Below the pieces are notes generated by a model. It was not told the DNA's origin and ran no database searches. It saw only the letters and a program-made list of their open reading frames with translations. Positions 1 through 63,974 of a stretch of 63,974 bases of DNA are shown in pieces. Both the position numbers and the translations under genes were made by a program. The stretch is from positions 1 to 63,974 of the IMG/VR virus record IMGVR_UViG_3300029319_000033, one strand, 5' to 3'. The number at the start of each line of letters is the position of its first letter. The stretch's first letter is position 1. The stretch comes from a virus. Taxonomy: Duplodnaviria > Caudoviricetes.

Positions 1-101
1 AACTTAGCTTCTCTATTTTTTCTCCTAGTCTCAGAGGCTTTTCTATAACCTTCTTTTCTTCTAGCATCTTTAGCAGTAGTTTTAATCAATTCGTGTTCGT
101 G
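1..101. repeat. Terminal direct repeat (assembly overlap of a circular or permuted genome), left copy
   Basis: 1-101 matches 63874-63974 at 100/101 positions; the only difference is G99 vs A63972. Confidence 0.97.
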
Positions 102-3100
102 ATTTTCAAGACCCAAATCCCAAGTGCTCCAACCTAAAGTTAATAAAACTCTTTCCCAAGTTTCATAATTTTCTTTTGTTGCAGCTGTTATATTCCTAAT
201 TGTTAGTAATGCTCTATCTGCAGGAATATTAGTAAATGCAGATACACCTTTAGTACCAATTTCATATATAGGGCTATCAAATTTAAACCCTTTTGCTTCT
301 ATAACATCTTTTTCAATTTCACTTGTTTTATAACCACTATAAAGTTTACCAAAAAAAGTTCCTATGGGTGGAGAAATTGAAAGTAAATCATTTTCAATTC
401 TAGCAATGTCTTTAGCAAAAATACTATCACTTTGTTTTTGTTTATAAAGTTCTAGAATAGCATTTTTTAAACCAGCTACAACTGCTCCTGTATAACCAAG
501 ACCACCTCTTAAAAATGAATCTACTATACCATTTGTTGCAAAATCAATTTGTCTTTTTAAAAGCTTTTTTGTTTTCTCTTGTTTTTTTTCATCATCCTCA
601 TCATCACCACCGAGTCCAAGAGTAGCAAATAAAGCAGTTTGCATACCAGTAAAAAGTATGTTTTGTACTACAGCGTAGTAAGCTAATTTAGATAAATTAG
701 TCTTCCTATCGCCTCTATTATTTACAAGATCTAAATATGCTTTTTTAGTTAATCTAGCATACTGCATCGGTGTGTTTGCAAAAGCAAGTAATATTCTACC
801 AAAGTGACTTCTCTGTTGTTGTGATATTTCAGCCGGATCTGAAGACTGCTGAGTTTCTTCAGTTATTTGATCAAAATCTTCAAATGCAGCTTTCTCTGCT
901 TCCTGAACAGTCATCCCCTTCTTTATGTTTGAATTAACTCTATTCCTGTACATAGAAGCTCCTCCAAGAGCTATAGCAAAACTATCAGCTATTTGAGTAA
1001 AGAAAAATCCTTTATTCAATAAAGTTTTTATAACACTTCTAGTTTGATTTACTCCATCTTTCCCTTGAACTGCAGCTGAAATTTCTGCTTCAGCTATATT
1101 TATTTTCGTACCTGCTCTTCTTTGTCTTAACTTATCAGAATTAAACAAAAATGTAAAATCTTTCCAAAATTGTTTTTGATTTGCAAAAGCACGAGCAGCT
1201 TGTACTGGGTTGTTATCACTCCAGTTTAAATAATTAACAGATGAAATAGTTTGTAATATTGCAGATCTTACGTTAAAAAACATAACAGTTGCTGTTGAAT
1301 TATTAAGCCAATCGTACCATTTTTGTTCAACAGATCCCTTTTTTAATGGTCTTCTAAGTACACCACTTTTCATACTGTTTAATGAACCTTCTAAAGCCTC
1401 TCTAAATTTTGGACCATACGTAGCTTCTATTTTATTTAAATTTTCTTCTGAAAAAATTTCATTAGAATTTTCTATAAATTCATTTAAGTATTCTGATCTA
1501 GCATTATCAATGCTATAACTTAAATCACTTACAATAGTGCTACCTTCCCAAAATTCTTGAGGTTCTGGATATTTACCATCAAAACTTTTCATTGTACCTA
1601 AATCATCAGCAAAAGCTAATAATTGTTTGTCACTTTTAACAAACTCCACTAAAGTATCAACTTCTTTTTGAGTTAAATCAAGATCAGAATTTTTAACTCC
1701 TTGCTTGTTCCAAAGATATACTCTTACAGCTGCATCTTTATTAAAATTAGTATTAGGTACATGTTCTCCTGTTAATTTAGATTCAAGTTTAAGTTGATCA
1801 ATATATTTAAAATGTTTCTTTTTTATACCTTTATACTCATCTGTTATTCTTTGCCTTTGAGAATCCATTGCTGAAATACCTCTTTTATAAGGACTCATCA
1901 GGTTATATTCAAAAAAATCTTTATGACGTTCACCCACTTTACCTTTACCTAAAAAAGAATACATGAGACCCATAAAATTATCTGCTGATGGTGGAACAAA
2001 AAACTTATACCTACCCTTTCTTGCACCTTCTCTTGTTGCAGATCTTCTTGAGTATCTTTTAGTGGCTTCAACACCTTGAGATTCTTCTAGTATTTTATTA
2101 AATTCTTCATTAATATTTTTAGAATAATTAACATTTTTTTTGTTGTAATATTTAATATTATCATCTATTGATTTTCCATCCGTAATACTAAGTTTTTTAC
2201 CGCTTGGTTTGCTTTTTGATACAGGTATGGGTTTCCCTGCCTTGGGATCAATTCTTAGCTCCCCCCTTATCCTAAATGTACTTTCTCCAGTTTTAATGTC
2301 ATTTGAATCTTTTATTGCATCAAACTTTGCAGTAACAACAACTTTAACATCTAAATTTTTTTGGTTAATTAATAAAGGAGCATGAAAAATATTTCCTTTA
2401 TCATCATCACCTAAGTAAAAAAGACCAGAATTTGCAACTTCAAGATAGGAATTACCTTTTTCACGATAGTATTTTGCTATTTTACCTAAATTAATATCAT
2501 TACTATTAAATGTTCCACCGATTTTAAAATCTTTTATAACACGATCCATCCAAGCTTCTTTTGTTTTGTCAGAAATACGCTGTTTAAATGCTTTACCATC
2601 TGGACCTTTCTCCTTAATTGTAGATCTTTTAACTGGGTTTCTTCCTAGTGCTATTTCCTGCTTATCTAAAAAATCAAAAAATTTATTTAATTGTGCTGGT
2701 AAAACATTTCTTAAAACTGCTTCAAGAAATTCAAAATTTAATTTTTTATTTGTGAATGTAATTTTCCCCTTACCTTTATTATTTACAAAATCTTCATCCA
2801 CTGATAAAACACTACTACCAAAATCTGCACCAAAATCTTTTTTAACTTCTACACCTACTATAATTGGATCACCTACCTTAATTTCTTCCTTACCTTCAGG
2901 TAATTTTTTATTTAATTCATCTATAGTTTTTCTATCTTTTTCCTGATAAACATGACCCTTATAATGTATTTGAATGTCAGGTCTAGAATCATCATTCATT
3001 GCTGTACCCTTAAGCAATGTTATTTTACCATCTTTAGCGTTGTCTATTCTTATTAAATTAAAAACAGTTATTTCTTGAATAACACCACCAACTCTTTCAT

Positions 3101-6100
3101 TTCTAATTTGATTATATTGTTGTAGTATTTTTAGAATTTTAATAGTTACAGCGTCAGATACCTTCCCTTTTTCTCTTAATTTTTGATATTCTCCTTCTTT
3201 TCCTTCTAAAAGTTCTTGAATTTTTTTTCTAGGATCTTTTTCTTTTTTAACTTTTTTAGTAACTCTTTTTGTAACTTCTAATACTTTATTTAATATATTT
3301 ATTCCATCCCTTTCTTTTAATGTCTGGAATTCTTCATCATTTAAATCAAATTGAATGCCCGGAGCTGTTTCTTTTATTGGGAGAGCAAAATTAACATTAT
3401 TAACATCTCTTTCTATTTCTACGCCCATCTGAGCAATAATACCCTCAGAGACAACTTCATCACTAGCATATTTAGATAAATCAGAATCAGTTAAAACTTT
3501 TGTATAAGCATCAAAAGCTAAAGCAGTACCTATAGAATTAGCTAAAGAATTTTTTCTTTTACCAGAAGCATCTTCAAAAAACTCCAAAAATTGTTTTTCT
3601 GTAGGTGTTTTCTTTTTATATAAATTAGGTGATTGAGTTTCTGTTTTTGCTTTAATAGCACCAATATCTTTTGCTGCTCTAGCTTCTAATGGTGTTAATT
3701 GTTTCTTTATTAGCTCAGTAAATATTGGAGTTTTACTTTTTCTATCAAGAGCAACAAGATCTCTAATAGGTAATTTTTCTACTATATTTACTCTATTTGA
3801 TTTTAAAAAATTAACAAAATTTTCTTTAGCTTTTTTACCTCCAGAAATACCACCACTCATTAGTTTTTTAATATCGACAGAAAATTGAGTTTCAAAGTTT
3901 TTTTGAAGTTTTTTCCAAACACTAGGATTTATTTGACCAGTTGTTTTATTATAATAATTCATAAAATTATCTTCAAAATCTTTAACAACCGAATCAAGTA
4001 TCTTTTTGTAAAGACCAGTTTTTTTGTCGATACCTATACTCTCTCTAAATAATGGCTTTTGTTGTTTAGGTTTTTCCTCTGCAACAACTTCCTCTTCTGC
4101 TACATCAACTCTTTCAGTTAACTCATCTTCAAACTTATCTCTTGTAGCAGCCTCACCTTTTTTATAAACATTTTTTATTTTATTGTCTAGCTGACTATTT
4201 ATCCAACCAGATAAACTATTATTTTTTTCTGGATTAAAATTTCTTATGTGAGGTATTAATTCTTCTGTTGTTGCAGATACAAAATCTTCTTCAGAAAACC
4301 CCGGTTGTCTAAATTTAACTGGAGGTATTTTACTTTTTATTAAACCCTGTAAGTCTTGGTTTGTAAAAATATCACCCAATACTGCATCCCCTTTACCAGC
4401 ATCCCACTCTTGTTTTGTAAGTTTATAGTTTCCATCAATATTTTTTTCACCAACTAAACCATCTATTTTTTCTTGTTTAGATACAACTTCTCTAGAAAAA
4501 TTAATTTGATTTTGAACCTTATTTAGTTGTGATTGAGAGAATGGTTTCTTTTGTTTAAGGAAACTAGATAAGTCTTCTGTAAACTCACCTTTTTCTATAC
4601 TTTTATTATACTCTTTCATGAAGTTATACACTCCCTGACCACTATCAAAAGATATTTTTTTAAAACCTATTGATCTAAGTATTGGTGTAAGTACGTCTCC
4701 TAACTTTGTAAAAATATTTTCTTCAAACTCTATTAAAGATGTACCATCTTCATTTTTAATATTTAAAGCATCAGAAAAATTTGTTAGGTACTCTGTGTAA
4801 TATTGACTAGATCTATTACCTTTAGAATCCACAGAAATATCATAATTTCTTTTTTTCATTAATGTATCAACGATATTCCTTTGTCTTTGAGAAAGCTTTG
4901 ATTGGAATTTTTCTACTAAAATTTTTTGTTTAGCAGCATTCCCAGCATATCTAAAAAGAATACCATGCAATACTTCATGAGAACCCACTGTGTTTTGCAA
5001 ATCAGCAGCCACAGATTTATTAACATAAACTACATTATTTGGTGCATCGTAAAAACCACCAGCGTTTTTTATGTCTGATCTTTCTTGTTTTGAAAGTTTT
5101 ATTTTTTGTTCTTTTGGTAAGGTTTTATTTAATTTATCTAAATCAGCTAATAACTCATCTGCAGTATCAAAAGCCCTAACTTGAGAACCAGACTGTTTAA
5201 TAAATTCAATATCTCTTCTTACTCTTCTTTCTCTAGAAGCCTTTTTAATTGCTGCTCTTTTAGATTTATTATCTTTTACAGCCTTTATTCTTCTGTCAAT
5301 ATCTTTATACTTATCTGTTATTTCTTTTATTTCAGATTTAACTTCTGCTAATTTATTTTTTGAAGATACTGTTTTTTTATTTTCAAGTTTTTTAACTTCT
5401 TTTTCTAATTCAAAAAATCTATCCCTATCTGTCTTATCAATTATCCTATCATCTATCTCTGATTTTATTTCAATATCAGATTGAAGTTCAGATACTCTAG
5501 AGTATAAATCATTATCATTTTTAATTTCAAAGTCTATACTCGCTTTTTCAACATCAGTAATTTTATCAGATTCTAATATTTTTATAATTTCACCTCTAGA
5601 AGCTAATCCACCATTTACTTTATATCTACCTGCTTTAGTGTTTAAAGCACTAAAACCACCCACTACTGCAGTTTTTGGAGCACCTCCTAAACCTGCAATA
5701 CCTTCTATTATTATTTCTTTTGTATCAAGTCCTCTACCTTCTATCGCCTGTGCTCCTGCTTCACCCAAAGATCCCCCCACTCCTTCAACACCAAAAGCGG
5801 CAGCTCCTTTTGCAGCTTTTACACCTATTCTTCCAGTGGCACTAGTTACACCTCTAGTTGCTCTAGCAATAGAGGATATGGCTTTACCACCAACTAAGGT
5901 TGCTGCACCTTCGATAACACCTATAGTTGATCCTGCTGCTATTGACTTCATTTGCACACTTTCAAAAAGATCTTCATCATTTAAAAATTCTTCTATAGTT
6001 TCTGGAGTGACTTCCTTACCGGCATCTCTAATTGCAGCCTGCATATTTTGAGAAAACCTGTTTACAGATTCTGAATAAGCATTAGCTGCAGCAAATCCTC

Positions 6101-6770
6101 CTGAAAGTGCTCCTCCTGCAACAGTCACTGGAGCAAAAATACCTCCTGCGAATCCAGCAGCAGCACCAACACCGGCTCCTCCTGTTGCCGCTGCAAGAGT
6201 TTCAATATTAGATAAACTAGCCACACTTTGAGCCATAACTCCAAGAAATCCATCAGTACCTGTCTCCATTGTAGCTTTGTATGTTGCTTGAATTGCATTA
6301 TCACCTTTTTCTATGTATTTATCATAGGCTTGATTCCACTCTTCCATAGCCTCTATTGGGGCAGCATTATTTATTTTTTGAATAGCTTCAAATGCATTTT
6401 GTATATCTTCTTTAGTAGACTCACCTCCAGACCTCATTATTTGACTAAACTCATCTGTAGTTTCAGCCATTGTTAATCCAACCTTACCTCCTTGTGTGAT
6501 AGCATTAAAAGAGTCAGTAAATTCTGTAAATAAATTAAAACCTTCTTCTTTAGACTTTGATGGTTCAGGTTTTTTTACTTGTTTTTGTGTTTCAGCTATT
6601 TGTAAATCAATAGCTTTCTTCCAAGAAAAAGAATCATCTACAATATTTTTTTCTTGATCTTCGATTTCTTTTTCTTCAATCTCTTGTTCCTGACTGTCTT
6701 GTTCGTAAATTTTTCTTGCTTCAGCTATGGCATTTAACCATGAAGAAGTTTCATCATTTCCATTTGACAT
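1..6770 (-). CDS. Giant putative virion ejection polyprotein, 2287 aa; continues across the join to the stop at 63780. Zincin HExxH, sigma2-like and PD-(D/E)XK modules
   Basis: ATG at 6770 (MSNGNDETSSW...). Hand translation stays open to the window edge and is in frame with the 63780-63962 ORF through the terminal repeat. Motifs: GFYD..HEVLH, NFNPEK..SLSGWI, RPDI..GVEVK. Lies after two other ejection-like genes. Confidence 0.85.
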   Translation of the reverse strand, partial: MSNGNDETSSWLNAIAEARKIYEQDSQEQEIEEKEIEDQEKNIVDDSFSWKKAIDLQIAETQKQVKKPEPSKSKEEGFNLFTEFTDSFNAITQGGKVGLTMAETTDEFSQIMRSGGESTKEDIQNAFEAIQKINNAAPIEAMEEWNQAYDKYIEKGDNAIQATYKATMETGTDGFLGVMAQSVASLSNIETLAAATGGAGVGAAAGFAGGIFAPVTVAGGALSGGFAAANAYSESVNRFSQNMQAAIRDAGKEVTPETIEEFLNDEDLFESVQMKSIAAGSTIGVIEGAATLVGGKAISSIARATRGVTSATGRIGVKAAKGAAAFGVEGVGGSLGEAGAQAIEGRGLDTKEIIIEGIAGLGGAPKTAVVGGFSALNTKAGRYKVNGGLASRGEIIKILESDKITDVEKASIDFEIKNDNDLYSRVSELQSDIEIKSEIDDRIIDKTDRDRFFELEKEVKKLENKKTVSSKNKLAEVKSEIKEITDKYKDIDRRIKAVKDNKSKRAAIKKASRERRVRRDIEFIKQSGSQVRAFDTADELLADLDKLNKTLPKEQKIKLSKQERSDIKNAGGFYDAPNNVVYVNKSVAADLQNTVGSHEVLHGILFRYAGNAAKQKILVEKFQSKLSQRQRNIVDTLMKKRNYDISVDSKGNRSSQYYTEYLTNFSDALNIKNEDGTSLIEFEENIFTKLGDVLTPILRSIGFKKISFDSGQGVYNFMKEYNKSIEKGEFTEDLSSFLKQKKPFSQSQLNKVQNQINFSREVVSKQEKIDGLVGEKNIDGNYKLTKQEWDAGKGDAVLGDIFTNQDLQGLIKSKIPPVKFRQPGFSEEDFVSATTEELIPHIRNFNPEKNNSLSGWINSQLDNKIKNVYKKGEAATRDKFEDELTERVDVAEEEVVAEEKPKQQKPLFRESIGIDKKTGLYKKILDSVVKDFEDNFMNYYNKTTGQINPSVWKKLQKNFETQFSVDIKKLMSGGISGGKKAKENFVNFLKSNRVNIVEKLPIRDLVALDRKSKTPIFTELIKKQLTPLEARAAKDIGAIKAKTETQSPNLYKKKTPTEKQFLEFFEDASGKRKNSLANSIGTALAFDAYTKVLTDSDLSKYASDEVVSEGIIAQMGVEIERDVNNVNFALPIKETAPGIQFDLNDEEFQTLKERDGINILNKVLEVTKRVTKKVKKEKDPRKKIQELLEGKEGEYQKLREKGKVSDAVTIKILKILQQYNQIRNERVGGVIQEITVFNLIRIDNAKDGKITLLKGTAMNDDSRPDIQIHYKGHVYQEKDRKTIDELNKKLPEGKEEIKVGDPIIVGVEVKKDFGADFGSSVLSVDEDFVNNKGKGKITFTNKKLNFEFLEAVLRNVLPAQLNKFFDFLDKQEIALGRNPVKRSTIKEKGPDGKAFKQRISDKTKEAWMDRVIKDFKIGGTFNSNDINLGKIAKYYREKGNSYLEVANSGLFYLGDDDKGNIFHAPLLINQKNLDVKVVVTAKFDAIKDSNDIKTGESTFRIRGELRIDPKAGKPIPVSKSKPSGKKLSITDGKSIDDNIKYYNKKNVNYSKNINEEFNKILEESQGVEATKRYSRRSATREGARKGRYKFFVPPSADNFMGLMYSFLGKGKVGERHKDFFEYNLMSPYKRGISAMDSQRQRITDEYKGIKKKHFKYIDQLKLESKLTGEHVPNTNFNKDAAVRVYLWNKQGVKNSDLDLTQKEVDTLVEFVKSDKQLLAFADDLGTMKSFDGKYPEPQEFWEGSTIVSDLSYSIDNARSEYLNEFIENSNEIFSEENLNKIEATYGPKFREALEGSLNSMKSGVLRRPLKKGSVEQKWYDWLNNSTATVMFFNVRSAILQTISSVNYLNWSDNNPVQAARAFANQKQFWKDFTFLFNSDKLRQRRAGTKINIAEAEISAAVQGKDGVNQTRSVIKTLLNKGFFFTQIADSFAIALGGASMYRNRVNSNIKKGMTVQEAEKAAFEDFDQITEETQQSSDPAEISQQQRSHFGRILLAFANTPMQYARLTKKAYLDLVNNRGDRKTNLSKLAYYAVVQNILFTGMQTALFATLGLGGDDEDDEKKQEKTKKLLKRQIDFATNGIVDSFLRGGLGYTGAVVAGLKNAILELYKQKQSDSIFAKDIARIENDLLSISPPIGTFFGKLYSGYKTSEIEKDVIEAKGFKFDSPIYEIGTKGVSAFTNIPADRALLTIRNITAATKENYETWERVLLTLGWSTWDLGLENHEHELIKTTAKDARRKEGYRKASETRRKNREAK

Positions 6771-6775
6771 AATTG

Positions 6776-8041
6776 TTAATCTATTGGATTAAGATCTACA
6801 TATTTCATTAAAAGAGGTAACTCTTCAAATTTATAATATCTGATAGCTCTCATACCTTCTTTTGCTGCTTGATTTGAAAGTAAAAATGCATCTTGTTTTG
6901 GAACATACTCAACATAATACCCATCATAATATATTTCTTCGTTTAATCTATCACTCAAAGTTTGTTGACCTGTTATGTTTTGCTCTTGTATTTTAGTTTT
7001 TTCTTCATCATCAATATTAGTAAAATCCCGAATAGGATAAAATCTAACTAAATCCTTTTCATTACTTTTCATCCAATTTTGATGTTTACTTGATATTGTA
7101 TTAGGATTTTTTTGATTAAACCCTAAATTAGACTGCTGTATAATGGCTTGTCTATATTTAGCTAATAGTTCATTTTCTAATTCCTCTTTAGCTTGTAAAG
7201 AAATAATTTCATCACTACTATTAATTCTGTTAAATATTTCTTCAGTTCCTTCATATAACGATATGCCTGCAACCAAATCATCTACAGCTAAAGATTTAAG
7301 AACATCTATACCACCTTTTTCTATAGTTTTTTTAATTTGACTCATGGTTAAGTTTACAGTAGCATCACTAAGTTTTTGACCTGAATCAAAAGCTTTCACC
7401 ATTAAACTTTCAACGAACATAGCTTCATCTGCAGCTTTTAGTGAAGGAAGTTTTAAATCTGTCATCTTAAAAAAACCACCTCTACCATCATCAAAAAATA
7501 AATCACCTTGATCGTTTATGATGACATTTAATTTATCTGTAAATAAAGCTCCATTTAAAGCTATATTACCAAGATCATTAGCTTTAGAAAAATTTTTGTT
7601 GGTAAAATTAGTTAAATTATCTTCCTTACTTTGACCAAATAAATTCCATTGAGCTTTTAAATTACTCATTGCTTGTAAGGATTGATTCATTATATTTGTT
7701 TGTTCTTGATATTCATCAGTCCCTGCTTGCATATTTACTCTAGCAGTTACAGCGTCACTATATATTCTTTTTTGTTTAAAAGAAAAGTCTTCTATTGCTG
7801 ATCTGTATATTTCTGGTATATTAGAAATAGCTATACCGGGAGGGAATTGATCTATATATCTAGTTATTTCTCTGTTTATTCTTTCTTCAGTTGCTTTTCT
7901 TTCTAATCTTAGTTTTTCTGCTTCTAATCTTCTTCTTTCAGCAACCTCATTAAAAGGATCAGCTAATTCTTTTCCAAAACTAGGATTTTGATACATCCAA
8001 GCATCTTTTGATGCCCTTATTAAACCTACATCTGCTGCCAT
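6776..8041 (-). CDS. Putative internal virion (ejection) protein, 421 aa
   Basis: Long helical ORF between the pilot-like and giant proteins, as in the usual podovirus three-gene ejection cluster; function inferred from position. Confidence 0.55.
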   Translation of the reverse strand: MAADVGLIRASKDAWMYQNPSFGKELADPFNEVAERRRLEAEKLRLERKATEERINREITRYIDQFPPGIAISNIPEIYRSAIEDFSFKQKRIYSDAVTARVNMQAGTDEYQEQTNIMNQSLQAMSNLKAQWNLFGQSKEDNLTNFTNKNFSKANDLGNIALNGALFTDKLNVIINDQGDLFFDDGRGGFFKMTDLKLPSLKAADEAMFVESLMVKAFDSGQKLSDATVNLTMSQIKKTIEKGGIDVLKSLAVDDLVAGISLYEGTEEIFNRINSSDEIISLQAKEELENELLAKYRQAIIQQSNLGFNQKNPNTISSKHQNWMKSNEKDLVRFYPIRDFTNIDDEEKTKIQEQNITGQQTLSDRLNEEIYYDGYYVEYVPKQDAFLLSNQAAKEGMRAIRYYKFEELPLLMKYVDLNPID

Positions 8042-8076
8042 AATTAAACTCTTTTAAACATTATATTTTTAACTTA

Positions 8077-9015
8077 TTAGACTGGACTTACTGCACCTAG
8101 AATAGTTTTAGCTGCTTCCATACCTGCAGCACCAAATTGACCAACTCCACCTATTATATCTGCTCTACCCAGTGCTCTTGCTTGATCTGCTTGACCCTTC
8201 CTCTGTAAAGATAACCCAAGTAATGTTGCATCTCTATCAAATTCAGCTTGCTGCAGTGCTTGTGCACCTCTAGCCTCAAAAACCTGACCTTGAAAACCCA
8301 TTTCAGCACCAAGTCTTTGATTAGCTTGAGCTTGTTGTGCTGCGAGTAGTTGATTTTGTTGTGCTATATCTACACCAGCCATTTGATTTGAAGCAGCCAT
8401 TTGTGCAGCAAGTATTTGATTTTGTGAACCTTGCTGAATCTCTCTAGCTTGATTTGCCGCTGACTCAGCTGCAGTCATTTGTTGTATTTGTGAGGCTTGT
8501 TGTGCTGCCAGTCTTCTATTTGCTTGTTCTTGTTGACCAATAGAAGCCGCTGCTGCTTGCATGTTTTGACTTTGTTGACCTGCTAATGTCTGTGCTAAAG
8601 CAGCTATACCGCTACTACCTGCTGCACCTCTTGCACCAGCTAAAATATTTGATAACCCTTGTTGTTGTTGTTGAGCTTGAAATTCAGCTGCTCTTTGATC
8701 CACAGTTAAATCTTCAGCTACGTTTTGCATTTGAGATGCAAAATTTTGTGCACCTACTGCTGTATTTTGAAGACCTGCTGCAAAATTAGTTAAATTAGCT
8801 GCTGGATTTGTTAAAGTTGCTGCTGGGGTTGCTAAATTAGCTGCTGGATTTGTAAGATTTGCAAAAGGATTTTGAAACTCAAAACTTTCATACGCCTGCA
8901 TTCTTTGATTAAGAAGATCCGCTGCATCTGATTGTTCTTTTCTTCTTCTTCTACTACCAAAGAGTCCCCCAAGTGTTTGTGCTATTCCTCCGATAAAACT
9001 AGGTCCATTACTCAT
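8077..9015 (-). CDS. Gln/Ala-rich pilot or ejection protein, 312 aa
   Basis: Gly-rich N-terminus (GGIAQTLGGLFG), Q/A coiled coil, 7-aa ANLTNPA repeats. Confidence 0.65.
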   Translation of the reverse strand: MSNGPSFIGGIAQTLGGLFGSRRRRKEQSDAADLLNQRMQAYESFEFQNPFANLTNPAANLATPAATLTNPAANLTNFAAGLQNTAVGAQNFASQMQNVAEDLTVDQRAAEFQAQQQQQGLSNILAGARGAAGSSGIAALAQTLAGQQSQNMQAAAASIGQQEQANRRLAAQQASQIQQMTAAESAANQAREIQQGSQNQILAAQMAASNQMAGVDIAQQNQLLAAQQAQANQRLGAEMGFQGQVFEARGAQALQQAEFDRDATLLGLSLQRKGQADQARALGRADIIGGVGQFGAAGMEAAKTILGAVSPV

Positions 9016-9057
9016 ATTGTTTTTATTTTATTTTTTTATTTTAATTACATATATATT

Positions 9058-9396
9058 TTAAGACTTACTGCTTTCAACTATGTCTGATCCTACTTGATAT
9101 AGCTCTACTTCACTTGTAGATTCATTTTTCATTTCAACTTCAGCATAATAACCTACTAGCGAAGATAAGTTAGCCTTATTGTCTTTACTAAAAAAGAAGA
9201 AATTACTTGTTGTAGGTACATCAGCACTAGAATCTATACTACATGTTACAGTTGTATTTGTTAATGCAGTTACACTACCAACTTCTATAGGAGTGCCAGT
9301 TATATTATTAGTTACTACAGCATAGTGAACCGTATCACCTATTTGTAAAGATTTATTGACTGGGTTTGCAAATGTTAAAATTAATGAAGTTGCCAT
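9058..9396 (-). CDS. Tail-associated protein, possibly the separately encoded C-terminal part of the nozzle
   Basis: Directly follows the nozzle gene; ends GYYAEVEMKN..ELYQVGSDIVESS. Confidence 0.5.
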   Translation of the reverse strand: MATSLILTFANPVNKSLQIGDTVHYAVVTNNITGTPIEVGSVTALTNTTVTCSIDSSADVPTTSNFFFFSKDNKANLSSLVGYYAEVEMKNESTSEVELYQVGSDIVESSKS

Positions 9397-9405
9397 ATTT
9401 AATAT

Positions 9406-12400
9406 TTATAATATATTACTTAATTGAACTTTTATTGTAACTCTAAGTATATCTGTTGAAACCACATCACCATTACATGTTACAGAAAAATCAAAACTAG
9501 CTCTTGTATTTGCAAAACTAGGTAAAAGATCAAAACCAGTTAATTGATTATTAACTTGATCAAATAATTTAACATTACTAATTGTTTGAGCATCAAATCT
9601 TTCACTTGAAGTAATTGATAATGTTACACCATTAACTGTATTACCATCTCCTCTAAAGAAAACGACTCCAGATCCAGATATTATATCATCATCTTCAGCC
9701 CCATTACCAGAACCAATTGTAACAGCCTTCTTAACTCTAACAAAACCACCAGAATTTGAACTTGTAGAATCATACAATCCACTAAGTGTTAAAGAAGTGT
9801 TTGCAGGAACTGAAGGTGCATCAGCCGATGCTATAGAACGTAAAAATAAACTTAATCCTATTTCAGATGTTAAACTTTTAGTACCAAATCTTAAAACATT
9901 TAAAATACCTGTTATGGTATAAGTTTGTGGTGCAAATTTTGTAAATGTTAAAGCGACATCATCAGCAATAGTTTGTGAAGATGACATTACTAAATTTTGT
10001 TGATCAGTTACTGTTATAACACTAACTAATCCTACAATACCTTCACCTGTAATAACATCACCAACTGCAATAGTTCCAGAATTATTATCAACAACTAGGG
10101 CTGTAGATCCAGTAATAGCACCATTTTTATCTGCTGTTCTTGTAGCTGAAACTTCTTTACTTAAAACACCTTTTAAATTAGAATATTCAATTATCCAACT
10201 ATTAGGTGCTGAAAATGTTAAAATATCACCAACTGAAACATTATTTGCTGCTAAAAATATACCTGTTTGATCTCCGTTATTATTTAAACTTATATCAAAA
10301 CTACCTCCAGCATTTTTTATTGCTATTGTAGTCCCTGACGGTAAAGTCCCTCCAGAAACTATACTTGAAGTTCCTCCAGATGCTGCTGTTTGTATAGAAA
10401 AAACTCTAACGCTTTCATTAAATGTTAAAGCACTTGTACTTCCATTACCTGCAACAGAAACCTCTCTTTCAACTGTTGAATAACCAAAATCTTCATCCAA
10501 TATATCTCTAGAAGTAGTTAAATATTGACCACTAGCAGCTGTAATTGTAAATGAAAAATTAACTAAGGCAGACTTTGTTAATTCTTTTGGTTCACTAAAA
10601 GATGTGCCAGTTATAGTAAGATCACTTGTAGAAGTTGGATTTGTACCTGTTATACTAACATTAGGAGATATTGTCCAAGTAACTTCAGCAGTTTGATTAA
10701 TAGATACAGGATTTGTACCATTAAAATCTGTGGCTAAAGCAGTATCTTCTTGAGCCTCAACTTCATAATTAAATGTTCTAAATACAGATGTTGAAGCATA
10801 TTCTACTGGTATAGAATACACACCTGTAGATGGTATAGTTTGTATTAATGGAGAAGTTAATGTTCCAAAAGCACTAAAATTACTACCATCCCAAAATTCT
10901 GAAAAAGTTAGTTCTGTATCATCTGCTATCGTAGTAGAAGATGAAGCTGTGATTGTATTTGTTGAAACACTACTTACTCTTAAACCAGATTGAACATTAC
11001 CGCCTTCAATTCTCATACCTGATAAAACAGCAGCATTTGTGTTGTCTAAAGTTATACTAGCAGAACCACTAACAGCACCATTGACAGTATCCGTAGTAAA
11101 TCTTTTTAGTCTAAACTTAGCTCCTGATCTACCAAATATTCTTATAAATCTAGTTTCTCCTCTAGCACTTACAGGTTTTGTTGACATCTCCATGCCTGTA
11201 ATTTCATCGGCAGCGTCTAAAAATGTTTTTTCTGCTTTAGCTGTTAATAATATCTTGTCTTCTGTAGGGTTGTTTGTACTAAATACATAGTAAACTTTTA
11301 ATGTAACTGATGCAGGGAAAAAAGATAAAGTTGTATTAATAGGTATTGTAGCTGCAGTGGATAAAGTTAAAGTTGTACTACTTATTCCTGATACTGTAGT
11401 AAAAGATGATATTCCTGTTCCACTGACAACCATTCCTGTTGATATTAAAGAGTTAGAAGCACTAAGTGATACTGTTACAGAATTATCTACATCTGCCGCA
11501 ACAGAAGAAGTGGTAGAAACAAAATCATTGCTACTAGTGTATTCACTAAACGTACTTTCATCTTCCTCCAAAACATCTAATGTTGGTGCGGATCTAAACT
11601 CAAAACCAGTATCTGCTGTAAATGTTCTAGATATTATTTCTGTACCAAATCTTAATATAGTGTCATCAGGTATTGTAGCATTTAAATCAGCACCTGTACC
11701 ATCTTTAATATTCAAAGCAGTGCCATTTATTGATTTTACAAGTGCATTATCAGGAACGCCTGACCCTATAATAGCCATATTTTGAAATATTTTATTAGAT
11801 GAAATGATTATTGTAGAATTATCACTTAAACTTTGTGCACTTGATAAAGTTCCTATAAATTGATCACCATCATTAGTTGTAGCAAGTTGACTAGTTTTAT
11901 CAGTTATTTTTGGAGTAAAAGTTAAGTCTGTGTTATCAGATAATGTTACACTTTCAGACAGTGTAAGTTGAGTAACTGAAGCTACATTTGTAACTGTTAT
12001 AAACTTAGATATTCCATCGCCAGTAACAACTGAACCAACAAATATTTCTGACGATCTATTGTCATAATTTACAGTTGTAGAATTATTAACATTTCCATTG
12101 ACTTTAGCTGTAACTATAGCAACATCATTTCCAGTGATTGAATCATCTATAGAAATAATTTGATTATTAGATATATTATCTATATTTAAAGTTGTGCTTG
12201 AACTAGTAGCACCTCGGACTAATGCTGTCTTTTCAGGATGTAAAACTGGTGAGTTATCTGTACTTAATCCATTAACTTTTGCATTTAAATAATAATGCCC
12301 AACACCACTATAACCAACATTTGAAACGGAAGAAGTAGTTGTATTTTTTTCATCTGTACTAAATGTACCTGTTACTGCATACTTTGCTGGCTTTGCTGTT

Positions 12401-15400
12401 GCTGAAATATTAATGTCTTTAGTTAAATCAGATACCATATTAATAGTAGAATCTATGTCTATAGTTACTGTAACAGTATTATTCAAACTTCCCTGTCCAC
12501 CTACTGCATCTGTATTTTGTATTGTTCTACTACCAGCAGCAGTACCAGCAGCTACATCAATTGCAGATATTACAAATCCAGTATTTGGAGTTATAGTAAA
12601 AACAGCATCACTAAGATTAGCACCAACTTGTGCATTATCTGCCAATTCAGTATAAGTAACAGTAGTAGGATTTACCGTAGCATTATCTATTATATTATTA
12701 GATCCAGTATCTACAGTAAGAGTACGAGTTACTCCTCCACTTTGACTTATTGAAGATGGGAATCCTAATCCTTGTACAGAAAATTCTTTTGTATCTAAAT
12801 TAGATGATGTAGTATCATCCCCTAATATTTGATTAAACTTAAAGTTTTCTTTTTCTTTAAAAAATCTAACACTACCAGTTTGTTGATCTGTAGTTATAGA
12901 ATCAGCAAACCATCCTTTTGTTTCTGTTTCTGGTAATGCAGCTATACTAGCAGGAGAAAGACCTGCTTTTTTAAGAACTTCTAAAGTTGTTCCTGCTCCA
13001 TAAACAGGTGTAAATGTTAAAGTAACATCATTACTTATGCTTTGAGCTGAAGATAATACTAAATTATTTTGATCAGTAACAGTGGTAACGGTTACGGTTC
13101 CTGATATCCCAGAGCCAGTTACTACATCCCCCACAACAATGGTTCCAGAATTACCATCAACAACTAAAGCTGTTGAACTACTTATTGTACCATTTACTAC
13201 AGCTGTACTAGTTGTGCCTCCGTATGTGTATTTTCTAGAATCACTACCCTCGTAATTTAATGTTTTAAAACTTTTTACACTTTGAGGAAAATCATTAAAT
13301 ATAAACTTTACAGAAGATGCACTTGCTGTTCCGTAAAAAGTGTTTCTTACTGTATTATCATGAGAATATAAATCTCCATCTTTATAAGTATAATAAATAT
13401 TATTTAATGAAAATCCATTTTCAGGTATAAAAGATTTAAAGCTAGTCCATCCATCAACTCTTTCATCAAAACTTAATGTTTGATTATTTAAAGTTATATT
13501 ATATGATCCTTTATCATCATCATAACTACCAAGTATTGTTGTAGATAAAGGTAAGTTATCTCCAAAAAAATCAGTCATACCTTTTTCAGATATCTCAGTT
13601 AATCCATCTCTAGATAATCTTAAAACTGCACCTCTAGCTTTATCTGCAAAATATATTCTAAAAGCATGCGAAGCAAAAGATTCTGGATTTTTAGATATAC
13701 CATACTCACCAACATAAGGTATTGCTTGACCTAAAACTCTATTTGTTGCTGTTAAATTAGCATTTCCATCAGCATTAAACAAAGCATCTTTATTTGCTAA
13801 TACTTTTAATATTTTATCCTCACAAAAAGTAATTAAATCTGCATCTCTAGCATATATTCTTTGTATAGTCCCGTATTCAGGATTTATATCTTTTGTTATA
13901 GGTAATGCTAATAAAAATTGATTAAGTTCATTAACACCTGATGTAGAGTTGAATATTCCTGAAAATATAAATGTATTAGTTTTATGTTCTTCTTTGTAAT
14001 CTTCATTTAAAGTTGTGGATACTATAGGACCTTTATCAATAAAAGGTGTATTAAAATCATCTCTTATCCTATTAGATTCTACTCCATTACCAAAAGAAAA
14101 AACATTATACCAATCTAAAGAATTTATTTGACCATGAACTTGATTTTCTGCTAATACAACAGATTTAGCTGTGGCAACATCTCCACTAGTGGTTACCGTA
14201 AAACTGTATATATTATCTTGATCAGTAAAAGTTAATACAGTTCCACTAGACATAGTGCCATTTGTATTATTTAATAATTCTATATTACTACCATCTACAA
14301 CTGAACTAACAATATTAGAATTACCAGATCCCACATTTGTACCAGTAACAGTCATACCTGCTTTTATAATAGGTAAAGCATTACTTGCTTCATGGTAAAT
14401 ATCTAATCCTTCTTTTGTTTTTGGTTCTGTTTCAAATATTGCAGGATTGTTAGAACTTATTTTTTCATCATCTACTTGTATGTTTTTCTTTACTAAAGAT
14501 ATTTTACTTATTCTCCCAAGAAGAGTTGAGCTTGCAGTAGACGGATTAAACGAATCATCGTATAGCTCCCCTGTTTCTTGGTTTCTTATAAATACTTTAT
14601 ATAATCTTCTTTTACCACTTATCCATGTTCTTTTTGTAGTATCATTAGTTCTAAATTCAGACTTTACACTACTACCTGTAACTTCATATACCGAACCTTT
14701 GTCTCCAAAATCATTACTAAATTGTATTAAAGCTCCCGGCTTGGTTATTTCTGTTATCAGTGGATTTACATTTATACTTATATCATCTTCTTCAACACCA
14801 TACTGACCTATATCTATACCTCCAAAATAAAATTCAAAAAACTCAGAACCTTTTTTTGGATGTGTATTTGTTGAATTTAAAGGATTAGTTGCACTACCAA
14901 AATCCTCATCACCCCAAGCAAAATCTCTTTTTGGTTTTTCAGAGTCTTCATCTTTATTTGAAAAATCATTTAATAAGTTTAAATTAATAGTTTCACTTTT
15001 TACTATATCAAATCTAGACTTTACTGAAGGAAATGCCTCTATTATGTTTTTATCTAAAACTGTGTCTCTAGATACTTTAACAAAAAATCTACCAAAAAAC
15101 TCATCTTTTGGTTCTATAGTTTTTCTGAATATGTTTACACTAATATCTGATCCTTCAGAAACTAAAGTTGATGCGAACACGTCTTCATCACTTTCATGTA
15201 TTGGTTCTTTTAGAGTTACATCGTAAACAGTTCCACTGCTAGATAGTCCACCACTTTGTATTTTGTATTTTCTAGATCTTTTAGCAGGAGCAGGTATGAA
15301 ATTTAAATCAGTATTATCACTTATTGTTTGTACAGAAGATAATACTAAATTATTTTGATCAATTATTGTTTTAACAGTAGCATCTCCTGATATTCCAGTT

Positions 15401-18042
15401 CCAACAACTCTATCTCCTACTCTAATAATACCAACATTATTATCTATGGCTAAAGATGTAGAATCAGAAGTAGCACCATTTACTTTTGCTGTAGGGGAAT
15501 CATTTGTTGGTATATCTGTAGATATTTGTATTTCACTTTCAGTTCTAAATGCAGAAGAAAATGAAGGATTTGAAGATGCTTCAGGTCCATTAAATTGAAA
15601 AAATGTAGATCCAACTGATGGCTGATTTACTGATAATGTTGAACAGTTAGCTTTACCTGAAGAAATTAATTTTTGAGATATAAAAGCTGGTGCTTCATTA
15701 GATATATCTAAAACTCTGTATCTAGCTTTTTCCGATACAAAATTATCATTATCGTGTTGTTTCTTAAGTATTAAATAAGTTTCTTCATCTACTTTATTTC
15801 TCTCAGCTGAAGGAAATGATAACCAAATATTACCATCTTCTGCAAAATAAAACTTATCAAGAGCTAAGTTATAATATTCACTTGAAGTTTCTTTTACAAA
15901 AAACTTATAATGCGTTGCCCAGTCAGGAGCATTATTTTGTAACTGTACGTTTATCCTATTTTTTGTTACACCAAAAGATTTAGGTAATTTAATAGATGAT
16001 TTTTTTGAAGAAAAAACCGGGGTCTCTCTTCCATATCTATCAGAATAAGTTGTACCTATTTGATAAGTTCTTAAAGATTTAACTGATTTTTCAGGTATTT
16101 TCTTTTTAGTAAATGTTAAAACAGTATTTTCCTCCACATACACCTCCCAACTATTAGGTGTATATGTAGTTGTAACTCTAGATATATCACTAAATTTTTT
16201 TGTTTCTGCAGATATTGTTAATATGGTACCAGATATATTTTTAACAAAAGTGTGAGCAGGTATTCCTTCACCTGTTATTAACATACCTACTTCAATTAAA
16301 GAATTAGATGAAGATAAAATAATTTTATTACTTTCACCTTTATTAGATGTAGATACAGTAGCCGTAGTTTTTAAATTAGAAGCACTCTGTTCTACAGTTA
16401 CATCAATATCAGGAGTATTTTGTTTTAATAAATTATATCCTTGATAATAATTTGCAAATATAAGTCTATTAGCTATTATTTCTTGAGCTTTTGCTTTTTT
16501 AGGTACATTATCAAAAGGTCTTAATATTTGATTTGATTCTACTAATGCACCAAAACTTTCAGACAAAACAGAATATGATGTTTCTCTATTTTTTAAAACA
16601 TCTACTACATATACAGCATTACTAACTGAATCTTTAACTAATATTTCAACTAATTCAACATCTTCTGGCTGAGTATCAAAACCACTTAAAGATAATGTTC
16701 TTAATGAATTTTGCATACCTATATTGTGACTTTCATCACTTTCATACAAAAATTCACTAGGTAAAAAAGCTACTTCAGAAAAAGGTGAAAATGTAGAATA
16801 TTGACCTTCTTTATATTTATATCTGTAAGCAAACCTTACAAAAGTATCTTCAAATAAAGGATCTTTTTCTTTTAGTGTAGCAGTCCAAGTAACAGCACCT
16901 AAATCTGGTAGGTTTGTGTTTATCGTTTGAATAATACATGTTGCTGAATATGTATTTGAATCAGGGAATCCTTCAGTAATAATTTCAGAATTTATTAAAC
17001 CTAGTATTTTTACAGTTATTGTATGTTTAGTTTCAGTTACATTATCTATTTCAATATGTTCTAATATTATAATGTCATCTTTTATAAAATTAGCTTGAGG
17101 ACTAAATGTTATATCAAAGCTAGATCCTGAAGTTAAAACAGAACCTCCACTGTAAAAGTCTTTTTTTATAAAAACAGGAGTTCCACCTTCTACACCAAAA
17201 CTACTTTGAGTTCTTTCAGTAGAGGACATTGTTAATGTTGGTGCATTTAATGGAGATTGCTTAATTACAGTAATATCTTTTTCTGTAAAATCTGCATTAT
17301 TAATTTGAGTGTGGTAGTTAAAAGTGCTAGAACCAGCTTTAAATTTAGATATTTTTATTAATTTAGGTTCAGTTTGATTATCTGTCCAAGAAAGCAATCC
17401 ACTAATAACATTTGCCCCTGTTATCAAATATTCATCACTATATTTTAATATGTCATTTTTATCAACTAGAACTGGTGATATTTCCCCTGTAGTGCTATCA
17501 AACTCTGCAATACAACTAATTTTAGATTTAAATGTTAATAATGCACCATCTTCAAGAGTAAGTGTTTTAGATAAAATAATACTATTTGAAGTTAAAACCG
17601 TTGTTACTGTCACTTCGTCAAATATTCCTTTACCACTAACAGTCATACCCTCAACTATAGTCCCAGAGTTTTTCTCTATTAAAAAACTAGTATCTGTTCT
17701 TTCACTAGTAACTTGTGCTCTAACGGTGCTGCCTGAAGATATAAACCAATATACTTTATCATTTTGAGGGTCTACAACATATCCTATGCATTTAGGATTT
17801 GTTAAGTCTTTTATTGAAGATGAGTTACTGCCCCAATTAGTTAGTATGCCTGTGCTATTGTCAAAGTTTCTACCATCTTTTAATGTATTACCTAAAACAT
17901 TTTGAATAGACCCAACATTAGATCCTTCAGAAGTAATTATTTCAATATTCTGAGCATCTCTATATTCACCATTAGGTACTAGTCTTTCATCCAGATCTTT
18001 ATTCATTCGACCTGCACGAAAGTGATGTTTTATGTCTGCCAT
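9406..18042 (-). CDS. Tail nozzle / stabilization protein (P22 gp10-like, crAss muzzle-like) carrying about 12 inserted beta-rich domains, 2878 aa
   Basis: N-terminal MNKDLDERLVPNGEYRDAQN; core FGNGVESNRIRDDFN..GEYGISKNPESFA..DKARGAVLRLSRDGLTEIS..WTSFKSF. Confidence 0.8.
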   Translation of the reverse strand: MADIKHHFRAGRMNKDLDERLVPNGEYRDAQNIEIITSEGSNVGSIQNVLGNTLKDGRNFDNSTGILTNWGSNSSSIKDLTNPKCIGYVVDPQNDKVYWFISSGSTVRAQVTSERTDTSFLIEKNSGTIVEGMTVSGKGIFDEVTVTTVLTSNSIILSKTLTLEDGALLTFKSKISCIAEFDSTTGEISPVLVDKNDILKYSDEYLITGANVISGLLSWTDNQTEPKLIKISKFKAGSSTFNYHTQINNADFTEKDITVIKQSPLNAPTLTMSSTERTQSSFGVEGGTPVFIKKDFYSGGSVLTSGSSFDITFSPQANFIKDDIIILEHIEIDNVTETKHTITVKILGLINSEIITEGFPDSNTYSATCIIQTINTNLPDLGAVTWTATLKEKDPLFEDTFVRFAYRYKYKEGQYSTFSPFSEVAFLPSEFLYESDESHNIGMQNSLRTLSLSGFDTQPEDVELVEILVKDSVSNAVYVVDVLKNRETSYSVLSESFGALVESNQILRPFDNVPKKAKAQEIIANRLIFANYYQGYNLLKQNTPDIDVTVEQSASNLKTTATVSTSNKGESNKIILSSSNSLIEVGMLITGEGIPAHTFVKNISGTILTISAETKKFSDISRVTTTYTPNSWEVYVEENTVLTFTKKKIPEKSVKSLRTYQIGTTYSDRYGRETPVFSSKKSSIKLPKSFGVTKNRINVQLQNNAPDWATHYKFFVKETSSEYYNLALDKFYFAEDGNIWLSFPSAERNKVDEETYLILKKQHDNDNFVSEKARYRVLDISNEAPAFISQKLISSGKANCSTLSVNQPSVGSTFFQFNGPEASSNPSFSSAFRTESEIQISTDIPTNDSPTAKVNGATSDSTSLAIDNNVGIIRVGDRVVGTGISGDATVKTIIDQNNLVLSSVQTISDNTDLNFIPAPAKRSRKYKIQSGGLSSSGTVYDVTLKEPIHESDEDVFASTLVSEGSDISVNIFRKTIEPKDEFFGRFFVKVSRDTVLDKNIIEAFPSVKSRFDIVKSETINLNLLNDFSNKDEDSEKPKRDFAWGDEDFGSATNPLNSTNTHPKKGSEFFEFYFGGIDIGQYGVEEDDISINVNPLITEITKPGALIQFSNDFGDKGSVYEVTGSSVKSEFRTNDTTKRTWISGKRRLYKVFIRNQETGELYDDSFNPSTASSTLLGRISKISLVKKNIQVDDEKISSNNPAIFETEPKTKEGLDIYHEASNALPIIKAGMTVTGTNVGSGNSNIVSSVVDGSNIELLNNTNGTMSSGTVLTFTDQDNIYSFTVTTSGDVATAKSVVLAENQVHGQINSLDWYNVFSFGNGVESNRIRDDFNTPFIDKGPIVSTTLNEDYKEEHKTNTFIFSGIFNSTSGVNELNQFLLALPITKDINPEYGTIQRIYARDADLITFCEDKILKVLANKDALFNADGNANLTATNRVLGQAIPYVGEYGISKNPESFASHAFRIYFADKARGAVLRLSRDGLTEISEKGMTDFFGDNLPLSTTILGSYDDDKGSYNITLNNQTLSFDERVDGWTSFKSFIPENGFSLNNIYYTYKDGDLYSHDNTVRNTFYGTASASSVKFIFNDFPQSVKSFKTLNYEGSDSRKYTYGGTTSTAVVNGTISSSTALVVDGNSGTIVVGDVVTGSGISGTVTVTTVTDQNNLVLSSAQSISNDVTLTFTPVYGAGTTLEVLKKAGLSPASIAALPETETKGWFADSITTDQQTGSVRFFKEKENFKFNQILGDDTTSSNLDTKEFSVQGLGFPSSISQSGGVTRTLTVDTGSNNIIDNATVNPTTVTYTELADNAQVGANLSDAVFTITPNTGFVISAIDVAAGTAAGSRTIQNTDAVGGQGSLNNTVTVTIDIDSTINMVSDLTKDINISATAKPAKYAVTGTFSTDEKNTTTSSVSNVGYSGVGHYYLNAKVNGLSTDNSPVLHPEKTALVRGATSSSTTLNIDNISNNQIISIDDSITGNDVAIVTAKVNGNVNNSTTVNYDNRSSEIFVGSVVTGDGISKFITVTNVASVTQLTLSESVTLSDNTDLTFTPKITDKTSQLATTNDGDQFIGTLSSAQSLSDNSTIIISSNKIFQNMAIIGSGVPDNALVKSINGTALNIKDGTGADLNATIPDDTILRFGTEIISRTFTADTGFEFRSAPTLDVLEEDESTFSEYTSSNDFVSTTSSVAADVDNSVTVSLSASNSLISTGMVVSGTGISSFTTVSGISSTTLTLSTAATIPINTTLSFFPASVTLKVYYVFSTNNPTEDKILLTAKAEKTFLDAADEITGMEMSTKPVSARGETRFIRIFGRSGAKFRLKRFTTDTVNGAVSGSASITLDNTNAAVLSGMRIEGGNVQSGLRVSSVSTNTITASSSTTIADDTELTFSEFWDGSNFSAFGTLTSPLIQTIPSTGVYSIPVEYASTSVFRTFNYEVEAQEDTALATDFNGTNPVSINQTAEVTWTISPNVSITGTNPTSTSDLTITGTSFSEPKELTKSALVNFSFTITAASGQYLTTSRDILDEDFGYSTVEREVSVAGNGSTSALTFNESVRVFSIQTAASGGTSSIVSGGTLPSGTTIAIKNAGGSFDISLNNNGDQTGIFLAANNVSVGDILTFSAPNSWIIEYSNLKGVLSKEVSATRTADKNGAITGSTALVVDNNSGTIAVGDVITGEGIVGLVSVITVTDQQNLVMSSSQTIADDVALTFTKFAPQTYTITGILNVLRFGTKSLTSEIGLSLFLRSIASADAPSVPANTSLTLSGLYDSTSSNSGGFVRVKKAVTIGSGNGAEDDDIISGSGVVFFRGDGNTVNGVTLSITSSERFDAQTISNVKLFDQVNNQLTGFDLLPSFANTRASFDFSVTCNGDVVSTDILRVTIKVQLSNIL

Positions 18043-18045
18043 ATT

Positions 18046-19146
18046 TTAATGTTTAATTCTCTTAGACTTATTTCTCATTATCTGAGCAATCTCCTCAGAT
18101 TTAAGATTAGACAATCTTAATTTAGCAGTTCTTATAGCAGCAAACCTTTCTCTTTTAAATCTATTTACAATGTATTCAGGAACATTTGCTTTAGTTGCTA
18201 ATATAGCATGAGCTAAATATTTGTACATAGCTTCTTCTATAAATTTATGCACAACCATTTCACCATCTGTAGCTAAACCATCACTAATGTAATCTAATAT
18301 AATAGTTTTTCCTGCAACGGAAGAGCTAAAATGTATATTACCTCTAAGTTGATCTATATAGTAAGTACCATTTATTTGAGCAGATTCTGGAGTTAATCCA
18401 TATCTACCACCCAAAAGTAATTTTGTTCTTTCATCTAATGTATTTTCTGATGTTATATTTGAATCTGATTGACTATTACTTTTAGATCTTGACCAAGATT
18501 CTGAATCATTTGACTCTAGTAAATCTCCAGTAGTAGCATCAAATAAAAAATTATAGTCTGAATCTTGCAGTATTGATCTAGGATTGCTAAGTGATCTAGT
18601 GGGGTATAGTGGTCTTTTAATACCTGTTTCAGCCTCTACAAAAGATATTTTAACATAATTAACATAATCTTGAGGTAATGGTATTAATAAACTTAAAGGA
18701 ACTTCTAGCTCAAAAGATTTTTTAGATTCTAAAGTATCGTAACTAAACTCTTGCAATGCTCTTTGAGCATGAAAAGCAACATCTGCTCTTCTGACTCTAT
18801 TTATTATTTTTTCACTACCTACATAAGCAACCATAAAATTACTTATAATGTCATCCAAACTTATTCTTTGATAATTACCAAAAGTTTCTGCTGATGTATT
18901 TTCTTTAACTAATATAACTTCACCTGCAGTTCTTCCTGATGAAAAATCTAAATTAGGTGAACTATAACTATAAAGTGAACTTGATAGTTGCACTCCATCA
19001 GCAAAAACATCAAATTGAGTTTCAGCTGTAGGTAAAGTTGGGAAAAAACTTGTTGTTAATACAAATCTTGTTTGACTAGCTGTAGCAGTAAAACTCTGAC
19101 TTTGACTATAATAGCTTTGTTCAGTTGTTGTTCCTAATAATCCCAT
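18046..19146 (-). CDS. Tail ring / head-tail adaptor protein, 366 aa
   Basis: AFHAQRALQEFSYD..LPQDYVNYVKIS; lies between capsid and nozzle genes. Confidence 0.65.
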   Translation of the reverse strand: MGLLGTTTEQSYYSQSQSFTATASQTRFVLTTSFFPTLPTAETQFDVFADGVQLSSSLYSYSSPNLDFSSGRTAGEVILVKENTSAETFGNYQRISLDDIISNFMVAYVGSEKIINRVRRADVAFHAQRALQEFSYDTLESKKSFELEVPLSLLIPLPQDYVNYVKISFVEAETGIKRPLYPTRSLSNPRSILQDSDYNFLFDATTGDLLESNDSESWSRSKSNSQSDSNITSENTLDERTKLLLGGRYGLTPESAQINGTYYIDQLRGNIHFSSSVAGKTIILDYISDGLATDGEMVVHKFIEEAMYKYLAHAILATKANVPEYIVNRFKRERFAAIRTAKLRLSNLKSEEIAQIMRNKSKRIKH

Positions 19147-19149
19147 CTA

Positions 19150-20067
19150 TTATACTTTTTCTTGTTGTAATTTTTTAACTTCTTGTTGAGTTGCAGCTTG
19201 ATATAGTTGAGGGTCTTCTATAGATATGCCTGCTAATTCTAATATTTTTAATACAAGTTCTGTTTCTTCAGATTCGTGTAGTTCAAAATCTACAGAGTTT
19301 GTAGAATTGAATAAAGCTTCTCCATTGACTATAGTATAATCAAAAGAAGCATCTGTTGGTTTGTCTACATAATTACACTTAACACTAGGTGTAAATGTTA
19401 AAGTTACACCATCACTTATACTTTGACTAGAAGATAAAACTAAATTGTTTTGATCTGTTAAACTAGCTACTGTGACAGTTCCAGAAATTCCTGTTCCTGT
19501 TACAGTATCTCCAACTGCAATATTTCTATTTGTAGACTGACCATCTACGACCAAAGCTGTAGTGCTACTTATTGACCCATTTACATCAGCAGTAGATGAA
19601 GCTAAAGATAAAGGATATAATTTTATTGTTGTTTTATTTTGTCTGGTAAAATAAGGTCTATTTAAAGTTGCTCTGGTTAAAGGAGATTTTTCTAAATCTA
19701 AAACATCATTTTGTGAAACCTCATCTAGTTCAATAGGGTATGTTCCGCCTGAATACATGACAGTGCCTAACCTATAAACATCAGTTGGTAATGTACCTAT
19801 TCCTGATGAATCTATAGTAGATATAGTTTGTTGATACTTTTGAAATATAGCTACCTTTTCATTTAATAAATCAATCATATTAGAATACTCTGTGTCATTT
19901 CCGGGTACTCTATTAAATTGATTTATGTCGTAAAAATATTGTTCAAATATATCTAGTTGAGCTTGATTGGCGAATAAGTTAAACTCTTGAGGAGTTATAT
20001 ATCCTCTTTGTTCTTTATTAGCAATCGCTAAAACTCTTTGATATACTGTATCTACACTTACTGACAT
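19150..20067 (-). CDS. Tail ring / adaptor protein with one inserted domain (19387-19593), 305 aa
   Basis: NKEQRGYITPQEFNLFANQAQ N-terminus, FELHESEE C-terminus; position in the tail module. Confidence 0.7.
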   Translation of the reverse strand: MSVSVDTVYQRVLAIANKEQRGYITPQEFNLFANQAQLDIFEQYFYDINQFNRVPGNDTEYSNMIDLLNEKVAIFQKYQQTISTIDSSGIGTLPTDVYRLGTVMYSGGTYPIELDEVSQNDVLDLEKSPLTRATLNRPYFTRQNKTTIKLYPLSLASSTADVNGSISSTTALVVDGQSTNRNIAVGDTVTGTGISGTVTVASLTDQNNLVLSSSQSISDGVTLTFTPSVKCNYVDKPTDASFDYTIVNGEALFNSTNSVDFELHESEETELVLKILELAGISIEDPQLYQAATQQEVKKLQQEKV

Positions 20068-20081
20068 ATTTTTATTTTTAA

Positions 20082-20121
20082 AATAATAGTGTGACTACAT
20101 ATATATAATCACACTATTATT
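20082..20121. terminator. 13-bp perfect inverted repeat (terminator or processing hairpin)
   Basis: AATAATAGTGTGA-N14-TCACACTATTATT in the intergenic gap. Confidence 0.5.
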
Positions 20122-20128
20122 GTACTTT

Positions 20129-20968
20129 TTACTTTAATTGTTTTTCAATATTTGAATAAACTTCCATTCCTTCATCAGTCTTAAACCAAGATGCTAAAGC
20201 TGAATATGGATGTTCATCAAATGGTACAGTCATTAATTTACGACCATTAGATCCCCATAAAAAATTTCTTTGATCTGATGATAATTTTATAATACCAATT
20301 TCAGTAGCTTTTATACCAAAATTTCTTAGTTGCACATTGTCATCATTAACAAGTTCTAAGAAGAGATCTGGGTTTCTTTTAGCATATATTAATAAATCTC
20401 TTTTAAGTTCCTTAGAACTCATCTCTGATACCTTAGATCCAATTTCTACCCTCATTACAGCTTCTGCAATATCTATGTCTAAATTTTTAGCTGCATTTAA
20501 AGCTTCTATTTCCATTTCTAGACTTTCTATTTCATTCTCTGCTTCTTTTACTTTTTCAAATTCTTTATAAACAAGATTTTTATGAGGATGGTACAGTGAT
20601 AGTAGTTTTTGTAGCGTTTGCTTTTCTCTAGGAACTACTAAATATCCATTCCTAAATATGATATGAGATAATCTTTGATCACCTTTCATTTCATCTACAA
20701 AAACAGTTCTTTGATTTTCTGTATATTTTAATTCTCTTTCATAACCTTTTTCTTCATCAAAATAATATATTCCTGAAGATTTTATAGATCTTGATAAGGG
20801 AGTTTTGTTGTTTACAAGATAATAAGTTCTGTCTTTTATTTCCCAATTATCAGTTTTTGTATTTTTTTGTTTTGTAGGTTTTTCTTGAACCATTGGTTCA
20901 TCCATAACCATACTATCTGTATTTTGAACTGCTTTTCTATTAGCAGATCTTGTTTGTTTCTTAGCCAT
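20129..20968 (-). CDS. Conserved capsid-adjacent protein, 279 aa
   Basis: Long ORF immediately after the capsid gene with a (TTATA)n leader; function unknown. Confidence 0.6.
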   Translation of the reverse strand: MAKKQTRSANRKAVQNTDSMVMDEPMVQEKPTKQKNTKTDNWEIKDRTYYLVNNKTPLSRSIKSSGIYYFDEEKGYERELKYTENQRTVFVDEMKGDQRLSHIIFRNGYLVVPREKQTLQKLLSLYHPHKNLVYKEFEKVKEAENEIESLEMEIEALNAAKNLDIDIAEAVMRVEIGSKVSEMSSKELKRDLLIYAKRNPDLFLELVNDDNVQLRNFGIKATEIGIIKLSSDQRNFLWGSNGRKLMTVPFDEHPYSALASWFKTDEGMEVYSNIEKQLK

Positions 20969-20991
20969 AATATAATATAATATAAGTTAAT

Positions 20992-21034
20992 AAAAAATAA
21001 AAAGTAAGGTGTAGAAATAAACTACACCCTACTT
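20992..21034 (-). terminator. Rho-independent terminator after the major capsid gene
   Basis: Minus strand AAGTAGGGTGTAG-N7-CTACACCTTACTT (13 bp, one G.U) followed by TTTATTTTT. Confidence 0.8.
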
Positions 21035-21045
21035 GTAAGTAATAA

Positions 21046-22539
21046 TTACTTCATTAACATGAAGTTATTTGCACCTTGAACAACTAAACATCTTTCAGAT
21101 AAATAGTTGATCTGCATTGCATCCAAATCAGATGTAACTGCTCCAACAGATCCAGTTACAAAAGTTTTCATTTTTCTATCATCAGTTTGAGATGCTCTAT
21201 ATCGAACATGTAAAAATGGTCGTTTTAGATTTTTACCTAACTGTTGATCGTAAACAGAAGATACTCCAGCTGGAACAATTACACCACGAATAGCGTCAGT
21301 TGTTGCTCTGTCATTAATTCCACCTCTTGTAGCTTTGTCATTTAAATATTTAAAATCAGACTTATAAAAATCGTAAGATCCTCTTCTAAATCCTGTAAAT
21401 CCTAAATTCAACGCCATCTCTTCATCGTTACTGAATACTCCATAAGAAGTACCACCAGCACCATAAGAGTTCATTGAAGCAAGCATGTCATCAATAGCAA
21501 GAGATGTGCCTCTATTTACAAATAACATATTTTCTTCAATTGCACCTTGTTTGTCAAATTCTGCTAAAATAGCATCAAACTCAGATAAATCTGTTGAAGC
21601 ATTAACTCCAGTCACACCACTAGTAAGATTACCCCTATCTTCGATAGCAGCAAACAAACCTTCAGTACCAGAATTACTACCTAACGCAGCATACTCAGTG
21701 TCATTAGTACCTCCAGCATCAACAACATGTGAATTAGAATTTGTTTTTTGTGATTCTAAACAAATCATTTCTAAATAATCAGAGAAACGAGCACGAGTAT
21801 CACCTTCAGCTTTTAAATACCAAAGATATCCACTCTGTCCTTCTTCTCCACTAATTTCAACCCAACCTATTTGTGATGAGTCAGATCCTGAAATTTCATA
21901 GTAATCTTTTATAATAACTGGTTTGTTAGTAAAAGACTTATGAGTTGGCTTTGAAGTTTTAGAACTACCAGTTCCAGAACCATAAGATCCTTGACCTGTA
22001 ACACCTTTTGTAAATTCAGAACCAATAACTAACAAAGTAGCATCGCCATCTGCAGTACCAGAAATATCATCCATGTTTTCAGCTTCAAATGGTTGTGCTG
22101 TAATGGCTGAACCATTAACCTTTGTTACATGACATGGGAAAGCAAATCCTGCTATAGCTACTAAAACTACATCATTTAGTCTAACTCCATGATCAGCAAC
22201 TGTAAATCCGTCACCAGATACATTACCATCAATGTCTGTTACTACTGTAAAAATAGACTCAGATACATCAACTGTACCTTTTACTGAAATATGTAATCTA
22301 CCCTGCTCAGACCAAATAACTTGATCAGACGTCATAGATTCCTCTGCTCCTATTTGAGATAAAAAACCAGATATAGTCCTAGTTCCAAATACTTCAGCTT
22401 CTTGTTCCAACAAGTCTGGTACATACTGCTGTGCCCATCCAGCTGTTCCAGAAGCTGTAAAATCAATGTAATTTGAACTTAATGTTTGCTTCTGTGAAGA
22501 AGGCACGCTATTCAAATTACTTCCTGCTGTAATTGCCAT
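21046..22539 (-). CDS. Major capsid protein, 497 aa
   Basis: Follows the scaffold gene and precedes a strong terminator; WSEQGRLH, GSEFTKG, GTEGLFAAIEDRGN, GFTGFRRG, LSERCLVVQGANNF. Confidence 0.85.
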   Translation of the reverse strand: MAITAGSNLNSVPSSQKQTLSSNYIDFTASGTAGWAQQYVPDLLEQEAEVFGTRTISGFLSQIGAEESMTSDQVIWSEQGRLHISVKGTVDVSESIFTVVTDIDGNVSGDGFTVADHGVRLNDVVLVAIAGFAFPCHVTKVNGSAITAQPFEAENMDDISGTADGDATLLVIGSEFTKGVTGQGSYGSGTGSSKTSKPTHKSFTNKPVIIKDYYEISGSDSSQIGWVEISGEEGQSGYLWYLKAEGDTRARFSDYLEMICLESQKTNSNSHVVDAGGTNDTEYAALGSNSGTEGLFAAIEDRGNLTSGVTGVNASTDLSEFDAILAEFDKQGAIEENMLFVNRGTSLAIDDMLASMNSYGAGGTSYGVFSNDEEMALNLGFTGFRRGSYDFYKSDFKYLNDKATRGGINDRATTDAIRGVIVPAGVSSVYDQQLGKNLKRPFLHVRYRASQTDDRKMKTFVTGSVGAVTSDLDAMQINYLSERCLVVQGANNFMLMK

Positions 22540-22567
22540 AATTTTTAATTTTTATTTATGTTTAAAT

Positions 22568-23845
22568 TTATTTTTTATTTTTAAGTTTAAATTTAAAATT
22601 AGCAGAATCATCACTTAACACTTTAACTTTTATACCTCCAGCTTCAACCTCACTATGAGACTGTCTAGAACCCATGTCTATATTTTTAGACTTAGTAACA
22701 CTATCCTTGATAGCATCAGCTTTACCTTGTTCATAGAAATGTTTAGCAACAGCGTCAGGATTCATTGCTGTAAATAAAGATTTATGATAACTCTTAGCAT
22801 CTGACATTTCATTATTTTTATTTAGAAACTTTCTAACAAAATTGTTAATGTCACTTTGAGTTTCTTTTACTTTATTTGCTTCCTTAATATTAAACCTATA
22901 CCTCTTGTCTCCAACATCATATTCAAAACCTTTGAACTGATCACTAAAGACTTCATTAGTTTTATTTAAGAAAACTGTTTTTTGCTTCTCTGCTAATTTT
23001 TGAGACTCTTCAGTCTCTTTGTTATAACGATTAAAAAAATCAATAGCTTTTTGCTGTTCAGGTGCTAACTTAGAACCCATTTTGATTTCTTCATAATATT
23101 TAGACTTTAATCCGTCTAAGTAAACTTTAGCGTTAGCAACTTGCTCTTTAAACGCCAATTTTTTTCTTTTAATATCTTTCTCTTCATCTACTTCTTCATC
23201 GTAAGAAAAAGAGTCTTCCATTAAAAAATTAATTTCTTCACCATTTAGATGTGGCTTTGTTTGTTTGTAATATTCTAATAACAAAAACTTATCATCTAAA
23301 TTGCTGTAATCTTGATTTAGTCTAACATAATCTTCTAGACTTCCTCCAGTTTCTTTCATAAAGTCAACTACCTTTTGTATGTTTTCAGGTAATTCAACTC
23401 CTGTTTCTTTTTGTTCTTGTACAGCTTCTTTAACTTCTTCAGTTAGTTGCTGTGTTTCTTGCTTAACTTCCTCCTCTTTCTTTTCTTCCTCTTCTTCCTT
23501 TATTTCTTCAAGTACAGGTTGTTCTTCTGCCTTCTCTTCTACTTTTTCTTCTTTTTCTTGTCCGGCAGACTCTTCATTTGTTTCTTTGTTGTTTTCTTCT
23601 TGTACCTCTGAAATAGTTTCGGATTCGTTGCTGCTAGAAACCTCATCTGTGCTTTGCTCTTGAACGGCATCTTCTTCTTTTTTGTTTTCTTGTCCTTCTT
23701 CTTCTTTTTGTACAGGCTTGGATAGGTCTATTTTAATAACCTCGTCTTGTATTTTTCTTTTTACAGATTTAGGACGTCTTTTAACTTTTATTTTTTCTTG
23801 AGGTTTTTTCTCAAGAACTTCTTCTTGTATTGTGTTCTCTTCCAT
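22568..23845 (-). CDS. Capsid scaffolding protein, 425 aa
   Basis: Very Glu-rich N-terminal half, helical C-terminal half (HFYEQGKADA); directly upstream of the capsid gene. Confidence 0.75.
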   Translation of the reverse strand: MEENTIQEEVLEKKPQEKIKVKRRPKSVKRKIQDEVIKIDLSKPVQKEEEGQENKKEEDAVQEQSTDEVSSSNESETISEVQEENNKETNEESAGQEKEEKVEEKAEEQPVLEEIKEEEEEKKEEEVKQETQQLTEEVKEAVQEQKETGVELPENIQKVVDFMKETGGSLEDYVRLNQDYSNLDDKFLLLEYYKQTKPHLNGEEINFLMEDSFSYDEEVDEEKDIKRKKLAFKEQVANAKVYLDGLKSKYYEEIKMGSKLAPEQQKAIDFFNRYNKETEESQKLAEKQKTVFLNKTNEVFSDQFKGFEYDVGDKRYRFNIKEANKVKETQSDINNFVRKFLNKNNEMSDAKSYHKSLFTAMNPDAVAKHFYEQGKADAIKDSVTKSKNIDMGSRQSHSEVEAGGIKVKVLSDDSANFKFKLKNKK

Positions 23846-23875
23846 AATATAATATAATATAAATTAAAAAATTGT
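23843..23875. repeat. 33-bp direct repeat, copy 1 (scaffold leader)
   Basis: CATAATATAATATAATATAAATTAAAAAATTGT; 32/33 identical to 25351-25383. Confidence 0.9.
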
Positions 23876-23876
23876 T

Positions 23877-25331
23877 TTATTTTTCTTCTAAGCTTTTTAC
23901 TCTTGCTTCTAAATCTTGAATAGCTTTAGTTAAAACAGGTACTAATTTAGCATATTCTAAAGTAAGTTTATTTTCACTATCTGAACCAACAACTTCAGGA
24001 ACTTCTTTTTGAACTTCCTGTGCAATAAATCCTATCTCTTTTTGAGATCCAAAATTAATTTTATCTTTCCAGTTAAAAGTAATTGGGTTAAGATTTAAAA
24101 CAGAATCTAAACCATAAGGTATTGGTTCTTTATTTTCTTTTAAGCTTTCATCTGAGCTTGAGTTTGTTAAAGTTCCGTTTGCTGTAGAAAATACTGCTCT
24201 ATTCCCACTTCCAGAAAGGCTTTGAATTCTTCCATCACCAACCACATTTAAATTATCCAAACACCTTACTTCAGATGTTGTATTTCCAATCGCAATTAAA
24301 GTCCCAGCAGAGTTTGCAACTTTTAAGTCTATATAATAAGAAGATGCAGGAATTGTTGGATAATTAACAGCGAATCTACTTTTAGTTTGTATGTTAGCAA
24401 CACCTGCATCAATTGTTACTTTAGATGTACCAGGTGCTGTATTACATATAAGTTTTATTCCATCTATTGCTGAAGAATCAGACTGATATTCGGCAGATGA
24501 GTTAAGGATTATTTGCCCATATTTATGTGCTTGAGCAATGGTTAAAAGTCCTTGAGAACTAGCGGTACCTGATGTAATTGTTATATCATCAGTGGCATCT
24601 ACTGTTATGTTATCTGTAGAATTAATATCAAGTAAATTTGTATTTATCTCTACTTCATTTGAACCTCCGTTAATTGTTACCCCACCAGCAACGGTTAATG
24701 ATGCAGAAGCTAGAGTAAGTAAATCAGTGTCAGAAGTACAACCGATTGTGCCAGAGTCTGGTATTTCAATTCCAGAACCAGTTATTGTTAATTCTAAAGT
24801 ATCAGCAACTCCAAAACGCATTTTTTCACCTGCAGAAGTGTGTAGATAAGTTATGAAACCACTAGTGTCATTAGTGGTGTCAGCAAAATAAATATTACCT
24901 CTACTGTCATTACTACTACCTCCACTAGCTGAAACTATTGATATACCAGTATTATTAGAACTAGTGCTACCAAGCACTAAATCATTTCCTGCAGAAGAAT
25001 AACTACCTACAGCAAGTCCTCCAAGACCTAGACTACCTGCAACGGTTAAAACACCATCAGCTAAAGTTAACAAATCATTATCACTAGTATGACCTATTGT
25101 TGTACCATTTACTATAACATTATCTACTGTTAGTGTCGTAAGTGTTCCTAATGATGTGATATTACTTTGTGCTGCACCAGTTACTGTAGCTGCTGTTCCA
25201 GATACGTTACCTGTAACATTACCTGTAAGATTACCAGTTATAGTATTTATAAACGCTGTATTCCAACGCTTTCCTGTTACACCAATTCCACCTTCTCCAT
25301 TGTCGTTAGGTACTATATTTTTTGTTGCCAT
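23877..25331 (-). CDS. Tail fibre/spike with C-terminal peptidase S74 chaperone domain, 484 aa
   Basis: SSDESLKENKEPI..LNPITFNWK..IGFIAQEV..LEYAKLVPVLTKAIQDL. Confidence 0.85.
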   Translation of the reverse strand: MATKNIVPNDNGEGGIGVTGKRWNTAFINTITGNLTGNVTGNVSGTAATVTGAAQSNITSLGTLTTLTVDNVIVNGTTIGHTSDNDLLTLADGVLTVAGSLGLGGLAVGSYSSAGNDLVLGSTSSNNTGISIVSASGGSSNDSRGNIYFADTTNDTSGFITYLHTSAGEKMRFGVADTLELTITGSGIEIPDSGTIGCTSDTDLLTLASASLTVAGGVTINGGSNEVEINTNLLDINSTDNITVDATDDITITSGTASSQGLLTIAQAHKYGQIILNSSAEYQSDSSAIDGIKLICNTAPGTSKVTIDAGVANIQTKSRFAVNYPTIPASSYYIDLKVANSAGTLIAIGNTTSEVRCLDNLNVVGDGRIQSLSGSGNRAVFSTANGTLTNSSSDESLKENKEPIPYGLDSVLNLNPITFNWKDKINFGSQKEIGFIAQEVQKEVPEVVGSDSENKLTLEYAKLVPVLTKAIQDLEARVKSLEEK

Positions 25332-25350
25332 GTTTTATTTTTTTTTATTT

Positions 25351-25383
25351 CATGATATAATATAATATAAATTAAAAAATTGT
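25351..25383. repeat. 33-bp direct repeat, copy 2
   Basis: CATGATATAATATAATATAAATTAAAAAATTGT; on the minus strand its ATG is followed by AAA TAA. Confidence 0.9.
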
Positions 25384-25389
25384 AATCTC

Positions 25390-25674
25390 TTATTGAGCTT
25401 CCTTAAAAGTCTTGTATGCGGTCTTTACATCATCTGTCCATACAACATTTGCTATTGCTTGTACATTAGCTGCTTCACCTGAAATATCAGTGGCTGTATG
25501 CGTCCAACTGTTGTCTTCTGCTTTAGATGAACTAAACGGAACTAATACATGCCTATGAAAAGATCTTGTTAATTCAACGCCATCTTCTTTAACAATAGTA
25601 GCTGTTCTTACTTGAATATTCCAATCTTGAACTACTTCTATTTTATCTACTTTTACTTCTTTTGTTATTGCCAT
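25390..25674 (-). CDS. Tail fibre assembly / accessory protein, 94 aa
   Basis: VDKIEVV..IQVRTATIVKEDGVELTRSFHRHV, a family I recognise as commonly following DDYEEG-type fibre genes. Confidence 0.6.
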   Translation of the reverse strand: MAITKEVKVDKIEVVQDWNIQVRTATIVKEDGVELTRSFHRHVLVPFSSSKAEDNSWTHTATDISGEAANVQAIANVVWTDDVKTAYKTFKEAQ

Positions 25675-25720
25675 AATTTATTTATTTATTTGTCCGCACC
25701 TAGAACCCACTAGATGTATT

Positions 25721-27157
25721 TTAACTTGTTGTAATATACGTTCCTCCTATCATTACAAATGTATCTCCTGATGCTACCCAATTTACATAATTGGTAGTAT
25801 TATCTTGAACAAGACCAACTGAACTTGATCCAGAGGAGATAAATCCATTATTAACTGCTGCACTAAAATTTACACTATGTGAAACTGTTATTACTCCTGT
25901 ATGCCCTGAAGCACTAGCAAAAGGTAGTCCACCTATTGCAGCACTGGATCCACCATTAAGATTTGATATATTTATTTCACCACTGTTATATTGGATATGC
26001 ACCATTTGACCTATTTTAACATATTGTCCGGTAACATTTTCAGGTGCACTTGAACCTGCACCAGTAACAGTTGGATTACTTCCAGTTAAATTTAAAATAG
26101 TAGCTGTAAAAGTACCTTCTTCGTAATCGTCTAAAATAGTATTTGCTGAACCACTTCCACTTGGTGATTCAGCAGCAAAATCAATACCATGCCCTGCTGT
26201 ACCTATTACTAAGTTACCGTCTGCTATCTCTGCATCACCACCAGCTTTAACTTCAAATCTAGTTGCTCCATTTACATAAACTTCGAACGCAGAGTCGCTA
26301 GCACCTGAACCACGATCTAACTGAATAAAATGTGTGCCTGAAACATTAGTACCTGCAAATGATATTCTTGGATTAGTGCTAGATCCAGTGGTTATTGTTA
26401 ATAAACCATATTCTGCAATAGTTAATGCACTCCCTGCATTAGCAGTACCAAAACGCATTGCATCGGTGCTGTGATTATATTCAACATAACCAATACTAGC
26501 ATTATCTGCATCTCCAAATCTTAAACTTGCTGCTGCTGTAGATACAATAGTAATACCACTTTCACTCGCGCCTTTGTCAATAACTATATCATCAGCGTTT
26601 GTTGCAGGTGTTACTGTTGCTGAACTACCAACTTTAACATTTCCTGCAAAAGTTGCATCTTGACTAGTGTCTAAAGTTAATGCTAAATTACCACCACCTG
26701 TTGTAAATTTAACAGCACCAGATTCAGATCTCATTATAAAATCAGTATTAGCTGCACCACTCAATAAAGAAGTACCATTACCTATATAACCTGCAACTGT
26801 ACTAGTATTATAAGCAAACTCAGTGTAACCAGAAGTTGCATTTGTAGTAGCAAAAGTAGTAATATCAGAAGATGAAGATGTTATTGTTGATGTTACATTA
26901 CTTACAGTAAAATTACCATCTACAACAAATCCAACATTAGCTGCTGCTGCAGCTGCATCTACAGTTGTAATTGTAAAAGCTCCATTAGCGGCTGCTGCAA
27001 GAGTAATAGTGTCACTTGCAGATGGCGTAAATACTAAATTAGCTGCTGCATCATTGCCAATATTTAATCCATCTAAATAAGCTGAAGACCAAAATTTACT
27101 TGATGTTCCTAATTGACCTTCACTGTCGGCATTAGGTACTATGTTTTTAGTTGCCAT
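25721..27157 (-). CDS. Tail fibre protein, 478 aa
   Basis: Gly/Ser/Thr beta repeats; GIDF..LDDYEEGTFT..GQYVKIGQMVH C-terminal domain; shares the MATKNIVPN start with 23877-25331. Confidence 0.8.
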   Translation of the reverse strand: MATKNIVPNADSEGQLGTSSKFWSSAYLDGLNIGNDAAANLVFTPSASDTITLAAAANGAFTITTVDAAAAAANVGFVVDGNFTVSNVTSTITSSSSDITTFATTNATSGYTEFAYNTSTVAGYIGNGTSLLSGAANTDFIMRSESGAVKFTTGGGNLALTLDTSQDATFAGNVKVGSSATVTPATNADDIVIDKGASESGITIVSTAAASLRFGDADNASIGYVEYNHSTDAMRFGTANAGSALTIAEYGLLTITTGSSTNPRISFAGTNVSGTHFIQLDRGSGASDSAFEVYVNGATRFEVKAGGDAEIADGNLVIGTAGHGIDFAAESPSGSGSANTILDDYEEGTFTATILNLTGSNPTVTGAGSSAPENVTGQYVKIGQMVHIQYNSGEINISNLNGGSSAAIGGLPFASASGHTGVITVSHSVNFSAAVNNGFISSGSSSVGLVQDNTTNYVNWVASGDTFVMIGGTYITTS

Positions 27158-27167
27158 ATTTTATTTT

Positions 27168-27500
27168 TTATTCACCGATATATTTTCTAACAACAGTTGG
27201 TGTTGCTTTTTCTTGTATTACTTCTTCAATTACACTTTTATAGTGATTTATTTGATCTGTACCAAGATAAGTTTCAACCCAACCAATTACATCAGATTCT
27301 TTCAAAACTGCAAACTCTGTAAAACTAGAAAGATCTGAAGTATCTATTTCTGCAACACCAGTTGTTACTGATGAGTTTTTTTCTGCTGTATCATCTACAC
27401 CTTCTAGCTTCCAATAAACTTTAAATATTACATCTGATTTACCACTTTTTGTTGGGTAGGTATCTACAGTTTTTGTATCCCATGTATATGTTATTGCCAT
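27168..27500 (-). CDS. Tail accessory protein, paralog A, 110 aa
   Basis: ITYTW..SDVI..GVDDT..DTSDLSSF.EF..ES.V..WVE; paralog of 27510-27842. Confidence 0.6.
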   Translation of the reverse strand: MAITYTWDTKTVDTYPTKSGKSDVIFKVYWKLEGVDDTAEKNSSVTTGVAEIDTSDLSSFTEFAVLKESDVIGWVETYLGTDQINHYKSVIEEVIQEKATPTVVRKYIGE

Positions 27501-27509
27501 TTTTTATTT

Positions 27510-27842
27510 TTAATTAGAAAGTTGTTTATTAACTAGTTTAGGAGTTACTTTTTCCTGTATTAATTTTTCTATATCTTGTTTCCATTCATTAAGTCTATCC
27601 GTACCAATCGTACTTTCAACCCAACTAAATACATTTGATTCTGTTACATCTGAAAATTCAATAAAACTAGAAAGATCTGAAGTGTCAAACCCCACTCGGT
27701 GGTAAGATGAAACAGTATTTTGATCTTCAGTATCATCAACTCCTTTTAAATATATATCAACATATTTAATCACATCTGATTTATCATCTTTTGTTGAGAG
27801 TGAACCAACTTTATCTATTTTCCAACTATATGTTATTGACAT
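27510..27842 (-). CDS. Tail accessory protein, paralog B, 110 aa
   Basis: Same length and motifs as 27168-27500; shared DNA AAAACTAGAAAGATCTGAAGT. Confidence 0.6.
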   Translation of the reverse strand: MSITYSWKIDKVGSLSTKDDKSDVIKYVDIYLKGVDDTEDQNTVSSYHRVGFDTSDLSSFIEFSDVTESNVFSWVESTIGTDRLNEWKQDIEKLIQEKVTPKLVNKQLSN

Positions 27843-27870
27843 TGTTTTATTGTTTTATGTTTTATATTTT

Positions 27871-28098
27871 TTATTTAGGTGTTAAATCTCCATTTGAATC
27901 TACATTCCAATAACCTTCTTCACTAGGTGACTCTGCAGGTGTTAGTTCTGTACTAGTTACATCCCAAGAATCACTAAAATCATAAGCAATACCGTCTCTA
28001 GGTGTCAAATCACCACTAACAACATCCCAAACATAATCTTCTATTGCCACTGCAGCAGCACGTGGGAAAGAAGTTAAACTTATTCCTATGCCCGGCAT
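27871..28098 (-). CDS. Small acidic protein with three W-[DN]-V..[DE]LTP repeats, 75 aa
   Basis: WDVVSGDLTP, WDVTSTELTP, WNVDSNGDLTP. Confidence 0.6.
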   Translation of the reverse strand: MPGIGISLTSFPRAAAVAIEDYVWDVVSGDLTPRDGIAYDFSDSWDVTSTELTPAESPSEEGYWNVDSNGDLTPK

Positions 28099-28730
28099 CA
28101 GTATCCAAAGTAACAGATTACACCACCATCAGCATCTGCTTCAGGAGTTATAGTTGTATATCTACCAACTATAGTTAATCCTTTCGGATAAGTTATTCCT
28201 GTAGCATCATTACCACCAGCACCATTGTAGTTATCTAAAAAAACTAAACTTTGACTTGATGGAGTTATTTGAGCACTAAGTTGTAAGGATGTAGTTGTAT
28301 TTGCATAAGCAGTTACAAAAACTCCTTGATTACTGGGTCCACCATATATAGGTATTGGAGTCTCTGAATCAACAGTTATTCCATTATCAATAGTGTCTCC
28401 TTGAGCTATAAGTAAAACATATTGTCCTACCTTAATTTTAGTATCAGCAGAAGCTATGGTTATATTTGCTCCAGCAGCGTATGTTCCATTAGTAACATTA
28501 ACTTCTGTTACTCCATTATAATTAACATGATCTGCTGCTTCTGTTGAAAAAAAGTTTGGTCCTGTAACTCCTAAGTTTTCACTTTTTAAAACAGTAGGAG
28601 TATTATCTGCTAAAAATTGAATTGCAGTTATTACCATACCTTGTGGTGGAACTACAGGTGTTGCTGTTTGACAAGTAACACTACCTAGTTGTCCAAAGTT
28701 ATAAGATGTTCCGGTTGAATTTATACCCAT
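28098..28730 (-). CDS. Putative virion decoration protein, 210 aa
   Basis: Beta-rich ORF after the portal (YNFGQLGS..ITAIQFL..YPKGLTIVGRY..ICYFG). Confidence 0.5.
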   Translation of the reverse strand: MGINSTGTSYNFGQLGSVTCQTATPVVPPQGMVITAIQFLADNTPTVLKSENLGVTGPNFFSTEAADHVNYNGVTEVNVTNGTYAAGANITIASADTKIKVGQYVLLIAQGDTIDNGITVDSETPIPIYGGPSNQGVFVTAYANTTTSLQLSAQITPSSQSLVFLDNYNGAGGNDATGITYPKGLTIVGRYTTITPEADADGGVICYFGY

Positions 28731-28747
28731 TTTATTTTTGTTTTTAT

Positions 28748-31165
28748 TTATTGATTAAAACCACCTAAATTAACATTATTACCAATCATATCTTGATCAA
28801 GTGATTCAAAATTTTTAGGTGGTTTATTTTTCTTTCTCTGATCAATTAATTCAGACTGTTGACTTGCTTGAATTTTAGTTCTTTCATCTTTACGATCTTC
28901 CTTTTGCTTTTCTCTAGAACTTAACCCAGCTGTTTCTAATTGTTTTAACTGTAAATCATATTGAAACTTTAATTGCATTAGTTCTTTTTTTGCAAATGTT
29001 TCTTGTTCCATTTTTTGAGCATCTAATTGAGCTCTTAATTGTTCAAGTTGAGCATTAATTTGAACAAGAGATTGTTGTTTTTGAACCTCCGCTTGTGCTG
29101 CAACTTGTTGTGCTTGAGCGTTTGCATTTGCTTGTGCTTGTATGTTTTGTTGTTGAGCGATTTGATCTCTTTCAAACTTTTTCCTTCTTTTAATTTTTAA
29201 AAGTTGATTAGCAAGTTTTACATTTTTTATTTGTCTCAAATCTATTGCATCTTCTAAATCTATGCCTTGTTGTGCAACTGCTGCTTGAATATTATTCTCA
29301 AGTCTTTGTTTTTCTTCTTCATCTGGTTCAATTTCTAAAAATATCCCAAAATCATGTAAATGTAAATTTTGCAATTCATCTAAAGTAGCGACATTATGTA
29401 CACCTATGCTTTGTATAAAAGCATCTCTTGTTGGTGAATATTCAAGCACATCCGATATTCTAAGAGATAAACATTCAGCAGTTTCTGTTGTTAAAAATAA
29501 TCCTGACTGTAATATATGTCTTGTAGCAGTATTTGAATTTGCTGCAGCTATTTTTTGCAATCCTACTAAAGCATTTTTGTCAGGAGTGCTACCATCTCTA
29601 GCTTCATTTAGCCCTGTTACATCTCTAATCATCTGCAAGTAATAATTATAATTACCTATTAGTGACTGCATTTTAGCTCCACCACTGCCACTTGCTATTT
29701 CTTGTATAGGCACCTTACCCGGATTCATATCTCCGTCAGATGTCATTGATCTACCTATTACACTACCAGTTTGAAAAAACATATTTAGTGCCTCTTGCGG
29801 ATTGTAATTGGTTCCATTACCAAGATCAATTTCAGCTATACCATCAGCATCAAGATAAACTCCATCAGGTATTAGTCTTGACATAACCTGTTGAATTTTA
29901 AGGTGAGTTAGTTGGATCATATCAGCAAACCCTGTAATTCTACCAACTAAAGACTCTACACGACCTCTATACATTCTTGGGGCAACAATAGCATAGTTCA
30001 TTTTAACCTTACTATTATCACTTTTAGGTCTCATCATATTAGTGGCTAACTGCCATTTCAATAACTTATCAGTGCCTAAAATCAAAACACCTTCATAAAG
30101 CACTTCAATAGATCTAGATATTTTTTCAAAATTAGAATCTAAAACTTCTACTGGAGGATCAAATGTGTCATCTTTAATTAATACTTTAGATGATCCTGTT
30201 GCTGTTGTTTTTATTTTATAAACTTCATTCATATATGTTTTGTAATTAAAATACAAAACATCTATTTGATTATTGTCAGTTTTATCGTAAGAAGACCTAT
30301 TATTAGGCATTGCGTAACTAGTTGGCTGTCTTTCTATTTCTTCTAAATCTTCTTGAGATAAATTTGGAAATTCTTTTTTTAATTCGTTTATAGGTATTGT
30401 TTTTATTTCTCCTACATAATAAATATCTTCAAAGTAAGGTGACTCAGTATAAGAATAAACTAAGTTAGCAGGATCTACATAATCTACTTTTATTCCTTCA
30501 GAATTATTAAATGTATTTTTAACACAACCTATGCCTAATACAGTAAGATCATAATAAAACCTTTTCTTTGTAAGTTCATATTTATTGGCTTCAAATAAAA
30601 CATTTATAGCTTGTTCTTCTGCTGTTTCTATAGCTTGTTTATATGTCAACTGCATGTGTAACTCAAGCTCTTCTTGAGAATCAGGTAATTTCTCTTCTGG
30701 AAAGTTAGCAATGTCAATACCAAAGGCTTGTTTTGTGAAAACATTTAGTTCTTTAGTTCTCATGTCATCTAGTAAACTTTCCATGTATTCAGTTCTTTTA
30801 CTAACCCCATAAGGATCTTGAGAAAAAGCCTTTACATCATAAGTTCTTTCAGCAATACCATTAACAACAATATCCACAAACTTTGGGATTATAGGTACAG
30901 GTCTCCAGTCTAAGTTAAGATAAGACAAATCACCATTAATTGATAATTCATCTTTATATTTTTGAACAGACTGCTCTCCTCTAGCATACAATCTTAGTCT
31001 GTGGTAATTATCAAAATTAGTTCTAAATCTTTGAGTACCATAATCTCCATAAAACCATTCACTTTCAATGGCTTTAGCTACTTTAAGACCATATTCTGAA
31101 CTTATTTTTTCAAGATCACTTGCTACTTGACTAGGAAAATAATTCTTAATATATGAATCAGCCAT
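28748..31165 (-). CDS. Portal protein, 805 aa
   Basis: Directly after TerL; LRLYARGEQ, LDWRPVPIIPKFVDIVVNG, IRDVTGLNEARDG, Q-rich C-terminal coiled coil typical of podovirus portals. Confidence 0.9.
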   Translation of the reverse strand: MADSYIKNYFPSQVASDLEKISSEYGLKVAKAIESEWFYGDYGTQRFRTNFDNYHRLRLYARGEQSVQKYKDELSINGDLSYLNLDWRPVPIIPKFVDIVVNGIAERTYDVKAFSQDPYGVSKRTEYMESLLDDMRTKELNVFTKQAFGIDIANFPEEKLPDSQEELELHMQLTYKQAIETAEEQAINVLFEANKYELTKKRFYYDLTVLGIGCVKNTFNNSEGIKVDYVDPANLVYSYTESPYFEDIYYVGEIKTIPINELKKEFPNLSQEDLEEIERQPTSYAMPNNRSSYDKTDNNQIDVLYFNYKTYMNEVYKIKTTATGSSKVLIKDDTFDPPVEVLDSNFEKISRSIEVLYEGVLILGTDKLLKWQLATNMMRPKSDNSKVKMNYAIVAPRMYRGRVESLVGRITGFADMIQLTHLKIQQVMSRLIPDGVYLDADGIAEIDLGNGTNYNPQEALNMFFQTGSVIGRSMTSDGDMNPGKVPIQEIASGSGGAKMQSLIGNYNYYLQMIRDVTGLNEARDGSTPDKNALVGLQKIAAANSNTATRHILQSGLFLTTETAECLSLRISDVLEYSPTRDAFIQSIGVHNVATLDELQNLHLHDFGIFLEIEPDEEEKQRLENNIQAAVAQQGIDLEDAIDLRQIKNVKLANQLLKIKRRKKFERDQIAQQQNIQAQANANAQAQQVAAQAEVQKQQSLVQINAQLEQLRAQLDAQKMEQETFAKKELMQLKFQYDLQLKQLETAGLSSREKQKEDRKDERTKIQASQQSELIDQRKKNKPPKNFESLDQDMIGNNVNLGGFNQ

Positions 31166-33380
31166 ATTCTTCTTTTATTATTTTAGATGACATGCCTATA
31201 TTTTTATATCTAGCAAATCCAATGTTTATTTTTTGTTTTTCTTTTTTTACAACAGGTGTATATAGATTTCTATTACAAGCCATTATAGCTAAACCACTAC
31301 TTATAGATGCATCAAATTTAGTTCTATTATTTATATCAAACTTAGACCAATCATTCAATGTTTTGTTAAAGAACATATCTCCATAACTACCATTTGGTGT
31401 TGCACCAACATAATTTTGTATGTACATTTCAATCGCTGCAGCATGTGCTTGTTTCATATCTTCACTAGAGTTTGGTATACCACCTATTTCTTTTTCAGTT
31501 ATAGATAATTTATTCCATATTCTATCCGGTCTATTCATGGAATAGCTTCTATACCCTCTTCTTTTTAAATAATAAAGAAGCCTTGGTTTATTGTTTTCTG
31601 CAAGTATAGGCATCCCATAAAAAACTAATGCCATTAATACATCTTCAAAAAATATTTCTGATGTTTGAGGTCTAGCAATATATTCTAAAAAAAACTTATT
31701 TGGTGGAGCATCCTCCATAGAAAATTTTGTTAATCCATGTAAAGCTCCTTTAGAACCTTGACCGTCAACAGTACCAGATATATCATAACTATCACATCCA
31801 AAAGCACCTATATGTTCGTTACCGGGTTTTTTACCGTTGTTAGTTTGTATTACTTTATTTTGCAAATGACTTTGTGGTATCCAACTAATATTAAATCTAC
31901 CTTTTGGATCTGGATAAAATATTACTTTAGAGTCTTTAATTCCATTAATCCACTGAAAATTACCTGTAGTTATGGAAGCATTATTTTCCATAACTTCATT
32001 ATAGTCTATTTGCTCGTATATTTTAGTTAAATTAAATATACTGTTTTTAGTTTCATCTCTAAAGGCATGTTCTTCTGTTCTAGGAAATTGTCTGTAAAAT
32101 TCATTTAATGCATCAGGATCATTTTTTAATCCATCAACTTCATTTTGCCAGTGTTCTAATATACCTATGTCTATGTAATCCCCATAAGGTCCTTTAACTT
32201 CTTTTTCAGGTGTATCAAATACTGGCTGACCGTATTCATCAATAAACCCTTCGTAATTCCATTCCATAGGAATAAAAAGGCTATAAAGCCCAGAACTAGT
32301 CTGCCCATTTCTATTTCTTTTGGTGACATCAGAATCTCTGTATAATTTTTTAAAATTACCACCACCTTTATCTGATGAGTTACATGTACTACCCATCATA
32401 CATTTACCTATAACTCTACTACCTAATCTTAAGGTTGTTTTTGTGACTCTCCAGTTGTGGAGGATGTTGTTTGGTTTCTCCCACTTTCCGGATTCATCAT
32501 GTACCAATAACTTGATTTTTTCTCCATCGTAGGAGTTATCTCCTGTATTTTTCCAGTCGATTGTGGTGTCCAAGCCCTGTAAATCCTCTGTCCTGTCGGT
32601 GCTCGTAATACTCCGTCTTGTAAGTTTTGATGCTGGAACTCTAAAAGCGAGTTCTGTTTTTGGTCTATCCATGCCGTCTTGTATTGGTTTGAAGAAGAAC
32701 GGATAGTTGACGGATATAGGCACCACTTTGTCGGTGAACATTTTCTTCGCATCGGGACCGGACTTGGACAGTATTCCGTACCTCGCATCACTGGATATGG
32801 TTGCAAGGTTGACAACTTCACCAGACGCCATGAATGAGAAGCCGGATCGTCTGTTCTTAAGATAACACATCCCGTAAGATCGAAAGTCGGCTTTACAGGC
32901 TTCCCAAAAGATGTAGAATAATCTATTGGCTTCACGATAATCTGGTTTTCCAACGTCAATTTTACTCCATTGCAAGTACATGTAATGAGTGCCAGTAATA
33001 TAAGTAGGAACACCCCTATTATAGTACCATAAACCCTCTTCTCTAATTTTGAACTCATTCTCTATGTATTCTATATATTTTTCTTTAAAATCATTAGAGT
33101 ATGTTTTCCAATCAAAGATTGTTTTTATTTTACTAAGTTCTTTAGGGTATTCAGTGTACTCCCATTTGTTACTTTTAAATTTAACAACATTACTTTGTTT
33201 AGGTAAGGCTATCTTAAGATTTTGTATCTCATATATATCCCCAATCTGACCGGTCTTACTAATTACAACAACATCGTGTTCTTTGTTATAACCATACTCC
33301 CATTTCTTAGACTTGTTAAGTCTTGATATTGTATTTAATTTAATTGGAGTTACAACCTTATATAAGGTTTGTTTATACAT
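31158..33380 (-). CDS. terL: Terminase large subunit, 740 aa
   Basis: ATPase motifs LKNRRSGFS and LLVHDESGKW; nuclease motifs GCDSYD, LAENNKP, KFDASISSGLA. Confidence 0.92.
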   Translation of the reverse strand: MYKQTLYKVVTPIKLNTISRLNKSKKWEYGYNKEHDVVVISKTGQIGDIYEIQNLKIALPKQSNVVKFKSNKWEYTEYPKELSKIKTIFDWKTYSNDFKEKYIEYIENEFKIREEGLWYYNRGVPTYITGTHYMYLQWSKIDVGKPDYREANRLFYIFWEACKADFRSYGMCYLKNRRSGFSFMASGEVVNLATISSDARYGILSKSGPDAKKMFTDKVVPISVNYPFFFKPIQDGMDRPKTELAFRVPASKLTRRSITSTDRTEDLQGLDTTIDWKNTGDNSYDGEKIKLLVHDESGKWEKPNNILHNWRVTKTTLRLGSRVIGKCMMGSTCNSSDKGGGNFKKLYRDSDVTKRNRNGQTSSGLYSLFIPMEWNYEGFIDEYGQPVFDTPEKEVKGPYGDYIDIGILEHWQNEVDGLKNDPDALNEFYRQFPRTEEHAFRDETKNSIFNLTKIYEQIDYNEVMENNASITTGNFQWINGIKDSKVIFYPDPKGRFNISWIPQSHLQNKVIQTNNGKKPGNEHIGAFGCDSYDISGTVDGQGSKGALHGLTKFSMEDAPPNKFFLEYIARPQTSEIFFEDVLMALVFYGMPILAENNKPRLLYYLKRRGYRSYSMNRPDRIWNKLSITEKEIGGIPNSSEDMKQAHAAAIEMYIQNYVGATPNGSYGDMFFNKTLNDWSKFDINNRTKFDASISSGLAIMACNRNLYTPVVKKEKQKINIGFARYKNIGMSSKIIKEEYG
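32429..33058 (-). CDS. Candidate overprinted (+1 frame) gene inside terL, 209 aa, possible lipoprotein
   Basis: 209 stop-free codons on the same strand; local shift of TerL to C-ending codons; N-terminus basic + hydrophobic + Cys. Confidence 0.35.
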   Translation of the reverse strand: MSSKLEKRVYGTIIGVFLLILLALITCTCNGVKLTLENQIIVKPIDYSTSFGKPVKPTFDLTGCVILRTDDPASHSWRLVKLSTLQPYPVMRGTEYCPSPVPMRRKCSPTKWCLYPSTIRSSSNQYKTAWIDQKQNSLLEFQHQNLQDGVLRAPTGQRIYRAWTPQSTGKIQEITPTMEKKSSYWYMMNPESGRNQTTSSTTGESQKQP

Positions 33381-33383
33381 ATA

Positions 33384-33776
33384 TTATCCTTTTGTAAAGA
33401 AAGCATATTCAGCAACTATTGTATTTGCAGAAGCCTCTAATTGTACCGCAACTGAACCACTATTTTGACCTATTGGAACAAACATAAATTCACCTGCACT
33501 TAATTCTCCAAAAGATTTTCCATTTTCTATTTCAACTTCTAATGTTGATGTTACTGCAGAATCACTTGCATCAACTCCGGTGTGCTTTAAATACAAATAT
33601 CTAATACTAGAATGTGATGCCAATATTATTGTTTCATTGCCTGTAGTTGTAGCTGCTACTTTACTTAATCCTATTATGGGATCTGTTACTGTTAAAGAAT
33701 CTGTTACAGATAAACTTAAAGCATCTGAAGTAATGTCTGTACTTGCTAATGTTAATGTTGCTGTTAATGTTGCCAT
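33384..33776 (-). CDS. Putative virion protein, 130 aa
   Basis: Thr/Ser-rich beta protein (YLYLKHTG..LSAGEFMFVP) between TerS and TerL. Confidence 0.5.
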   Translation of the reverse strand: MATLTATLTLASTDITSDALSLSVTDSLTVTDPIIGLSKVAATTTGNETIILASHSSIRYLYLKHTGVDASDSAVTSTLEVEIENGKSFGELSAGEFMFVPIGQNSGSVAVQLEASANTIVAEYAFFTKG

Positions 33777-33782
33777 ATTTTT

Positions 33783-34061
33783 TTATTTAGACTTTCTTTC
33801 TGCAAAACCACTAAATGATATACTTTGATTTGTATCAAGTGATATTTTATTTTCTAATATATTTTCTTCTTCTTCTATTCTATTGAGTATTTCAAACGCA
33901 TCAAAGATAGCAAGTTTTTTTGTTGCAGCAGCATTTTTTAATCTATCTGCCGATATATCATCATCAGAATCTACAATAGCTTCTTTTGCTACTTTAATTA
34001 ATTCCTCAACTGCTACTTGCCCAGCTTGGATTATATTCTTCTTCGTTTCCTTGATATTCAT
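33783..34061 (-). CDS. Terminase small subunit (probable), 92 aa
   Basis: Helical (ADRLKNAAATKKLAIFDAFEIL..GFAER); just upstream of terL. Confidence 0.55.
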   Translation of the reverse strand: MNIKETKKNIIQAGQVAVEELIKVAKEAIVDSDDDISADRLKNAAATKKLAIFDAFEILNRIEEEENILENKISLDTNQSISFSGFAERKSK

Positions 34062-34611
34062 ATTTAATTGTAATTTGACTAGTTAAAACTCTATATAGTC
34101 TTTCACCGTCAATAATAAATTCATAAGTGCTAACAGGTGTAAATCCAACTAAGTCACCTTCTTCTAACCCAAACTCATTAAGAGTTTTATTACTTTTTTT
34201 TAGAACACCTATACATTCTCTTTCTTTATCTAAAGAATATTTATCTATAGATTTTATTGGCTTTACAAAACAAAAACCATCTGTAGCTACCCACTTATTG
34301 TCTCTTTTGTATGAAAATATTTGATCTTCTTTTACACAATAAGTGTTTTCATTTATATAACTCCTACTATTTTTTTCTTTAGAATCAACATTATACCATC
34401 TTCTAAACACATTATGATGTACTATAATATTATCACCTACTTTTATTTTAGTATTAATTGCTATGGGTGTTGATTTAACTACAGCCTCCCTGCTAACATA
34501 CTGATGATTATATATTTCTGTATTAAGAATAAGATCTTTATCATCAACTTTTTTAGTATTATTATAACGAGATGACTTAGGTGATATTATAAAGTCATAT
34601 ATACTCCTCAT
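34006..34611 (-). CDS. Tandem GroES-like protein (two cpn10-like halves), 201 aa
   Basis: Half 1 FIISP..AVV..IKVGDNIIVHH..VKEDQI; half 2 CFVKP..GVL..LEEGDLVGF..YEFIIDGERLYRV..QI. Confidence 0.55.
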   Translation of the reverse strand: MRSIYDFIISPKSSRYNNTKKVDDKDLILNTEIYNHQYVSREAVVKSTPIAINTKIKVGDNIIVHHNVFRRWYNVDSKEKNSRSYINENTYCVKEDQIFSYKRDNKWVATDGFCFVKPIKSIDKYSLDKERECIGVLKKSNKTLNEFGLEEGDLVGFTPVSTYEFIIDGERLYRVLTSQITIKYEYQGNEEEYNPSWASSS

Positions 34612-34832
34612 TAATATTCTAGATTATACTCTACAGATATAGCCATGTTTTTGTTGAAGTTTTTCCAAATAATTACATCATTATTTTTTTTAATGTAAAT
34701 ATCAAAACCTTCATCTTCTTCAATTATATCACAAATCCTATGCCCTCCATAAACCTCTTGACCTACGGAGTAATGCATAGATTCATTTTTATAATCTTTA
34801 CCAACACTAATTTTACGTATTAGCTTACTCAC
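34611..34832 (-). CDS. Conserved hypothetical protein, 73 aa
   Basis: IRKISVGKDYKNESMHYSVGQEVYGGH; coupled to its neighbours. Confidence 0.6.
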   Translation of the reverse strand: MSKLIRKISVGKDYKNESMHYSVGQEVYGGHRICDIIEEDEGFDIYIKKNNDVIIWKNFNKNMAISVEYNLEY

Positions 34833-35227
34833 TTTTTTGCTTCTTCAAACTCGTAATCCTTACCTATTTCTCCCTCTCCTTCAAGCTCTTTAATTCCTTC
34901 TAGATTTGGTTTTTTGTTAAAGATTTCACCACCACCTTCAAATTCTGTTTTAACAGTTCTATCTTCTTTGTTTTCACCAGTAGCTAACTCACTTAATTCT
35001 TGTTTGGTTATAGTACCATCAACAATACTTATAGAAACTTTGCCATACTCTTTTTCTAATTCATCTTGAGTATTCTTTAAAGTTTTTTGTACCTCTGCTA
35101 CTTGGTGTAACAAAACATGCTTTTGTGTTTCAATATGACCAATTTGATTTTGACCATTTTGAATTTGTTTAACTAGTGTTTGTAATAACTCTAACTGTTC
35201 TTTTTTTATTTTTTCTACTTTACTCAT
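34829..35227 (-). CDS. Coiled-coil protein, 132 aa
   Basis: Heptad-rich, ELEKEYGKVSISIVDGTI; first gene after a late promoter motif. Confidence 0.6.
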   Translation of the reverse strand: MSKVEKIKKEQLELLQTLVKQIQNGQNQIGHIETQKHVLLHQVAEVQKTLKNTQDELEKEYGKVSISIVDGTITKQELSELATGENKEDRTVKTEFEGGGEIFNKKPNLEGIKELEGEGEIGKDYEFEEAKK

Positions 35228-35262
35228 TTTAAATTTAATTTAATTATACTTATTGATATTAC

Positions 35263-35288
35263 TATTACATATATAGTTATTTTTTTAA
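35263..35288 (-). promoter_or_regulatory. Putative late promoter TTAAAAAA-N12-GTAATA
   Basis: Same two-part spacing as 43011-43036 and 63754-63779. Confidence 0.55.
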
Positions 35289-35291
35289 CTT

Positions 35292-36812
35292 TTAAGTATG
35301 TGTACCATCACCGTCTGTAATTGTCCAACCTCTACTAACTAATGTTGCTCTAGCATTTTGACCTGCAGTATCTGTTAAACGAGCAATGTCAAAGTGTGCT
35401 GTTACATTACTTTGTGTTGATTGTGCCGCCCAACCTATAATTGTAGCTTTATAATTAGCGTCAGATAAAGAACCAGCACCATTAAACATATCTGTCATAT
35501 TTGTTACATTACTTATATCCCAACTAGCAAGGTTTTGATTAAAAACCATACCTAACTCTCCACCCTTAAACATATTACTCATGTTTGTAACACTACTTGT
35601 ATCCCAACCACTAATATCTTGATTAAAACTTTCAGCACCTTCAAACATACGATGCATATTAGTAACACTGCTTACATTCCAACTACTAATATTCTGATTA
35701 AAAGATTGTGCATTTTCAAACATTTCAGACATATCGGTAACACTACTGACATTCCAACTAGTAATGTTTCCATTAAAAGCAGTGGCTCCTTCAAACATTG
35801 CACTCATATTTGTAACGCTACTTACGTCCCAAGAATTTAGATCTTGATTAAAAGATGTAGCATTATTAAACATCGCTGTCATGTTTGTAACATTACCTGT
35901 ATTCCAAGAATTACAAGTTTGATTAAAAGAAGTAGCTCCTCTAAACATATTTACCATACTAGTAACATCTGCAGTATCCCAAGAATTAATACTTTGATTA
36001 AAAGATGTAGCATTCATGAATATTTGTAGGAAATTAGTGGCACTTCCTGTATTCCAACCACCTATATTTTGATTAAAAGCAGAAGCACTAGAAAACATAC
36101 TATTAAAATCTTGCACATTGCTAACATCCCAACTAGTAACATTACTATCATTAAAATTTGTTAGACCTTGAAAACAACTACTTAAATCTGTACACCTTGA
36201 AAGATCTGGTGTGTCGCTAGCACTTATATTTAAACTTGTACTTGCACCTTGTAATGTTAACTTTCTCCATTTTATATTACCCCAAGCAGATATATCAGTT
36301 ACATTAAAAGTAGTTAAACTCCATTCTGGAAATGATAGAACTGTATCTGCTATTATGGTAGCATTATAAGAGCTTGTTGATCCCCCTCCACTATTATCTA
36401 AATAAGTTTTGTTAAGTTGACCAGCATCAAGTGTAAAGGTAAGTATATTAATAAAAGTTGTAATACCATCACCCCAAGCAATAGCAGCACCGTATTCACT
36501 AGAAGTACCATTTAAAGTTATTCTTCCATTATAATTTTGACCTGCAGGGAACGTTGTAGTGAATGCAAAAGCTGTTGAGGCTACTGATGCTGGATATCCT
36601 CTGTATTGATTGGCGTTAGTTACATTACTTAAACTACCACTTAAATCTCCAGAGAAAGTTGTATCAAATAAAGAAACATTAGATGCAGCTATTAAATCGT
36701 TTAAATTATCAACACTAGCTACAGATCCACCACCTTCAGTTATAGCACCTTGTATTGTAGTGTTATCGCTATTACCAAACATACTAAAACTACCGCTAGT
36801 AGGTACACCCAT
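35292..36812 (-). CDS. BspA/DUF285-repeat surface protein, probably a virion adhesin, 506 aa
   Basis: About nine 25-aa FNQxIxSWDVSxVTNMxxMF repeats (~35480-36200); follows an S74 fibre gene. Confidence 0.85.
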
Positions 36813-36813
36813 A

Positions 36814-37356
36814 TTACTTAATTTTTTCCTCTATTGCTACTAATTTTTCTTCTAATTCAAGTATCGCTTTATGCATGTGAGCTAAGACGCTTCTATCACT
36901 CATAGACAGGTATCCATCATTATTTTCATATACTGCATGAGGTATTACTTCTTTAACTTCTTGAGCTATAAAACCTGATTCTTTTTCACCACCTTTAATA
37001 TAGCTGTAAGAAGAAAACTTTTTTATAACTTCAATACCTTCTTTAATGGGTTGTATTTCAGATTTTAATCTTTCATCTGAAGTTGTTACAAAGTTAGCGG
37101 CTGTTAAAGCTCCACTACTAGAATTAAAAGTTAAGTTAGTACCAGTTTTAGGTGCCAGAGTTCCTGTTGCTGAAGTAGAAAAAAGTGGGAAACAAGTTGT
37201 GTCACTGGATTCATCCACAACTGTATTAGCATATACAAACTCTCTTAAAGATTGTACGCTAAAATTCTTTGTAGTACCATCACTTGAATCTGTACCTACT
37301 AGTTTGTCAGAGTTATTGATAGTACCATCTAAATCAAAAGTTGATATTCTTGGCAT
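36814..37356 (-). CDS. Short fibre with peptidase S74 chaperone domain, 180 aa
   Basis: [24 protein letters not shown]. Confidence 0.8.
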
Positions 37357-37362
37357 GAATTT

Positions 37363-37818
37363 TTATTTTTTAGAGCTTGTACCGTAGTAGTATGCAAATA
37401 TGTTAGATATAACAACACCTTCAACCATACCCATAAGATGTACAAACAAATCATTATCTGTGACAGTAGGTACATATACTACAGCATATATTATAAAAGC
37501 AAATGACAATAAACCAACTATGCCGGTTAATGTCATCATAAAATCTTTTTTACCAGTTTTAGCAACTTCTATCTCTCTATTTCTAGCAGAATCTCTGTCA
37601 GCAACTTCTATCTTATAAAGTTCTTTTTGATGTTGTTGCAACATCTTCTTGTCCTCTGGAGATATGTCTGGATCTGCATCAATCATCTTACTTACCATGC
37701 TAAGAACTCCAGCATCAGGTAAAAATTCACCAGCAACATTTAAAATCTTAGGTGCTATCTTTGATAGTAATCCACCTAATTTAGTATCTTTAAATTTTTT
37801 CTTTTTATCACCACTCAT
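37363..37818 (-). CDS. Holin-like membrane protein, 151 aa
   Basis: EVADRDSARNRE, two C-terminal transmembrane helices, AYYYGTS end. Confidence 0.6.
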   Translation of the reverse strand: MSGDKKKKFKDTKLGGLLSKIAPKILNVAGEFLPDAGVLSMVSKMIDADPDISPEDKKMLQQHQKELYKIEVADRDSARNREIEVAKTGKKDFMMTLTGIVGLLSFAFIIYAVVYVPTVTDNDLFVHLMGMVEGVVISNIFAYYYGTSSKK

Positions 37819-38168
37819 TATCTCCTCCTTTTACCATTTCTATATTTACGTCTAGTTTTTTCGTAAGCTTCTTTTTCCCAAGGCAAATCACTACTACCTT
37901 CTTTCATTTGACTTCTAGGATAGGTTTTACCTTTCCAGTACACATTTTTATCATCATAATCGAGATCACCTCTTTTCATTTGATTCATGTGAACTTTCTC
38001 ATGTTCAATTGCTTCTTCAGCTAACTTACTACCTTTTTTAACATCTTTATCCAAAAATATTGTCCCATCCCTGTTAGCTTCTGCCACTATATTTTTACCT
38101 AGGTTTTTATGAAAAATAGGTGTACCAGATTCGTTAAAACCCGGTAACCCTTTCATTTTAAATGCCAT
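37818..38168 (-). CDS. Small zincin-like metallopeptidase, 116 aa
   Basis: HEKVH with downstream PWEKEAY glutamate. Confidence 0.7.
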   Translation of the reverse strand: MAFKMKGLPGFNESGTPIFHKNLGKNIVAEANRDGTIFLDKDVKKGSKLAEEAIEHEKVHMNQMKRGDLDYDDKNVYWKGKTYPRSQMKEGSSDLPWEKEAYEKTRRKYRNGKRRR

Positions 38169-38170
38169 GT

Positions 38171-39331
38171 TTACTTTTTCTTTTTCATCATCTTCATTGA
38201 AGAATTTTTTTTCTTCATTAATGGCATAGGTGATTTTTTCTTCATTATTTTCATTGAAGAATCCTTTTTCATTAATTTTTTTGGTGAATCTTTTTTCATC
38301 AACATATTAGGTGATTTCTTTTTCATCATCTTCATACCACCTTTATGTATTTTTTTTGTTGGACTTTTTTTCATCATTTTACTTTTATTTTTAGTTTTTA
38401 TTAATTTTCCCGGACTCCCTCCACCTGCAAAGATTACATTATTATTATTTTCTTCTTTCTTCTTTTTTTCTTTTTCTTTTTCTCTTTCTCTTTTATTTAT
38501 AAAATCTTGTTTTTGTTTAGCACTAGTAAAAGATTTACCTGTTTCTGGATTAATTCCAAGTTTACTTACTTTTCCTCCTAATCCTTCTTCTTTAAGTGTT
38601 CTTTTAGCTGTTCTTGTTTGTTTTCTAATTTGAGCCTTTCTACCTCCTCTATCTATGGCTGCTGTAAGTCTATCTTGTATGGCATCTATAGGTAATCTTT
38701 TACCAGAAGTAGGTGAAGTCCTATCTTTTGTTGCATTTGTTTTTGGATCTTTAACTTCAGATGTGCTAACTGGTCTCGCAAGCACACCAAAATTTTTAGG
38801 TACATCTCTAGTAAGAGGATCTTTTTTTATAATCTCTTTTAATCCTTTACTTACTTCTATATTTTTTACTTTTGCTTCATTAAGTCTTCTGTTAAGACTT
38901 TCAAACTCCTCACTTCTTGATTTAGGCTTTTCATCAGTTTTTTTTGTTGATTTTTTTTCTGAATCTCTTAACGATGGTTGCAAAATTATTGTATTTTTTC
39001 TTCTTAATCTAAACTCTGCATCAGCTTTACGTCTTTCCTCTTGTTTTACCCTTGCATTTGCTGCTTGTTGTGGAGTTAAACCAAAAGTTATTTGTGCTTT
39101 TTCTATATCTTCTCTAGTTATTTCAGCGTCTTCTTCTGGTCCATTACTTTTAACTGGACTATTTTTTTTCAATTTATTAGGACTTTTGACTTTTGTTCCA
39201 TCAGGATTGATAACTCCTCTACCAATCAATACATCTTTTTGTGTAACCTTTCCATCCCCAGATAGGTCTTTTAGTTTCTTCATTGCAGAAGTAGACACTT
39301 TATTAAAGGGGCTCATCATTTTAAATGGCAT
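38171..39331 (-). CDS. Very basic protein with M/K/SP repeats, putative internal DNA-binding protein, 386 aa
   Basis: DLSGDGKVTQKD motif; C-terminal MMKKKSP-type repeats. Confidence 0.6.
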   Translation of the reverse strand: MPFKMMSPFNKVSTSAMKKLKDLSGDGKVTQKDVLIGRGVINPDGTKVKSPNKLKKNSPVKSNGPEEDAEITREDIEKAQITFGLTPQQAANARVKQEERRKADAEFRLRRKNTIILQPSLRDSEKKSTKKTDEKPKSRSEEFESLNRRLNEAKVKNIEVSKGLKEIIKKDPLTRDVPKNFGVLARPVSTSEVKDPKTNATKDRTSPTSGKRLPIDAIQDRLTAAIDRGGRKAQIRKQTRTAKRTLKEEGLGGKVSKLGINPETGKSFTSAKQKQDFINKREREKEKEKKKKEENNNNVIFAGGGSPGKLIKTKNKSKMMKKSPTKKIHKGGMKMMKKKSPNMLMKKDSPKKLMKKDSSMKIMKKKSPMPLMKKKNSSMKMMKKKK

Positions 39332-39349
39332 AATTTTTTTTGTTTAATT

Positions 39350-39790
39350 TTATCTATCTTTATCTTTTATCATATCATCTAAAGCTTTATTCATAACCTT
39401 ATCTGTGTATGATTTATTTTTATAAAAAACATTTCTTTCTGTAAATGGTGGATCTTCCTCACCTAATAATATTCTATATATCCTACTAATTACTTGACTG
39501 CATTTAAAAGATGTTTTAAAGATACTATATTTTATAGTTGTTCTATTACGATGTCTCCAAACTTCTATCCACCCTTCTCTTTTCAACCTCTCCCACCTAT
39601 GTTTATCCCAAGAGTATGTATATACTCCTTCAATAAATTCATTTCTTGTAAATCTACCTTTACAATCTAAGTATATTAATAATTCTAAGTCAGCATCATT
39701 TAATCCATAAGTTTTACAGACCCACTTACGTGTGAGCCTGTAATACTTAAGGATGTTAAGATCACGAAGATCTTGTGCTGTTAATCTCAT
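39350..39790 (-). CDS. Winged-helix-like protein, 146 aa
   Basis: YGLNDADLELLIYL..RLKREGWIEV, a MarR-like pattern. Confidence 0.5.
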   Translation of the reverse strand: MRLTAQDLRDLNILKYYRLTRKWVCKTYGLNDADLELLIYLDCKGRFTRNEFIEGVYTYSWDKHRWERLKREGWIEVWRHRNRTTIKYSIFKTSFKCSQVISRIYRILLGEEDPPFTERNVFYKNKSYTDKVMNKALDDMIKDKDR

Positions 39791-39793
39791 TTA

Positions 39794-40201
39794 TTAACTA
39801 AGAGCAGCTGCAATTGATATAGCTCCACAAGATGTAATATCTCCTGAAACATATACTGCTGCTTTTGTTGTTCCTAAAAAGTCAGTTGTAGCATCATCTG
39901 CCACTGTAATAAAACCATCGCTATGAGGTCCACCATTAATTGCACTGACTATATCTTGCATAACTTCAGTTGCTTTACCTTGATTAATATTTAATACAAT
40001 ACTATCATTATTCACAACATTTCCATCTTGGGCATCACTACCATTCCTGATTTGAGGTTGAAAAAATAAAGTTAAAGCTGTATCACTTGTAGGGTGCACT
40101 CCTTTAAATGAACTTACTGGATATAAAGCTGATCTTGCAGAATCATCATCATCATCTTCATCTGCTTCTGTACGAAAATATAAGTATTTTTCTTGTAACA
40201 T
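39794..40201 (-). CDS. Acidic hypothetical protein, probably virion-associated, 135 aa
   Basis: Clean ORF with A-rich leader. Confidence 0.55.
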   Translation of the reverse strand: MLQEKYLYFRTEADEDDDDDSARSALYPVSSFKGVHPTSDTALTLFFQPQIRNGSDAQDGNVVNNDSIVLNINQGKATEVMQDIVSAINGGPHSDGFITVADDATTDFLGTTKAAVYVSGDITSCGAISIAAALS

Positions 40202-40299
40202 AATTATTATTTGTTTTGAGTTTTAAAATTAATTTACCGTTTGTGGTTATAGGATTGTGGATTTAGGTTTCTGGTTTATTCTATATTAATAGAATATCT

Positions 40300-40557
40300 T
40301 TATTCAACAAGAACTACATCTTGTGATTTAATAATTTTATAAAGGGTGTCTTCATAGCTGATACCATGTCCTGCATGCTTGTCATAGTATACTATGTCTT
40401 TATCTTTGACACCCTCGACCTTACTGCCGCAGCTGATAACCCTTGCTCTAATGTAACGATTATCTAGGTCTGTCTTTTCTGTGAAAATAAGTCCAGCAAT
40501 CTTTTTCTGTTCTTCTTTGATATCACTTACTATCAAATAAAAATTAATTGCCTTCAT
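40300..40557 (-). CDS. groES: Co-chaperonin GroES (cpn10), 85 aa
   Basis: GLIF..ARVISCGSKVEGVKDKDIVYYDKHAG..IIKSQDVV; overlaps the groEL stop. Confidence 0.85.
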   Translation of the reverse strand: MKAINFYLIVSDIKEEQKKIAGLIFTEKTDLDNRYIRARVISCGSKVEGVKDKDIVYYDKHAGHGISYEDTLYKIIKSQDVVLVE

Positions 40558-42109
40558 TAGTCCTCATATTAGATATTACACAATCTGCAGATATAATGGT
40601 GGATACCACACTCACTGCATTTTTTAAAGCTGTTTTAGTTACAAGGACAGGATCTATAATTCCACCCTTGATCATATTTACATGCTCACCAGATACTACA
40701 TCAAATCCCCAGCCTTCCCTTAAAGGCTCAACTGAATCTTCAATGCTTGCATTTTCTAATATAGTTTGATATGGTGCACGAATAGCACTTAACAAAATAT
40801 TTTCACAGTCGTTAGAAGGGAGTATTTTTTGTGAAGCATTTAACAGTGCAATACCTCCACCAGAAATAATACCTTCTTTTAATGCTGCTTTAACAGCGTA
40901 TATTGCATCTTCAATGCGATCTTTCTTTTCTTTTAGTTCAACTTTAGAATCAGCACCTACTTTTACAATACCGACAGAACCAGATAACATACTAAGTCTA
41001 TCTTGTAATTTTCTTTTTAAGAAAGGATTTTTTTCTTTTTCTATTTTTTTATTAATTTCATCAACCCTTTCTGTAGTATCTTCTTTTAACTCTTTAATGG
41101 TTAATACTGTGTTTTTGTTGTCTGTTACAGACATTAAAACTTCACCTAAATGTTCAGGCTGTATTAAATCTAAATCATCACCAAGTTCTTCACTTATAAC
41201 TTTAGCTCCTGTTAAAAAAGCTAAATCTTCTATAGTATCATTTTTATAAGGTCCAAATCCGGGAGTATCAATAATATTAACATTAATGTTTCCCTTCACC
41301 TTATTCATCATTAAAGCTGTTTGTACTTGTTGTGCAACTGGTGCTACAATAAGTAAAGCTCTTTTATTTTTTATAACATGTTCTAGTATAGATTGTATCT
41401 TCCTAATACTTGTTATCTCTGAAGATACTATTAATACTAGTGGGTTTTCTAAAACTGCAGTCTCTCTATCTTTGTCTGTAACAAAGTAAGATGATTTTAA
41501 AGCACAATCTATTTGTACACCATCAACTGTTTCTACATAAGTTTCATTAGTTTCTGACTCCTCCATTAATACCACCCCATTCTTACCTACGATGTTGTAA
41601 GCCTCTGCTATCGTTTTACCAAGAGTGGTGTCGTTATTACAAGATATGGAGGCTACACTATCCAGCATGTCTCCTTTTACTTGTATGCTTTTTTTATCAA
41701 GGTAATCATTAACCTTTTTAAGTGCTGAATCTATACCTTGTTTTATTTGTCTTACAGTCTTAACTGTTTTAGCACAGTTAGCTTCTTTTATAAGGGATTC
41801 GGCAAGTACGATAGCTGTTGTAGTACCGTCACCTGCCTCCCTCACTGTATTTCTAGAAGCCTCTTTTATAAGAGTTGCTCCTATGTTCTCCACTGGATCA
41901 AACAAGACAACCGATTCCGCTACGGTTACTCCGTCTTTTGTGATCACTGGTTTTCCTCTAGCATCTTCATAAATTACACATTTACCAGATGCACCTAGAG
42001 TAGATTTAACTGCTTTAGCAAGTTTATCTACCCCAGCTGATATTCTGCCATTAGCTGAATCACCAAAGTTTAAATCTTTGACAATCTCACTAGGTTGATT
42101 GTATTCCAT
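40544..42109 (-). CDS. groEL: Chaperonin GroEL (cpn60), 521 aa
   Basis: ITKDGVTVA, AGDGTTTA, EGIISGGGIAL, GIIDPVLVTKTALKNAVS. Confidence 0.97.
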   Translation of the reverse strand: MEYNQPSEIVKDLNFGDSANGRISAGVDKLAKAVKSTLGASGKCVIYEDARGKPVITKDGVTVAESVVLFDPVENIGATLIKEASRNTVREAGDGTTTAIVLAESLIKEANCAKTVKTVRQIKQGIDSALKKVNDYLDKKSIQVKGDMLDSVASISCNNDTTLGKTIAEAYNIVGKNGVVLMEESETNETYVETVDGVQIDCALKSSYFVTDKDRETAVLENPLVLIVSSEITSIRKIQSILEHVIKNKRALLIVAPVAQQVQTALMMNKVKGNINVNIIDTPGFGPYKNDTIEDLAFLTGAKVISEELGDDLDLIQPEHLGEVLMSVTDNKNTVLTIKELKEDTTERVDEINKKIEKEKNPFLKRKLQDRLSMLSGSVGIVKVGADSKVELKEKKDRIEDAIYAVKAALKEGIISGGGIALLNASQKILPSNDCENILLSAIRAPYQTILENASIEDSVEPLREGWGFDVVSGEHVNMIKGGIIDPVLVTKTALKNAVSVVSTIISADCVISNMRTNEGN

Positions 42110-42144
42110 TAAATTAAATTAAATTAAATTGATTATATATATTA

Positions 42145-42273
42145 TTATTGAAATTTAGAAGATTTAGACATTTTGTTTTTACTGCCTGTTTTCTTCTTTT
42201 TCATTAAAGTCATAGGTGATTTTTTCTTTTTCATCATCATCACTGGTGACTTCTTTTTTTTCATTCCGGGCAT
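42145..42273 (-). CDS. 42-aa Met/Lys-rich basic micro-protein (not in ORF track)
   Basis: Hand translation: MPGMKKKKSPVMMMKKKKSPMTLMKKKKTGSKNKMSKSSKFQ. Confidence 0.6.
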   Translation of the reverse strand: MPGMKKKKSPVMMMKKKKSPMTLMKKKKTGSKNKMSKSSKFQ

Positions 42274-42292
42274 AACTTTAATATTTAAATAT

Positions 42293-42583
42293 TTAAAATG
42301 TTTTTACAACTTTAGGACCTTTTAAAGCCTCAAGTTTCTTGTTGTAATGTTCGATACTACCATCGATAGCTGCTTCTGCACCATCTAAGGTCTCTCTCCT
42401 TGTAACGTCATACCAAACATCTTCATTTTCGATGTCTCGGTGCTCGGTTTGATAAAATCCATTAGGTAATTGTGTGATTCTCCAGTTGCTTTTTAGGGCA
42501 ACATGCTTGAGTTTCTCAATTATTTCTGGATTTACTTGTGTTTGGTTGTTCACTGTGTTTGAACGGTAATAAAAATATGTCAT
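42293..42583 (-). CDS. Conserved hypothetical protein (likely start MTYFYY at 42583)
   Basis: WRITQLPNGFYQTE..DVTRRETLDGAEAAIDGS; A-rich leader before this ATG. Confidence 0.6.
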   Translation of the reverse strand: MTYFYYRSNTVNNQTQVNPEIIEKLKHVALKSNWRITQLPNGFYQTEHRDIENEDVWYDVTRRETLDGAEAAIDGSIEHYNKKLEALKGPKVVKTF

Positions 42584-42607
42584 GGTTTTTAAATTTACAT
42601 GGTTAAA

Positions 42608-42621
42608 CCGCAATATTGCGG
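42608..42621. promoter_or_regulatory. 14-bp perfect palindrome CCGCAATATTGCGG
   Basis: GC-rich palindrome in an AT-rich leader upstream of the groEL operon. Confidence 0.4.
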
Positions 42622-42747
42622 GTATCTTTAGGTTTTTTACCTTATTTTTTCTTATATAAACACTTTTTTATGGTGTAAGCTACCACTGTTAGTGATATTA
42701 ACACTAAATTAATTAAAACTATAAAAAAAGTAGCCTCATTATCCACT

Positions 42748-43002
42748 TTATTTGTAGTATTTATGCTGATAACTACTTTTACCCTCTTTTTTTGTTCCTT
42801 CGCCCTCGTTTCCTCTGTTAGATCTAACAGAAACAAACTTTCCTCGCTTATGATCAAAGTCTTTACCTGCAGCATCACTAGGATTTGCCCTAGCCTCACG
42901 TTGAGCATGTGCTTTTTTAGCTCTTCTTTCAGGAGATTTAGCAAAAGCCAAGTCTCTAGCAGCCTTATCTCTACGTGCTTGTGCAGATAGTCGTTGTTTC
43001 AT
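42748..43002 (-). CDS. Basic protein with degenerate HNH-like motif, first late gene, 84 aa
   Basis: GKDFDHK..SVRSNRGN. Confidence 0.55.
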   Translation of the reverse strand: MKQRLSAQARRDKAARDLAFAKSPERRAKKAHAQREARANPSDAAGKDFDHKRGKFVSVRSNRGNEGEGTKKEGKSSYQHKYYK

Positions 43003-43010
43003 ATTAATAC

Positions 43011-43036
43011 TATTACATGTAAAAAATATTTTTTAA
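43011..43036 (-). promoter_or_regulatory. Putative late promoter TTAAAAAA-N12-GTAATA
   Basis: Directly upstream of the first minus-strand gene; same spacing as the two other copies. Confidence 0.55.
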
Positions 43037-43039
43037 AAT

Positions 43040-43090
43040 AGTGTAACAATAGGGTGTTATTCTTTATATCTTATACCCTAAAGTTACACT
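43040..43090. promoter_or_regulatory. 51-bp imperfect palindromic operator/origin element, copy A
   Basis: AGTGTAAC..TAGGGT / ACCCTA..GTTACACT arms; reverse complement is 43/51 identical to 52429-52479. Confidence 0.75.
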
Positions 43091-43285
43091 TTTTGTGTAA
43101 TGTTAGATATGTGGGGATTTTGGGTTGCAAATACTGTGCCAACTTTTGTTGCAAAACAAAAACCAAATTTTTTTCACCCAGTCCCCCACCTTTTTTATTA
43201 AAATTTTCGCAATTTTTTAGTTTTTTTATGGGATATATCACAATATTTTTACCTTTTTTTTAACATTTTTTTAATACTATCTGAC

Positions 43286-43375
43286 TGTGTATTTGCCTAT
43301 GCGATTATGCGGTTTAAGCGTTGGGGTGTGGGGGGGCGTGTATAGCATTTGCGTAATCGGGTAAGCGAATATGCA
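43286..43375 (+). ncRNA. Candidate structured RNA or ssDNA hairpin
   Basis: 27-position stem with 18 Watson-Crick and 7 G.U pairs around a G-rich loop, in non-coding DNA. Confidence 0.45.
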
Positions 43376-43409
43376 ACTCCCCAAACTCTGTTAGTATATT
43401 CGTGTAGCC

Positions 43410-43447
43410 AACTCACCGGTTAAATAATTTTTTGTATAGATAATATA
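43410..43447 (+). promoter_or_regulatory. Early promoter motif, copy 1
   Basis: AACTCACCNNTTAAATAATTT-N7-AGATAATATA; 29/38 positions invariant across three copies. Confidence 0.75.
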
Positions 43448-43494
43448 GGTGTAACAAATAAAAAAAATAAATAAATTTTAAAACTAAACTAACT

Positions 43495-43532
43495 AACTCA
43501 CCCATTAAATAATTTTATAATCAGATAATATA
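43495..43532 (+). promoter_or_regulatory. Early promoter motif, copy 2
   Basis: Same motif, 15 nt upstream of ATG 43548. Confidence 0.75.
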
Positions 43533-43547
43533 TATAAATAAAAAGAT

Positions 43548-43676
43548 ATGGAAAACTTAAGAGAATTATTTGAAAGCATGAACCCAAACTCAATCTTAGC
43601 TATGGAAAAAGCATGTGAAATAATAATTAAAAAAAGACAAGCAAAGCATAAGATACAGGATAAGACCCCTAACTAA
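43548..43676 (+). CDS. Early micro-protein, 42 aa (not in ORF track)
   Basis: MENLRELFESMNPNS...; N-terminus shared with 45026-45208. Confidence 0.55.
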   Translation: MENLRELFESMNPNSILAMEKACEIIIKKRQAKHKIQDKTPN

Positions 43677-43708
43677 TTTTAAACAACAAAACAAAACGTA
43701 CACTTTTA

Positions 43709-43746
43709 AACTCACCTATTAAATAATTTATAATAAAGATAATATA
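43709..43746 (+). promoter_or_regulatory. Early promoter motif, copy 3
   Basis: Same motif, 21 nt upstream of ATG 43768. Confidence 0.75.
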
Positions 43747-43767
43747 ATTAAACAAACAGATAATAAA

Positions 43768-44007
43768 ATGAAAAGATTCGACAGACATACCAACACATTA
43801 CAAAGAGACGGTGACGATATCATATCATATCGCACAAGGGTTGCAACCATCATAGGCGATGAACTCCACGTTCATGGCAAGTATTCACCGACCACATCGA
43901 GACATATCAACTATGTTGCAGATGAATTGAACTTAACTAAGGTTAAATCTAGCGAATACACCGAGTCACCTAATTTTTACAAACTTGATAACTGGAAACA
44001 AATATGA
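43768..44007 (+). CDS. Early hypothetical protein, 79 aa
   Basis: ISYRTRVA..YSPTTSRHIN; A-rich leader. Confidence 0.65.
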   Translation: MKRFDRHTNTLQRDGDDIISYRTRVATIIGDELHVHGKYSPTTSRHINYVADELNLTKVKSSEYTESPNFYKLDNWKQI

Positions 44008-44174
44008 TATATATACACGAAGAGAATATCCCAATAAATGTAAAAAAATCGAAGTATATGAATGAGCAAGAATATATCGAAGAAGTATTATTATGCAACT
44101 ACCCTCACCTATCGATACAAGAAATCCAAGAGATGGATGAAGATGAGAAAAGAATGCTAATGGGGTGGGACTAA
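44004..44174 (+). CDS. Early hypothetical protein, 56 aa
   Basis: ATGA-coupled to the upstream gene; hand translated. Confidence 0.45.
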   Translation: MIYIHEENIPINVKKSKYMNEQEYIEEVLLCNYPHLSIQEIQEMDEDEKRMLMGWD

Positions 44175-44203
44175 ATAAAACAATAACAACTAAATAAACA
44201 AAC

Positions 44204-44527
44204 ATGAAAACAAGAACATACATAACAGAATTTGAAGACAATATGGCATGGGGCAAAGCCCCCTTCTATAAGAACCTCGCGAAAGGTGAAACAATGATGA
44301 TGAACAACACACCAATATTTAAAGAAGAATATAATCTAATGATAAGTAAAAGAGACTTCGGTTTGTTTGCGATGGGATTAAAACCGCATAGATATTGGAG
44401 TTTTAACGAGACTAAAAAATACTATGGTCTCAAAGGTAACAAAACAAAAGTAGCTGAAGATATCAAACAACTTTGTGAGGATTGGAAAGAATTTAAAAAG
44501 AAACATGTATCTTACTCGGAAGGGTAA
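44204..44527 (+). CDS. Early hypothetical protein, 107 aa
   Basis: Clean ORF with A-rich leader. Confidence 0.65.
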   Translation: MKTRTYITEFEDNMAWGKAPFYKNLAKGETMMMNNTPIFKEEYNLMISKRDFGLFAMGLKPHRYWSFNETKKYYGLKGNKTKVAEDIKQLCEDWKEFKKKHVSYSEG

Positions 44528-44553
44528 GATACTACAAACAAAACGACAAAATT

Positions 44554-44676
44554 ATGAAAAAAGTAAGATGTAATAATTGTATGAAAATATATACAGAAGA
44601 TACAGAAAACTATGAATATATTTATAAATGTATTAAGTGTAATACAGAAGAATATTTAATGGATATTAACAACTAA
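44554..44676 (+). CDS. Zinc-ribbon micro-protein, 40 aa
   Basis: CNNC..CIKC; hand translated. Confidence 0.55.
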   Translation: MKKVRCNNCMKIYTEDTENYEYIYKCIKCNTEEYLMDINN

Positions 44677-44686
44677 ACAAATAAAC

Positions 44687-44875
44687 ATGGAAACAATGAC
44701 AATTAGAGAACACGCAAAAAGATTCTGTTACGTTGTAATTAAGTGGCAAATCAATGGAAGAGAATGGACTACTCATGGACAATTTACTAGCAGAGATAAT
44801 GCTGAAAAATTTATTAAGGAAGAAAATATAAGTCAACTATCGCCTAACGTAACTTATGAAATAGTAGATATATGA
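44687..44875 (+). CDS. Early hypothetical protein, 62 aa
   Basis: ORF with A-rich leader. Confidence 0.6.
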   Translation: METMTIREHAKRFCYVVIKWQINGREWTTHGQFTSRDNAEKFIKEENISQLSPNVTYEIVDI

Positions 44876-44988
44876 GATATAGAGAAATAGATGACATGTA
44901 TTATGTTGGGGACATGGTAGATGTAGACGGAAACGGATGGGTAGATAAAGAAACTTTTAAACTTATCTGTTTGGAATTGATTAAATAA
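44872..44988 (+). CDS. Micro-protein with EF-hand-like loop, 38 aa
   Basis: DVDGNGWVDKETF; ATGA overlap with the upstream gene. Confidence 0.45.
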   Translation: MRYREIDDMYYVGDMVDVDGNGWVDKETFKLICLELIK

Positions 44989-45025
44989 ATTATTATATTA
45001 CATAACACCAAAAACAAATACCATT

Positions 45026-45208
45026 ATGAAAGACCTTAAAGAACTATTCACTAGCATGAATCCGACTCCCTCGGATATCTTCCCAGAAGATACAAGGTGC
45101 TATACATGTAACAACTTTATCACAGATCTTGACCGACAAATTGCAAACGGTAACACAGATCAATGCACAGAATGTTTTATTGAAGAACTAATTGAATCAA
45201 AGAGATGA
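45026..45208 (+). CDS. Zinc-finger protein, 60 aa
   Basis: CYTC..CTEC. Confidence 0.6.
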   Translation: MKDLKELFTSMNPTPSDIFPEDTRCYTCNNFITDLDRQIANGNTDQCTECFIEELIESKR

Positions 45209-45310
45209 AAAGAACAACAGTAAGAGAAATATGTCAATACTACGGTCAGCACTATGACAATGTAAAACACATGAAAGAATTTATTAAACAACTTAAAAAA
45301 CGATACAAAG

Positions 45311-45595
45311 ATGAACAGTAAATATAACAAACTAATTGACCTATTAAAGTACCATGATTGGACATACGAATATTCAGATGACAACCGAGCGTATGAGTGG
45401 GGGTACAATAACAAAATAGAAATTGATAGGGAACTTGAAAGACTAGGTAGGGATGATCAAAGCCTCAAGATATACGAGGATGCTAAACCCGACTATCTTA
45501 AGACTAGTGAGTTCATTGATAGTGGTAGTCAACACCTACCAATGTCAAGTGAGGATAATGATTGGGATAATAAATTTGAATGGAAAATTAAATAA
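45311..45595 (+). CDS. Early hypothetical protein, 94 aa
   Basis: HDWTYEYSDDNRAY motif. Confidence 0.65.
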   Translation: MNSKYNKLIDLLKYHDWTYEYSDDNRAYEWGYNNKIEIDRELERLGRDDQSLKIYEDAKPDYLKTSEFIDSGSQHLPMSSEDNDWDNKFEWKIK

Positions 45596-45601
45596 TAAAC
45601 T

Positions 45602-45766
45602 ATGAATTGGCTTTGGGATGATCAAAAGAAAAAATCAAATATGGTTATAACTTACGAAGGTAAAATTGTACAATTTATAACTCCAATACATTGTTATGAA
45701 GTAATTGGAGTACAAACCAAATCTGAAGATAAACAAAATGCACAAATAAAATTTATATATGAATAA
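45602..45766 (+). CDS. Early micro-protein, 54 aa, paralog of 47335-47505
   Basis: KKSNMVIT..YEVIGVQT..IKF. Confidence 0.6.
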   Translation: MNWLWDDQKKKSNMVITYEGKIVQFITPIHCYEVIGVQTKSEDKQNAQIKFIYE

Positions 45767-46004
45767 TAAAACTATGACAATATACGATATAAAAAGAATG
45801 AGTGAGGACAAGGCTCCTTACTTCTTCGAGCGAAAGACATTAAAGTTTTTCAACCAAACATTAAAAGACTTTTCAGTCAAGAAACTAAATGAAGAAAGGT
45901 ACTATATTTCTGCACCCATGAGGGACTCGAGAGGTCACCAAGTGGGGGTAACTAAAAGAGTATTTGATGTAAGGACTAGAGAACTATTAAACACAGAACT
46001 ATGA
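45759..46004 (+). CDS. Early hypothetical protein, 81 aa
   Basis: YFFERKTLKFFNQ motif. Confidence 0.6.
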   Translation: MNNKTMTIYDIKRMSEDKAPYFFERKTLKFFNQTLKDFSVKKLNEERYYISAPMRDSRGHQVGVTKRVFDVRTRELLNTEL

Positions 46005-46297
46005 TAGATAAGATATATGTAATAGCGACTACTTGGCGTGGTATTATTCAAGCAGATATGGAACATTTCTATACATCTGATGAAGCATTGGAAAGAATAA
46101 GTGAAATAGCAATTGAAAATGGTTTCACAAAACCAGACCCTGAAGATGACCCCAAAAGATATTTGTATGATTATAACGATTATTTAATTGAAAATGATAT
46201 TTGTCCTAAAATTGATGTATCATTACACACAATTAATTTAGGAGAGGAGTTATCCATGGATAGAACTTACTACCAACAAAGTTACAAAAGTATATGA
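46001..46297 (+). CDS. Hypothetical protein, 98 aa
   Basis: Translationally coupled ORF. Confidence 0.55.
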   Translation: MIDKIYVIATTWRGIIQADMEHFYTSDEALERISEIAIENGFTKPDPEDDPKRYLYDYNDYLIENDICPKIDVSLHTINLGEELSMDRTYYQQSYKSI

Positions 46298-46527
46298 GTG
46301 ATATTAGAGAAATATTATGGGACAAGCAAACCCAAATCAAAGACATAAAAAGTCAAATAAAATACAACAATGAACATAACAAACGACTGATGAAAAAGTG
46401 GGAGGAACATTACAATAGCATGACTAACTATATGATAGGTAATGAAGAGTATGTTCTAAGCAAGATAGATTTTAGTTATATTCTTGAAATCATGAAAAAT
46501 AATAGACCATGTCCAAAGATAGATTAG
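46294..46527 (+). CDS. Hypothetical protein, 77 aa
   Basis: Translationally coupled ORF. Confidence 0.5.
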   Translation: MSDIREILWDKQTQIKDIKSQIKYNNEHNKRLMKKWEEHYNSMTNYMIGNEEYVLSKIDFSYILEIMKNNRPCPKID

Positions 46528-46653
46528 TAGTAAATAAGATAGGGTCATTAGTTCATGTAATCTTTGAGGATAACTTTCCAAGATATAGACTACTTGTAAA
46601 AGGAGTAAAGACTAACAAAAGTCTAGTAAACAAAGAAATAAGATGGTGGTACT

Positions 46654-47046
46654 ATGGGTAAGTCAATAACTATAATATGTGTAGGTCTTTTATTGATCTA
46701 CTACATCATCTCAAGTAGAGATACAAGAGTAACAAGAGTTATAGATGGTGATACATTTATAACAAACAAAGGGGACAGGGTGCGACTCATTGGAGTTGAT
46801 GCACCCGAACTCCCAAGTTTAAGAGGTATTGAATCTAAGATGTATCTACACCAATTAATAGATAACAAGGTGGTGATACTTGAAAGAGATGGGATATCAG
46901 ACAACAAGGACAAGTATGGTAGATTACTCAGGTATGTGTATTTAAACAAAAAAGATGTTAACTTACAGATGTTAAAGAGTGGATATGCAAAACCATACTT
47001 ATATTTTAATTTTGAAAAACTAAACCAATATAAATACTATGATTAA
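46654..47046 (+). CDS. Thermonuclease (SNase family) with N-terminal membrane/signal segment, 130 aa
   Basis: RVIDGDT, VRLIGVDAPE, DKYGRLLRYV, GYA. Confidence 0.92.
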   Translation: MGKSITIICVGLLLIYYIISSRDTRVTRVIDGDTFITNKGDRVRLIGVDAPELPSLRGIESKMYLHQLIDNKVVILERDGISDNKDKYGRLLRYVYLNKKDVNLQMLKSGYAKPYLYFNFEKLNQYKYYD

Positions 47047-47317
47047 AAATTTACTAATCGGGGCGATGCTATACACGTCCCCGAGCGATTCAGACAAAAT
47101 AACAAATTACGAATATAAAATAAATGAAATGATATTAACAATCGAAGACTTGCATGAGTGGATCCGCAATGACGTTGACAACGGATCTTTAGATCCAAGA
47201 CTTGGAGAGATCTACCAAGAGAACTACGAGCGACTGATCAAAGATCTCAACGAACTCAAAGTAGTGCAGTACCCTTCGGACTTCATTCCATTGAGAGCAA
47301 AAGCATTAAGTAAATAA
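47039..47317 (+). CDS. Hypothetical protein, 92 aa
   Basis: Overlaps the SNase stop. Confidence 0.55.
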   Translation: MIKNLLIGAMLYTSPSDSDKITNYEYKINEMILTIEDLHEWIRNDVDNGSLDPRLGEIYQENYERLIKDLNELKVVQYPSDFIPLRAKALSK

Positions 47318-47529
47318 ACTAAAACCAAAAACCAATGAAACATAAAAAATCAAATATTTTTATAACTAATAGGGGTGTACTTGGGACATTTCTAAACGAT
47401 GGGTACTACTATGAAGTAGTAGGTGTGCAAACATACTACCCATACCCAAAACCATCTAAGCATCAAAACAAGTACAACTCAGAAATTAAATTTAAATATA
47501 GATAACTAAAACCAAAAACCAATGAAACA
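47317..47529 (+). repeat. 26-bp exact direct repeat (47317-47342 and 47504-47529) flanking a small gene
   Basis: AACTAAAACCAAAAACCAATGAAACA twice, each copy containing a start codon. Confidence 0.9.
47335..47505 (+). CDS. Micro-protein, 56 aa, paralog of 45602-45766
   Basis: KKSNIFIT..YEVVGVQT..IKF. Confidence 0.6.
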   Translation: MKHKKSNIFITNRGVLGTFLNDGYYYEVVGVQTYYPYPKPSKHQNKYNSEIKFKYR

Positions 47530-47725
47530 ATTAAACAAAGTAACTAAGAAAGAAGTCATGGCTGCAATACAGTATTTGCATACTGAGGGATTTATAGATA
47601 ATATGAGAAGTGATGAAGCGCACTACACTAAAATTTTACTTAGGAAAGTAGCTAATGACTTCAATGTAAGATTAGTGGTAAATGTTCCTCATAAAAAACA
47701 TAAAGGATTAACAATCCCCTTGTAA
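47522..47725 (+). CDS. Hypothetical protein, 67 aa
   Basis: Starts inside the repeated leader. Confidence 0.6.
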   Translation: MKQLNKVTKKEVMAAIQYLHTEGFIDNMRSDEAHYTKILLRKVANDFNVRLVVNVPHKKHKGLTIPL

Positions 47726-48312
47726 TGGAAATAAGTATAGATAGTTTATTAAAGAGTTGCCACAAGTGTGGAGACCTTTTAAGTGGCACTAAATCATTAA
47801 CCAATGGAGTAACCAATACTTTTAGAGAATTGTCTTTACAAGAAATTTTTGAAACAATGCATGGTTATTGTGGAGATACCGATTGGGACTATAGTGGAGA
47901 AATCATAAGACTAAAGACTAAATTTAAATTAGAAGGTATAGATGATCGTAGACCTTTCTGTTATAGATGTCTTAAAGAAGAAGATATTCACGAAGGTCCT
48001 CTTCATGAAGATCCTGAGGAGTATTTACTCTTTATTGAAAACGAAATTAAGGAAATTGAGACATTTAAATTATGTGATATAGATCCAATGAATATTAAAA
48101 AGTTGAGTGATTTAAAAGATATCAGGGATGAATTAAAAGTCATTGTATTTCCTGAAGTTCCATCTGTTACTGAGTATGGTATGTATTTAAGAGAAAAACA
48201 TGATGAAGTAAAGTATCAAGAGTTTTTATGTAAAGAAAAAGATGATGAACATAAATACAGAATGGAAGAAATTGAAAAGCTAATAGAAAATGAGGCTACT
48301 AAAAAATGTTAG
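47725..48312 (+). CDS. Zinc-binding hypothetical protein, 195 aa
   Basis: CHKC..CYRC. Confidence 0.6.
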   Translation: MEISIDSLLKSCHKCGDLLSGTKSLTNGVTNTFRELSLQEIFETMHGYCGDTDWDYSGEIIRLKTKFKLEGIDDRRPFCYRCLKEEDIHEGPLHEDPEEYLLFIENEIKEIETFKLCDIDPMNIKKLSDLKDIRDELKVIVFPEVPSVTEYGMYLREKHDEVKYQEFLCKEKDDEHKYRMEEIEKLIENEATKKC

Positions 48313-48378
48313 AAATCATAATAACACTAATATTATTTGCAGTTATATTTTTTGGAATATTTAAAATTATGAATGTAG

Positions 48379-48585
48379 ATGACTGACAGAAAAGCACCTA
48401 AATACACTGATTTATCAGATCTCCAAGAATCAACAAAAAGAGGGATACTGATTGATCATGGATATAGTTTTGTATTCTCCACCGACATGAGAGATTGGAT
48501 AATGCAAAAGAAAAGAAGACAAGAATTAGAATCACGAGAACGAATAAGAAATGGAAAAGAAAGAAGACCTTATAAAAAAAGATAA
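48379..48585 (+). CDS. Hypothetical protein, 68 aa
   Basis: ORF within the operon. Confidence 0.5.
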   Translation: MTDRKAPKYTDLSDLQESTKRGILIDHGYSFVFSTDMRDWIMQKKRRQELESRERIRNGKERRPYKKR

Positions 48586-48838
48586 ACAGAAATTTGAAAA
48601 TAACAAATGGGGTTTGTACGCTGAAATATTTACAGAACTCAGACACAAGAAGGATGAGGTCAATATGATTAAAGATCTACTTGAGAGACTATCTGAGAAC
48701 AAAGCAATAACAACCACAGATATTAACTTGATTAATAAAGTTATGAATGGTAGTTTAGCTTTAAGGTTGCAGAGGATCTCAACAAGTGATAGATATTTGA
48801 AAGCAATGAGTAAAAAACGTAAACAAAAACAACTATGA
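48551..48838 (+). CDS. Hypothetical protein, 95 aa
   Basis: ORF within the operon. Confidence 0.55.
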   Translation: MEKKEDLIKKDKQKFENNKWGLYAEIFTELRHKKDEVNMIKDLLERLSENKAITTTDINLINKVMNGSLALRLQRISTSDRYLKAMSKKRKQKQL

Positions 48839-49107
48839 GTGATTTTGTAATTTCTAGCGATGACTTAATCAATAAAGAAGACCCTGACATAAGGGATGCA
48901 ATAGCATGGTTTAGATTGCATGACGTGGAAGCATACACAGATGAGTATGGTGGATTCTACGTAGTAATATCTAGGGTGTTGCATGTGCAACTAAATGATG
49001 ATGACATACACGTATTGATATCTCCATCTGAAGTATCTTACAGAGCAGATTTATGGAGGGAGTTTAAAGGTAAGGATAAAAAATCTAGAAAAAATGGGAA
49101 AGTTTAA
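48835..49107 (+). CDS. Hypothetical protein, 90 aa
   Basis: ATGA-coupled ORF. Confidence 0.55.
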   Translation: MSDFVISSDDLINKEDPDIRDAIAWFRLHDVEAYTDEYGGFYVVISRVLHVQLNDDDIHVLISPSEVSYRADLWREFKGKDKKSRKNGKV

Positions 49108-49627
49108 AGATGATTTGAACATAGGTCAGAAGTATGAGGATATCATACTTAAGAGGGCAAAGAAAACTTATCCTCTAGCCTACATACAAAAGGGTAAGTT
49201 TAAGTATTGGGATATCAATATCCCAGAAGTAAATATATCTCTGGAGGTAAAGTATGATGAAAGGAATCAAACATCAGGCAACATACTTATAGAGTTTGAG
49301 TGTAATGATAAACCTTCAGGTATTACTACAAGTAAAGCAGACTTTTGGATCTTGTTTGATAAACCTGATGGAGACCCTATATGGTTTTTAACTGAAGGTA
49401 TTCGAAGGTGTATTTATGAAAATAGTTTTAAAACAAAAATAATTAAAGGGGATAAGGTAGGAGATCCGTATGATAAAAAAGTATACCTAATTAAAAAAGA
49501 GATATTATACAAATATAAAATGCCTAAGAATGCATGGATTGAAAAGGTAAAGCAGAACAACGGTACAACACCTTATGCTTCTTACGGATCTAAATCACCA
49601 AATCAAATACATGAGTTTTATGACTAA
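49094..49627 (+). CDS. PD-(D/E)XK family nuclease, 177 aa
   Basis: GQKYE..WDI..LEVKYD..SGNILIE..PSGITTSKADFW. Confidence 0.8.
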   Translation: MGKFKDDLNIGQKYEDIILKRAKKTYPLAYIQKGKFKYWDINIPEVNISLEVKYDERNQTSGNILIEFECNDKPSGITTSKADFWILFDKPDGDPIWFLTEGIRRCIYENSFKTKIIKGDKVGDPYDKKVYLIKKEILYKYKMPKNAWIEKVKQNNGTTPYASYGSKSPNQIHEFYD

Positions 49628-49791
49628 TAGAAACGTAATATTCTTGATCATACTAAATAAAGCACTTGACTTATCTTCACGTCTATTAAACAAGATCTTA
49701 AGGAGGAGATGGTTTAAGTTAGCTAACAAATTAGTTATTCTTAGGAAAAAGTATGTAATAAGTAATATGTTAAAACTAAACAAAAAAGAAA

Positions 49792-49929
49792 ATGATAAAA
49801 CCTGAATGGACTTTTATGCTTGATAAACAATTTATTGCATGGCAATGTGTGTGTGGTGGGCTAAACTCTATGTCAAGAGAAAAATGTGGTAAGTGTGGTA
49901 AAATTAAAGAAGTAAAAAAATATTATTAA
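49792..49929 (+). CDS. RanBP2-like zinc-finger micro-protein, 45 aa
   Basis: WQCVCGGLNSMSREKCGKCG; hand translated. Confidence 0.55.
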   Translation: MIKPEWTFMLDKQFIAWQCVCGGLNSMSREKCGKCGKIKEVKKYY

Positions 49930-49930
49930 T

Positions 49931-50104
49931 ATGGAAACACAATTATTTATATACGGAATATGTTTGATAGGTGTATTTAGTATGCTAAGTTTGCAATCTT
50001 ATAAAGAATGGTTAGACAAAAAAGATAACATAGTCAGCTTCATAATTTACATGATTATAAATATTATTACTATCGTAGCTTTCATAGCACAGTTTAGTAA
50101 TTAA
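49931..50104 (+). CDS. Small two-helix membrane protein, 57 aa
   Basis: Two hydrophobic stretches; hand translated. Confidence 0.45.
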   Translation: METQLFIYGICLIGVFSMLSLQSYKEWLDKKDNIVSFIIYMIINIITIVAFIAQFSN

Positions 50105-50189
50105 AGACACTACATAGTGTAGTTTTTTCATAGTGTTGTTTAGTTGAACAAGTGTTTGCAGATTCACTTTAAAAAAAAAATCTGCACAC

Positions 50190-50277
50190 TGTAAGGTGGT
50201 GGAACAGGAAGACACGCCATCCTATCTCGATGGTGACAATTTCGGTTGTCGTGGAGGTTCGAACCCTCCCCTTACAG
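50190..50277 (+). tRNA. Atypical tRNA: class II body, anticodon AUC (nominally Asp), no encoded CCA
   Basis: Acceptor TGTAAGG/CCTTACA, D-arm GTG..CAC, anticodon stem CCATC/GATGG with loop CTATCTC, variable arm GACAA/TTGTC, T-arm GGAGG-TTCGAAC-CCTCC, G73. Confidence 0.85.
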
Positions 50278-50310
50278 CTATTAAATTAAACCAAAAACCT
50301 GTAATTATAT

Positions 50311-50730
50311 ATGGAAGATCAAGATAGAATAAACTTCGTTTTAGACCACTACAAAACGGAGATATGTAAAGACCAAAGTTCATTTGGCAAATGCGATTTC
50401 CAAATCTATTCGGACTATACCTCCGATGGATACAAACTCACAGTCGCAAAATACAATGAAAATATTTTAAGTAAGGATGGAGGCATACCAACTATTCTTA
50501 AGGATCCGGAAGGATCTTCAGGTAAAGTATTCCTTAATGAGCATGTGTTTCACAACAATTACGATTTATCCTTAGTGTTTATTCAAGAACTCAGGAAGGG
50601 TGATCTATCAATTTATATTGATGAAGAGATATATGAGGATGCAATGATAGATAGCTATTTGGAGCAAGAGTATGAGCGTATTATAGAACTTCAAGAAAAA
50701 GATGATAAACTATATGATAATTTTATATGA
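50311..50730 (+). CDS. Acidic hypothetical protein, 139 aa
   Basis: ORF after the tRNA. Confidence 0.6.
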   Translation: MEDQDRINFVLDHYKTEICKDQSSFGKCDFQIYSDYTSDGYKLTVAKYNENILSKDGGIPTILKDPEGSSGKVFLNEHVFHNNYDLSLVFIQELRKGDLSIYIDEEIYEDAMIDSYLEQEYERIIELQEKDDKLYDNFI

Positions 50731-51020
50731 CTGATAAGGAAAAAAATGAGATTGCTGACATGGTAATAAGGAAGATGTTGGAAGCTAAAGCAAAGATGGA
50801 GGCTGACCTTTTTAACGTCAACGATGTACTATTTACTTTACTCAACGCAAGACTTACAGAAGAAGAATTGTTGGTGGGTGAACTAGCAAGGCTCATGACT
50901 TTATTAAACACATACGAGGATAAGGAAGAGTATGAGAAAGCAGCAATAATAAAAAATAAAATAGACAAAATTAATAATAAGTTAGATCAAATTGATAATC
51001 AAAAAAGAGGAGAATTATGA
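50727..51020 (+). CDS. UVR (UvrB/UvrC motif) domain protein, 97 aa
   Basis: EDKEEYEKAAIIKNKI. Confidence 0.7.
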   Translation: MTDKEKNEIADMVIRKMLEAKAKMEADLFNVNDVLFTLLNARLTEEELLVGELARLMTLLNTYEDKEEYEKAAIIKNKIDKINNKLDQIDNQKRGEL

Positions 51021-51352
51021 TTAAATTATTAGGTGCAATTTTGGTAACTGCAACAGTATATAATGCAGTGCCAGAGCAAACCGACTCAACACCATTCATC
51101 ACCGCATCAGGATCCATTATAAACCCTGATTGTCCGGAGGTACACCGTTGGGTTGCAGTATCACAAGATATGTTAAAAGAAGGTTGGGAGTTTGGTGAAT
51201 GTATAGAGGTAAGAGGTGCAGGGAATCTGGATGGTGTCTGGCAGATACAAGATGTAATGAATAGACGTTATAAAAAATCGATTGACTTTCTTGTAGAGAA
51301 TACGAGGAGATTGGGGAAATGGAGAGGTGTTAGAATTAAACTCGTTAGCTAA
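51017..51352 (+). CDS. 3D-domain (MltA-like) putative cell-wall enzyme, 111 aa
   Basis: TATVYNA..QTDSTPFITASG..VAVSQD..IQDVM..IDFL. Confidence 0.75.
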   Translation: MIKLLGAILVTATVYNAVPEQTDSTPFITASGSIINPDCPEVHRWVAVSQDMLKEGWEFGECIEVRGAGNLDGVWQIQDVMNRRYKKSIDFLVENTRRLGKWRGVRIKLVS

Positions 51353-52435
51353 ATGGAAACAGAAGAATTAAATAATTTCTTTTATTATTCTAATAGCTTA
51401 CCAAAAATTTTAAAAAAATTAAATGGTTCTTTAGTATTTAGTACCTATCAAGCAAATAGATTAATATTTTTAAGTTCTCCGGACGGTGAAAAACTAATTA
51501 AATATGCTAAAAGTTTTGATAAACCTATGGGTATTGCATTTGATGAAAAAAAATCAAAGATTGCATTAGCTAGTAAGACATGTATAGACGTTTTTACGAG
51601 TAGTGAAGCACTAGCAAAAAATTACCCTGAGAAAAAAAATAAATTCGATTATTTATTTATACCTCAAGTAAAATACCAAACCGGATATTTAGACACTCAT
51701 GAAATGGAGTATGGATCTGACGGTGAATTATATTTTGTTAACACTATGTTTTCTTGTATTAGCAAACTTAGTGCTGAAAAACATTTTGAATTTTATTGGA
51801 AACCATATTTTATAAAAGAGTTAACTCCTACAGATCAATGTCATTTAAATGGAATGGCAATGAAAGATGGTAAACCTTCCTATGTAACTATTTTTGAAAG
51901 AAAGACAAGTACATTTGGTTGGAAAAAATCAAAGGGAGATGGGGGATTATTGATGGATGTTAATTCTAATAAGGTAATTTTAGATAATTTACAGATGCCA
52001 CATTCTCCTGTTTATTTTGATAACAAAATTTATTTTTTATCCTCTGGTAGTGGAACAGTAAATTGTTATGATATCAAAACAAAAGAAACAAAATTAATTT
52101 GTAGAATGAATACATTTGTTAGGGGGTTACAAGTCATTGACGATTATTTAATCGTAGCCGCATCTAAAATGAGGGAAGGAATTAAAGAAACATTACAACA
52201 TTTAAATTACAAATCTAAAGATACTTATTGTGGTATTTATATTATTGATAGATTTAGTGGTAAAAAAATTGGTGGAATATCTTATGTTGATTTGGTATCA
52301 GAAATTTTTGACGTTAAATTATTAAACAATATAAAAGTACCAGCAATATTAAATGATAATGACACATTATCTGATAAAAATATTATGGCAGATCCAAATT
52401 TAAATTTTTGGATTAAGAAAAAGAACAAAGTGTAA
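51353..52435 (+). CDS. TIGR03032/DUF4915-family beta-propeller protein, 360 aa
   Basis: STYQANRL, FDKPMG, DTHE, FVNTMFSC, WKPYFI..DQCHLNGMA, MPHSP, FVRGL. Confidence 0.8.
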   Translation: METEELNNFFYYSNSLPKILKKLNGSLVFSTYQANRLIFLSSPDGEKLIKYAKSFDKPMGIAFDEKKSKIALASKTCIDVFTSSEALAKNYPEKKNKFDYLFIPQVKYQTGYLDTHEMEYGSDGELYFVNTMFSCISKLSAEKHFEFYWKPYFIKELTPTDQCHLNGMAMKDGKPSYVTIFERKTSTFGWKKSKGDGGLLMDVNSNKVILDNLQMPHSPVYFDNKIYFLSSGSGTVNCYDIKTKETKLICRMNTFVRGLQVIDDYLIVAASKMREGIKETLQHLNYKSKDTYCGIYIIDRFSGKKIGGISYVDLVSEIFDVKLLNNIKVPAILNDNDTLSDKNIMADPNLNFWIKKKNKV

Positions 52436-52479
52436 CATTAGGGTATAAGATATATAGAATAAGAGGCTAATGTTACATA
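52429..52479. promoter_or_regulatory. 51-bp operator/origin element, copy B, overlapping the start codon of the HTH gene
   Basis: Perfect arms TGTAACATTAG-N25-CTAATGTTACA; ATG 52470 lies inside the right arm. Confidence 0.8.
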
Positions 52480-53099
52480 AAACTTTAAATAGAAATTTAG
52501 ATTATTTGCATCGAAAAAGGTTTAAATATAAAAAAGAACCTACTACAGATGTTCCAACTAAAAAGTATTATTGGGGGTCTTATTATAAAAATGGTACATA
52601 TCAGGATTATAATTTATTTTATGGTAATGCTAAGATAACCACATTTAAAGCATTAGTATGGCATATTGAAGTTTTAAGGTATATAAATTTAGATTGGGAT
52701 AAAGATGACTTTAGGAAAATAATTTACTTTATAGCTGAAATTAAAAATGGTTTTGTTACCTTTGAAATTAACACAAGTTATTTAGATAGATATATAGACA
52801 ATGCGTTGTCTAATGATTTTTCTTACAAACCTATAAACAGAAAAAAAATAATAGTATTTAAAGATGGAACCGGTCTGTCTAGAAAAGAAAAATTAAAAAT
52901 AGTTGGTGAGGTAGTAGGTAGATCTAAGATTGTTGATAATGAAATCATTTATGAATGCATGTTAGAAATCAACAAAGACAAAAGAAAGATAACCATATCT
53001 AATATAGCTAAAATATTAAATTGTTCTAGAATGTCCATATACAGGAATATGGATACTGAGTTGAAGGTTGAGAGGGATATGCTTAATGAAAAAGTATAA
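52470..53099 (+). CDS. HTH DNA-binding protein (regulator or replication initiator), 209 aa
   Basis: C-terminal ITISNIAKILNCSRMSIYRNM helix-turn-helix. Confidence 0.7.
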   Translation: MLHKTLNRNLDYLHRKRFKYKKEPTTDVPTKKYYWGSYYKNGTYQDYNLFYGNAKITTFKALVWHIEVLRYINLDWDKDDFRKIIYFIAEIKNGFVTFEINTSYLDRYIDNALSNDFSYKPINRKKIIVFKDGTGLSRKEKLKIVGEVVGRSKIVDNEIIYECMLEINKDKRKITISNIAKILNCSRMSIYRNMDTELKVERDMLNEKV

Positions 53100-53844
53100 C
53101 GCAAATACATATAGAATATACAAAGAGGACTTAAGTAATAATGTTAGTAGAGTAGACTTTGAAAAGACATACGATGAACTTACAAAAGATGAATTGATAG
53201 TAAGGTTTTTACCTTTAGTTGAAAATATAGCGAAGAAATTTTCAACTGCATCTCAGGCTTCAGGTGTTATGGATATACTAGATCTTATACAGGAGGGTAG
53301 TGTAGGACTTATAAAAGCAATAGAAAGGATAGATTGGAACATATTTAATAAATCTAAGTATAAGGAAAATACCATGAGATCTTTTCTTACAAAAAGAATT
53401 AGAGGTGCAATAAGGAGGGCAATAGATATTAATAGAGCAGACATGAGGATCCCAGAGCATAAGTTGCAAGAGATCCGAAAGAACTTTGGTAAAGATGAGA
53501 AAATGGTGGCTATGTTTTTCAACTCCATATTTTTATCAGTTGATGAATATGAAGATAAAGAAGACATATCTTTAGAGGTAGAGGATAAATCAGAGCCAAA
53601 GAATATGGATTTGTTAAATGTTTACTTATCAGGTTTGTTAAGGAAGCATTTAAACAGTAAAGAATATCAAGTGTTGAGGTTGAGTTATGGTCTTGATTGT
53701 AATAAGCATTCAGCACAAGAGATAGCAGAGGCATTAAATTTGAAAGGATCTAGTGCTTATGTTAAAGTTTCTAAGTTAAAGAAACAAGCGGTTGAAAAGC
53801 TAATACAAAATGTAGATCCTTCACAAGTTCTAGATTACACTTGA
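53068..53844 (+). CDS. Sigma70-family RNA polymerase sigma factor, 258 aa
   Basis: Region 2 FLPLVENIAKKF..DLIQEGSVGLIKAI..IRGAIRRAI..RIPEH; region 4 LNSKEYQVLRLSYGL..QEIAEAL..AVEKL. Confidence 0.9.
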   Translation: MRGICLMKKYNANTYRIYKEDLSNNVSRVDFEKTYDELTKDELIVRFLPLVENIAKKFSTASQASGVMDILDLIQEGSVGLIKAIERIDWNIFNKSKYKENTMRSFLTKRIRGAIRRAIDINRADMRIPEHKLQEIRKNFGKDEKMVAMFFNSIFLSVDEYEDKEDISLEVEDKSEPKNMDLLNVYLSGLLRKHLNSKEYQVLRLSYGLDCNKHSAQEIAEALNLKGSSAYVKVSKLKKQAVEKLIQNVDPSQVLDYT

Positions 53845-53878
53845 TACTTTAACAATTGTTTAATTTAAATTTAATTTT

Positions 53879-54319
53879 ATGAATACCAGAAATAAAACCG
53901 ATATGTTAAATGACTTATACAAGAAGTATGAGTTACACAAGAGTGACACATTTAAGTCTCCACAAGGATGGACTATAATTACTCGTAGTGGAATTGATAA
54001 AATCCAAGCAGTAGCCAATATAGATATTGAATACGAAATGGTGGAGTATACACCTGCCGAATCAGCCGCTGTTAAAGCTACAGCTAATTGGAATGATAGG
54101 ACACTATCCACATTTGGTGAGGCTAATCCTAAAAACTGCAGACAAAGCTATGTACTTGCTATGGCAGAGAAGAGGGCAATGTCAAGGATAGTTTTAAAGT
54201 TGACCGGATTCTATGCACTAGGAGCATTTGGTGAGGATGAATCTGAAGATTTTAAGAAGCCAAGAGCAAATACAAATCACGTATCTAGGGTTGATGAACT
54301 AATTAAGTCTTCATTATAA
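53879..54319 (+). CDS. Putative single-strand annealing / recombination protein, 146 aa
   Basis: TFGEA..AMAEKRAMSRIVLKL..FGEDE; upstream of the RecE-like nuclease. Confidence 0.55.
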   Translation: MNTRNKTDMLNDLYKKYELHKSDTFKSPQGWTIITRSGIDKIQAVANIDIEYEMVEYTPAESAAVKATANWNDRTLSTFGEANPKNCRQSYVLAMAEKRAMSRIVLKLTGFYALGAFGEDESEDFKKPRANTNHVSRVDELIKSSL

Positions 54320-54320
54320 G

Positions 54321-55052
54321 ATGACTGAAAAGGATGTACTTGAAAAGCTCAAGGATGATGAGCATTACTATGGGGAGTTTGGTAAGAAATATCTTAGCAA
54401 CTCCGACATAGCAGTTCTACTTACAAATCCTATGGGTTTACACAAGTCATTTCAAAAGACTGTCCCACTTATTGTAGGTGGATATTTCCATACTGCAATA
54501 CTTGAGCCTGATAAGCTTAAGAAGTATAAGATAGTCAAGTCATCAACTAGGAACACCAAGATTTATAAGGAAACATCAGGGGGTGAAATATGCTTGTTGC
54601 AACATGAGGTTGATATGATTGAATTAATGACAGATAAAATTTTAACTAATGATGTCTGTAGAGGTTTGATCCAAGATCCTAGTAACGAGTATGAAGTCCC
54701 CGGTATTTCCAATATTGAAGGTCGTATGTGGAAAGGTAAAGCGGACATATTAAACTTAAATGAAAAATTAATTGTAGATCTTAAAACCACAAACGATATA
54801 AATAAGTTTGAATACTCTGCAAAGAAGTACAACTACGACAGTCAAGCGTACATATACAAGAAAATATTTGGTTACGACTTTTTGTTTTTAGTAATAGACA
54901 AGAACACTAATCAAATAGGTATCTATGATTGTTCTGATAATTTTTATAGGTCAGGACTTGATAAGGTACAAAGAGCGATTGAAGCCTATGAATTATTTTA
55001 TAATTCAGAAGACTTTGATCCAAGTCAATTTTTTATAAATAAAACTCTATAA
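54321..55052 (+). CDS. Exonuclease VIII (RecE)-like PD-(D/E)XK nuclease, 243 aa
   Basis: LSNSD, GGYFHTAILEP, KGKADI..IVDLKTT..YDSQAYIY. Confidence 0.85.
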   Translation: MTEKDVLEKLKDDEHYYGEFGKKYLSNSDIAVLLTNPMGLHKSFQKTVPLIVGGYFHTAILEPDKLKKYKIVKSSTRNTKIYKETSGGEICLLQHEVDMIELMTDKILTNDVCRGLIQDPSNEYEVPGISNIEGRMWKGKADILNLNEKLIVDLKTTNDINKFEYSAKKYNYDSQAYIYKKIFGYDFLFLVIDKNTNQIGIYDCSDNFYRSGLDKVQRAIEAYELFYNSEDFDPSQFFINKTL

Positions 55053-55054
55053 TT

Positions 55055-55363
55055 ATGGCAGGAATAATAACCGGTAGTATAAACCTAAGTAACATACCAA
55101 AAGATAAGATTATCGATGGTAAGAAAGGTAAATACTTACCCATATCAATATCAATAAATGATGAACTTGATCAATTCGGTAATCAAGGACCAATAATGGT
55201 TAGTCAAACCAAGGAAGAAAGGGAGTCGAAGACTGCTAAAACTTATCTTGGTAATGTTAAGGTTGTTTGGGGGAATGGTGTAATGCCTGACCCTGCACCA
55301 CGTGATGGTGAAAGACAAGCAAAACCTGAACCGATGGTTGAATCCAATGACTTACCATTTTAG
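55055..55363 (+). CDS. Single-stranded DNA-binding protein (probable), 102 aa
   Basis: Beta-rich core, acidic DLPF C-terminal tip; upstream of primase-helicase. Confidence 0.65.
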   Translation: MAGIITGSINLSNIPKDKIIDGKKGKYLPISISINDELDQFGNQGPIMVSQTKEERESKTAKTYLGNVKVVWGNGVMPDPAPRDGERQAKPEPMVESNDLPF

Positions 55364-55366
55364 ATT

Positions 55367-57079
55367 ATGAATGTTGAAACCGTTGAGATTAATGGTTTTA
55401 TTATTGATACATTTAATCAGTATAGTTTAGAGGAAGGTAAAGCACAGGGGATTTGTCCCTTGTGTTCTTCCACTAGAAAACCAGAAAATCGTAAAACCAA
55501 ATGTGCAAGTTATGACTGGGAGAGAGGTCTTGGAACTTGTCACAACTGTAATACCACATTCCAACTTCACACATATCAGCGTAAGGGGGCAAGTGAAAAA
55601 GAATATGTGAGACCGGGAGTTGATACCATTATGAAAGTTAACTCTAAAGTTGAAGAGTGGTTCAAGTCTAGAGGTATATCTAAACAGACACTTAAAGATC
55701 TTAGGGTTAGTGAAGGTAAGGAGTGGATGCCGCATAGCGGCAAAAGTGAGAATACCATTAAGTTTAATTATTTTATGGGTGATCAGTTGATCAACATAAA
55801 GTATAGGGATGCTAGGAAGAACTTCAAGTTAGTTAAAAATGCAGAGAAAATATTCTACAACATAAATTCAGTTGTAGGTTATGATAGCTGTATTATAGTG
55901 GAGGGTGAGATGGATGTACTAGCACTACATGAAGCTGGTATTAAGAATGCAATATCAGTTCCTAACGGTGCCACACTAAACTCTAATAACCTAGACTATT
56001 TAGATAACTGTATAGACTATCTTGAAGATAAAACAAAGATTATACTAGCAGTTGATGCTGATGAAGCTGGTCAGGCTTTACGTCAAGAGTTTATACGTAG
56101 ACTAGGTGCAGAGGTTTGCTACCTTGTTGACTTTAATGGATGCAAGGATGCTAATGAATATTTGTTGAACTTTGGAGCAAAAAAGTTAAACAAAGTTATA
56201 GATCTAGCAGTACAAGTTCCATTAGAAGGTGTATCAACATTAAAAGATGTTGAAGAAGATCTTAAGGATTTTGTTCTGAATGGTGCTAAACCCGGTTATC
56301 AAATCGGCATAGAAAACTTTGACAAGATATTCTCCACATACACATCACAATTTATAACTGTAACAGGGATACCAAGTAGTGGTAAGAGTGATTTTGTTGA
56401 CCAAATGGTGGTTGGGTATAACAAAAAATATCAATGGAAGACTGCATTCGCATCACCTGAAAATCACCCTATACACATGCATGCACATAAATTAATGCGT
56501 AAGATATGGGGAACCATGCCACCTCCTTCTGAGATAGGTAGTAACAAGTGGAATCAAGTAACAGAACATGTCAATGATAACTTTTTCTTTATCGACATGG
56601 ATACTTACAATTTAGAATCTGTATTAAAAAAGGGTGCTGAACTTGTAAAACGTAAGGGGATTAAGTGTTTAGTTATAGATCCTTTTAATAAAATTAGAAG
56701 TTCAGATGGTTCAGGTGATGTAAATGTATATACAATGGACTATCTTAGCAAAATTGAAATATTTGCTAGAAAGTATGATGTACTTGTTATCGTAGTAGCA
56801 CATCCAACCAAGATGTATAAAGACAAGGATGGTAAGATTGAAGAGCCAACCATGTACAACATTAAAGGTGGTGGTGAATGGTACGATGCTAGTTATCATG
56901 GGTTGTTAGTACATAGAGATTATGAAGCAAAGACCACAAAAGTAAAAGTGTTAAAAGTTAAATTTCAAAACCTAGGCGAAAACGGTGCAGAAGCTCACTT
57001 TACATGGGAGCGAAATTCCGGAAGCTACATACCATTAGTTGTAGATGACGGAGATCCACTGCCTTGGGAAGAAAAGTAG
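55367..57079 (+). CDS. Twinkle/T7 gp4-like DNA primase-helicase, 570 aa
   Basis: Zn finger CPLC..CHNC; TOPRIM VEGEMD, DADEAG, KDANE; SF4 helicase TGIPSSGKS, VIDPFN, VAHP. Confidence 0.93.
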   Translation: MNVETVEINGFIIDTFNQYSLEEGKAQGICPLCSSTRKPENRKTKCASYDWERGLGTCHNCNTTFQLHTYQRKGASEKEYVRPGVDTIMKVNSKVEEWFKSRGISKQTLKDLRVSEGKEWMPHSGKSENTIKFNYFMGDQLINIKYRDARKNFKLVKNAEKIFYNINSVVGYDSCIIVEGEMDVLALHEAGIKNAISVPNGATLNSNNLDYLDNCIDYLEDKTKIILAVDADEAGQALRQEFIRRLGAEVCYLVDFNGCKDANEYLLNFGAKKLNKVIDLAVQVPLEGVSTLKDVEEDLKDFVLNGAKPGYQIGIENFDKIFSTYTSQFITVTGIPSSGKSDFVDQMVVGYNKKYQWKTAFASPENHPIHMHAHKLMRKIWGTMPPPSEIGSNKWNQVTEHVNDNFFFIDMDTYNLESVLKKGAELVKRKGIKCLVIDPFNKIRSSDGSGDVNVYTMDYLSKIEIFARKYDVLVIVVAHPTKMYKDKDGKIEEPTMYNIKGGGEWYDASYHGLLVHRDYEAKTTKVKVLKVKFQNLGENGAEAHFTWERNSGSYIPLVVDDGDPLPWEEK

Positions 57080-57312
57080 AATACATGGGAACTTACAATC
57101 CAACAACACAAGATCTTGATATAAGATTGTGGTGTCATAGGAATCATATACTTATAACTCCGGTGGAGATAGGTTATAGGAAAAAGAAGTGGTATGTTGA
57201 AATAGACATAAACGGTAAAATATACAAGTCACCAGAAACCTATACTCCAACTACAATTTGGGAAAAAATATTTGAATATAGAAGATACTATTATGAAAAA
57301 TACAAAAAATAA
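57064..57312 (+). CDS. Hypothetical protein (start may be ATG 57085)
   Basis: ORF within the operon. Confidence 0.5.
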   Translation: MGRKVEYMGTYNPTTQDLDIRLWCHRNHILITPVEIGYRKKKWYVEIDINGKIYKSPETYTPTTIWEKIFEYRRYYYEKYKK

Positions 57313-57592
57313 TATTAAATTAAATGTTGAAGATCCTGTAGTAGAAAAAGTTATAAGGAGGTATGCAGAGAGAAGTGAAGTGGGTATGAAAAAATATGGG
57401 AGGTCTTTGCATGAAGAAAGAATCTCAGGAATGAAAAGTTTAGCAGGTTACTTAAAAGATGTTCAAGAAGAGTTAATGGATGCAGTTGTTTATATTGAAA
57501 CTGCCAGAGATGAACTTAAACATCTTGCTTTAGTAGAGCAAGAAAAAGCTGAGTTTTTAATGAGGAAAGATAGTTATGAACAGGGTCTTTAA
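57272..57592 (+). CDS. All-helical protein, possibly NTP-pyrophosphatase-like, 106 aa
   Basis: RSEVGMKKYG..QEELMDAVVY. Confidence 0.5.
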   Translation: MNIEDTIMKNTKNNIKLNVEDPVVEKVIRRYAERSEVGMKKYGRSLHEERISGMKSLAGYLKDVQEELMDAVVYIETARDELKHLALVEQEKAEFLMRKDSYEQGL

Positions 57593-58040
57593 ATATAAAA
57601 GAAAAAAAGGTCCGGTTGTATCTAAGAAAATAACTTATGATGGTATTGATTTTGCATCAGGGTTAGAAAAATATATGTACATAGCTTTGAAAAAAGCAAA
57701 AATAAAATTTGAATATGAAGGAGAAAATTTTACACTTATTGAATCGTTTAAATTTAACAGTCAAGCTCATGAAAGACAGAATAATGGAAAAGGTGAGTAT
57801 ATTAATAGAGGAGATAAAAAAGTTTTAGGGATTAGATATACCCCTGATTTTGTAGGTGAAGATTTTATAATAGAAACTAAGGGTAGGGCAAATGAGTCTT
57901 TCCCTATGAGGTGGAAGTTGTTTAAAAAACACATGCAAGAGATAGGGGATAACAGAAACCTATACAAACCACAAACCAATAAGGAGTGTGATAAAACAAT
58001 TTATTTAATTTTAAAAAACAGAAAGAATGGGATTATTTGA
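57576..58040 (+). CDS. Endonuclease I-like (T7 gp3) Holliday junction resolvase, 154 aa
   Basis: FASGLE..FEYE..YTPDF..IETKG. Confidence 0.85.
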   Translation: MNRVFKYKRKKGPVVSKKITYDGIDFASGLEKYMYIALKKAKIKFEYEGENFTLIESFKFNSQAHERQNNGKGEYINRGDKKVLGIRYTPDFVGEDFIIETKGRANESFPMRWKLFKKHMQEIGDNRNLYKPQTNKECDKTIYLILKNRKNGII

Positions 58041-58998
58041 TAATAGAGTAGAGTATAAACCATTTGAGTACCCTGAGTATTATACCGAAGGGTGGTTGAA
58101 ACAAGCTCAAGCATTTTGGTTACACACTGAAATACCAATGTCAGGGGATGTTAAGGATTGGAATGAAAACTTAACACCAGAAGAAAAGAATCTGGTAGGG
58201 AATATTCTACTAGGTTTTGCACAAACCGAGTGTGCAGTATCAGACTATTGGACACAAAAGGTTGTGGGGTGGTTTCCTAAACACGAGATACAACAGATGG
58301 CTATGATGTTTGGGTCTCAGGAAACAATACATGCAGTAGCCTATAGTTATTTAAATGAAACATTAGGACTTGATAATTTTGAAGCGTTTTTACACGAACC
58401 TGCGACAGCTAATAGATTCGATAATCTTGTCGGATACACCGGCACCTCCAAGTTGGGGATCGCTAGATCTCTTGCAGTCTTTTCCGCTTTTGCCGAGGGT
58501 GTTAGCCTTTATAGTGCTTTTGCTGTGTTATATTCTTTCCAACTTCGTAACTTACTTAAGGGAATTGGTCAGCAAATGAAATGGAGTGTAAGAGATGAAA
58601 GTCTGCATAGTAAGATGGGGTGTCAACTATTTAACCACATGTGTGAGGAAGATCCTACATTAAGGATGTCTTGCAAAGACAATATTAAAGAAGCGGCTGA
58701 AACTATGGTGGAGTTAGAGGAGAAATACATTGATAAGATGTTTGAGATGGGTGATATAGAAGGTATTAAATCTTATGACCTTAAACAGTTCATCAGGAAG
58801 CGGTGTAATGAGAAGTTAAGGGAACTTGGTTATGATGAGGTCACATCTCGAATGTTTGTATACGACAAAGAGGCATCAGATAATTTAGATTGGTTTTATC
58901 ATCTGACCGGAGGTCATACACATACAGACTTTTTCTCTATGAGACCAACAGACTATAGCAAAGCAAATGAAGGAGAAGATTTCGAAGATATTTGGTAA
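58027..58998 (+). CDS. nrdB: Class I ribonucleotide reductase beta subunit, 323 aa
   Basis: FWLHTEI, QETIHAVAYS, EGVSLYSAF, RDESLH, HTDFF. Confidence 0.95.
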   Translation: MGLFDNRVEYKPFEYPEYYTEGWLKQAQAFWLHTEIPMSGDVKDWNENLTPEEKNLVGNILLGFAQTECAVSDYWTQKVVGWFPKHEIQQMAMMFGSQETIHAVAYSYLNETLGLDNFEAFLHEPATANRFDNLVGYTGTSKLGIARSLAVFSAFAEGVSLYSAFAVLYSFQLRNLLKGIGQQMKWSVRDESLHSKMGCQLFNHMCEEDPTLRMSCKDNIKEAAETMVELEEKYIDKMFEMGDIEGIKSYDLKQFIRKRCNEKLRELGYDEVTSRMFVYDKEASDNLDWFYHLTGGHTHTDFFSMRPTDYSKANEGEDFEDIW

Positions 58999-59233
58999 TA
59001 TAGAAAAACAACTCGTTAGGAGGAGGAGTCTCTCCCCTTGGGAGAAAATGTATGAAAGAATAGGTTATATGGGTAGTGGTTTTTTAATTGCTGCACAATG
59101 GACTATATCAGCTGAACTTTATGTAGTAGGATTTATACTTGTAATGATTCAGACAGCGTCTAGAAGACAATGGAACTTAGTAATATTAAACTTAAACGGA
59201 TTAACCGCATGGTTAATACATCTATTAAAATAA
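58967..59233 (+). CDS. Small membrane protein between the RNR subunits, 88 aa
   Basis: Two to three hydrophobic helices. Confidence 0.5.
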   Translation: MKEKISKIFGNIEKQLVRRRSLSPWEKMYERIGYMGSGFLIAAQWTISAELYVVGFILVMIQTASRRQWNLVILNLNGLTAWLIHLLK

Positions 59234-60934
59234 ATGACAAGTAGTAACAGATGGATAAAGGGTCAGGATTACCCTTCTTGGGCAGACAGTGATGTATACA
59301 AGAAAACAATTCAAGGAGGATATTTACTATCCGGTGAAACACCAAAAGAAGCTTACACAAGAGTAGCAAAGACTGTCTCTAGGCGTTTAAATAAGCCTGA
59401 GATGGAAGAAAGATTCTTCGAATACATTTGGAACGGTTGGCTATGTTTAGCCTCTCCTGTGCTCTCTAATACAGGCACAGACAGAGGTTTACCAATCAGT
59501 TGTTTTGGTATTGACGTAGCCGACTCTATATATGATATAGGATCTAAAAATTTAGAGATGATGCTACTTGCAAAACATGGTGGTGGTGTTGGTATTGGTA
59601 TTAATCAAATCAGACCTGCTGGTGCTAACATAACTAACAATGGTACATCAGATGGTGTTGTACCCTTCTGTAAAGTATACGACTCCACTATCCTTGCAAC
59701 TAATCAAGGATCAGTAAGGAGAGGGGCAGCAAGTGTTAATTTAAATATTGAACACGCAGACTTTGAAGATTGGTTAGAGATTAGAGAACCAAAGGGTGAT
59801 GTAAACAGACAATCACTTAACATGCATCAATGTGCAGTTGTTGGTGATAAGTTTATGAGGAAGTTAACTGCAGGAGATAAAGTAGCTAGGAGGAAGTGGG
59901 GTAAGTTATTACAGAAAAGAAAAGCTACAGGAGAGCCTTATGTAATGTTTAAAGGTAATGTCAATAAAGCAAATCCACCTGCATACAAAGACAATGCTTT
60001 GAAAGTATTTATGACAAATATATGTTCAGAGATTACCTTACATACAGATGAGAATCACAGCTTTGTTTGTTGTCTCTCTAGTTTAAACCTAGCAAAATAC
60101 CACGAATGGAAAGATACCAACTTAATATATGATAGCACGTTCTTTTTAGATGGTGTTATGGAAGAGTTTATACAAAGAGCAAAAGGTTTGAAGGGATTTG
60201 AAAACTCTGTAAGATCTGCCGAGAAAGGTAGGGCAGTAGGTTTAGGTGTATTAGGTTGGCATACATATTTACAAGAGAAGGGATTACCCTTCGAAGGATT
60301 ATTAGCACAACATGAAACAAGAAGGATATTTAGCCAAATTAAAATCGAAAGTGAACGAGCTAGTATGGCTCTTGCTGATAAGTACGGAGAACCGTTATGG
60401 TGCGTTGGTACAGGGTTTAGGAATACTCATCTTAGAGCTATTGCTCCTACAGTTAGTAATAGTAAGCTTAGTGGTAATATTAGTCCCGGCATTGAGCCTT
60501 GGGCTGCTAATGTATTTACTGAACAAAGTGCAAAAGGTACTTTTATACGCAAGAACCCTACTTTGGAAAAAGTTTTAGAAGAACAAAATATGAACACCAG
60601 CGAAGTTTGGGATAAAATTTTAGCTGACGGAGGATCCGTACAAGGGTTGGATTTTTTAAGTGAACATCATAAAGATGTGTTTAAAACCTTTAAGGAAATA
60701 AATCAATTAGAATTAATCAATCAGGCAGGGATTAGACAGCAGTATATAGATCAGGGGGTGAGTTTAAATTTAGCGTTCCCATCTCAAGTGGATCCTAAGT
60801 TTGTAAACAAGGTTCATCTTGAAGCTTGGAAGAAAGGAATTAAGACTTTATATTATACTAGAACGGAATCTGTTCTTAGGGGAGATATAGCTGATAAAGC
60901 TATGGATGAGAATTGTATAAGTTGTGATGGGTAA
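59234..60934 (+). CDS. nrdA: Class I ribonucleotide reductase alpha subunit (short, no obvious ATP cone), 566 aa
   Basis: ASPVLSN, PISCF, RRGA, TNICSEI, AIAPTVS, YIDQGVS, KTLYY, C-terminal CISC. Confidence 0.95.
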   Translation: MTSSNRWIKGQDYPSWADSDVYKKTIQGGYLLSGETPKEAYTRVAKTVSRRLNKPEMEERFFEYIWNGWLCLASPVLSNTGTDRGLPISCFGIDVADSIYDIGSKNLEMMLLAKHGGGVGIGINQIRPAGANITNNGTSDGVVPFCKVYDSTILATNQGSVRRGAASVNLNIEHADFEDWLEIREPKGDVNRQSLNMHQCAVVGDKFMRKLTAGDKVARRKWGKLLQKRKATGEPYVMFKGNVNKANPPAYKDNALKVFMTNICSEITLHTDENHSFVCCLSSLNLAKYHEWKDTNLIYDSTFFLDGVMEEFIQRAKGLKGFENSVRSAEKGRAVGLGVLGWHTYLQEKGLPFEGLLAQHETRRIFSQIKIESERASMALADKYGEPLWCVGTGFRNTHLRAIAPTVSNSKLSGNISPGIEPWAANVFTEQSAKGTFIRKNPTLEKVLEEQNMNTSEVWDKILADGGSVQGLDFLSEHHKDVFKTFKEINQLELINQAGIRQQYIDQGVSLNLAFPSQVDPKFVNKVHLEAWKKGIKTLYYTRTESVLRGDIADKAMDENCISCDG

Positions 60935-60948
60935 TAATGCTATACACA

Positions 60949-61221
60949 TTACTTTCTTCTAAGACCTTTTACTCTTCTGGGGCTTCCTGCTGGTTGTCCC
61001 AGACTCTTTTTCTCTCTAATCTTTTTTGCTTTCTCTGCAGCTGACATCTCACCTGATGTCTTCGGAGTTTTACTGGAGACTCTCTTACTTGGTCGGCAAT
61101 AAGGCGTACCCCTACCTTCACCTTTCTTTCTACCGCAAGGTTTGCCAGTTCTAACATCTACCCATTTTTCTTTGAACCATCTTTTTAAAGCTAATCCTTC
61201 TTTTGTTTTCCTTACTGCCAT
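60949..61221 (-). CDS. Small basic Cys-containing protein, 90 aa
   Basis: LKRWFKEKWVD..PCGR..PYCRP. Confidence 0.65.
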   Translation of the reverse strand: MAVRKTKEGLALKRWFKEKWVDVRTGKPCGRKKGEGRGTPYCRPSKRVSSKTPKTSGEMSAAEKAKKIREKKSLGQPAGSPRRVKGLRRK

Positions 61222-61769
61222 TATATTTTGTCTTTTATATGCTCATACATAGAAGTGCCAAGTTGCTCACCGAATTTAGAGTCAGATTTGTAATGTGCTT
61301 TGGCTACGTTTCTACTATAAGATATATCTTTAGCTTCTTTCATAAAATCTTTTGAAGCCTCCGGATATTTATCTGCTAATACTTTACCAATTAAAAAACC
61401 TTGTGCTGAATGACCTGATGGATATGATGGAGTTTTCATAGTTTTAAGTTCTATATCATCAAGTTCCACTCCAAGTTCTTCAGCAACAATTTTAGGTCTA
61501 GGTCTTTTATAGAAATTTTTAAGATCCATTATTGGTTTATCACTTTCATTAATTAGTGTTTTTACAAGTTTACTAGGATATTCTATATTGTTTTTTTCTG
61601 CAACAGACTTAAACGCAGTAAACACATCATCTTTATCCTCTACAAACTTTCTATCACTTTTTATTTTTTTAAGTTCTTTTATTTCTTTAAAAGTACCTAA
61701 TGATTTATTTCCGGGAGGTTTCTTTTTTTTAAACTTACTTATATTAAAATCTTTAAATAAATCTTTCAT
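61221..61769 (-). CDS. PAP2-superfamily phosphatase, 182 aa
   Basis: KxxxxRPRP, PSYPSGH, SRxxxxxHYxSD. Confidence 0.88.
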   Translation of the reverse strand: MKDLFKDFNISKFKKKKPPGNKSLGTFKEIKELKKIKSDRKFVEDKDDVFTAFKSVAEKNNIEYPSKLVKTLINESDKPIMDLKNFYKRPRPKIVAEELGVELDDIELKTMKTPSYPSGHSAQGFLIGKVLADKYPEASKDFMKEAKDISYSRNVAKAHYKSDSKFGEQLGTSMYEHIKDKI

Positions 61770-61770
61770 C

Positions 61771-61926
61771 TTACCTTCTGTACTTAGGACTTTTTACTTT
61801 TCTACCTTTATTCTTATCACTAGTTCTAGGGATTAAACCTCTAGCTTTAGCTTGAGCTTTTTCACTAAATCCTAATTTTTTACCAGATTTAATTTTTTTC
61901 TTTATTGTTTCAACTTTTGCGACCAT
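61771..61926 (-). CDS. Small basic protein, 51 aa (not in ORF track)
   Basis: MVAKVETIKKKIKSGKKLGFSEKAQAKARGLIPR...; hand translated. Confidence 0.55.
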   Translation of the reverse strand: MVAKVETIKKKIKSGKKLGFSEKAQAKARGLIPRTSDKNKGRKVKSPKYRR

Positions 61927-62194
61927 GCTTTCTCCTTATAGCTTCTTTACCTCTTTTAGCTATTGCAGCCTGTTGTGGTTTTTTAGCGAACCTAGCTCTT
62001 TGCTCCATTACAGTTAATATCTGTATCTTTCTAGCAAAAGGTTTATTTATTTTTTTAACTTTAGCAACTGTAGCTCTAGCGTCTGCAGGAGTTGCATACT
62101 TTATTCTGACGGTATCTTTAGGATTTTCATCAGTATACAATCTTCTACCAGAGCCTTTAGGTTTTTTACCAGTACCAATTTTAGGATCTGCCAT
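61910..62194 (-). CDS. Small basic protein, 94 aa
   Basis: GTGKKPKGSGRRLYTDENPKDTV..LTVMEQRA. Confidence 0.65.
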   Translation of the reverse strand: MADPKIGTGKKPKGSGRRLYTDENPKDTVRIKYATPADARATVAKVKKINKPFARKIQILTVMEQRARFAKKPQQAAIAKRGKEAIRRKHGRKS

Positions 62195-62195
62195 T

Positions 62196-62315
62196 TTATT
62201 TTTTCTTAGAGTTCATAGACTTTAAAATCTTATCAATCTTATTAGCTTGAGCTTTATGAATCCTAGATGAAGATTTTAATTGTTTTGATATCTCTCTTAA
62301 TTTTTTAGAGTCCAT
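62196..62315 (-). CDS. Small basic protein, 39 aa (not in ORF track)
   Basis: MDSKKLREISKQLKSSSRIHKAQANKIDKIL... Confidence 0.5.
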   Translation of the reverse strand: MDSKKLREISKQLKSSSRIHKAQANKIDKILKSMNSKKK

Positions 62316-62317
62316 AA

Positions 62318-62488
62318 TTATTTTTTCTTTTTAGATGACTTACCATAATTAGCAGCACCCACTTTTCTACATTTAGCAATAGCACCACTAGCATAAGCTG
62401 ATGGGAATACTCTATACCTAGCTTTCACCTTGTGGTAGCATGCATCCTTTAGTTTAAAAGGTGATTCTTCTTCTTTATTTTCCTTCAT
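62318..62488 (-). CDS. Small basic Cys-containing protein, 56 aa (not in ORF track)
   Basis: KDACYHKVKARYRVFPSAYASGAIAKCRKVGAANYG. Confidence 0.65.
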   Translation of the reverse strand: MKENKEEESPFKLKDACYHKVKARYRVFPSAYASGAIAKCRKVGAANYGKSSKKKK

Positions 62489-62649
62489 TTCTTTTTATTT
62501 TTATATGGAAATAATATGTTTAATGCATCCCTTCTACCCTCACATCCACAAGGTATATTTAATCCTTCAGATACTCTATCTACCATACTCTTAATACCAG
62601 TGGCTTTTGTAAATTTTTCTATACTATCTCCTAATCCTCTTGATTTCAT
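62485..62649 (-). CDS. Small protein with CGC motif (likely start MKSRGLGD)
   Basis: GLGDSIEKFTKATGIK..PCGCEGRRDALN. Confidence 0.65.
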   Translation of the reverse strand: MKSRGLGDSIEKFTKATGIKSMVDRVSEGLNIPCGCEGRRDALNILFPYKNKKK

Positions 62650-62653
62650 AATA

Positions 62654-62938
62654 TTAACATTTCCACCTACGCCTTGCAGCACAGATTCTTTTTTCTGGTG
62701 TTTTTGAACAATTTATTCTATGCATTTTCATTTGACCTCTTGACCTAGCACAAAAAGATTTTTTTCTTTTACCACCTTGAGGTTGTGGTGGTTTTAAATT
62801 ACCACCTGTTTCTCTATTGTACGCAGCCCTACCTGCAGCTGTCATTCCGGCACCTTCTTTTGCTGTAAGGAAGTGTCGACCCTTGCCTTTGGTAGTCTTC
62901 CTTAATTTAGTAAATGGTGAGCTTGTTTGAATATACAT
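62654..62938 (-). CDS. Small basic protein, 94 aa
   Basis: GMTAAGRAAYNRETGGNLKPP..RKKSFCAR..RRRWKC. Confidence 0.65.
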   Translation of the reverse strand: MYIQTSSPFTKLRKTTKGKGRHFLTAKEGAGMTAAGRAAYNRETGGNLKPPQPQGGKRKKSFCARSRGQMKMHRINCSKTPEKRICAARRRWKC

Positions 62939-62940
62939 AA

Positions 62941-63414
62941 TTATTGTTTACATGTGCAGTTACATTCAGTACAACAATCTGTTACACTAATATTTATAAT
63001 ATCAGCTTCACACATCTTTTGGTATAATCTTTTAAATGCTGGTGTTGAACTACTTAAATTGTTATTTTGATCAAATCTATTAGATTTAACGGAATCGGCT
63101 ACAAGTAAGCAACCATCAGTATGATCGTCATCATTTCCTATGTGAATGTAAACATACTGAAAATTAGGGACATCATGAAGCATGAAATGATAGTCGAACC
63201 AAGGGTATTTGTTTCTATACTTCTTTGTTAACTCACTAAGCACTTCACGCTTTGCTACTTTATAAGTGCCTTCAGGTATCCTAGTTTCACCTTTCACCTT
63301 TTCTTCTCTATATTCATCCTCCAGTGTAAAACATTCAAACTCTCCGTCAACAAATAATAAACCTAGAGTAGTATCACTCTGGCTACTAAATCTTTTTAAT
63401 TCTAGTTTCATCAC
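62941..63414 (-). CDS. DUF5675-like protein (candidate endolysin or transpeptidase-fold enzyme), 157 aa
   Basis: CFTLED..GETRIPEGTY..IHIGN..HTDGCLLV. Confidence 0.7.
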   Translation of the reverse strand: MMKLELKRFSSQSDTTLGLLFVDGEFECFTLEDEYREEKVKGETRIPEGTYKVAKREVLSELTKKYRNKYPWFDYHFMLHDVPNFQYVYIHIGNDDDHTDGCLLVADSVKSNRFDQNNNLSSSTPAFKRLYQKMCEADIINISVTDCCTECNCTCKQ

Positions 63415-63728
63415 CTATCTTTTTTATTGTAAAGATCTTTTTGTAAATCTTCAATATGTTTCCTGAGATCTTTAACATCTTCCTCTAAATCACTAACATG
63501 ATCTAGCATCCAAGCATGATTTAAATCATACTCTTTCCTCTCTATTGCAGCTGGTGGCAATAGCTTTGCCTCTTCGATGTCATTTTGTAATTTAAAATAC
63601 ATGCCACCCAATGTAAATATTGCTGCAACGATTAAACCTATAGATTTTAGTGTTAAATGAAAATCAGGCTTACCATCACCATCCACATCAACTCCCATAT
63701 TTGTACCACTCCCTAGTTCTTGTGCCAT
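63411..63728 (-). CDS. Single-pass membrane coiled-coil protein (lysis-associated or spanin candidate), 105 aa
   Basis: Transmembrane segment IGLIVAAIFTLGGMYF plus coiled coil; coupled to the DUF5675-like gene. Confidence 0.5.
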   Translation of the reverse strand: MAQELGSGTNMGVDVDGDGKPDFHLTLKSIGLIVAAIFTLGGMYFKLQNDIEEAKLLPPAAIERKEYDLNHAWMLDHVSDLEEDVKDLRKHIEDLQKDLYNKKDR

Positions 63729-63753
63729 ATTTTATATTGTTTTATATCTTTAG

Positions 63754-63779
63754 TATTACTTATTTTTATGTTTTTTTAA
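63754..63779 (-). promoter_or_regulatory. Putative late promoter TTAAAAAA-N12-GTAATA
   Basis: Same spacing as the other two copies; upstream of the lysis/basic-protein operon. Confidence 0.5.
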
Positions 63780-63974
63780 TTATCTTCTTCTTCTTCTTTT
63801 ATCTTGATCAGAAGATCCTCTTCTTCTATCACCTTTATCCTTATCTTCATCTAATCCTCTTCTCCTATCTTGCAACTTAGCTTCTCTATTTTTTCTCCTA
63901 GTCTCAGAGGCTTTTCTATAACCTTCTTTTCTTCTAGCATCTTTAGCAGTAGTTTTAATCAATTCGTGTTCATG
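63780..63974 (-). CDS. C-terminal end of the giant ejection polyprotein (continuation of 1-6770)
   Basis: In frame through the terminal repeat: ..HEHELIKTTAKDARRKEG..DKRRRRR stop. Confidence 0.88.
   Translation of the reverse strand, partial: HEHELIKTTAKDARRKEGYRKASETRRKNREAKLQDRRRGLDEDKDKGDRRRGSSDQDKRRRRR
63874..63974. repeat. Terminal direct repeat, right copy
   Basis: 100/101 identical to 1-101. Confidence 0.97.

Follow-up and report, generated by a model that had tools for sequence, protein, structure and literature searches.

Putative early promoters of non-host type at the head of the + strand gene block in a clade of marine flavobacterial phages

Introduction

How transcription starts in phages of Bacteroidota is poorly known, since the primary sigma factor of their hosts reads an unusual promoter, for which PMC6847099 gives the consensus −33 TTTG / −7 TAnnTTTG, transcripts starting 4-5 nt past the end of the −7 box. 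The contig analysed here, 63,974 bases that constitute the whole virus record and are termed the window, carries three near-identical repeats where its + strand gene block begins. This locus raises the question of whether the repeats are promoters and, if so, which enzyme and which specificity factor would read them when the phage DNA enters the cell. A first-pass annotation had described them as early promoters of non-host type that need a phage factor present at entry, and had proposed a sigma-region-2-like module in an ejected giant protein as that factor.

Three repeated sites at the head of the + strand block

The arrangement AACTCACC-NN-TTAAATAATTT-N7-AGATAATATA occurs in exactly three copies, at 43410, 43495 and 43709, all on the + strand, and 29 of 38 positions (8 + 11 + 10 in the alignment of the copies) are invariant. 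The repetition noticed by the first-pass annotation was confirmed by a scan of the window with AACTCACCNNTTAAATAATTT, allowing up to three mismatches, which returned three matches, every one exact, against 0.13 expected by chance, while 0 of 100 dinucleotide shuffles of the window reached three matches. No further copy is present in the record. The sites lie at the head of a + strand block extending from 43548 to 60934, as had also been claimed, and the features of this region are as follows.

43410..43447, + strand: P1, putative early-class promoter copy 1, with CTCACC as upstream block, TTAAATAATTT as middle block and a −10-like GATAAT at 43439-43444
43495..43532, + strand: P2, putative early-class promoter copy 2, ending 15 nt 5' of the ATG that opens the first + strand ORF (43548-43676, 42 aa)
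43709..43746, + strand: P3, putative early-class promoter copy 3, ending 21 nt 5' of the ATG of the second ORF (43768-44007, 79 aa)
43548..50104, + strand: tightly packed small early ORFs, putatively driven by P1-P3, with no motif copy within or beyond the block

No ORF separates copy 1 from copy 2, and P1, like the first promoters in relatives, has GTGTAACAAATAA after it. In the mechanism proposed below, these three sites would be the only early-class promoters of the phage and would start rightward transcription of the early block once the DNA enters. A sigma-54-type site at 43126-43141 is unconserved in relatives and was for that reason left out of the model.

A putative clade-wide early promoter class

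The three sites are a local variant of a tripartite motif, tTTACAAAcTAAATACGA-N8-gGATAATATA, which is conserved in more than 80 related contigs and spans ~40 bp in three blocks, TTACA-like, TAAATA(CGA/ATT) and GATAAT. Relatives carry 5-11 early-class sites per genome. In 11 complete genomes a position matrix, built without five of them (G006-G010) and without any bacterial-genome matches, located 76 sites on the early strand against one on the opposite strand. Only 2 of the 76 fall within an ORF of 60 aa or more on their own strand, nearly all being intergenic and just 5' of small early ORFs, and an ATG lies within 45 nt for 59 of 75 sites. When the matrix was iterated over 80 related loci plus the window, 214 early-strand sites were counted against 2 on the opposite strand; the site numbers are partly circular, since the matrix was built from the loci that were then counted, a circularity that does not extend to strand bias or gene positions. 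This orientation, together with the intergenic position and the conservation, supports the annotation of the sites as promoters.

The block GATAAT is invariant in all three window copies and clade-wide; it has A as its second and T as its sixth base and resembles a sigma-70-type −10 element from which transcription would putatively start ~7 nt downstream. The ATG stands exactly 3 nt past the 38-mer in 8 of 75 sites of the complete genomes, a spacing that places the A of the ATG 7 nt past GATAAT, and the larger locus set displays a peak of 27 sites with the ATG 0-4 nt past the 38-mer.

An earlier description of the motif was not found in a literature search of limited coverage. The clade is large, with 315 GroEL relatives in the viral contig collection, and the motif lends itself to marking early regions in genomes of this clade. 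A separate DNA-pattern scan of viral contigs with ACTCACCNNTTAAATAA retrieved 117 stretches, all judged to be chance matches; a single one of these loci (L075) had GATAATA nearby, within a 385-aa ORF of an AT-rich contig.

The sites differ from host primary-sigma promoters

TAnnTTTG is absent from both strands of 43000-43800, compared with 44 and 63 occurrences on the two strands of the whole window; this absence is not striking alone, as about one would be expected at the window density. The box is also missing at promoter positions in six related genomes, and a search for TTG-N17-23-TAnnTTTG close 5' of ORF starts in the intergenic DNA of G000-G005 found none, with scattered intragenic matches only. 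The closest local fit in relatives, TATATATG, departs from the box by a single mismatch, which falls on a near-invariant position. The consensus itself can be seen in the Cellulophaga phage phi14:2 and in MW202828, phi38:1 and elemoA. These results bear out the earlier view that the sites are of non-host type, and the host primary sigma would not be expected to read the early class.

Nor do the sites have a −35 hexamer 16-18 bp 5' of the −10 block. A TTTACA-like block (CTCACC in the window) is located 21 bp, and the TAAATA block 12 bp, 5' of GATAAT, and the 21-bp distance constitutes a non-standard sigma-70 geometry. A sigma-70 consensus scan of 42500-61500 returned 72 sites, where 92.8 are expected, and flagged copy 3 only, through a different hexamer pair. 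Non-host early motifs of other kinds are found in relatives that lack the free phage sigma described below: MW202828 has 14 copies of a palindrome before early genes and phi38:1 a repeated motif, ACACTATCAAAA, in the same position.

The free phage sigma and the late promoters

The + strand block encodes a free sigma factor, and a separate repeated motif precedes structural genes on the opposite strand.

53086-53844, + strand: free phage sigma with regions 2, 3.0 (RIPEH) and 4, its gene following P3 at a distance of 9.4 kb
52470..53099, + strand: 209-aa protein with a C-terminal helix-turn-helix, 37-52% identical in relatives, its gene overlapping the start of the sigma gene
20970..20985, 23847-23862 and 25355-25370, − strand: late-strand motif TTATATTATATTATAT, three exact copies, each directly before the ATG of a structural gene

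The free sigma is present in the window and in 14 of 15 relatives, the single miss coinciding with a contig break, and a tblastn search of the phage collection retrieved no relative of it. In all three sigma-less relatives inspected (MW202828, phi38:1, elemoA) TAnnTTTG boxes stand before late genes, whereas the sigma-bearing clade displays TTATATTATATTAT in their place at the homologous late positions. Because the presence of the free sigma goes with the new late-promoter type, the protein was assigned to the late genes, and TTATATTATATTATAT is a candidate for its target class. In each of the ten genomes where both could be placed, early-class sites precede the sigma gene on its own strand, so that the need for a phage factor at entry, before phage gene expression, as proposed in the annotation, is a reasonable deduction.

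We therefore favour, at a probability of roughly 40%, the reading that the early promoters serve the host core polymerase aimed by a phage-encoded factor present at entry, with the free sigma serving the late genes. As GATAAT is placed like the −10 element of the sigma-70 family, the enzyme is taken to be the host multisubunit RNA polymerase, which a phage-encoded specificity factor would direct to the sites. The free sigma gene would itself be transcribed from the early promoters; since the protein is assigned to late genes, the reader of the early class would be a different factor, already present at entry and thus delivered by the virion. The sequences show directly the motif with its strand bias, position, conservation and non-host character, and how the module and the free sigma are distributed; promoter activity, its timing, the enzyme and the virion delivery of the reader are elements that we infer. 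A search for RNA runs containing 42800-46800 returned none. Against this reading, the single sigma-like module of the virion is absent from 5 of 5 relatives with the same promoters.

An unlikely reading, yet the one that competes most seriously, is that the early class is read by the free sigma itself, perhaps together with the helix-turn-helix protein encoded next to it, with a trickle of host transcription or a packaged copy of the sigma starting a self-amplifying loop. The free sigma and the early class co-occur throughout the clade in the relatives counted above and in the window, and both are missing from MW202828, phi38:1 (first 50 kb) and phi14:2. GATAAT is a sigma-70-like −10 element, the protein has regions 2, 3.0 and 4, and an alignment reveals that the residues by which primary sigmas read position −12 are altered in it (Q to G, T to R), making a changed −12 base plausible. 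The rare chromosomal copies of the motif described below would then be infection-responsive promoters. The position of the sigma gene behind early-class promoters in 10 of 10 genomes, with no host-type promoter upstream, would however leave such a loop without a visible starter. In addition, this reading would not account for why it is precisely the sigma-bearing clade whose late promoters have departed from TAnnTTTG, and the sigma-less relatives too have non-host early motifs. Comparison by eye of motif variants with the sigma or helix-turn-helix alignments in 10 genomes revealed no clear pattern, the variants, from only two or three lineages, being too few for a test. A free sigma that reads the early class would account equally well for the clade-wide co-occurrence of the two.

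Chromosomal copies of the motif

A second alternative places the reader in the host, as an alternative sigma or an activator that would be at hand on entry without packaging, the phage mimicking a minor host promoter type. Eight full-length sites (at most one mismatch) were found on chromosomal contigs of up to 1.39 Mb in five metagenome-assembled Flavobacteriaceae genomes, where they precede operons for secreted lipocalin-like, trypsin-like, Ig-like and TerB proteins. Such copies are restricted to 1-2 sites per genome, however, and only 1 of 300 other sampled genomes of the candidate host family has a site at this threshold, yet a large phage clade keeps one consensus; a general host factor is unlikely to be the reader of the early class. 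In one genome (G017) the sites have excisionase-like and ParB-like genes as neighbours, and one operon protein contains a ~65-aa domain common to the first early proteins of the phages (E 3e-4 to 7e-9), which suggests phage-related islands over a core host regulon. A search of the five candidate host genomes with the window sigma as query found no homologue of it. Taken together, these data make a host-encoded reader improbable. The rare chromosomal copies point to candidate hosts; the host itself is a candidate only, deduced from relatives and from contigs of metagenome-assembled genomes.

The giant protein and its sigma-region-2-like module

The end of the virion block is occupied by a giant gene, in which the module proposed as reader is located.

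3..6770, − strand: giant protein, 2256 aa or longer, closing the virion block and crossing the contig junction
4101..4433, − strand: sigma-70 region-2-like module, residues ~780-890 of the giant protein, supported by Pfam, PDB profile, predicted fold and modelled docking

The N-terminal and central part of the giant protein varies among relatives, and the C-terminal ~700 aa alone are conserved. The N-terminal half of a 2878-aa protein is conserved as well. The protein resembles a polyvalent protein and is probably ejected; it displays a weak language-model likeness to clusters carrying LPD39 (28% of members) or LPD38 (88%), a weak Pfam peptidase match and an HExxH zincin-like part. Direct terminal repeats of contigs were considered as physical genome ends and rejected: the ends of the window overlap inside the giant gene, so that such repeats are assembly overlaps, silent on which end enters first.

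The module itself is real. Pfam Sigma70_r2 (PF04542) matches that of the window at 14.8-20.3 bits, under the 24-bit cut-off, and TIGR02937 at 24.5 bits against a cut-off of 42.9, while 15 of 24 module homologues match Sigma70_r2 at E ≤ 0.1 (best 2.5e-5) and any other family is matched by at most two. A module profile searched against the PDB gave three matches at E ≤ 1, all of them sigma factors (best 8b3z, 0.0032). The predicted model has a pLDDT of 84-94 across residues 1-95, with residues 104-127 disordered and the helices beyond matching nothing. Nearly all of the best 50 Foldseek rows against the PDB are sigma chains (top probability 0.90, E 0.21), none of these 50 reaching E ≤ 0.001; the fold matches include 7d7c, the T4 gp55 complex. 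Modelled docking onto the β' clamp helices of F. johnsoniae scored 0.83, the best control scoring 0.00; 116 of 157 solved complexes attain the mark of the module, compared with 2 of 215 mismatched pairs. As sigma region 2 and the clamp helices are a textbook pair, this pass may only reflect likeness to solved holoenzymes. The docking runs share at least 58% of contacts, with a partner pLDDT of at least 75 and an interface on β' 287-319. The module is thus predicted to adopt the helical fold of sigma domain 2 and to dock onto the clamp helices.

As the specificity factor for the three promoters, in contrast, the module is very improbable. Being a genuine relative of sigma domain 2, it has a precedent in T4 gp55, a domain-2-only sigma able to read a −10-only promoter. 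However, it is absent from all five of the complete genomes G001-G005 (module HMM, all six frames; best E 0.042, in an unrelated short frame), and Pfam/NCBIfam returned no sigma match on four giant orthologues. These five genomes carry 7-11 early-class sites each, so the module is not the clade-wide reader. The module-bearing genomes (G006-G010, L149, L151) display the standard early motif, and the −10 block, the expected target of domain 2, is invariant with or without the module. The covariation between promoter and module that had been suggested as a check is likewise missing, the promoters being present in 5 of 5 genomes with the module and 5 of 5 without it and no variant tracking it. In the giant protein, neither Sigma70_r4 nor Sigma70_r3 matched at E ≤ 10, and nothing resembling region 4 was found. 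The earlier interpretation therefore holds for the promoters, their non-host type, the existence of the module and, as a reasonable proposal, the entry factor, and fails for the module as reader. In the reading favoured here, the module may dock the giant protein onto the polymerase without specifying the early promoters.

A phage polymerase or a non-promoter role

That a cryptic virion-carried phage RNA polymerase reads the sites, as in N4 or crAss-like phages, is scarcely probable. The length and information content of the sites and their restriction to early genes would suit such an enzyme, as would the hairpin-capable palindromes before early genes in MW202828 and a layout like that of crAss-like phi14:2, the virion block ending in GroEL and giant proteins. 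Yet no polymerase family was recognised among 38 ORFs (PHROGs) or 11 proteins (Pfam), the two giants included, the DFDxD/DxDxD motif occurs in 0 of 13 large proteins, and neither giant protein is similar to gp65 or gp66 of phi14:2 (tblastn) or has relatives of solved structure in PDB sequence searches. The three copies form no stable DNA hairpin and have none in common, their folds ranging from −0.5 to −1.3 kcal/mol. A cognate phage RNA polymerase gene was thus not identified; a novel fold is possible.

Replication iterons, operators or packaging signals, of which iterons had been named as the alternative to promoters, deserve hardly any weight: three direct repeats do lie within 340 bp at a strand switch where the cumulative GC skew of the window turns, but that turn is merely the change of coding strand, and relatives have their sites scattered across 5-10 kb, each within tens of bases of an ATG, with 76 of 77 co-oriented with genes. 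Iterons would be expected to cluster at an origin independently of gene starts.

Comparison with known systems

Phage sigma-family proteins that redirect the host core polymerase to phage promoters include SPO1 gp28, phiEco32 gp36 and, for late promoters, T4 gp55; an extended −10 element can be read by a sigma consisting of domain 2 alone. These phages transcribe their early genes from ordinary host promoters and bring in the phage sigma at a later stage, unlike in the window, where the earliest promoters would already be of non-host type. Coliphage N4 has three early promoters at its genome end, read by a virion-injected giant RNA polymerase; they are DNA hairpins, with a short stem and a small loop just 5' of the start, recognised by a T7-like polymerase domain. 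The window resembles N4 in its few near-identical non-host early promoters, in a giant protein probably entering with the DNA and in the use of other machinery for later genes. It differs in that its sites lack a hairpin, no polymerase domain was found and relatives have 5-11 sites rather than three.

Promoters of the host polymerase have been mapped in phi14:2, where they read TTG-N20-TAnnTTTG, and the virion polymerase gp66 is known, while its early transcripts are described as having no common upstream motif (10.1101/2020.03.07.982082). Phage phi14:2 shares with the window its genome layout and, as far as the window sequence indicates, the transcription of early genes by machinery other than the host holoenzyme, and its host belongs to the same bacterial family as the hosts of cultured relatives of the phage studied here. 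The window differs in its very strong early motif and in that no polymerase is seen, so that this marine flavobacterial phage displays an early motif where, according to the same source, phi14:2 showed none (10.1101/2020.03.07.982082).

For polyvalent proteins injected with phage DNA, the jump-starting of transcription is a stated theme (Iyer et al. 2017, PMC5512222). Similar features are seen in the giant multidomain protein from the virion block: its modules are swappable and it has an HExxH zincin-like part. Its sigma-2-like module, however, is not among the domains listed in the main text of PMC5512222, in which the word "sigma" occurs 0 times.

A more elaborate scenario, distinctly doubtful as a whole, would join these elements. 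Infection would start without any host-type promoter; the ejected giant polyvalent protein would capture the host core RNA polymerase, in many members of the clade via the sigma-domain-2 module on the β' clamp helices, and a conserved virion-borne part would aim the polymerase at the ~40-bp promoters, with the free sigma later taking over the late genes and the chromosomal copies acting as infection-sensing promoters on mobile or defence islands. The large uncultured marine clade offers a sharply defined early promoter of ~40 bp, two candidate sigma-like players and a separate late type, and their presence in the same genomes makes the identity of the reader directly testable in vitro. If the elaborate scenario is true, the few exact early-promoter copies carried on Flavobacteriaceae chromosomes would fire only on the entry of such a phage.

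Three probable promoters at the head of the rightward gene block

A scan of the window with the 21-base upstream part of the motif returned three matches, all exact and all on the + strand, at 43410, 43495 and 43709 (chance expectation 0.13; three matches were reached in 0 of 100 shuffles). Together with the downstream AGATAATATA, the three copies agree at 29 of 38 positions, so that the near-identical sites described by the first-pass annotation at the head of the + strand block are confirmed. The first two start codons on the + strand follow the ends of copies 2 and 3 by 15 and 21 nt, and copy 1 is located 85 nt upstream of copy 2 with no intervening ORF. No further copies occur elsewhere in the genome, even at 9 mismatches, and the three copies form no stable DNA hairpin. 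The three sites are considered to be promoters with a probability of roughly 0.85, and they very probably belong to a class specific to this phage clade that the host primary sigma does not read.

The window comprises the entire virus contig of 63,974 bases, the ends of which (1-120 and 63860-63974) encode the same giant-protein peptide and thus overlap within the giant gene. The record is therefore a circularly closed or permuted assembly, and with the ends joined the giant protein is ~30 aa longer than the open frame shown.

Gene blocks and principal genes of the window
1-43,000, minus strand, virion block of structural genes
31158-33380, minus strand, terminase large subunit
28748-31165, minus strand, portal
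40544-42109, minus strand, GroEL
Within the minus-strand block, minus strand, GroES-like gene, tail-fibre-like proteins and a virion protein of 2878 aa
End of the minus-strand block, minus strand, giant protein of at least 2256 aa
43,548-60,934, plus strand, rightward gene block, starting with ~25 small ORFs
After the small ORFs, plus strand, TIGR03032/DUF4915 protein, 209-aa helix-turn-helix protein, sigma factor (53086-53844), exonuclease, primase-helicase, ribonucleotide reductase

No DNA polymerase gene was recognised among the scanned window ORFs of at least 150 aa. The TIGR03032/DUF4915 protein (51353-52435, +; E 1e-91 to 1e-96) adjoins the helix-turn-helix-sigma gene pair on its upstream side. 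A tRNA-Asp call of 89 bases with an unusual anticodon (atc), at 50190-50278 (+), is preceded by two short hairpins and separates the small-ORF block from the sigma-gene operon; the relatives have an early-class site, with a leader of 266-286 nt, upstream of the block leading to the sigma gene.

By terminase identity, the nearest deposited relative is the uncultured freshwater podophage MW202828 (62%), and lower values were obtained for the Flavobacterium 'elemo' phages (45%), Maribacter phage Panino (41%) and Cellulophaga phages including phi38:1 (39%; Pervagoviridae according to the taxonomy given in the record). The hosts of these relatives suggest that the window phage probably infects a member of Flavobacteriaceae. 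Contig L364 (63,985 bases), assigned to a Prochlorococcus single-cell assembly, contains an early-class site of the standard form plus a single ORF with similarity to the complete genome G010. It is probably a co-sorted phage of this clade, a reminder that host assignment is indirect.

Distribution and anatomy of the clade-wide motif

An exact-pattern scan of viral contigs gave chance matches only. Relatives were gathered through the GroEL gene, 1.3 kb from the sites (315 related stretches, 80 kept), and the family motif, tTTTTACAAAcTAAATACGA-N8-gGATAATATA, was derived by a mismatch-tolerant scan and then an iterated position matrix. Over the 80 GroEL-linked loci and the window, matrix matches number 214 on the early strand versus 2 on the other, numbers that are partly circular because the matrix was trained on the counted loci, although the strand bias and gene-relative position are not. 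Eleven complete genomes, five outside the training set, contain 76 early-strand sites versus 1 opposite, at 3-11 per genome; only 2 early-strand sites fall inside same-strand ORFs, and an ATG follows within 45 nt in 59 of 75. This strand bias and placement fit promoters and do not fit replication iterons, the alternative raised in the first-pass annotation, and a non-promoter role of any kind is scarcely credible.

The best-conserved bases are ACA, ACG 11 nt later and GATAATA 13 nt further on. An ATG stands exactly 3 nt past the 38-mer in 8 of 75 sites of the complete genomes, and in the larger locus set the ATG distance peaks at 0-4 nt (27 sites). The 3-nt spacing places the A of the ATG 7 nt after GATAAT, the usual gap between a -10 hexamer and the transcript start, which suggests that messages are leaderless at those sites and that GATAAT acts as a -10 element. 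Upstream of GATAAT lie a TTTACA-like block at 21 bp and a TAAATA block at 12 bp, neither of which corresponds to standard sigma-70 spacing. The window is the extreme case, with only the three head copies and a diverged first block, CTCACC replacing TTTACA and TAAATAATT replacing TAAATACGA; both forms coexist within one genome in its closest relatives (G001, L122-L124).

Contrast with host-type promoters

The Bacteroidota primary sigma is described as reading -33 TTTG and -7 TAnnTTTG elements, the -7 box having six bases that hardly vary (PMC6847099). The four host-polymerase promoters mapped in Cellulophaga phage phi14:2 (10.1101/2020.03.07.982082) read TTG-N20-TA(TA/CT/GT/TC)TTTG on the DNA, and TAnnTTTG boxes stand at late genes of MW202828, phi38:1 and elemoA. 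No TAnnTTTG is present in window 43000-43800, in agreement with the absence first noted at the sites, nor at promoter position on either strand of six genomes of the clade, which thus appears to have abandoned host-type promoters altogether.

An exact sigma-54-type -24/-12 consensus (TGGCAC-N5-TTGCA) was observed at 43126-43141 (-), in the divergent intergenic region, directed into the late block, with the first minus-strand ATG ~125 nt downstream of it. By chance, 0.01 such sites would be expected per window; the divergent regions of five complete relatives (G001-G005) have no conserved counterpart.

The free sigma factor and the late promoters

The free sigma displays regions 2, 3.0 (RIPEH) and 4; its closest likeness is to primary and group-3 sigmas. 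It is present in 14 of 15 complete relatives, the sole miss, G002, having a contig break at that place, and tblastn revealed no relatives in the phage collection, MW202828, the elemo phages and phi38:1 included. That it reads the early class is possible but unlikely: in all 10 genomes where both were located, early-class sites precede its own gene on the same strand, and no other promoter-like element was found upstream of it in the window. Barring packaged sigma or an overlooked weak host start, the early class must therefore fire before this sigma has been made.

In the sigma-bearing clade, TTATATTATATTAT immediately precedes the ATG of late genes; the window contains three exact copies, all on the late strand (chance expectation 0.10).

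Exact copies of TTATATTATATTATAT directly before structural-gene start codons
20970-20985, minus strand
23847-23862, minus strand
25355-25370, minus strand

One of these copies directly follows a terminator-like hairpin. The late motif is conserved at homologous places in G001-G005 and occupies places where three sigma-less relatives have TAnnTTTG; it probably represents the late promoter class of the phage sigma. Assigning the free sigma to this class would be simplest, and would leave the early class to something present at entry. The arrangement proposed is that a factor already present at entry would read the early promoters and the free sigma would serve the late genes. A phage factor of this kind had been called for from the outset, and the position of the sigma gene favours it; the reader of the early class is tentatively taken to be a virion-delivered phage factor other than the sigma-2-like module of the giant protein, the candidate originally named.

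A second late-strand motif, (T)ATATATGTAAT or ATGTAAyTATAAT, precedes several minus-strand genes in the window and relatives, and its ATGTAA string is also seen after the -10-like block in the first early promoters.

Window positions of the second late-strand motif
8990-9060, minus strand
20067-20130, minus strand
35227-35290, minus strand
43003-43060, minus strand

Chromosomal copies and a possible host factor

Scanning bacterial genomes, one for each species, for ACAAANTAAATACGA-N9-GATAATA identified 38 stretches versus ~1 by chance, an estimate based on 21 specified bases in a collection of 596 billion bases. Many of these, short contigs in assorted bins, some with 2-4 sites, look like mis-binned phage DNA; others are chromosomal contigs, as long as 1.39 Mb, from Flavobacteriaceae genomes. 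A host reader could account for the full-length copies in five metagenome-assembled Flavobacteriaceae genomes (8 sites at no more than 1 mismatch; contigs L367, L368, L369, L379, L385, L401-L407), which precede operons for secreted lipocalin-like, trypsin-like, Ig-like and TerB proteins. However, of 300 further genomes sampled from the family only 1 has such a site, there are just one or two per genome, those of one genome adjoin excisionase-like and ParB-like genes, and an operon protein shares a ~65-aa domain with the phages' first early proteins (E 3e-4 to 7e-9). Given the size of the phage clade, a factor conserved over its hosts would be expected to have a more widespread regulon; a host factor is thus improbable and the reader is taken as phage-encoded. 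The chromosomal copies are taken to be phage-related islands, which may be phage-responsive.

The sigma-2-like module of the giant protein

Residues 826-871 of the giant protein match Sigma70_r2 weakly, with E 0.025 when the entire protein is searched and 20.3 bits genome-wide (cut-off 24); TIGR02937 is matched at 24.5 bits (cut-off 42.9) and PDB entry 8b3z at E 0.15. The segment is common to 71 other giant proteins of 1434-3106 aa in a large protein collection. An alignment of 24 such segments gave a profile whose three PDB matches at E <= 1 are all sigma factors (best 0.0032); 15 of the 24 members match Sigma70_r2 individually, and any other family is matched by at most 2. The AlphaFold model is confident at residues 1-95 (pLDDT 84-94) with the helical pattern of domain 2, and sigma chains, including T4 gp55, fill nearly all of the best 50 Foldseek rows, none at E <= 0.001. 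A complex model with F. johnsoniae RpoC residues 220-360 scored 0.83 versus 0.00 for the best of three controls, a score that 116 of 157 solved complexes attain, as do 2 of 215 mismatched pairs; runs agree on at least 58% of contacts, partner pLDDT is at least 75, and the interface falls on beta' 287-319. Because sigma-2 on the clamp helices is a textbook complex, this modelled docking is read as likeness to solved structures, not as binding by this copy. No region 3 or region 4 was found in the giant protein. The module, as originally recognised, is thus a real domain-2 relative and not a whole sigma.

The giant protein is probably a polyvalent, ejected protein, as suggested by its position in the virion block, a HExxH zincin-like stretch, conservation among relatives confined to the C-terminal ~700 aa, and a language-model search placing it closest to clusters with LPD38 or LPD39 domains. 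As in polyvalent proteins, there is a HEVLH motif (aa 536-602, window 4965-5165, -), which weakly matches a putative metallopeptidase family; aa ~190-370 contain glycine/alanine-rich hydrophobic stretches. 'Sigma' has no occurrence in the main text of the polyvalent-protein paper (PMC5512222).

Five complete relatives, G001-G005, were taken from the GroEL list by length alone. Protein search revealed the module in none, tblastn matches to the giant protein were confined to its C-terminal part, four giant orthologues had no Pfam or NCBIfam sigma-domain match, and the best module HMM hit in all six frames was an unrelated 106-aa frame (E 0.042). All five nevertheless carry early-class sites, 7-11 each, of the same kind as in five complete relatives with the module (5-9 sites) and in the partial module-bearing contigs L149 and L151. 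Domain 2 would read the -10 block, here GATAAT, which never changes with or without the module. Variants of the first two blocks do not track module presence either. Judged from these genomes, the module is dispensable for the early promoter class, and it is very improbable that it is the reader of these promoters.

A cryptic phage polymerase, for example of novel fold, is barely plausible, since no polymerase family was matched by 38 ORFs against PHROGs or 11 proteins against Pfam (both giants included), 13 large proteins lack a DxDxD motif, and neither similarity to phi14:2 gp65 or gp66 nor PDB sequence relatives suggesting a polymerase were found.

Early motifs of the sigma-less relatives

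Sigma-less MW202828 displays its own repeated non-host motif before early genes, a perfect 16-bp palindrome, GTGTCGTTAACGACAC, in 14 copies, of which the majority lie 20-45 nt upstream of an early-gene start codon (L236 43745-50000, L237 1-5200), and its late genes have canonical TAtCTTTG boxes. The word 'promoter' does not occur in the phi38:1 transcriptome paper (PMC5335546), as far as its available text extends. Sigma-less phi38:1 likewise has its own motif, ACACTATCAAAA: at least five of its small early genes have it 20-25 nt upstream of the start codon (L238 23000-32000, -). These separate early motifs fit a family-wide habit of phage-directed early transcription.
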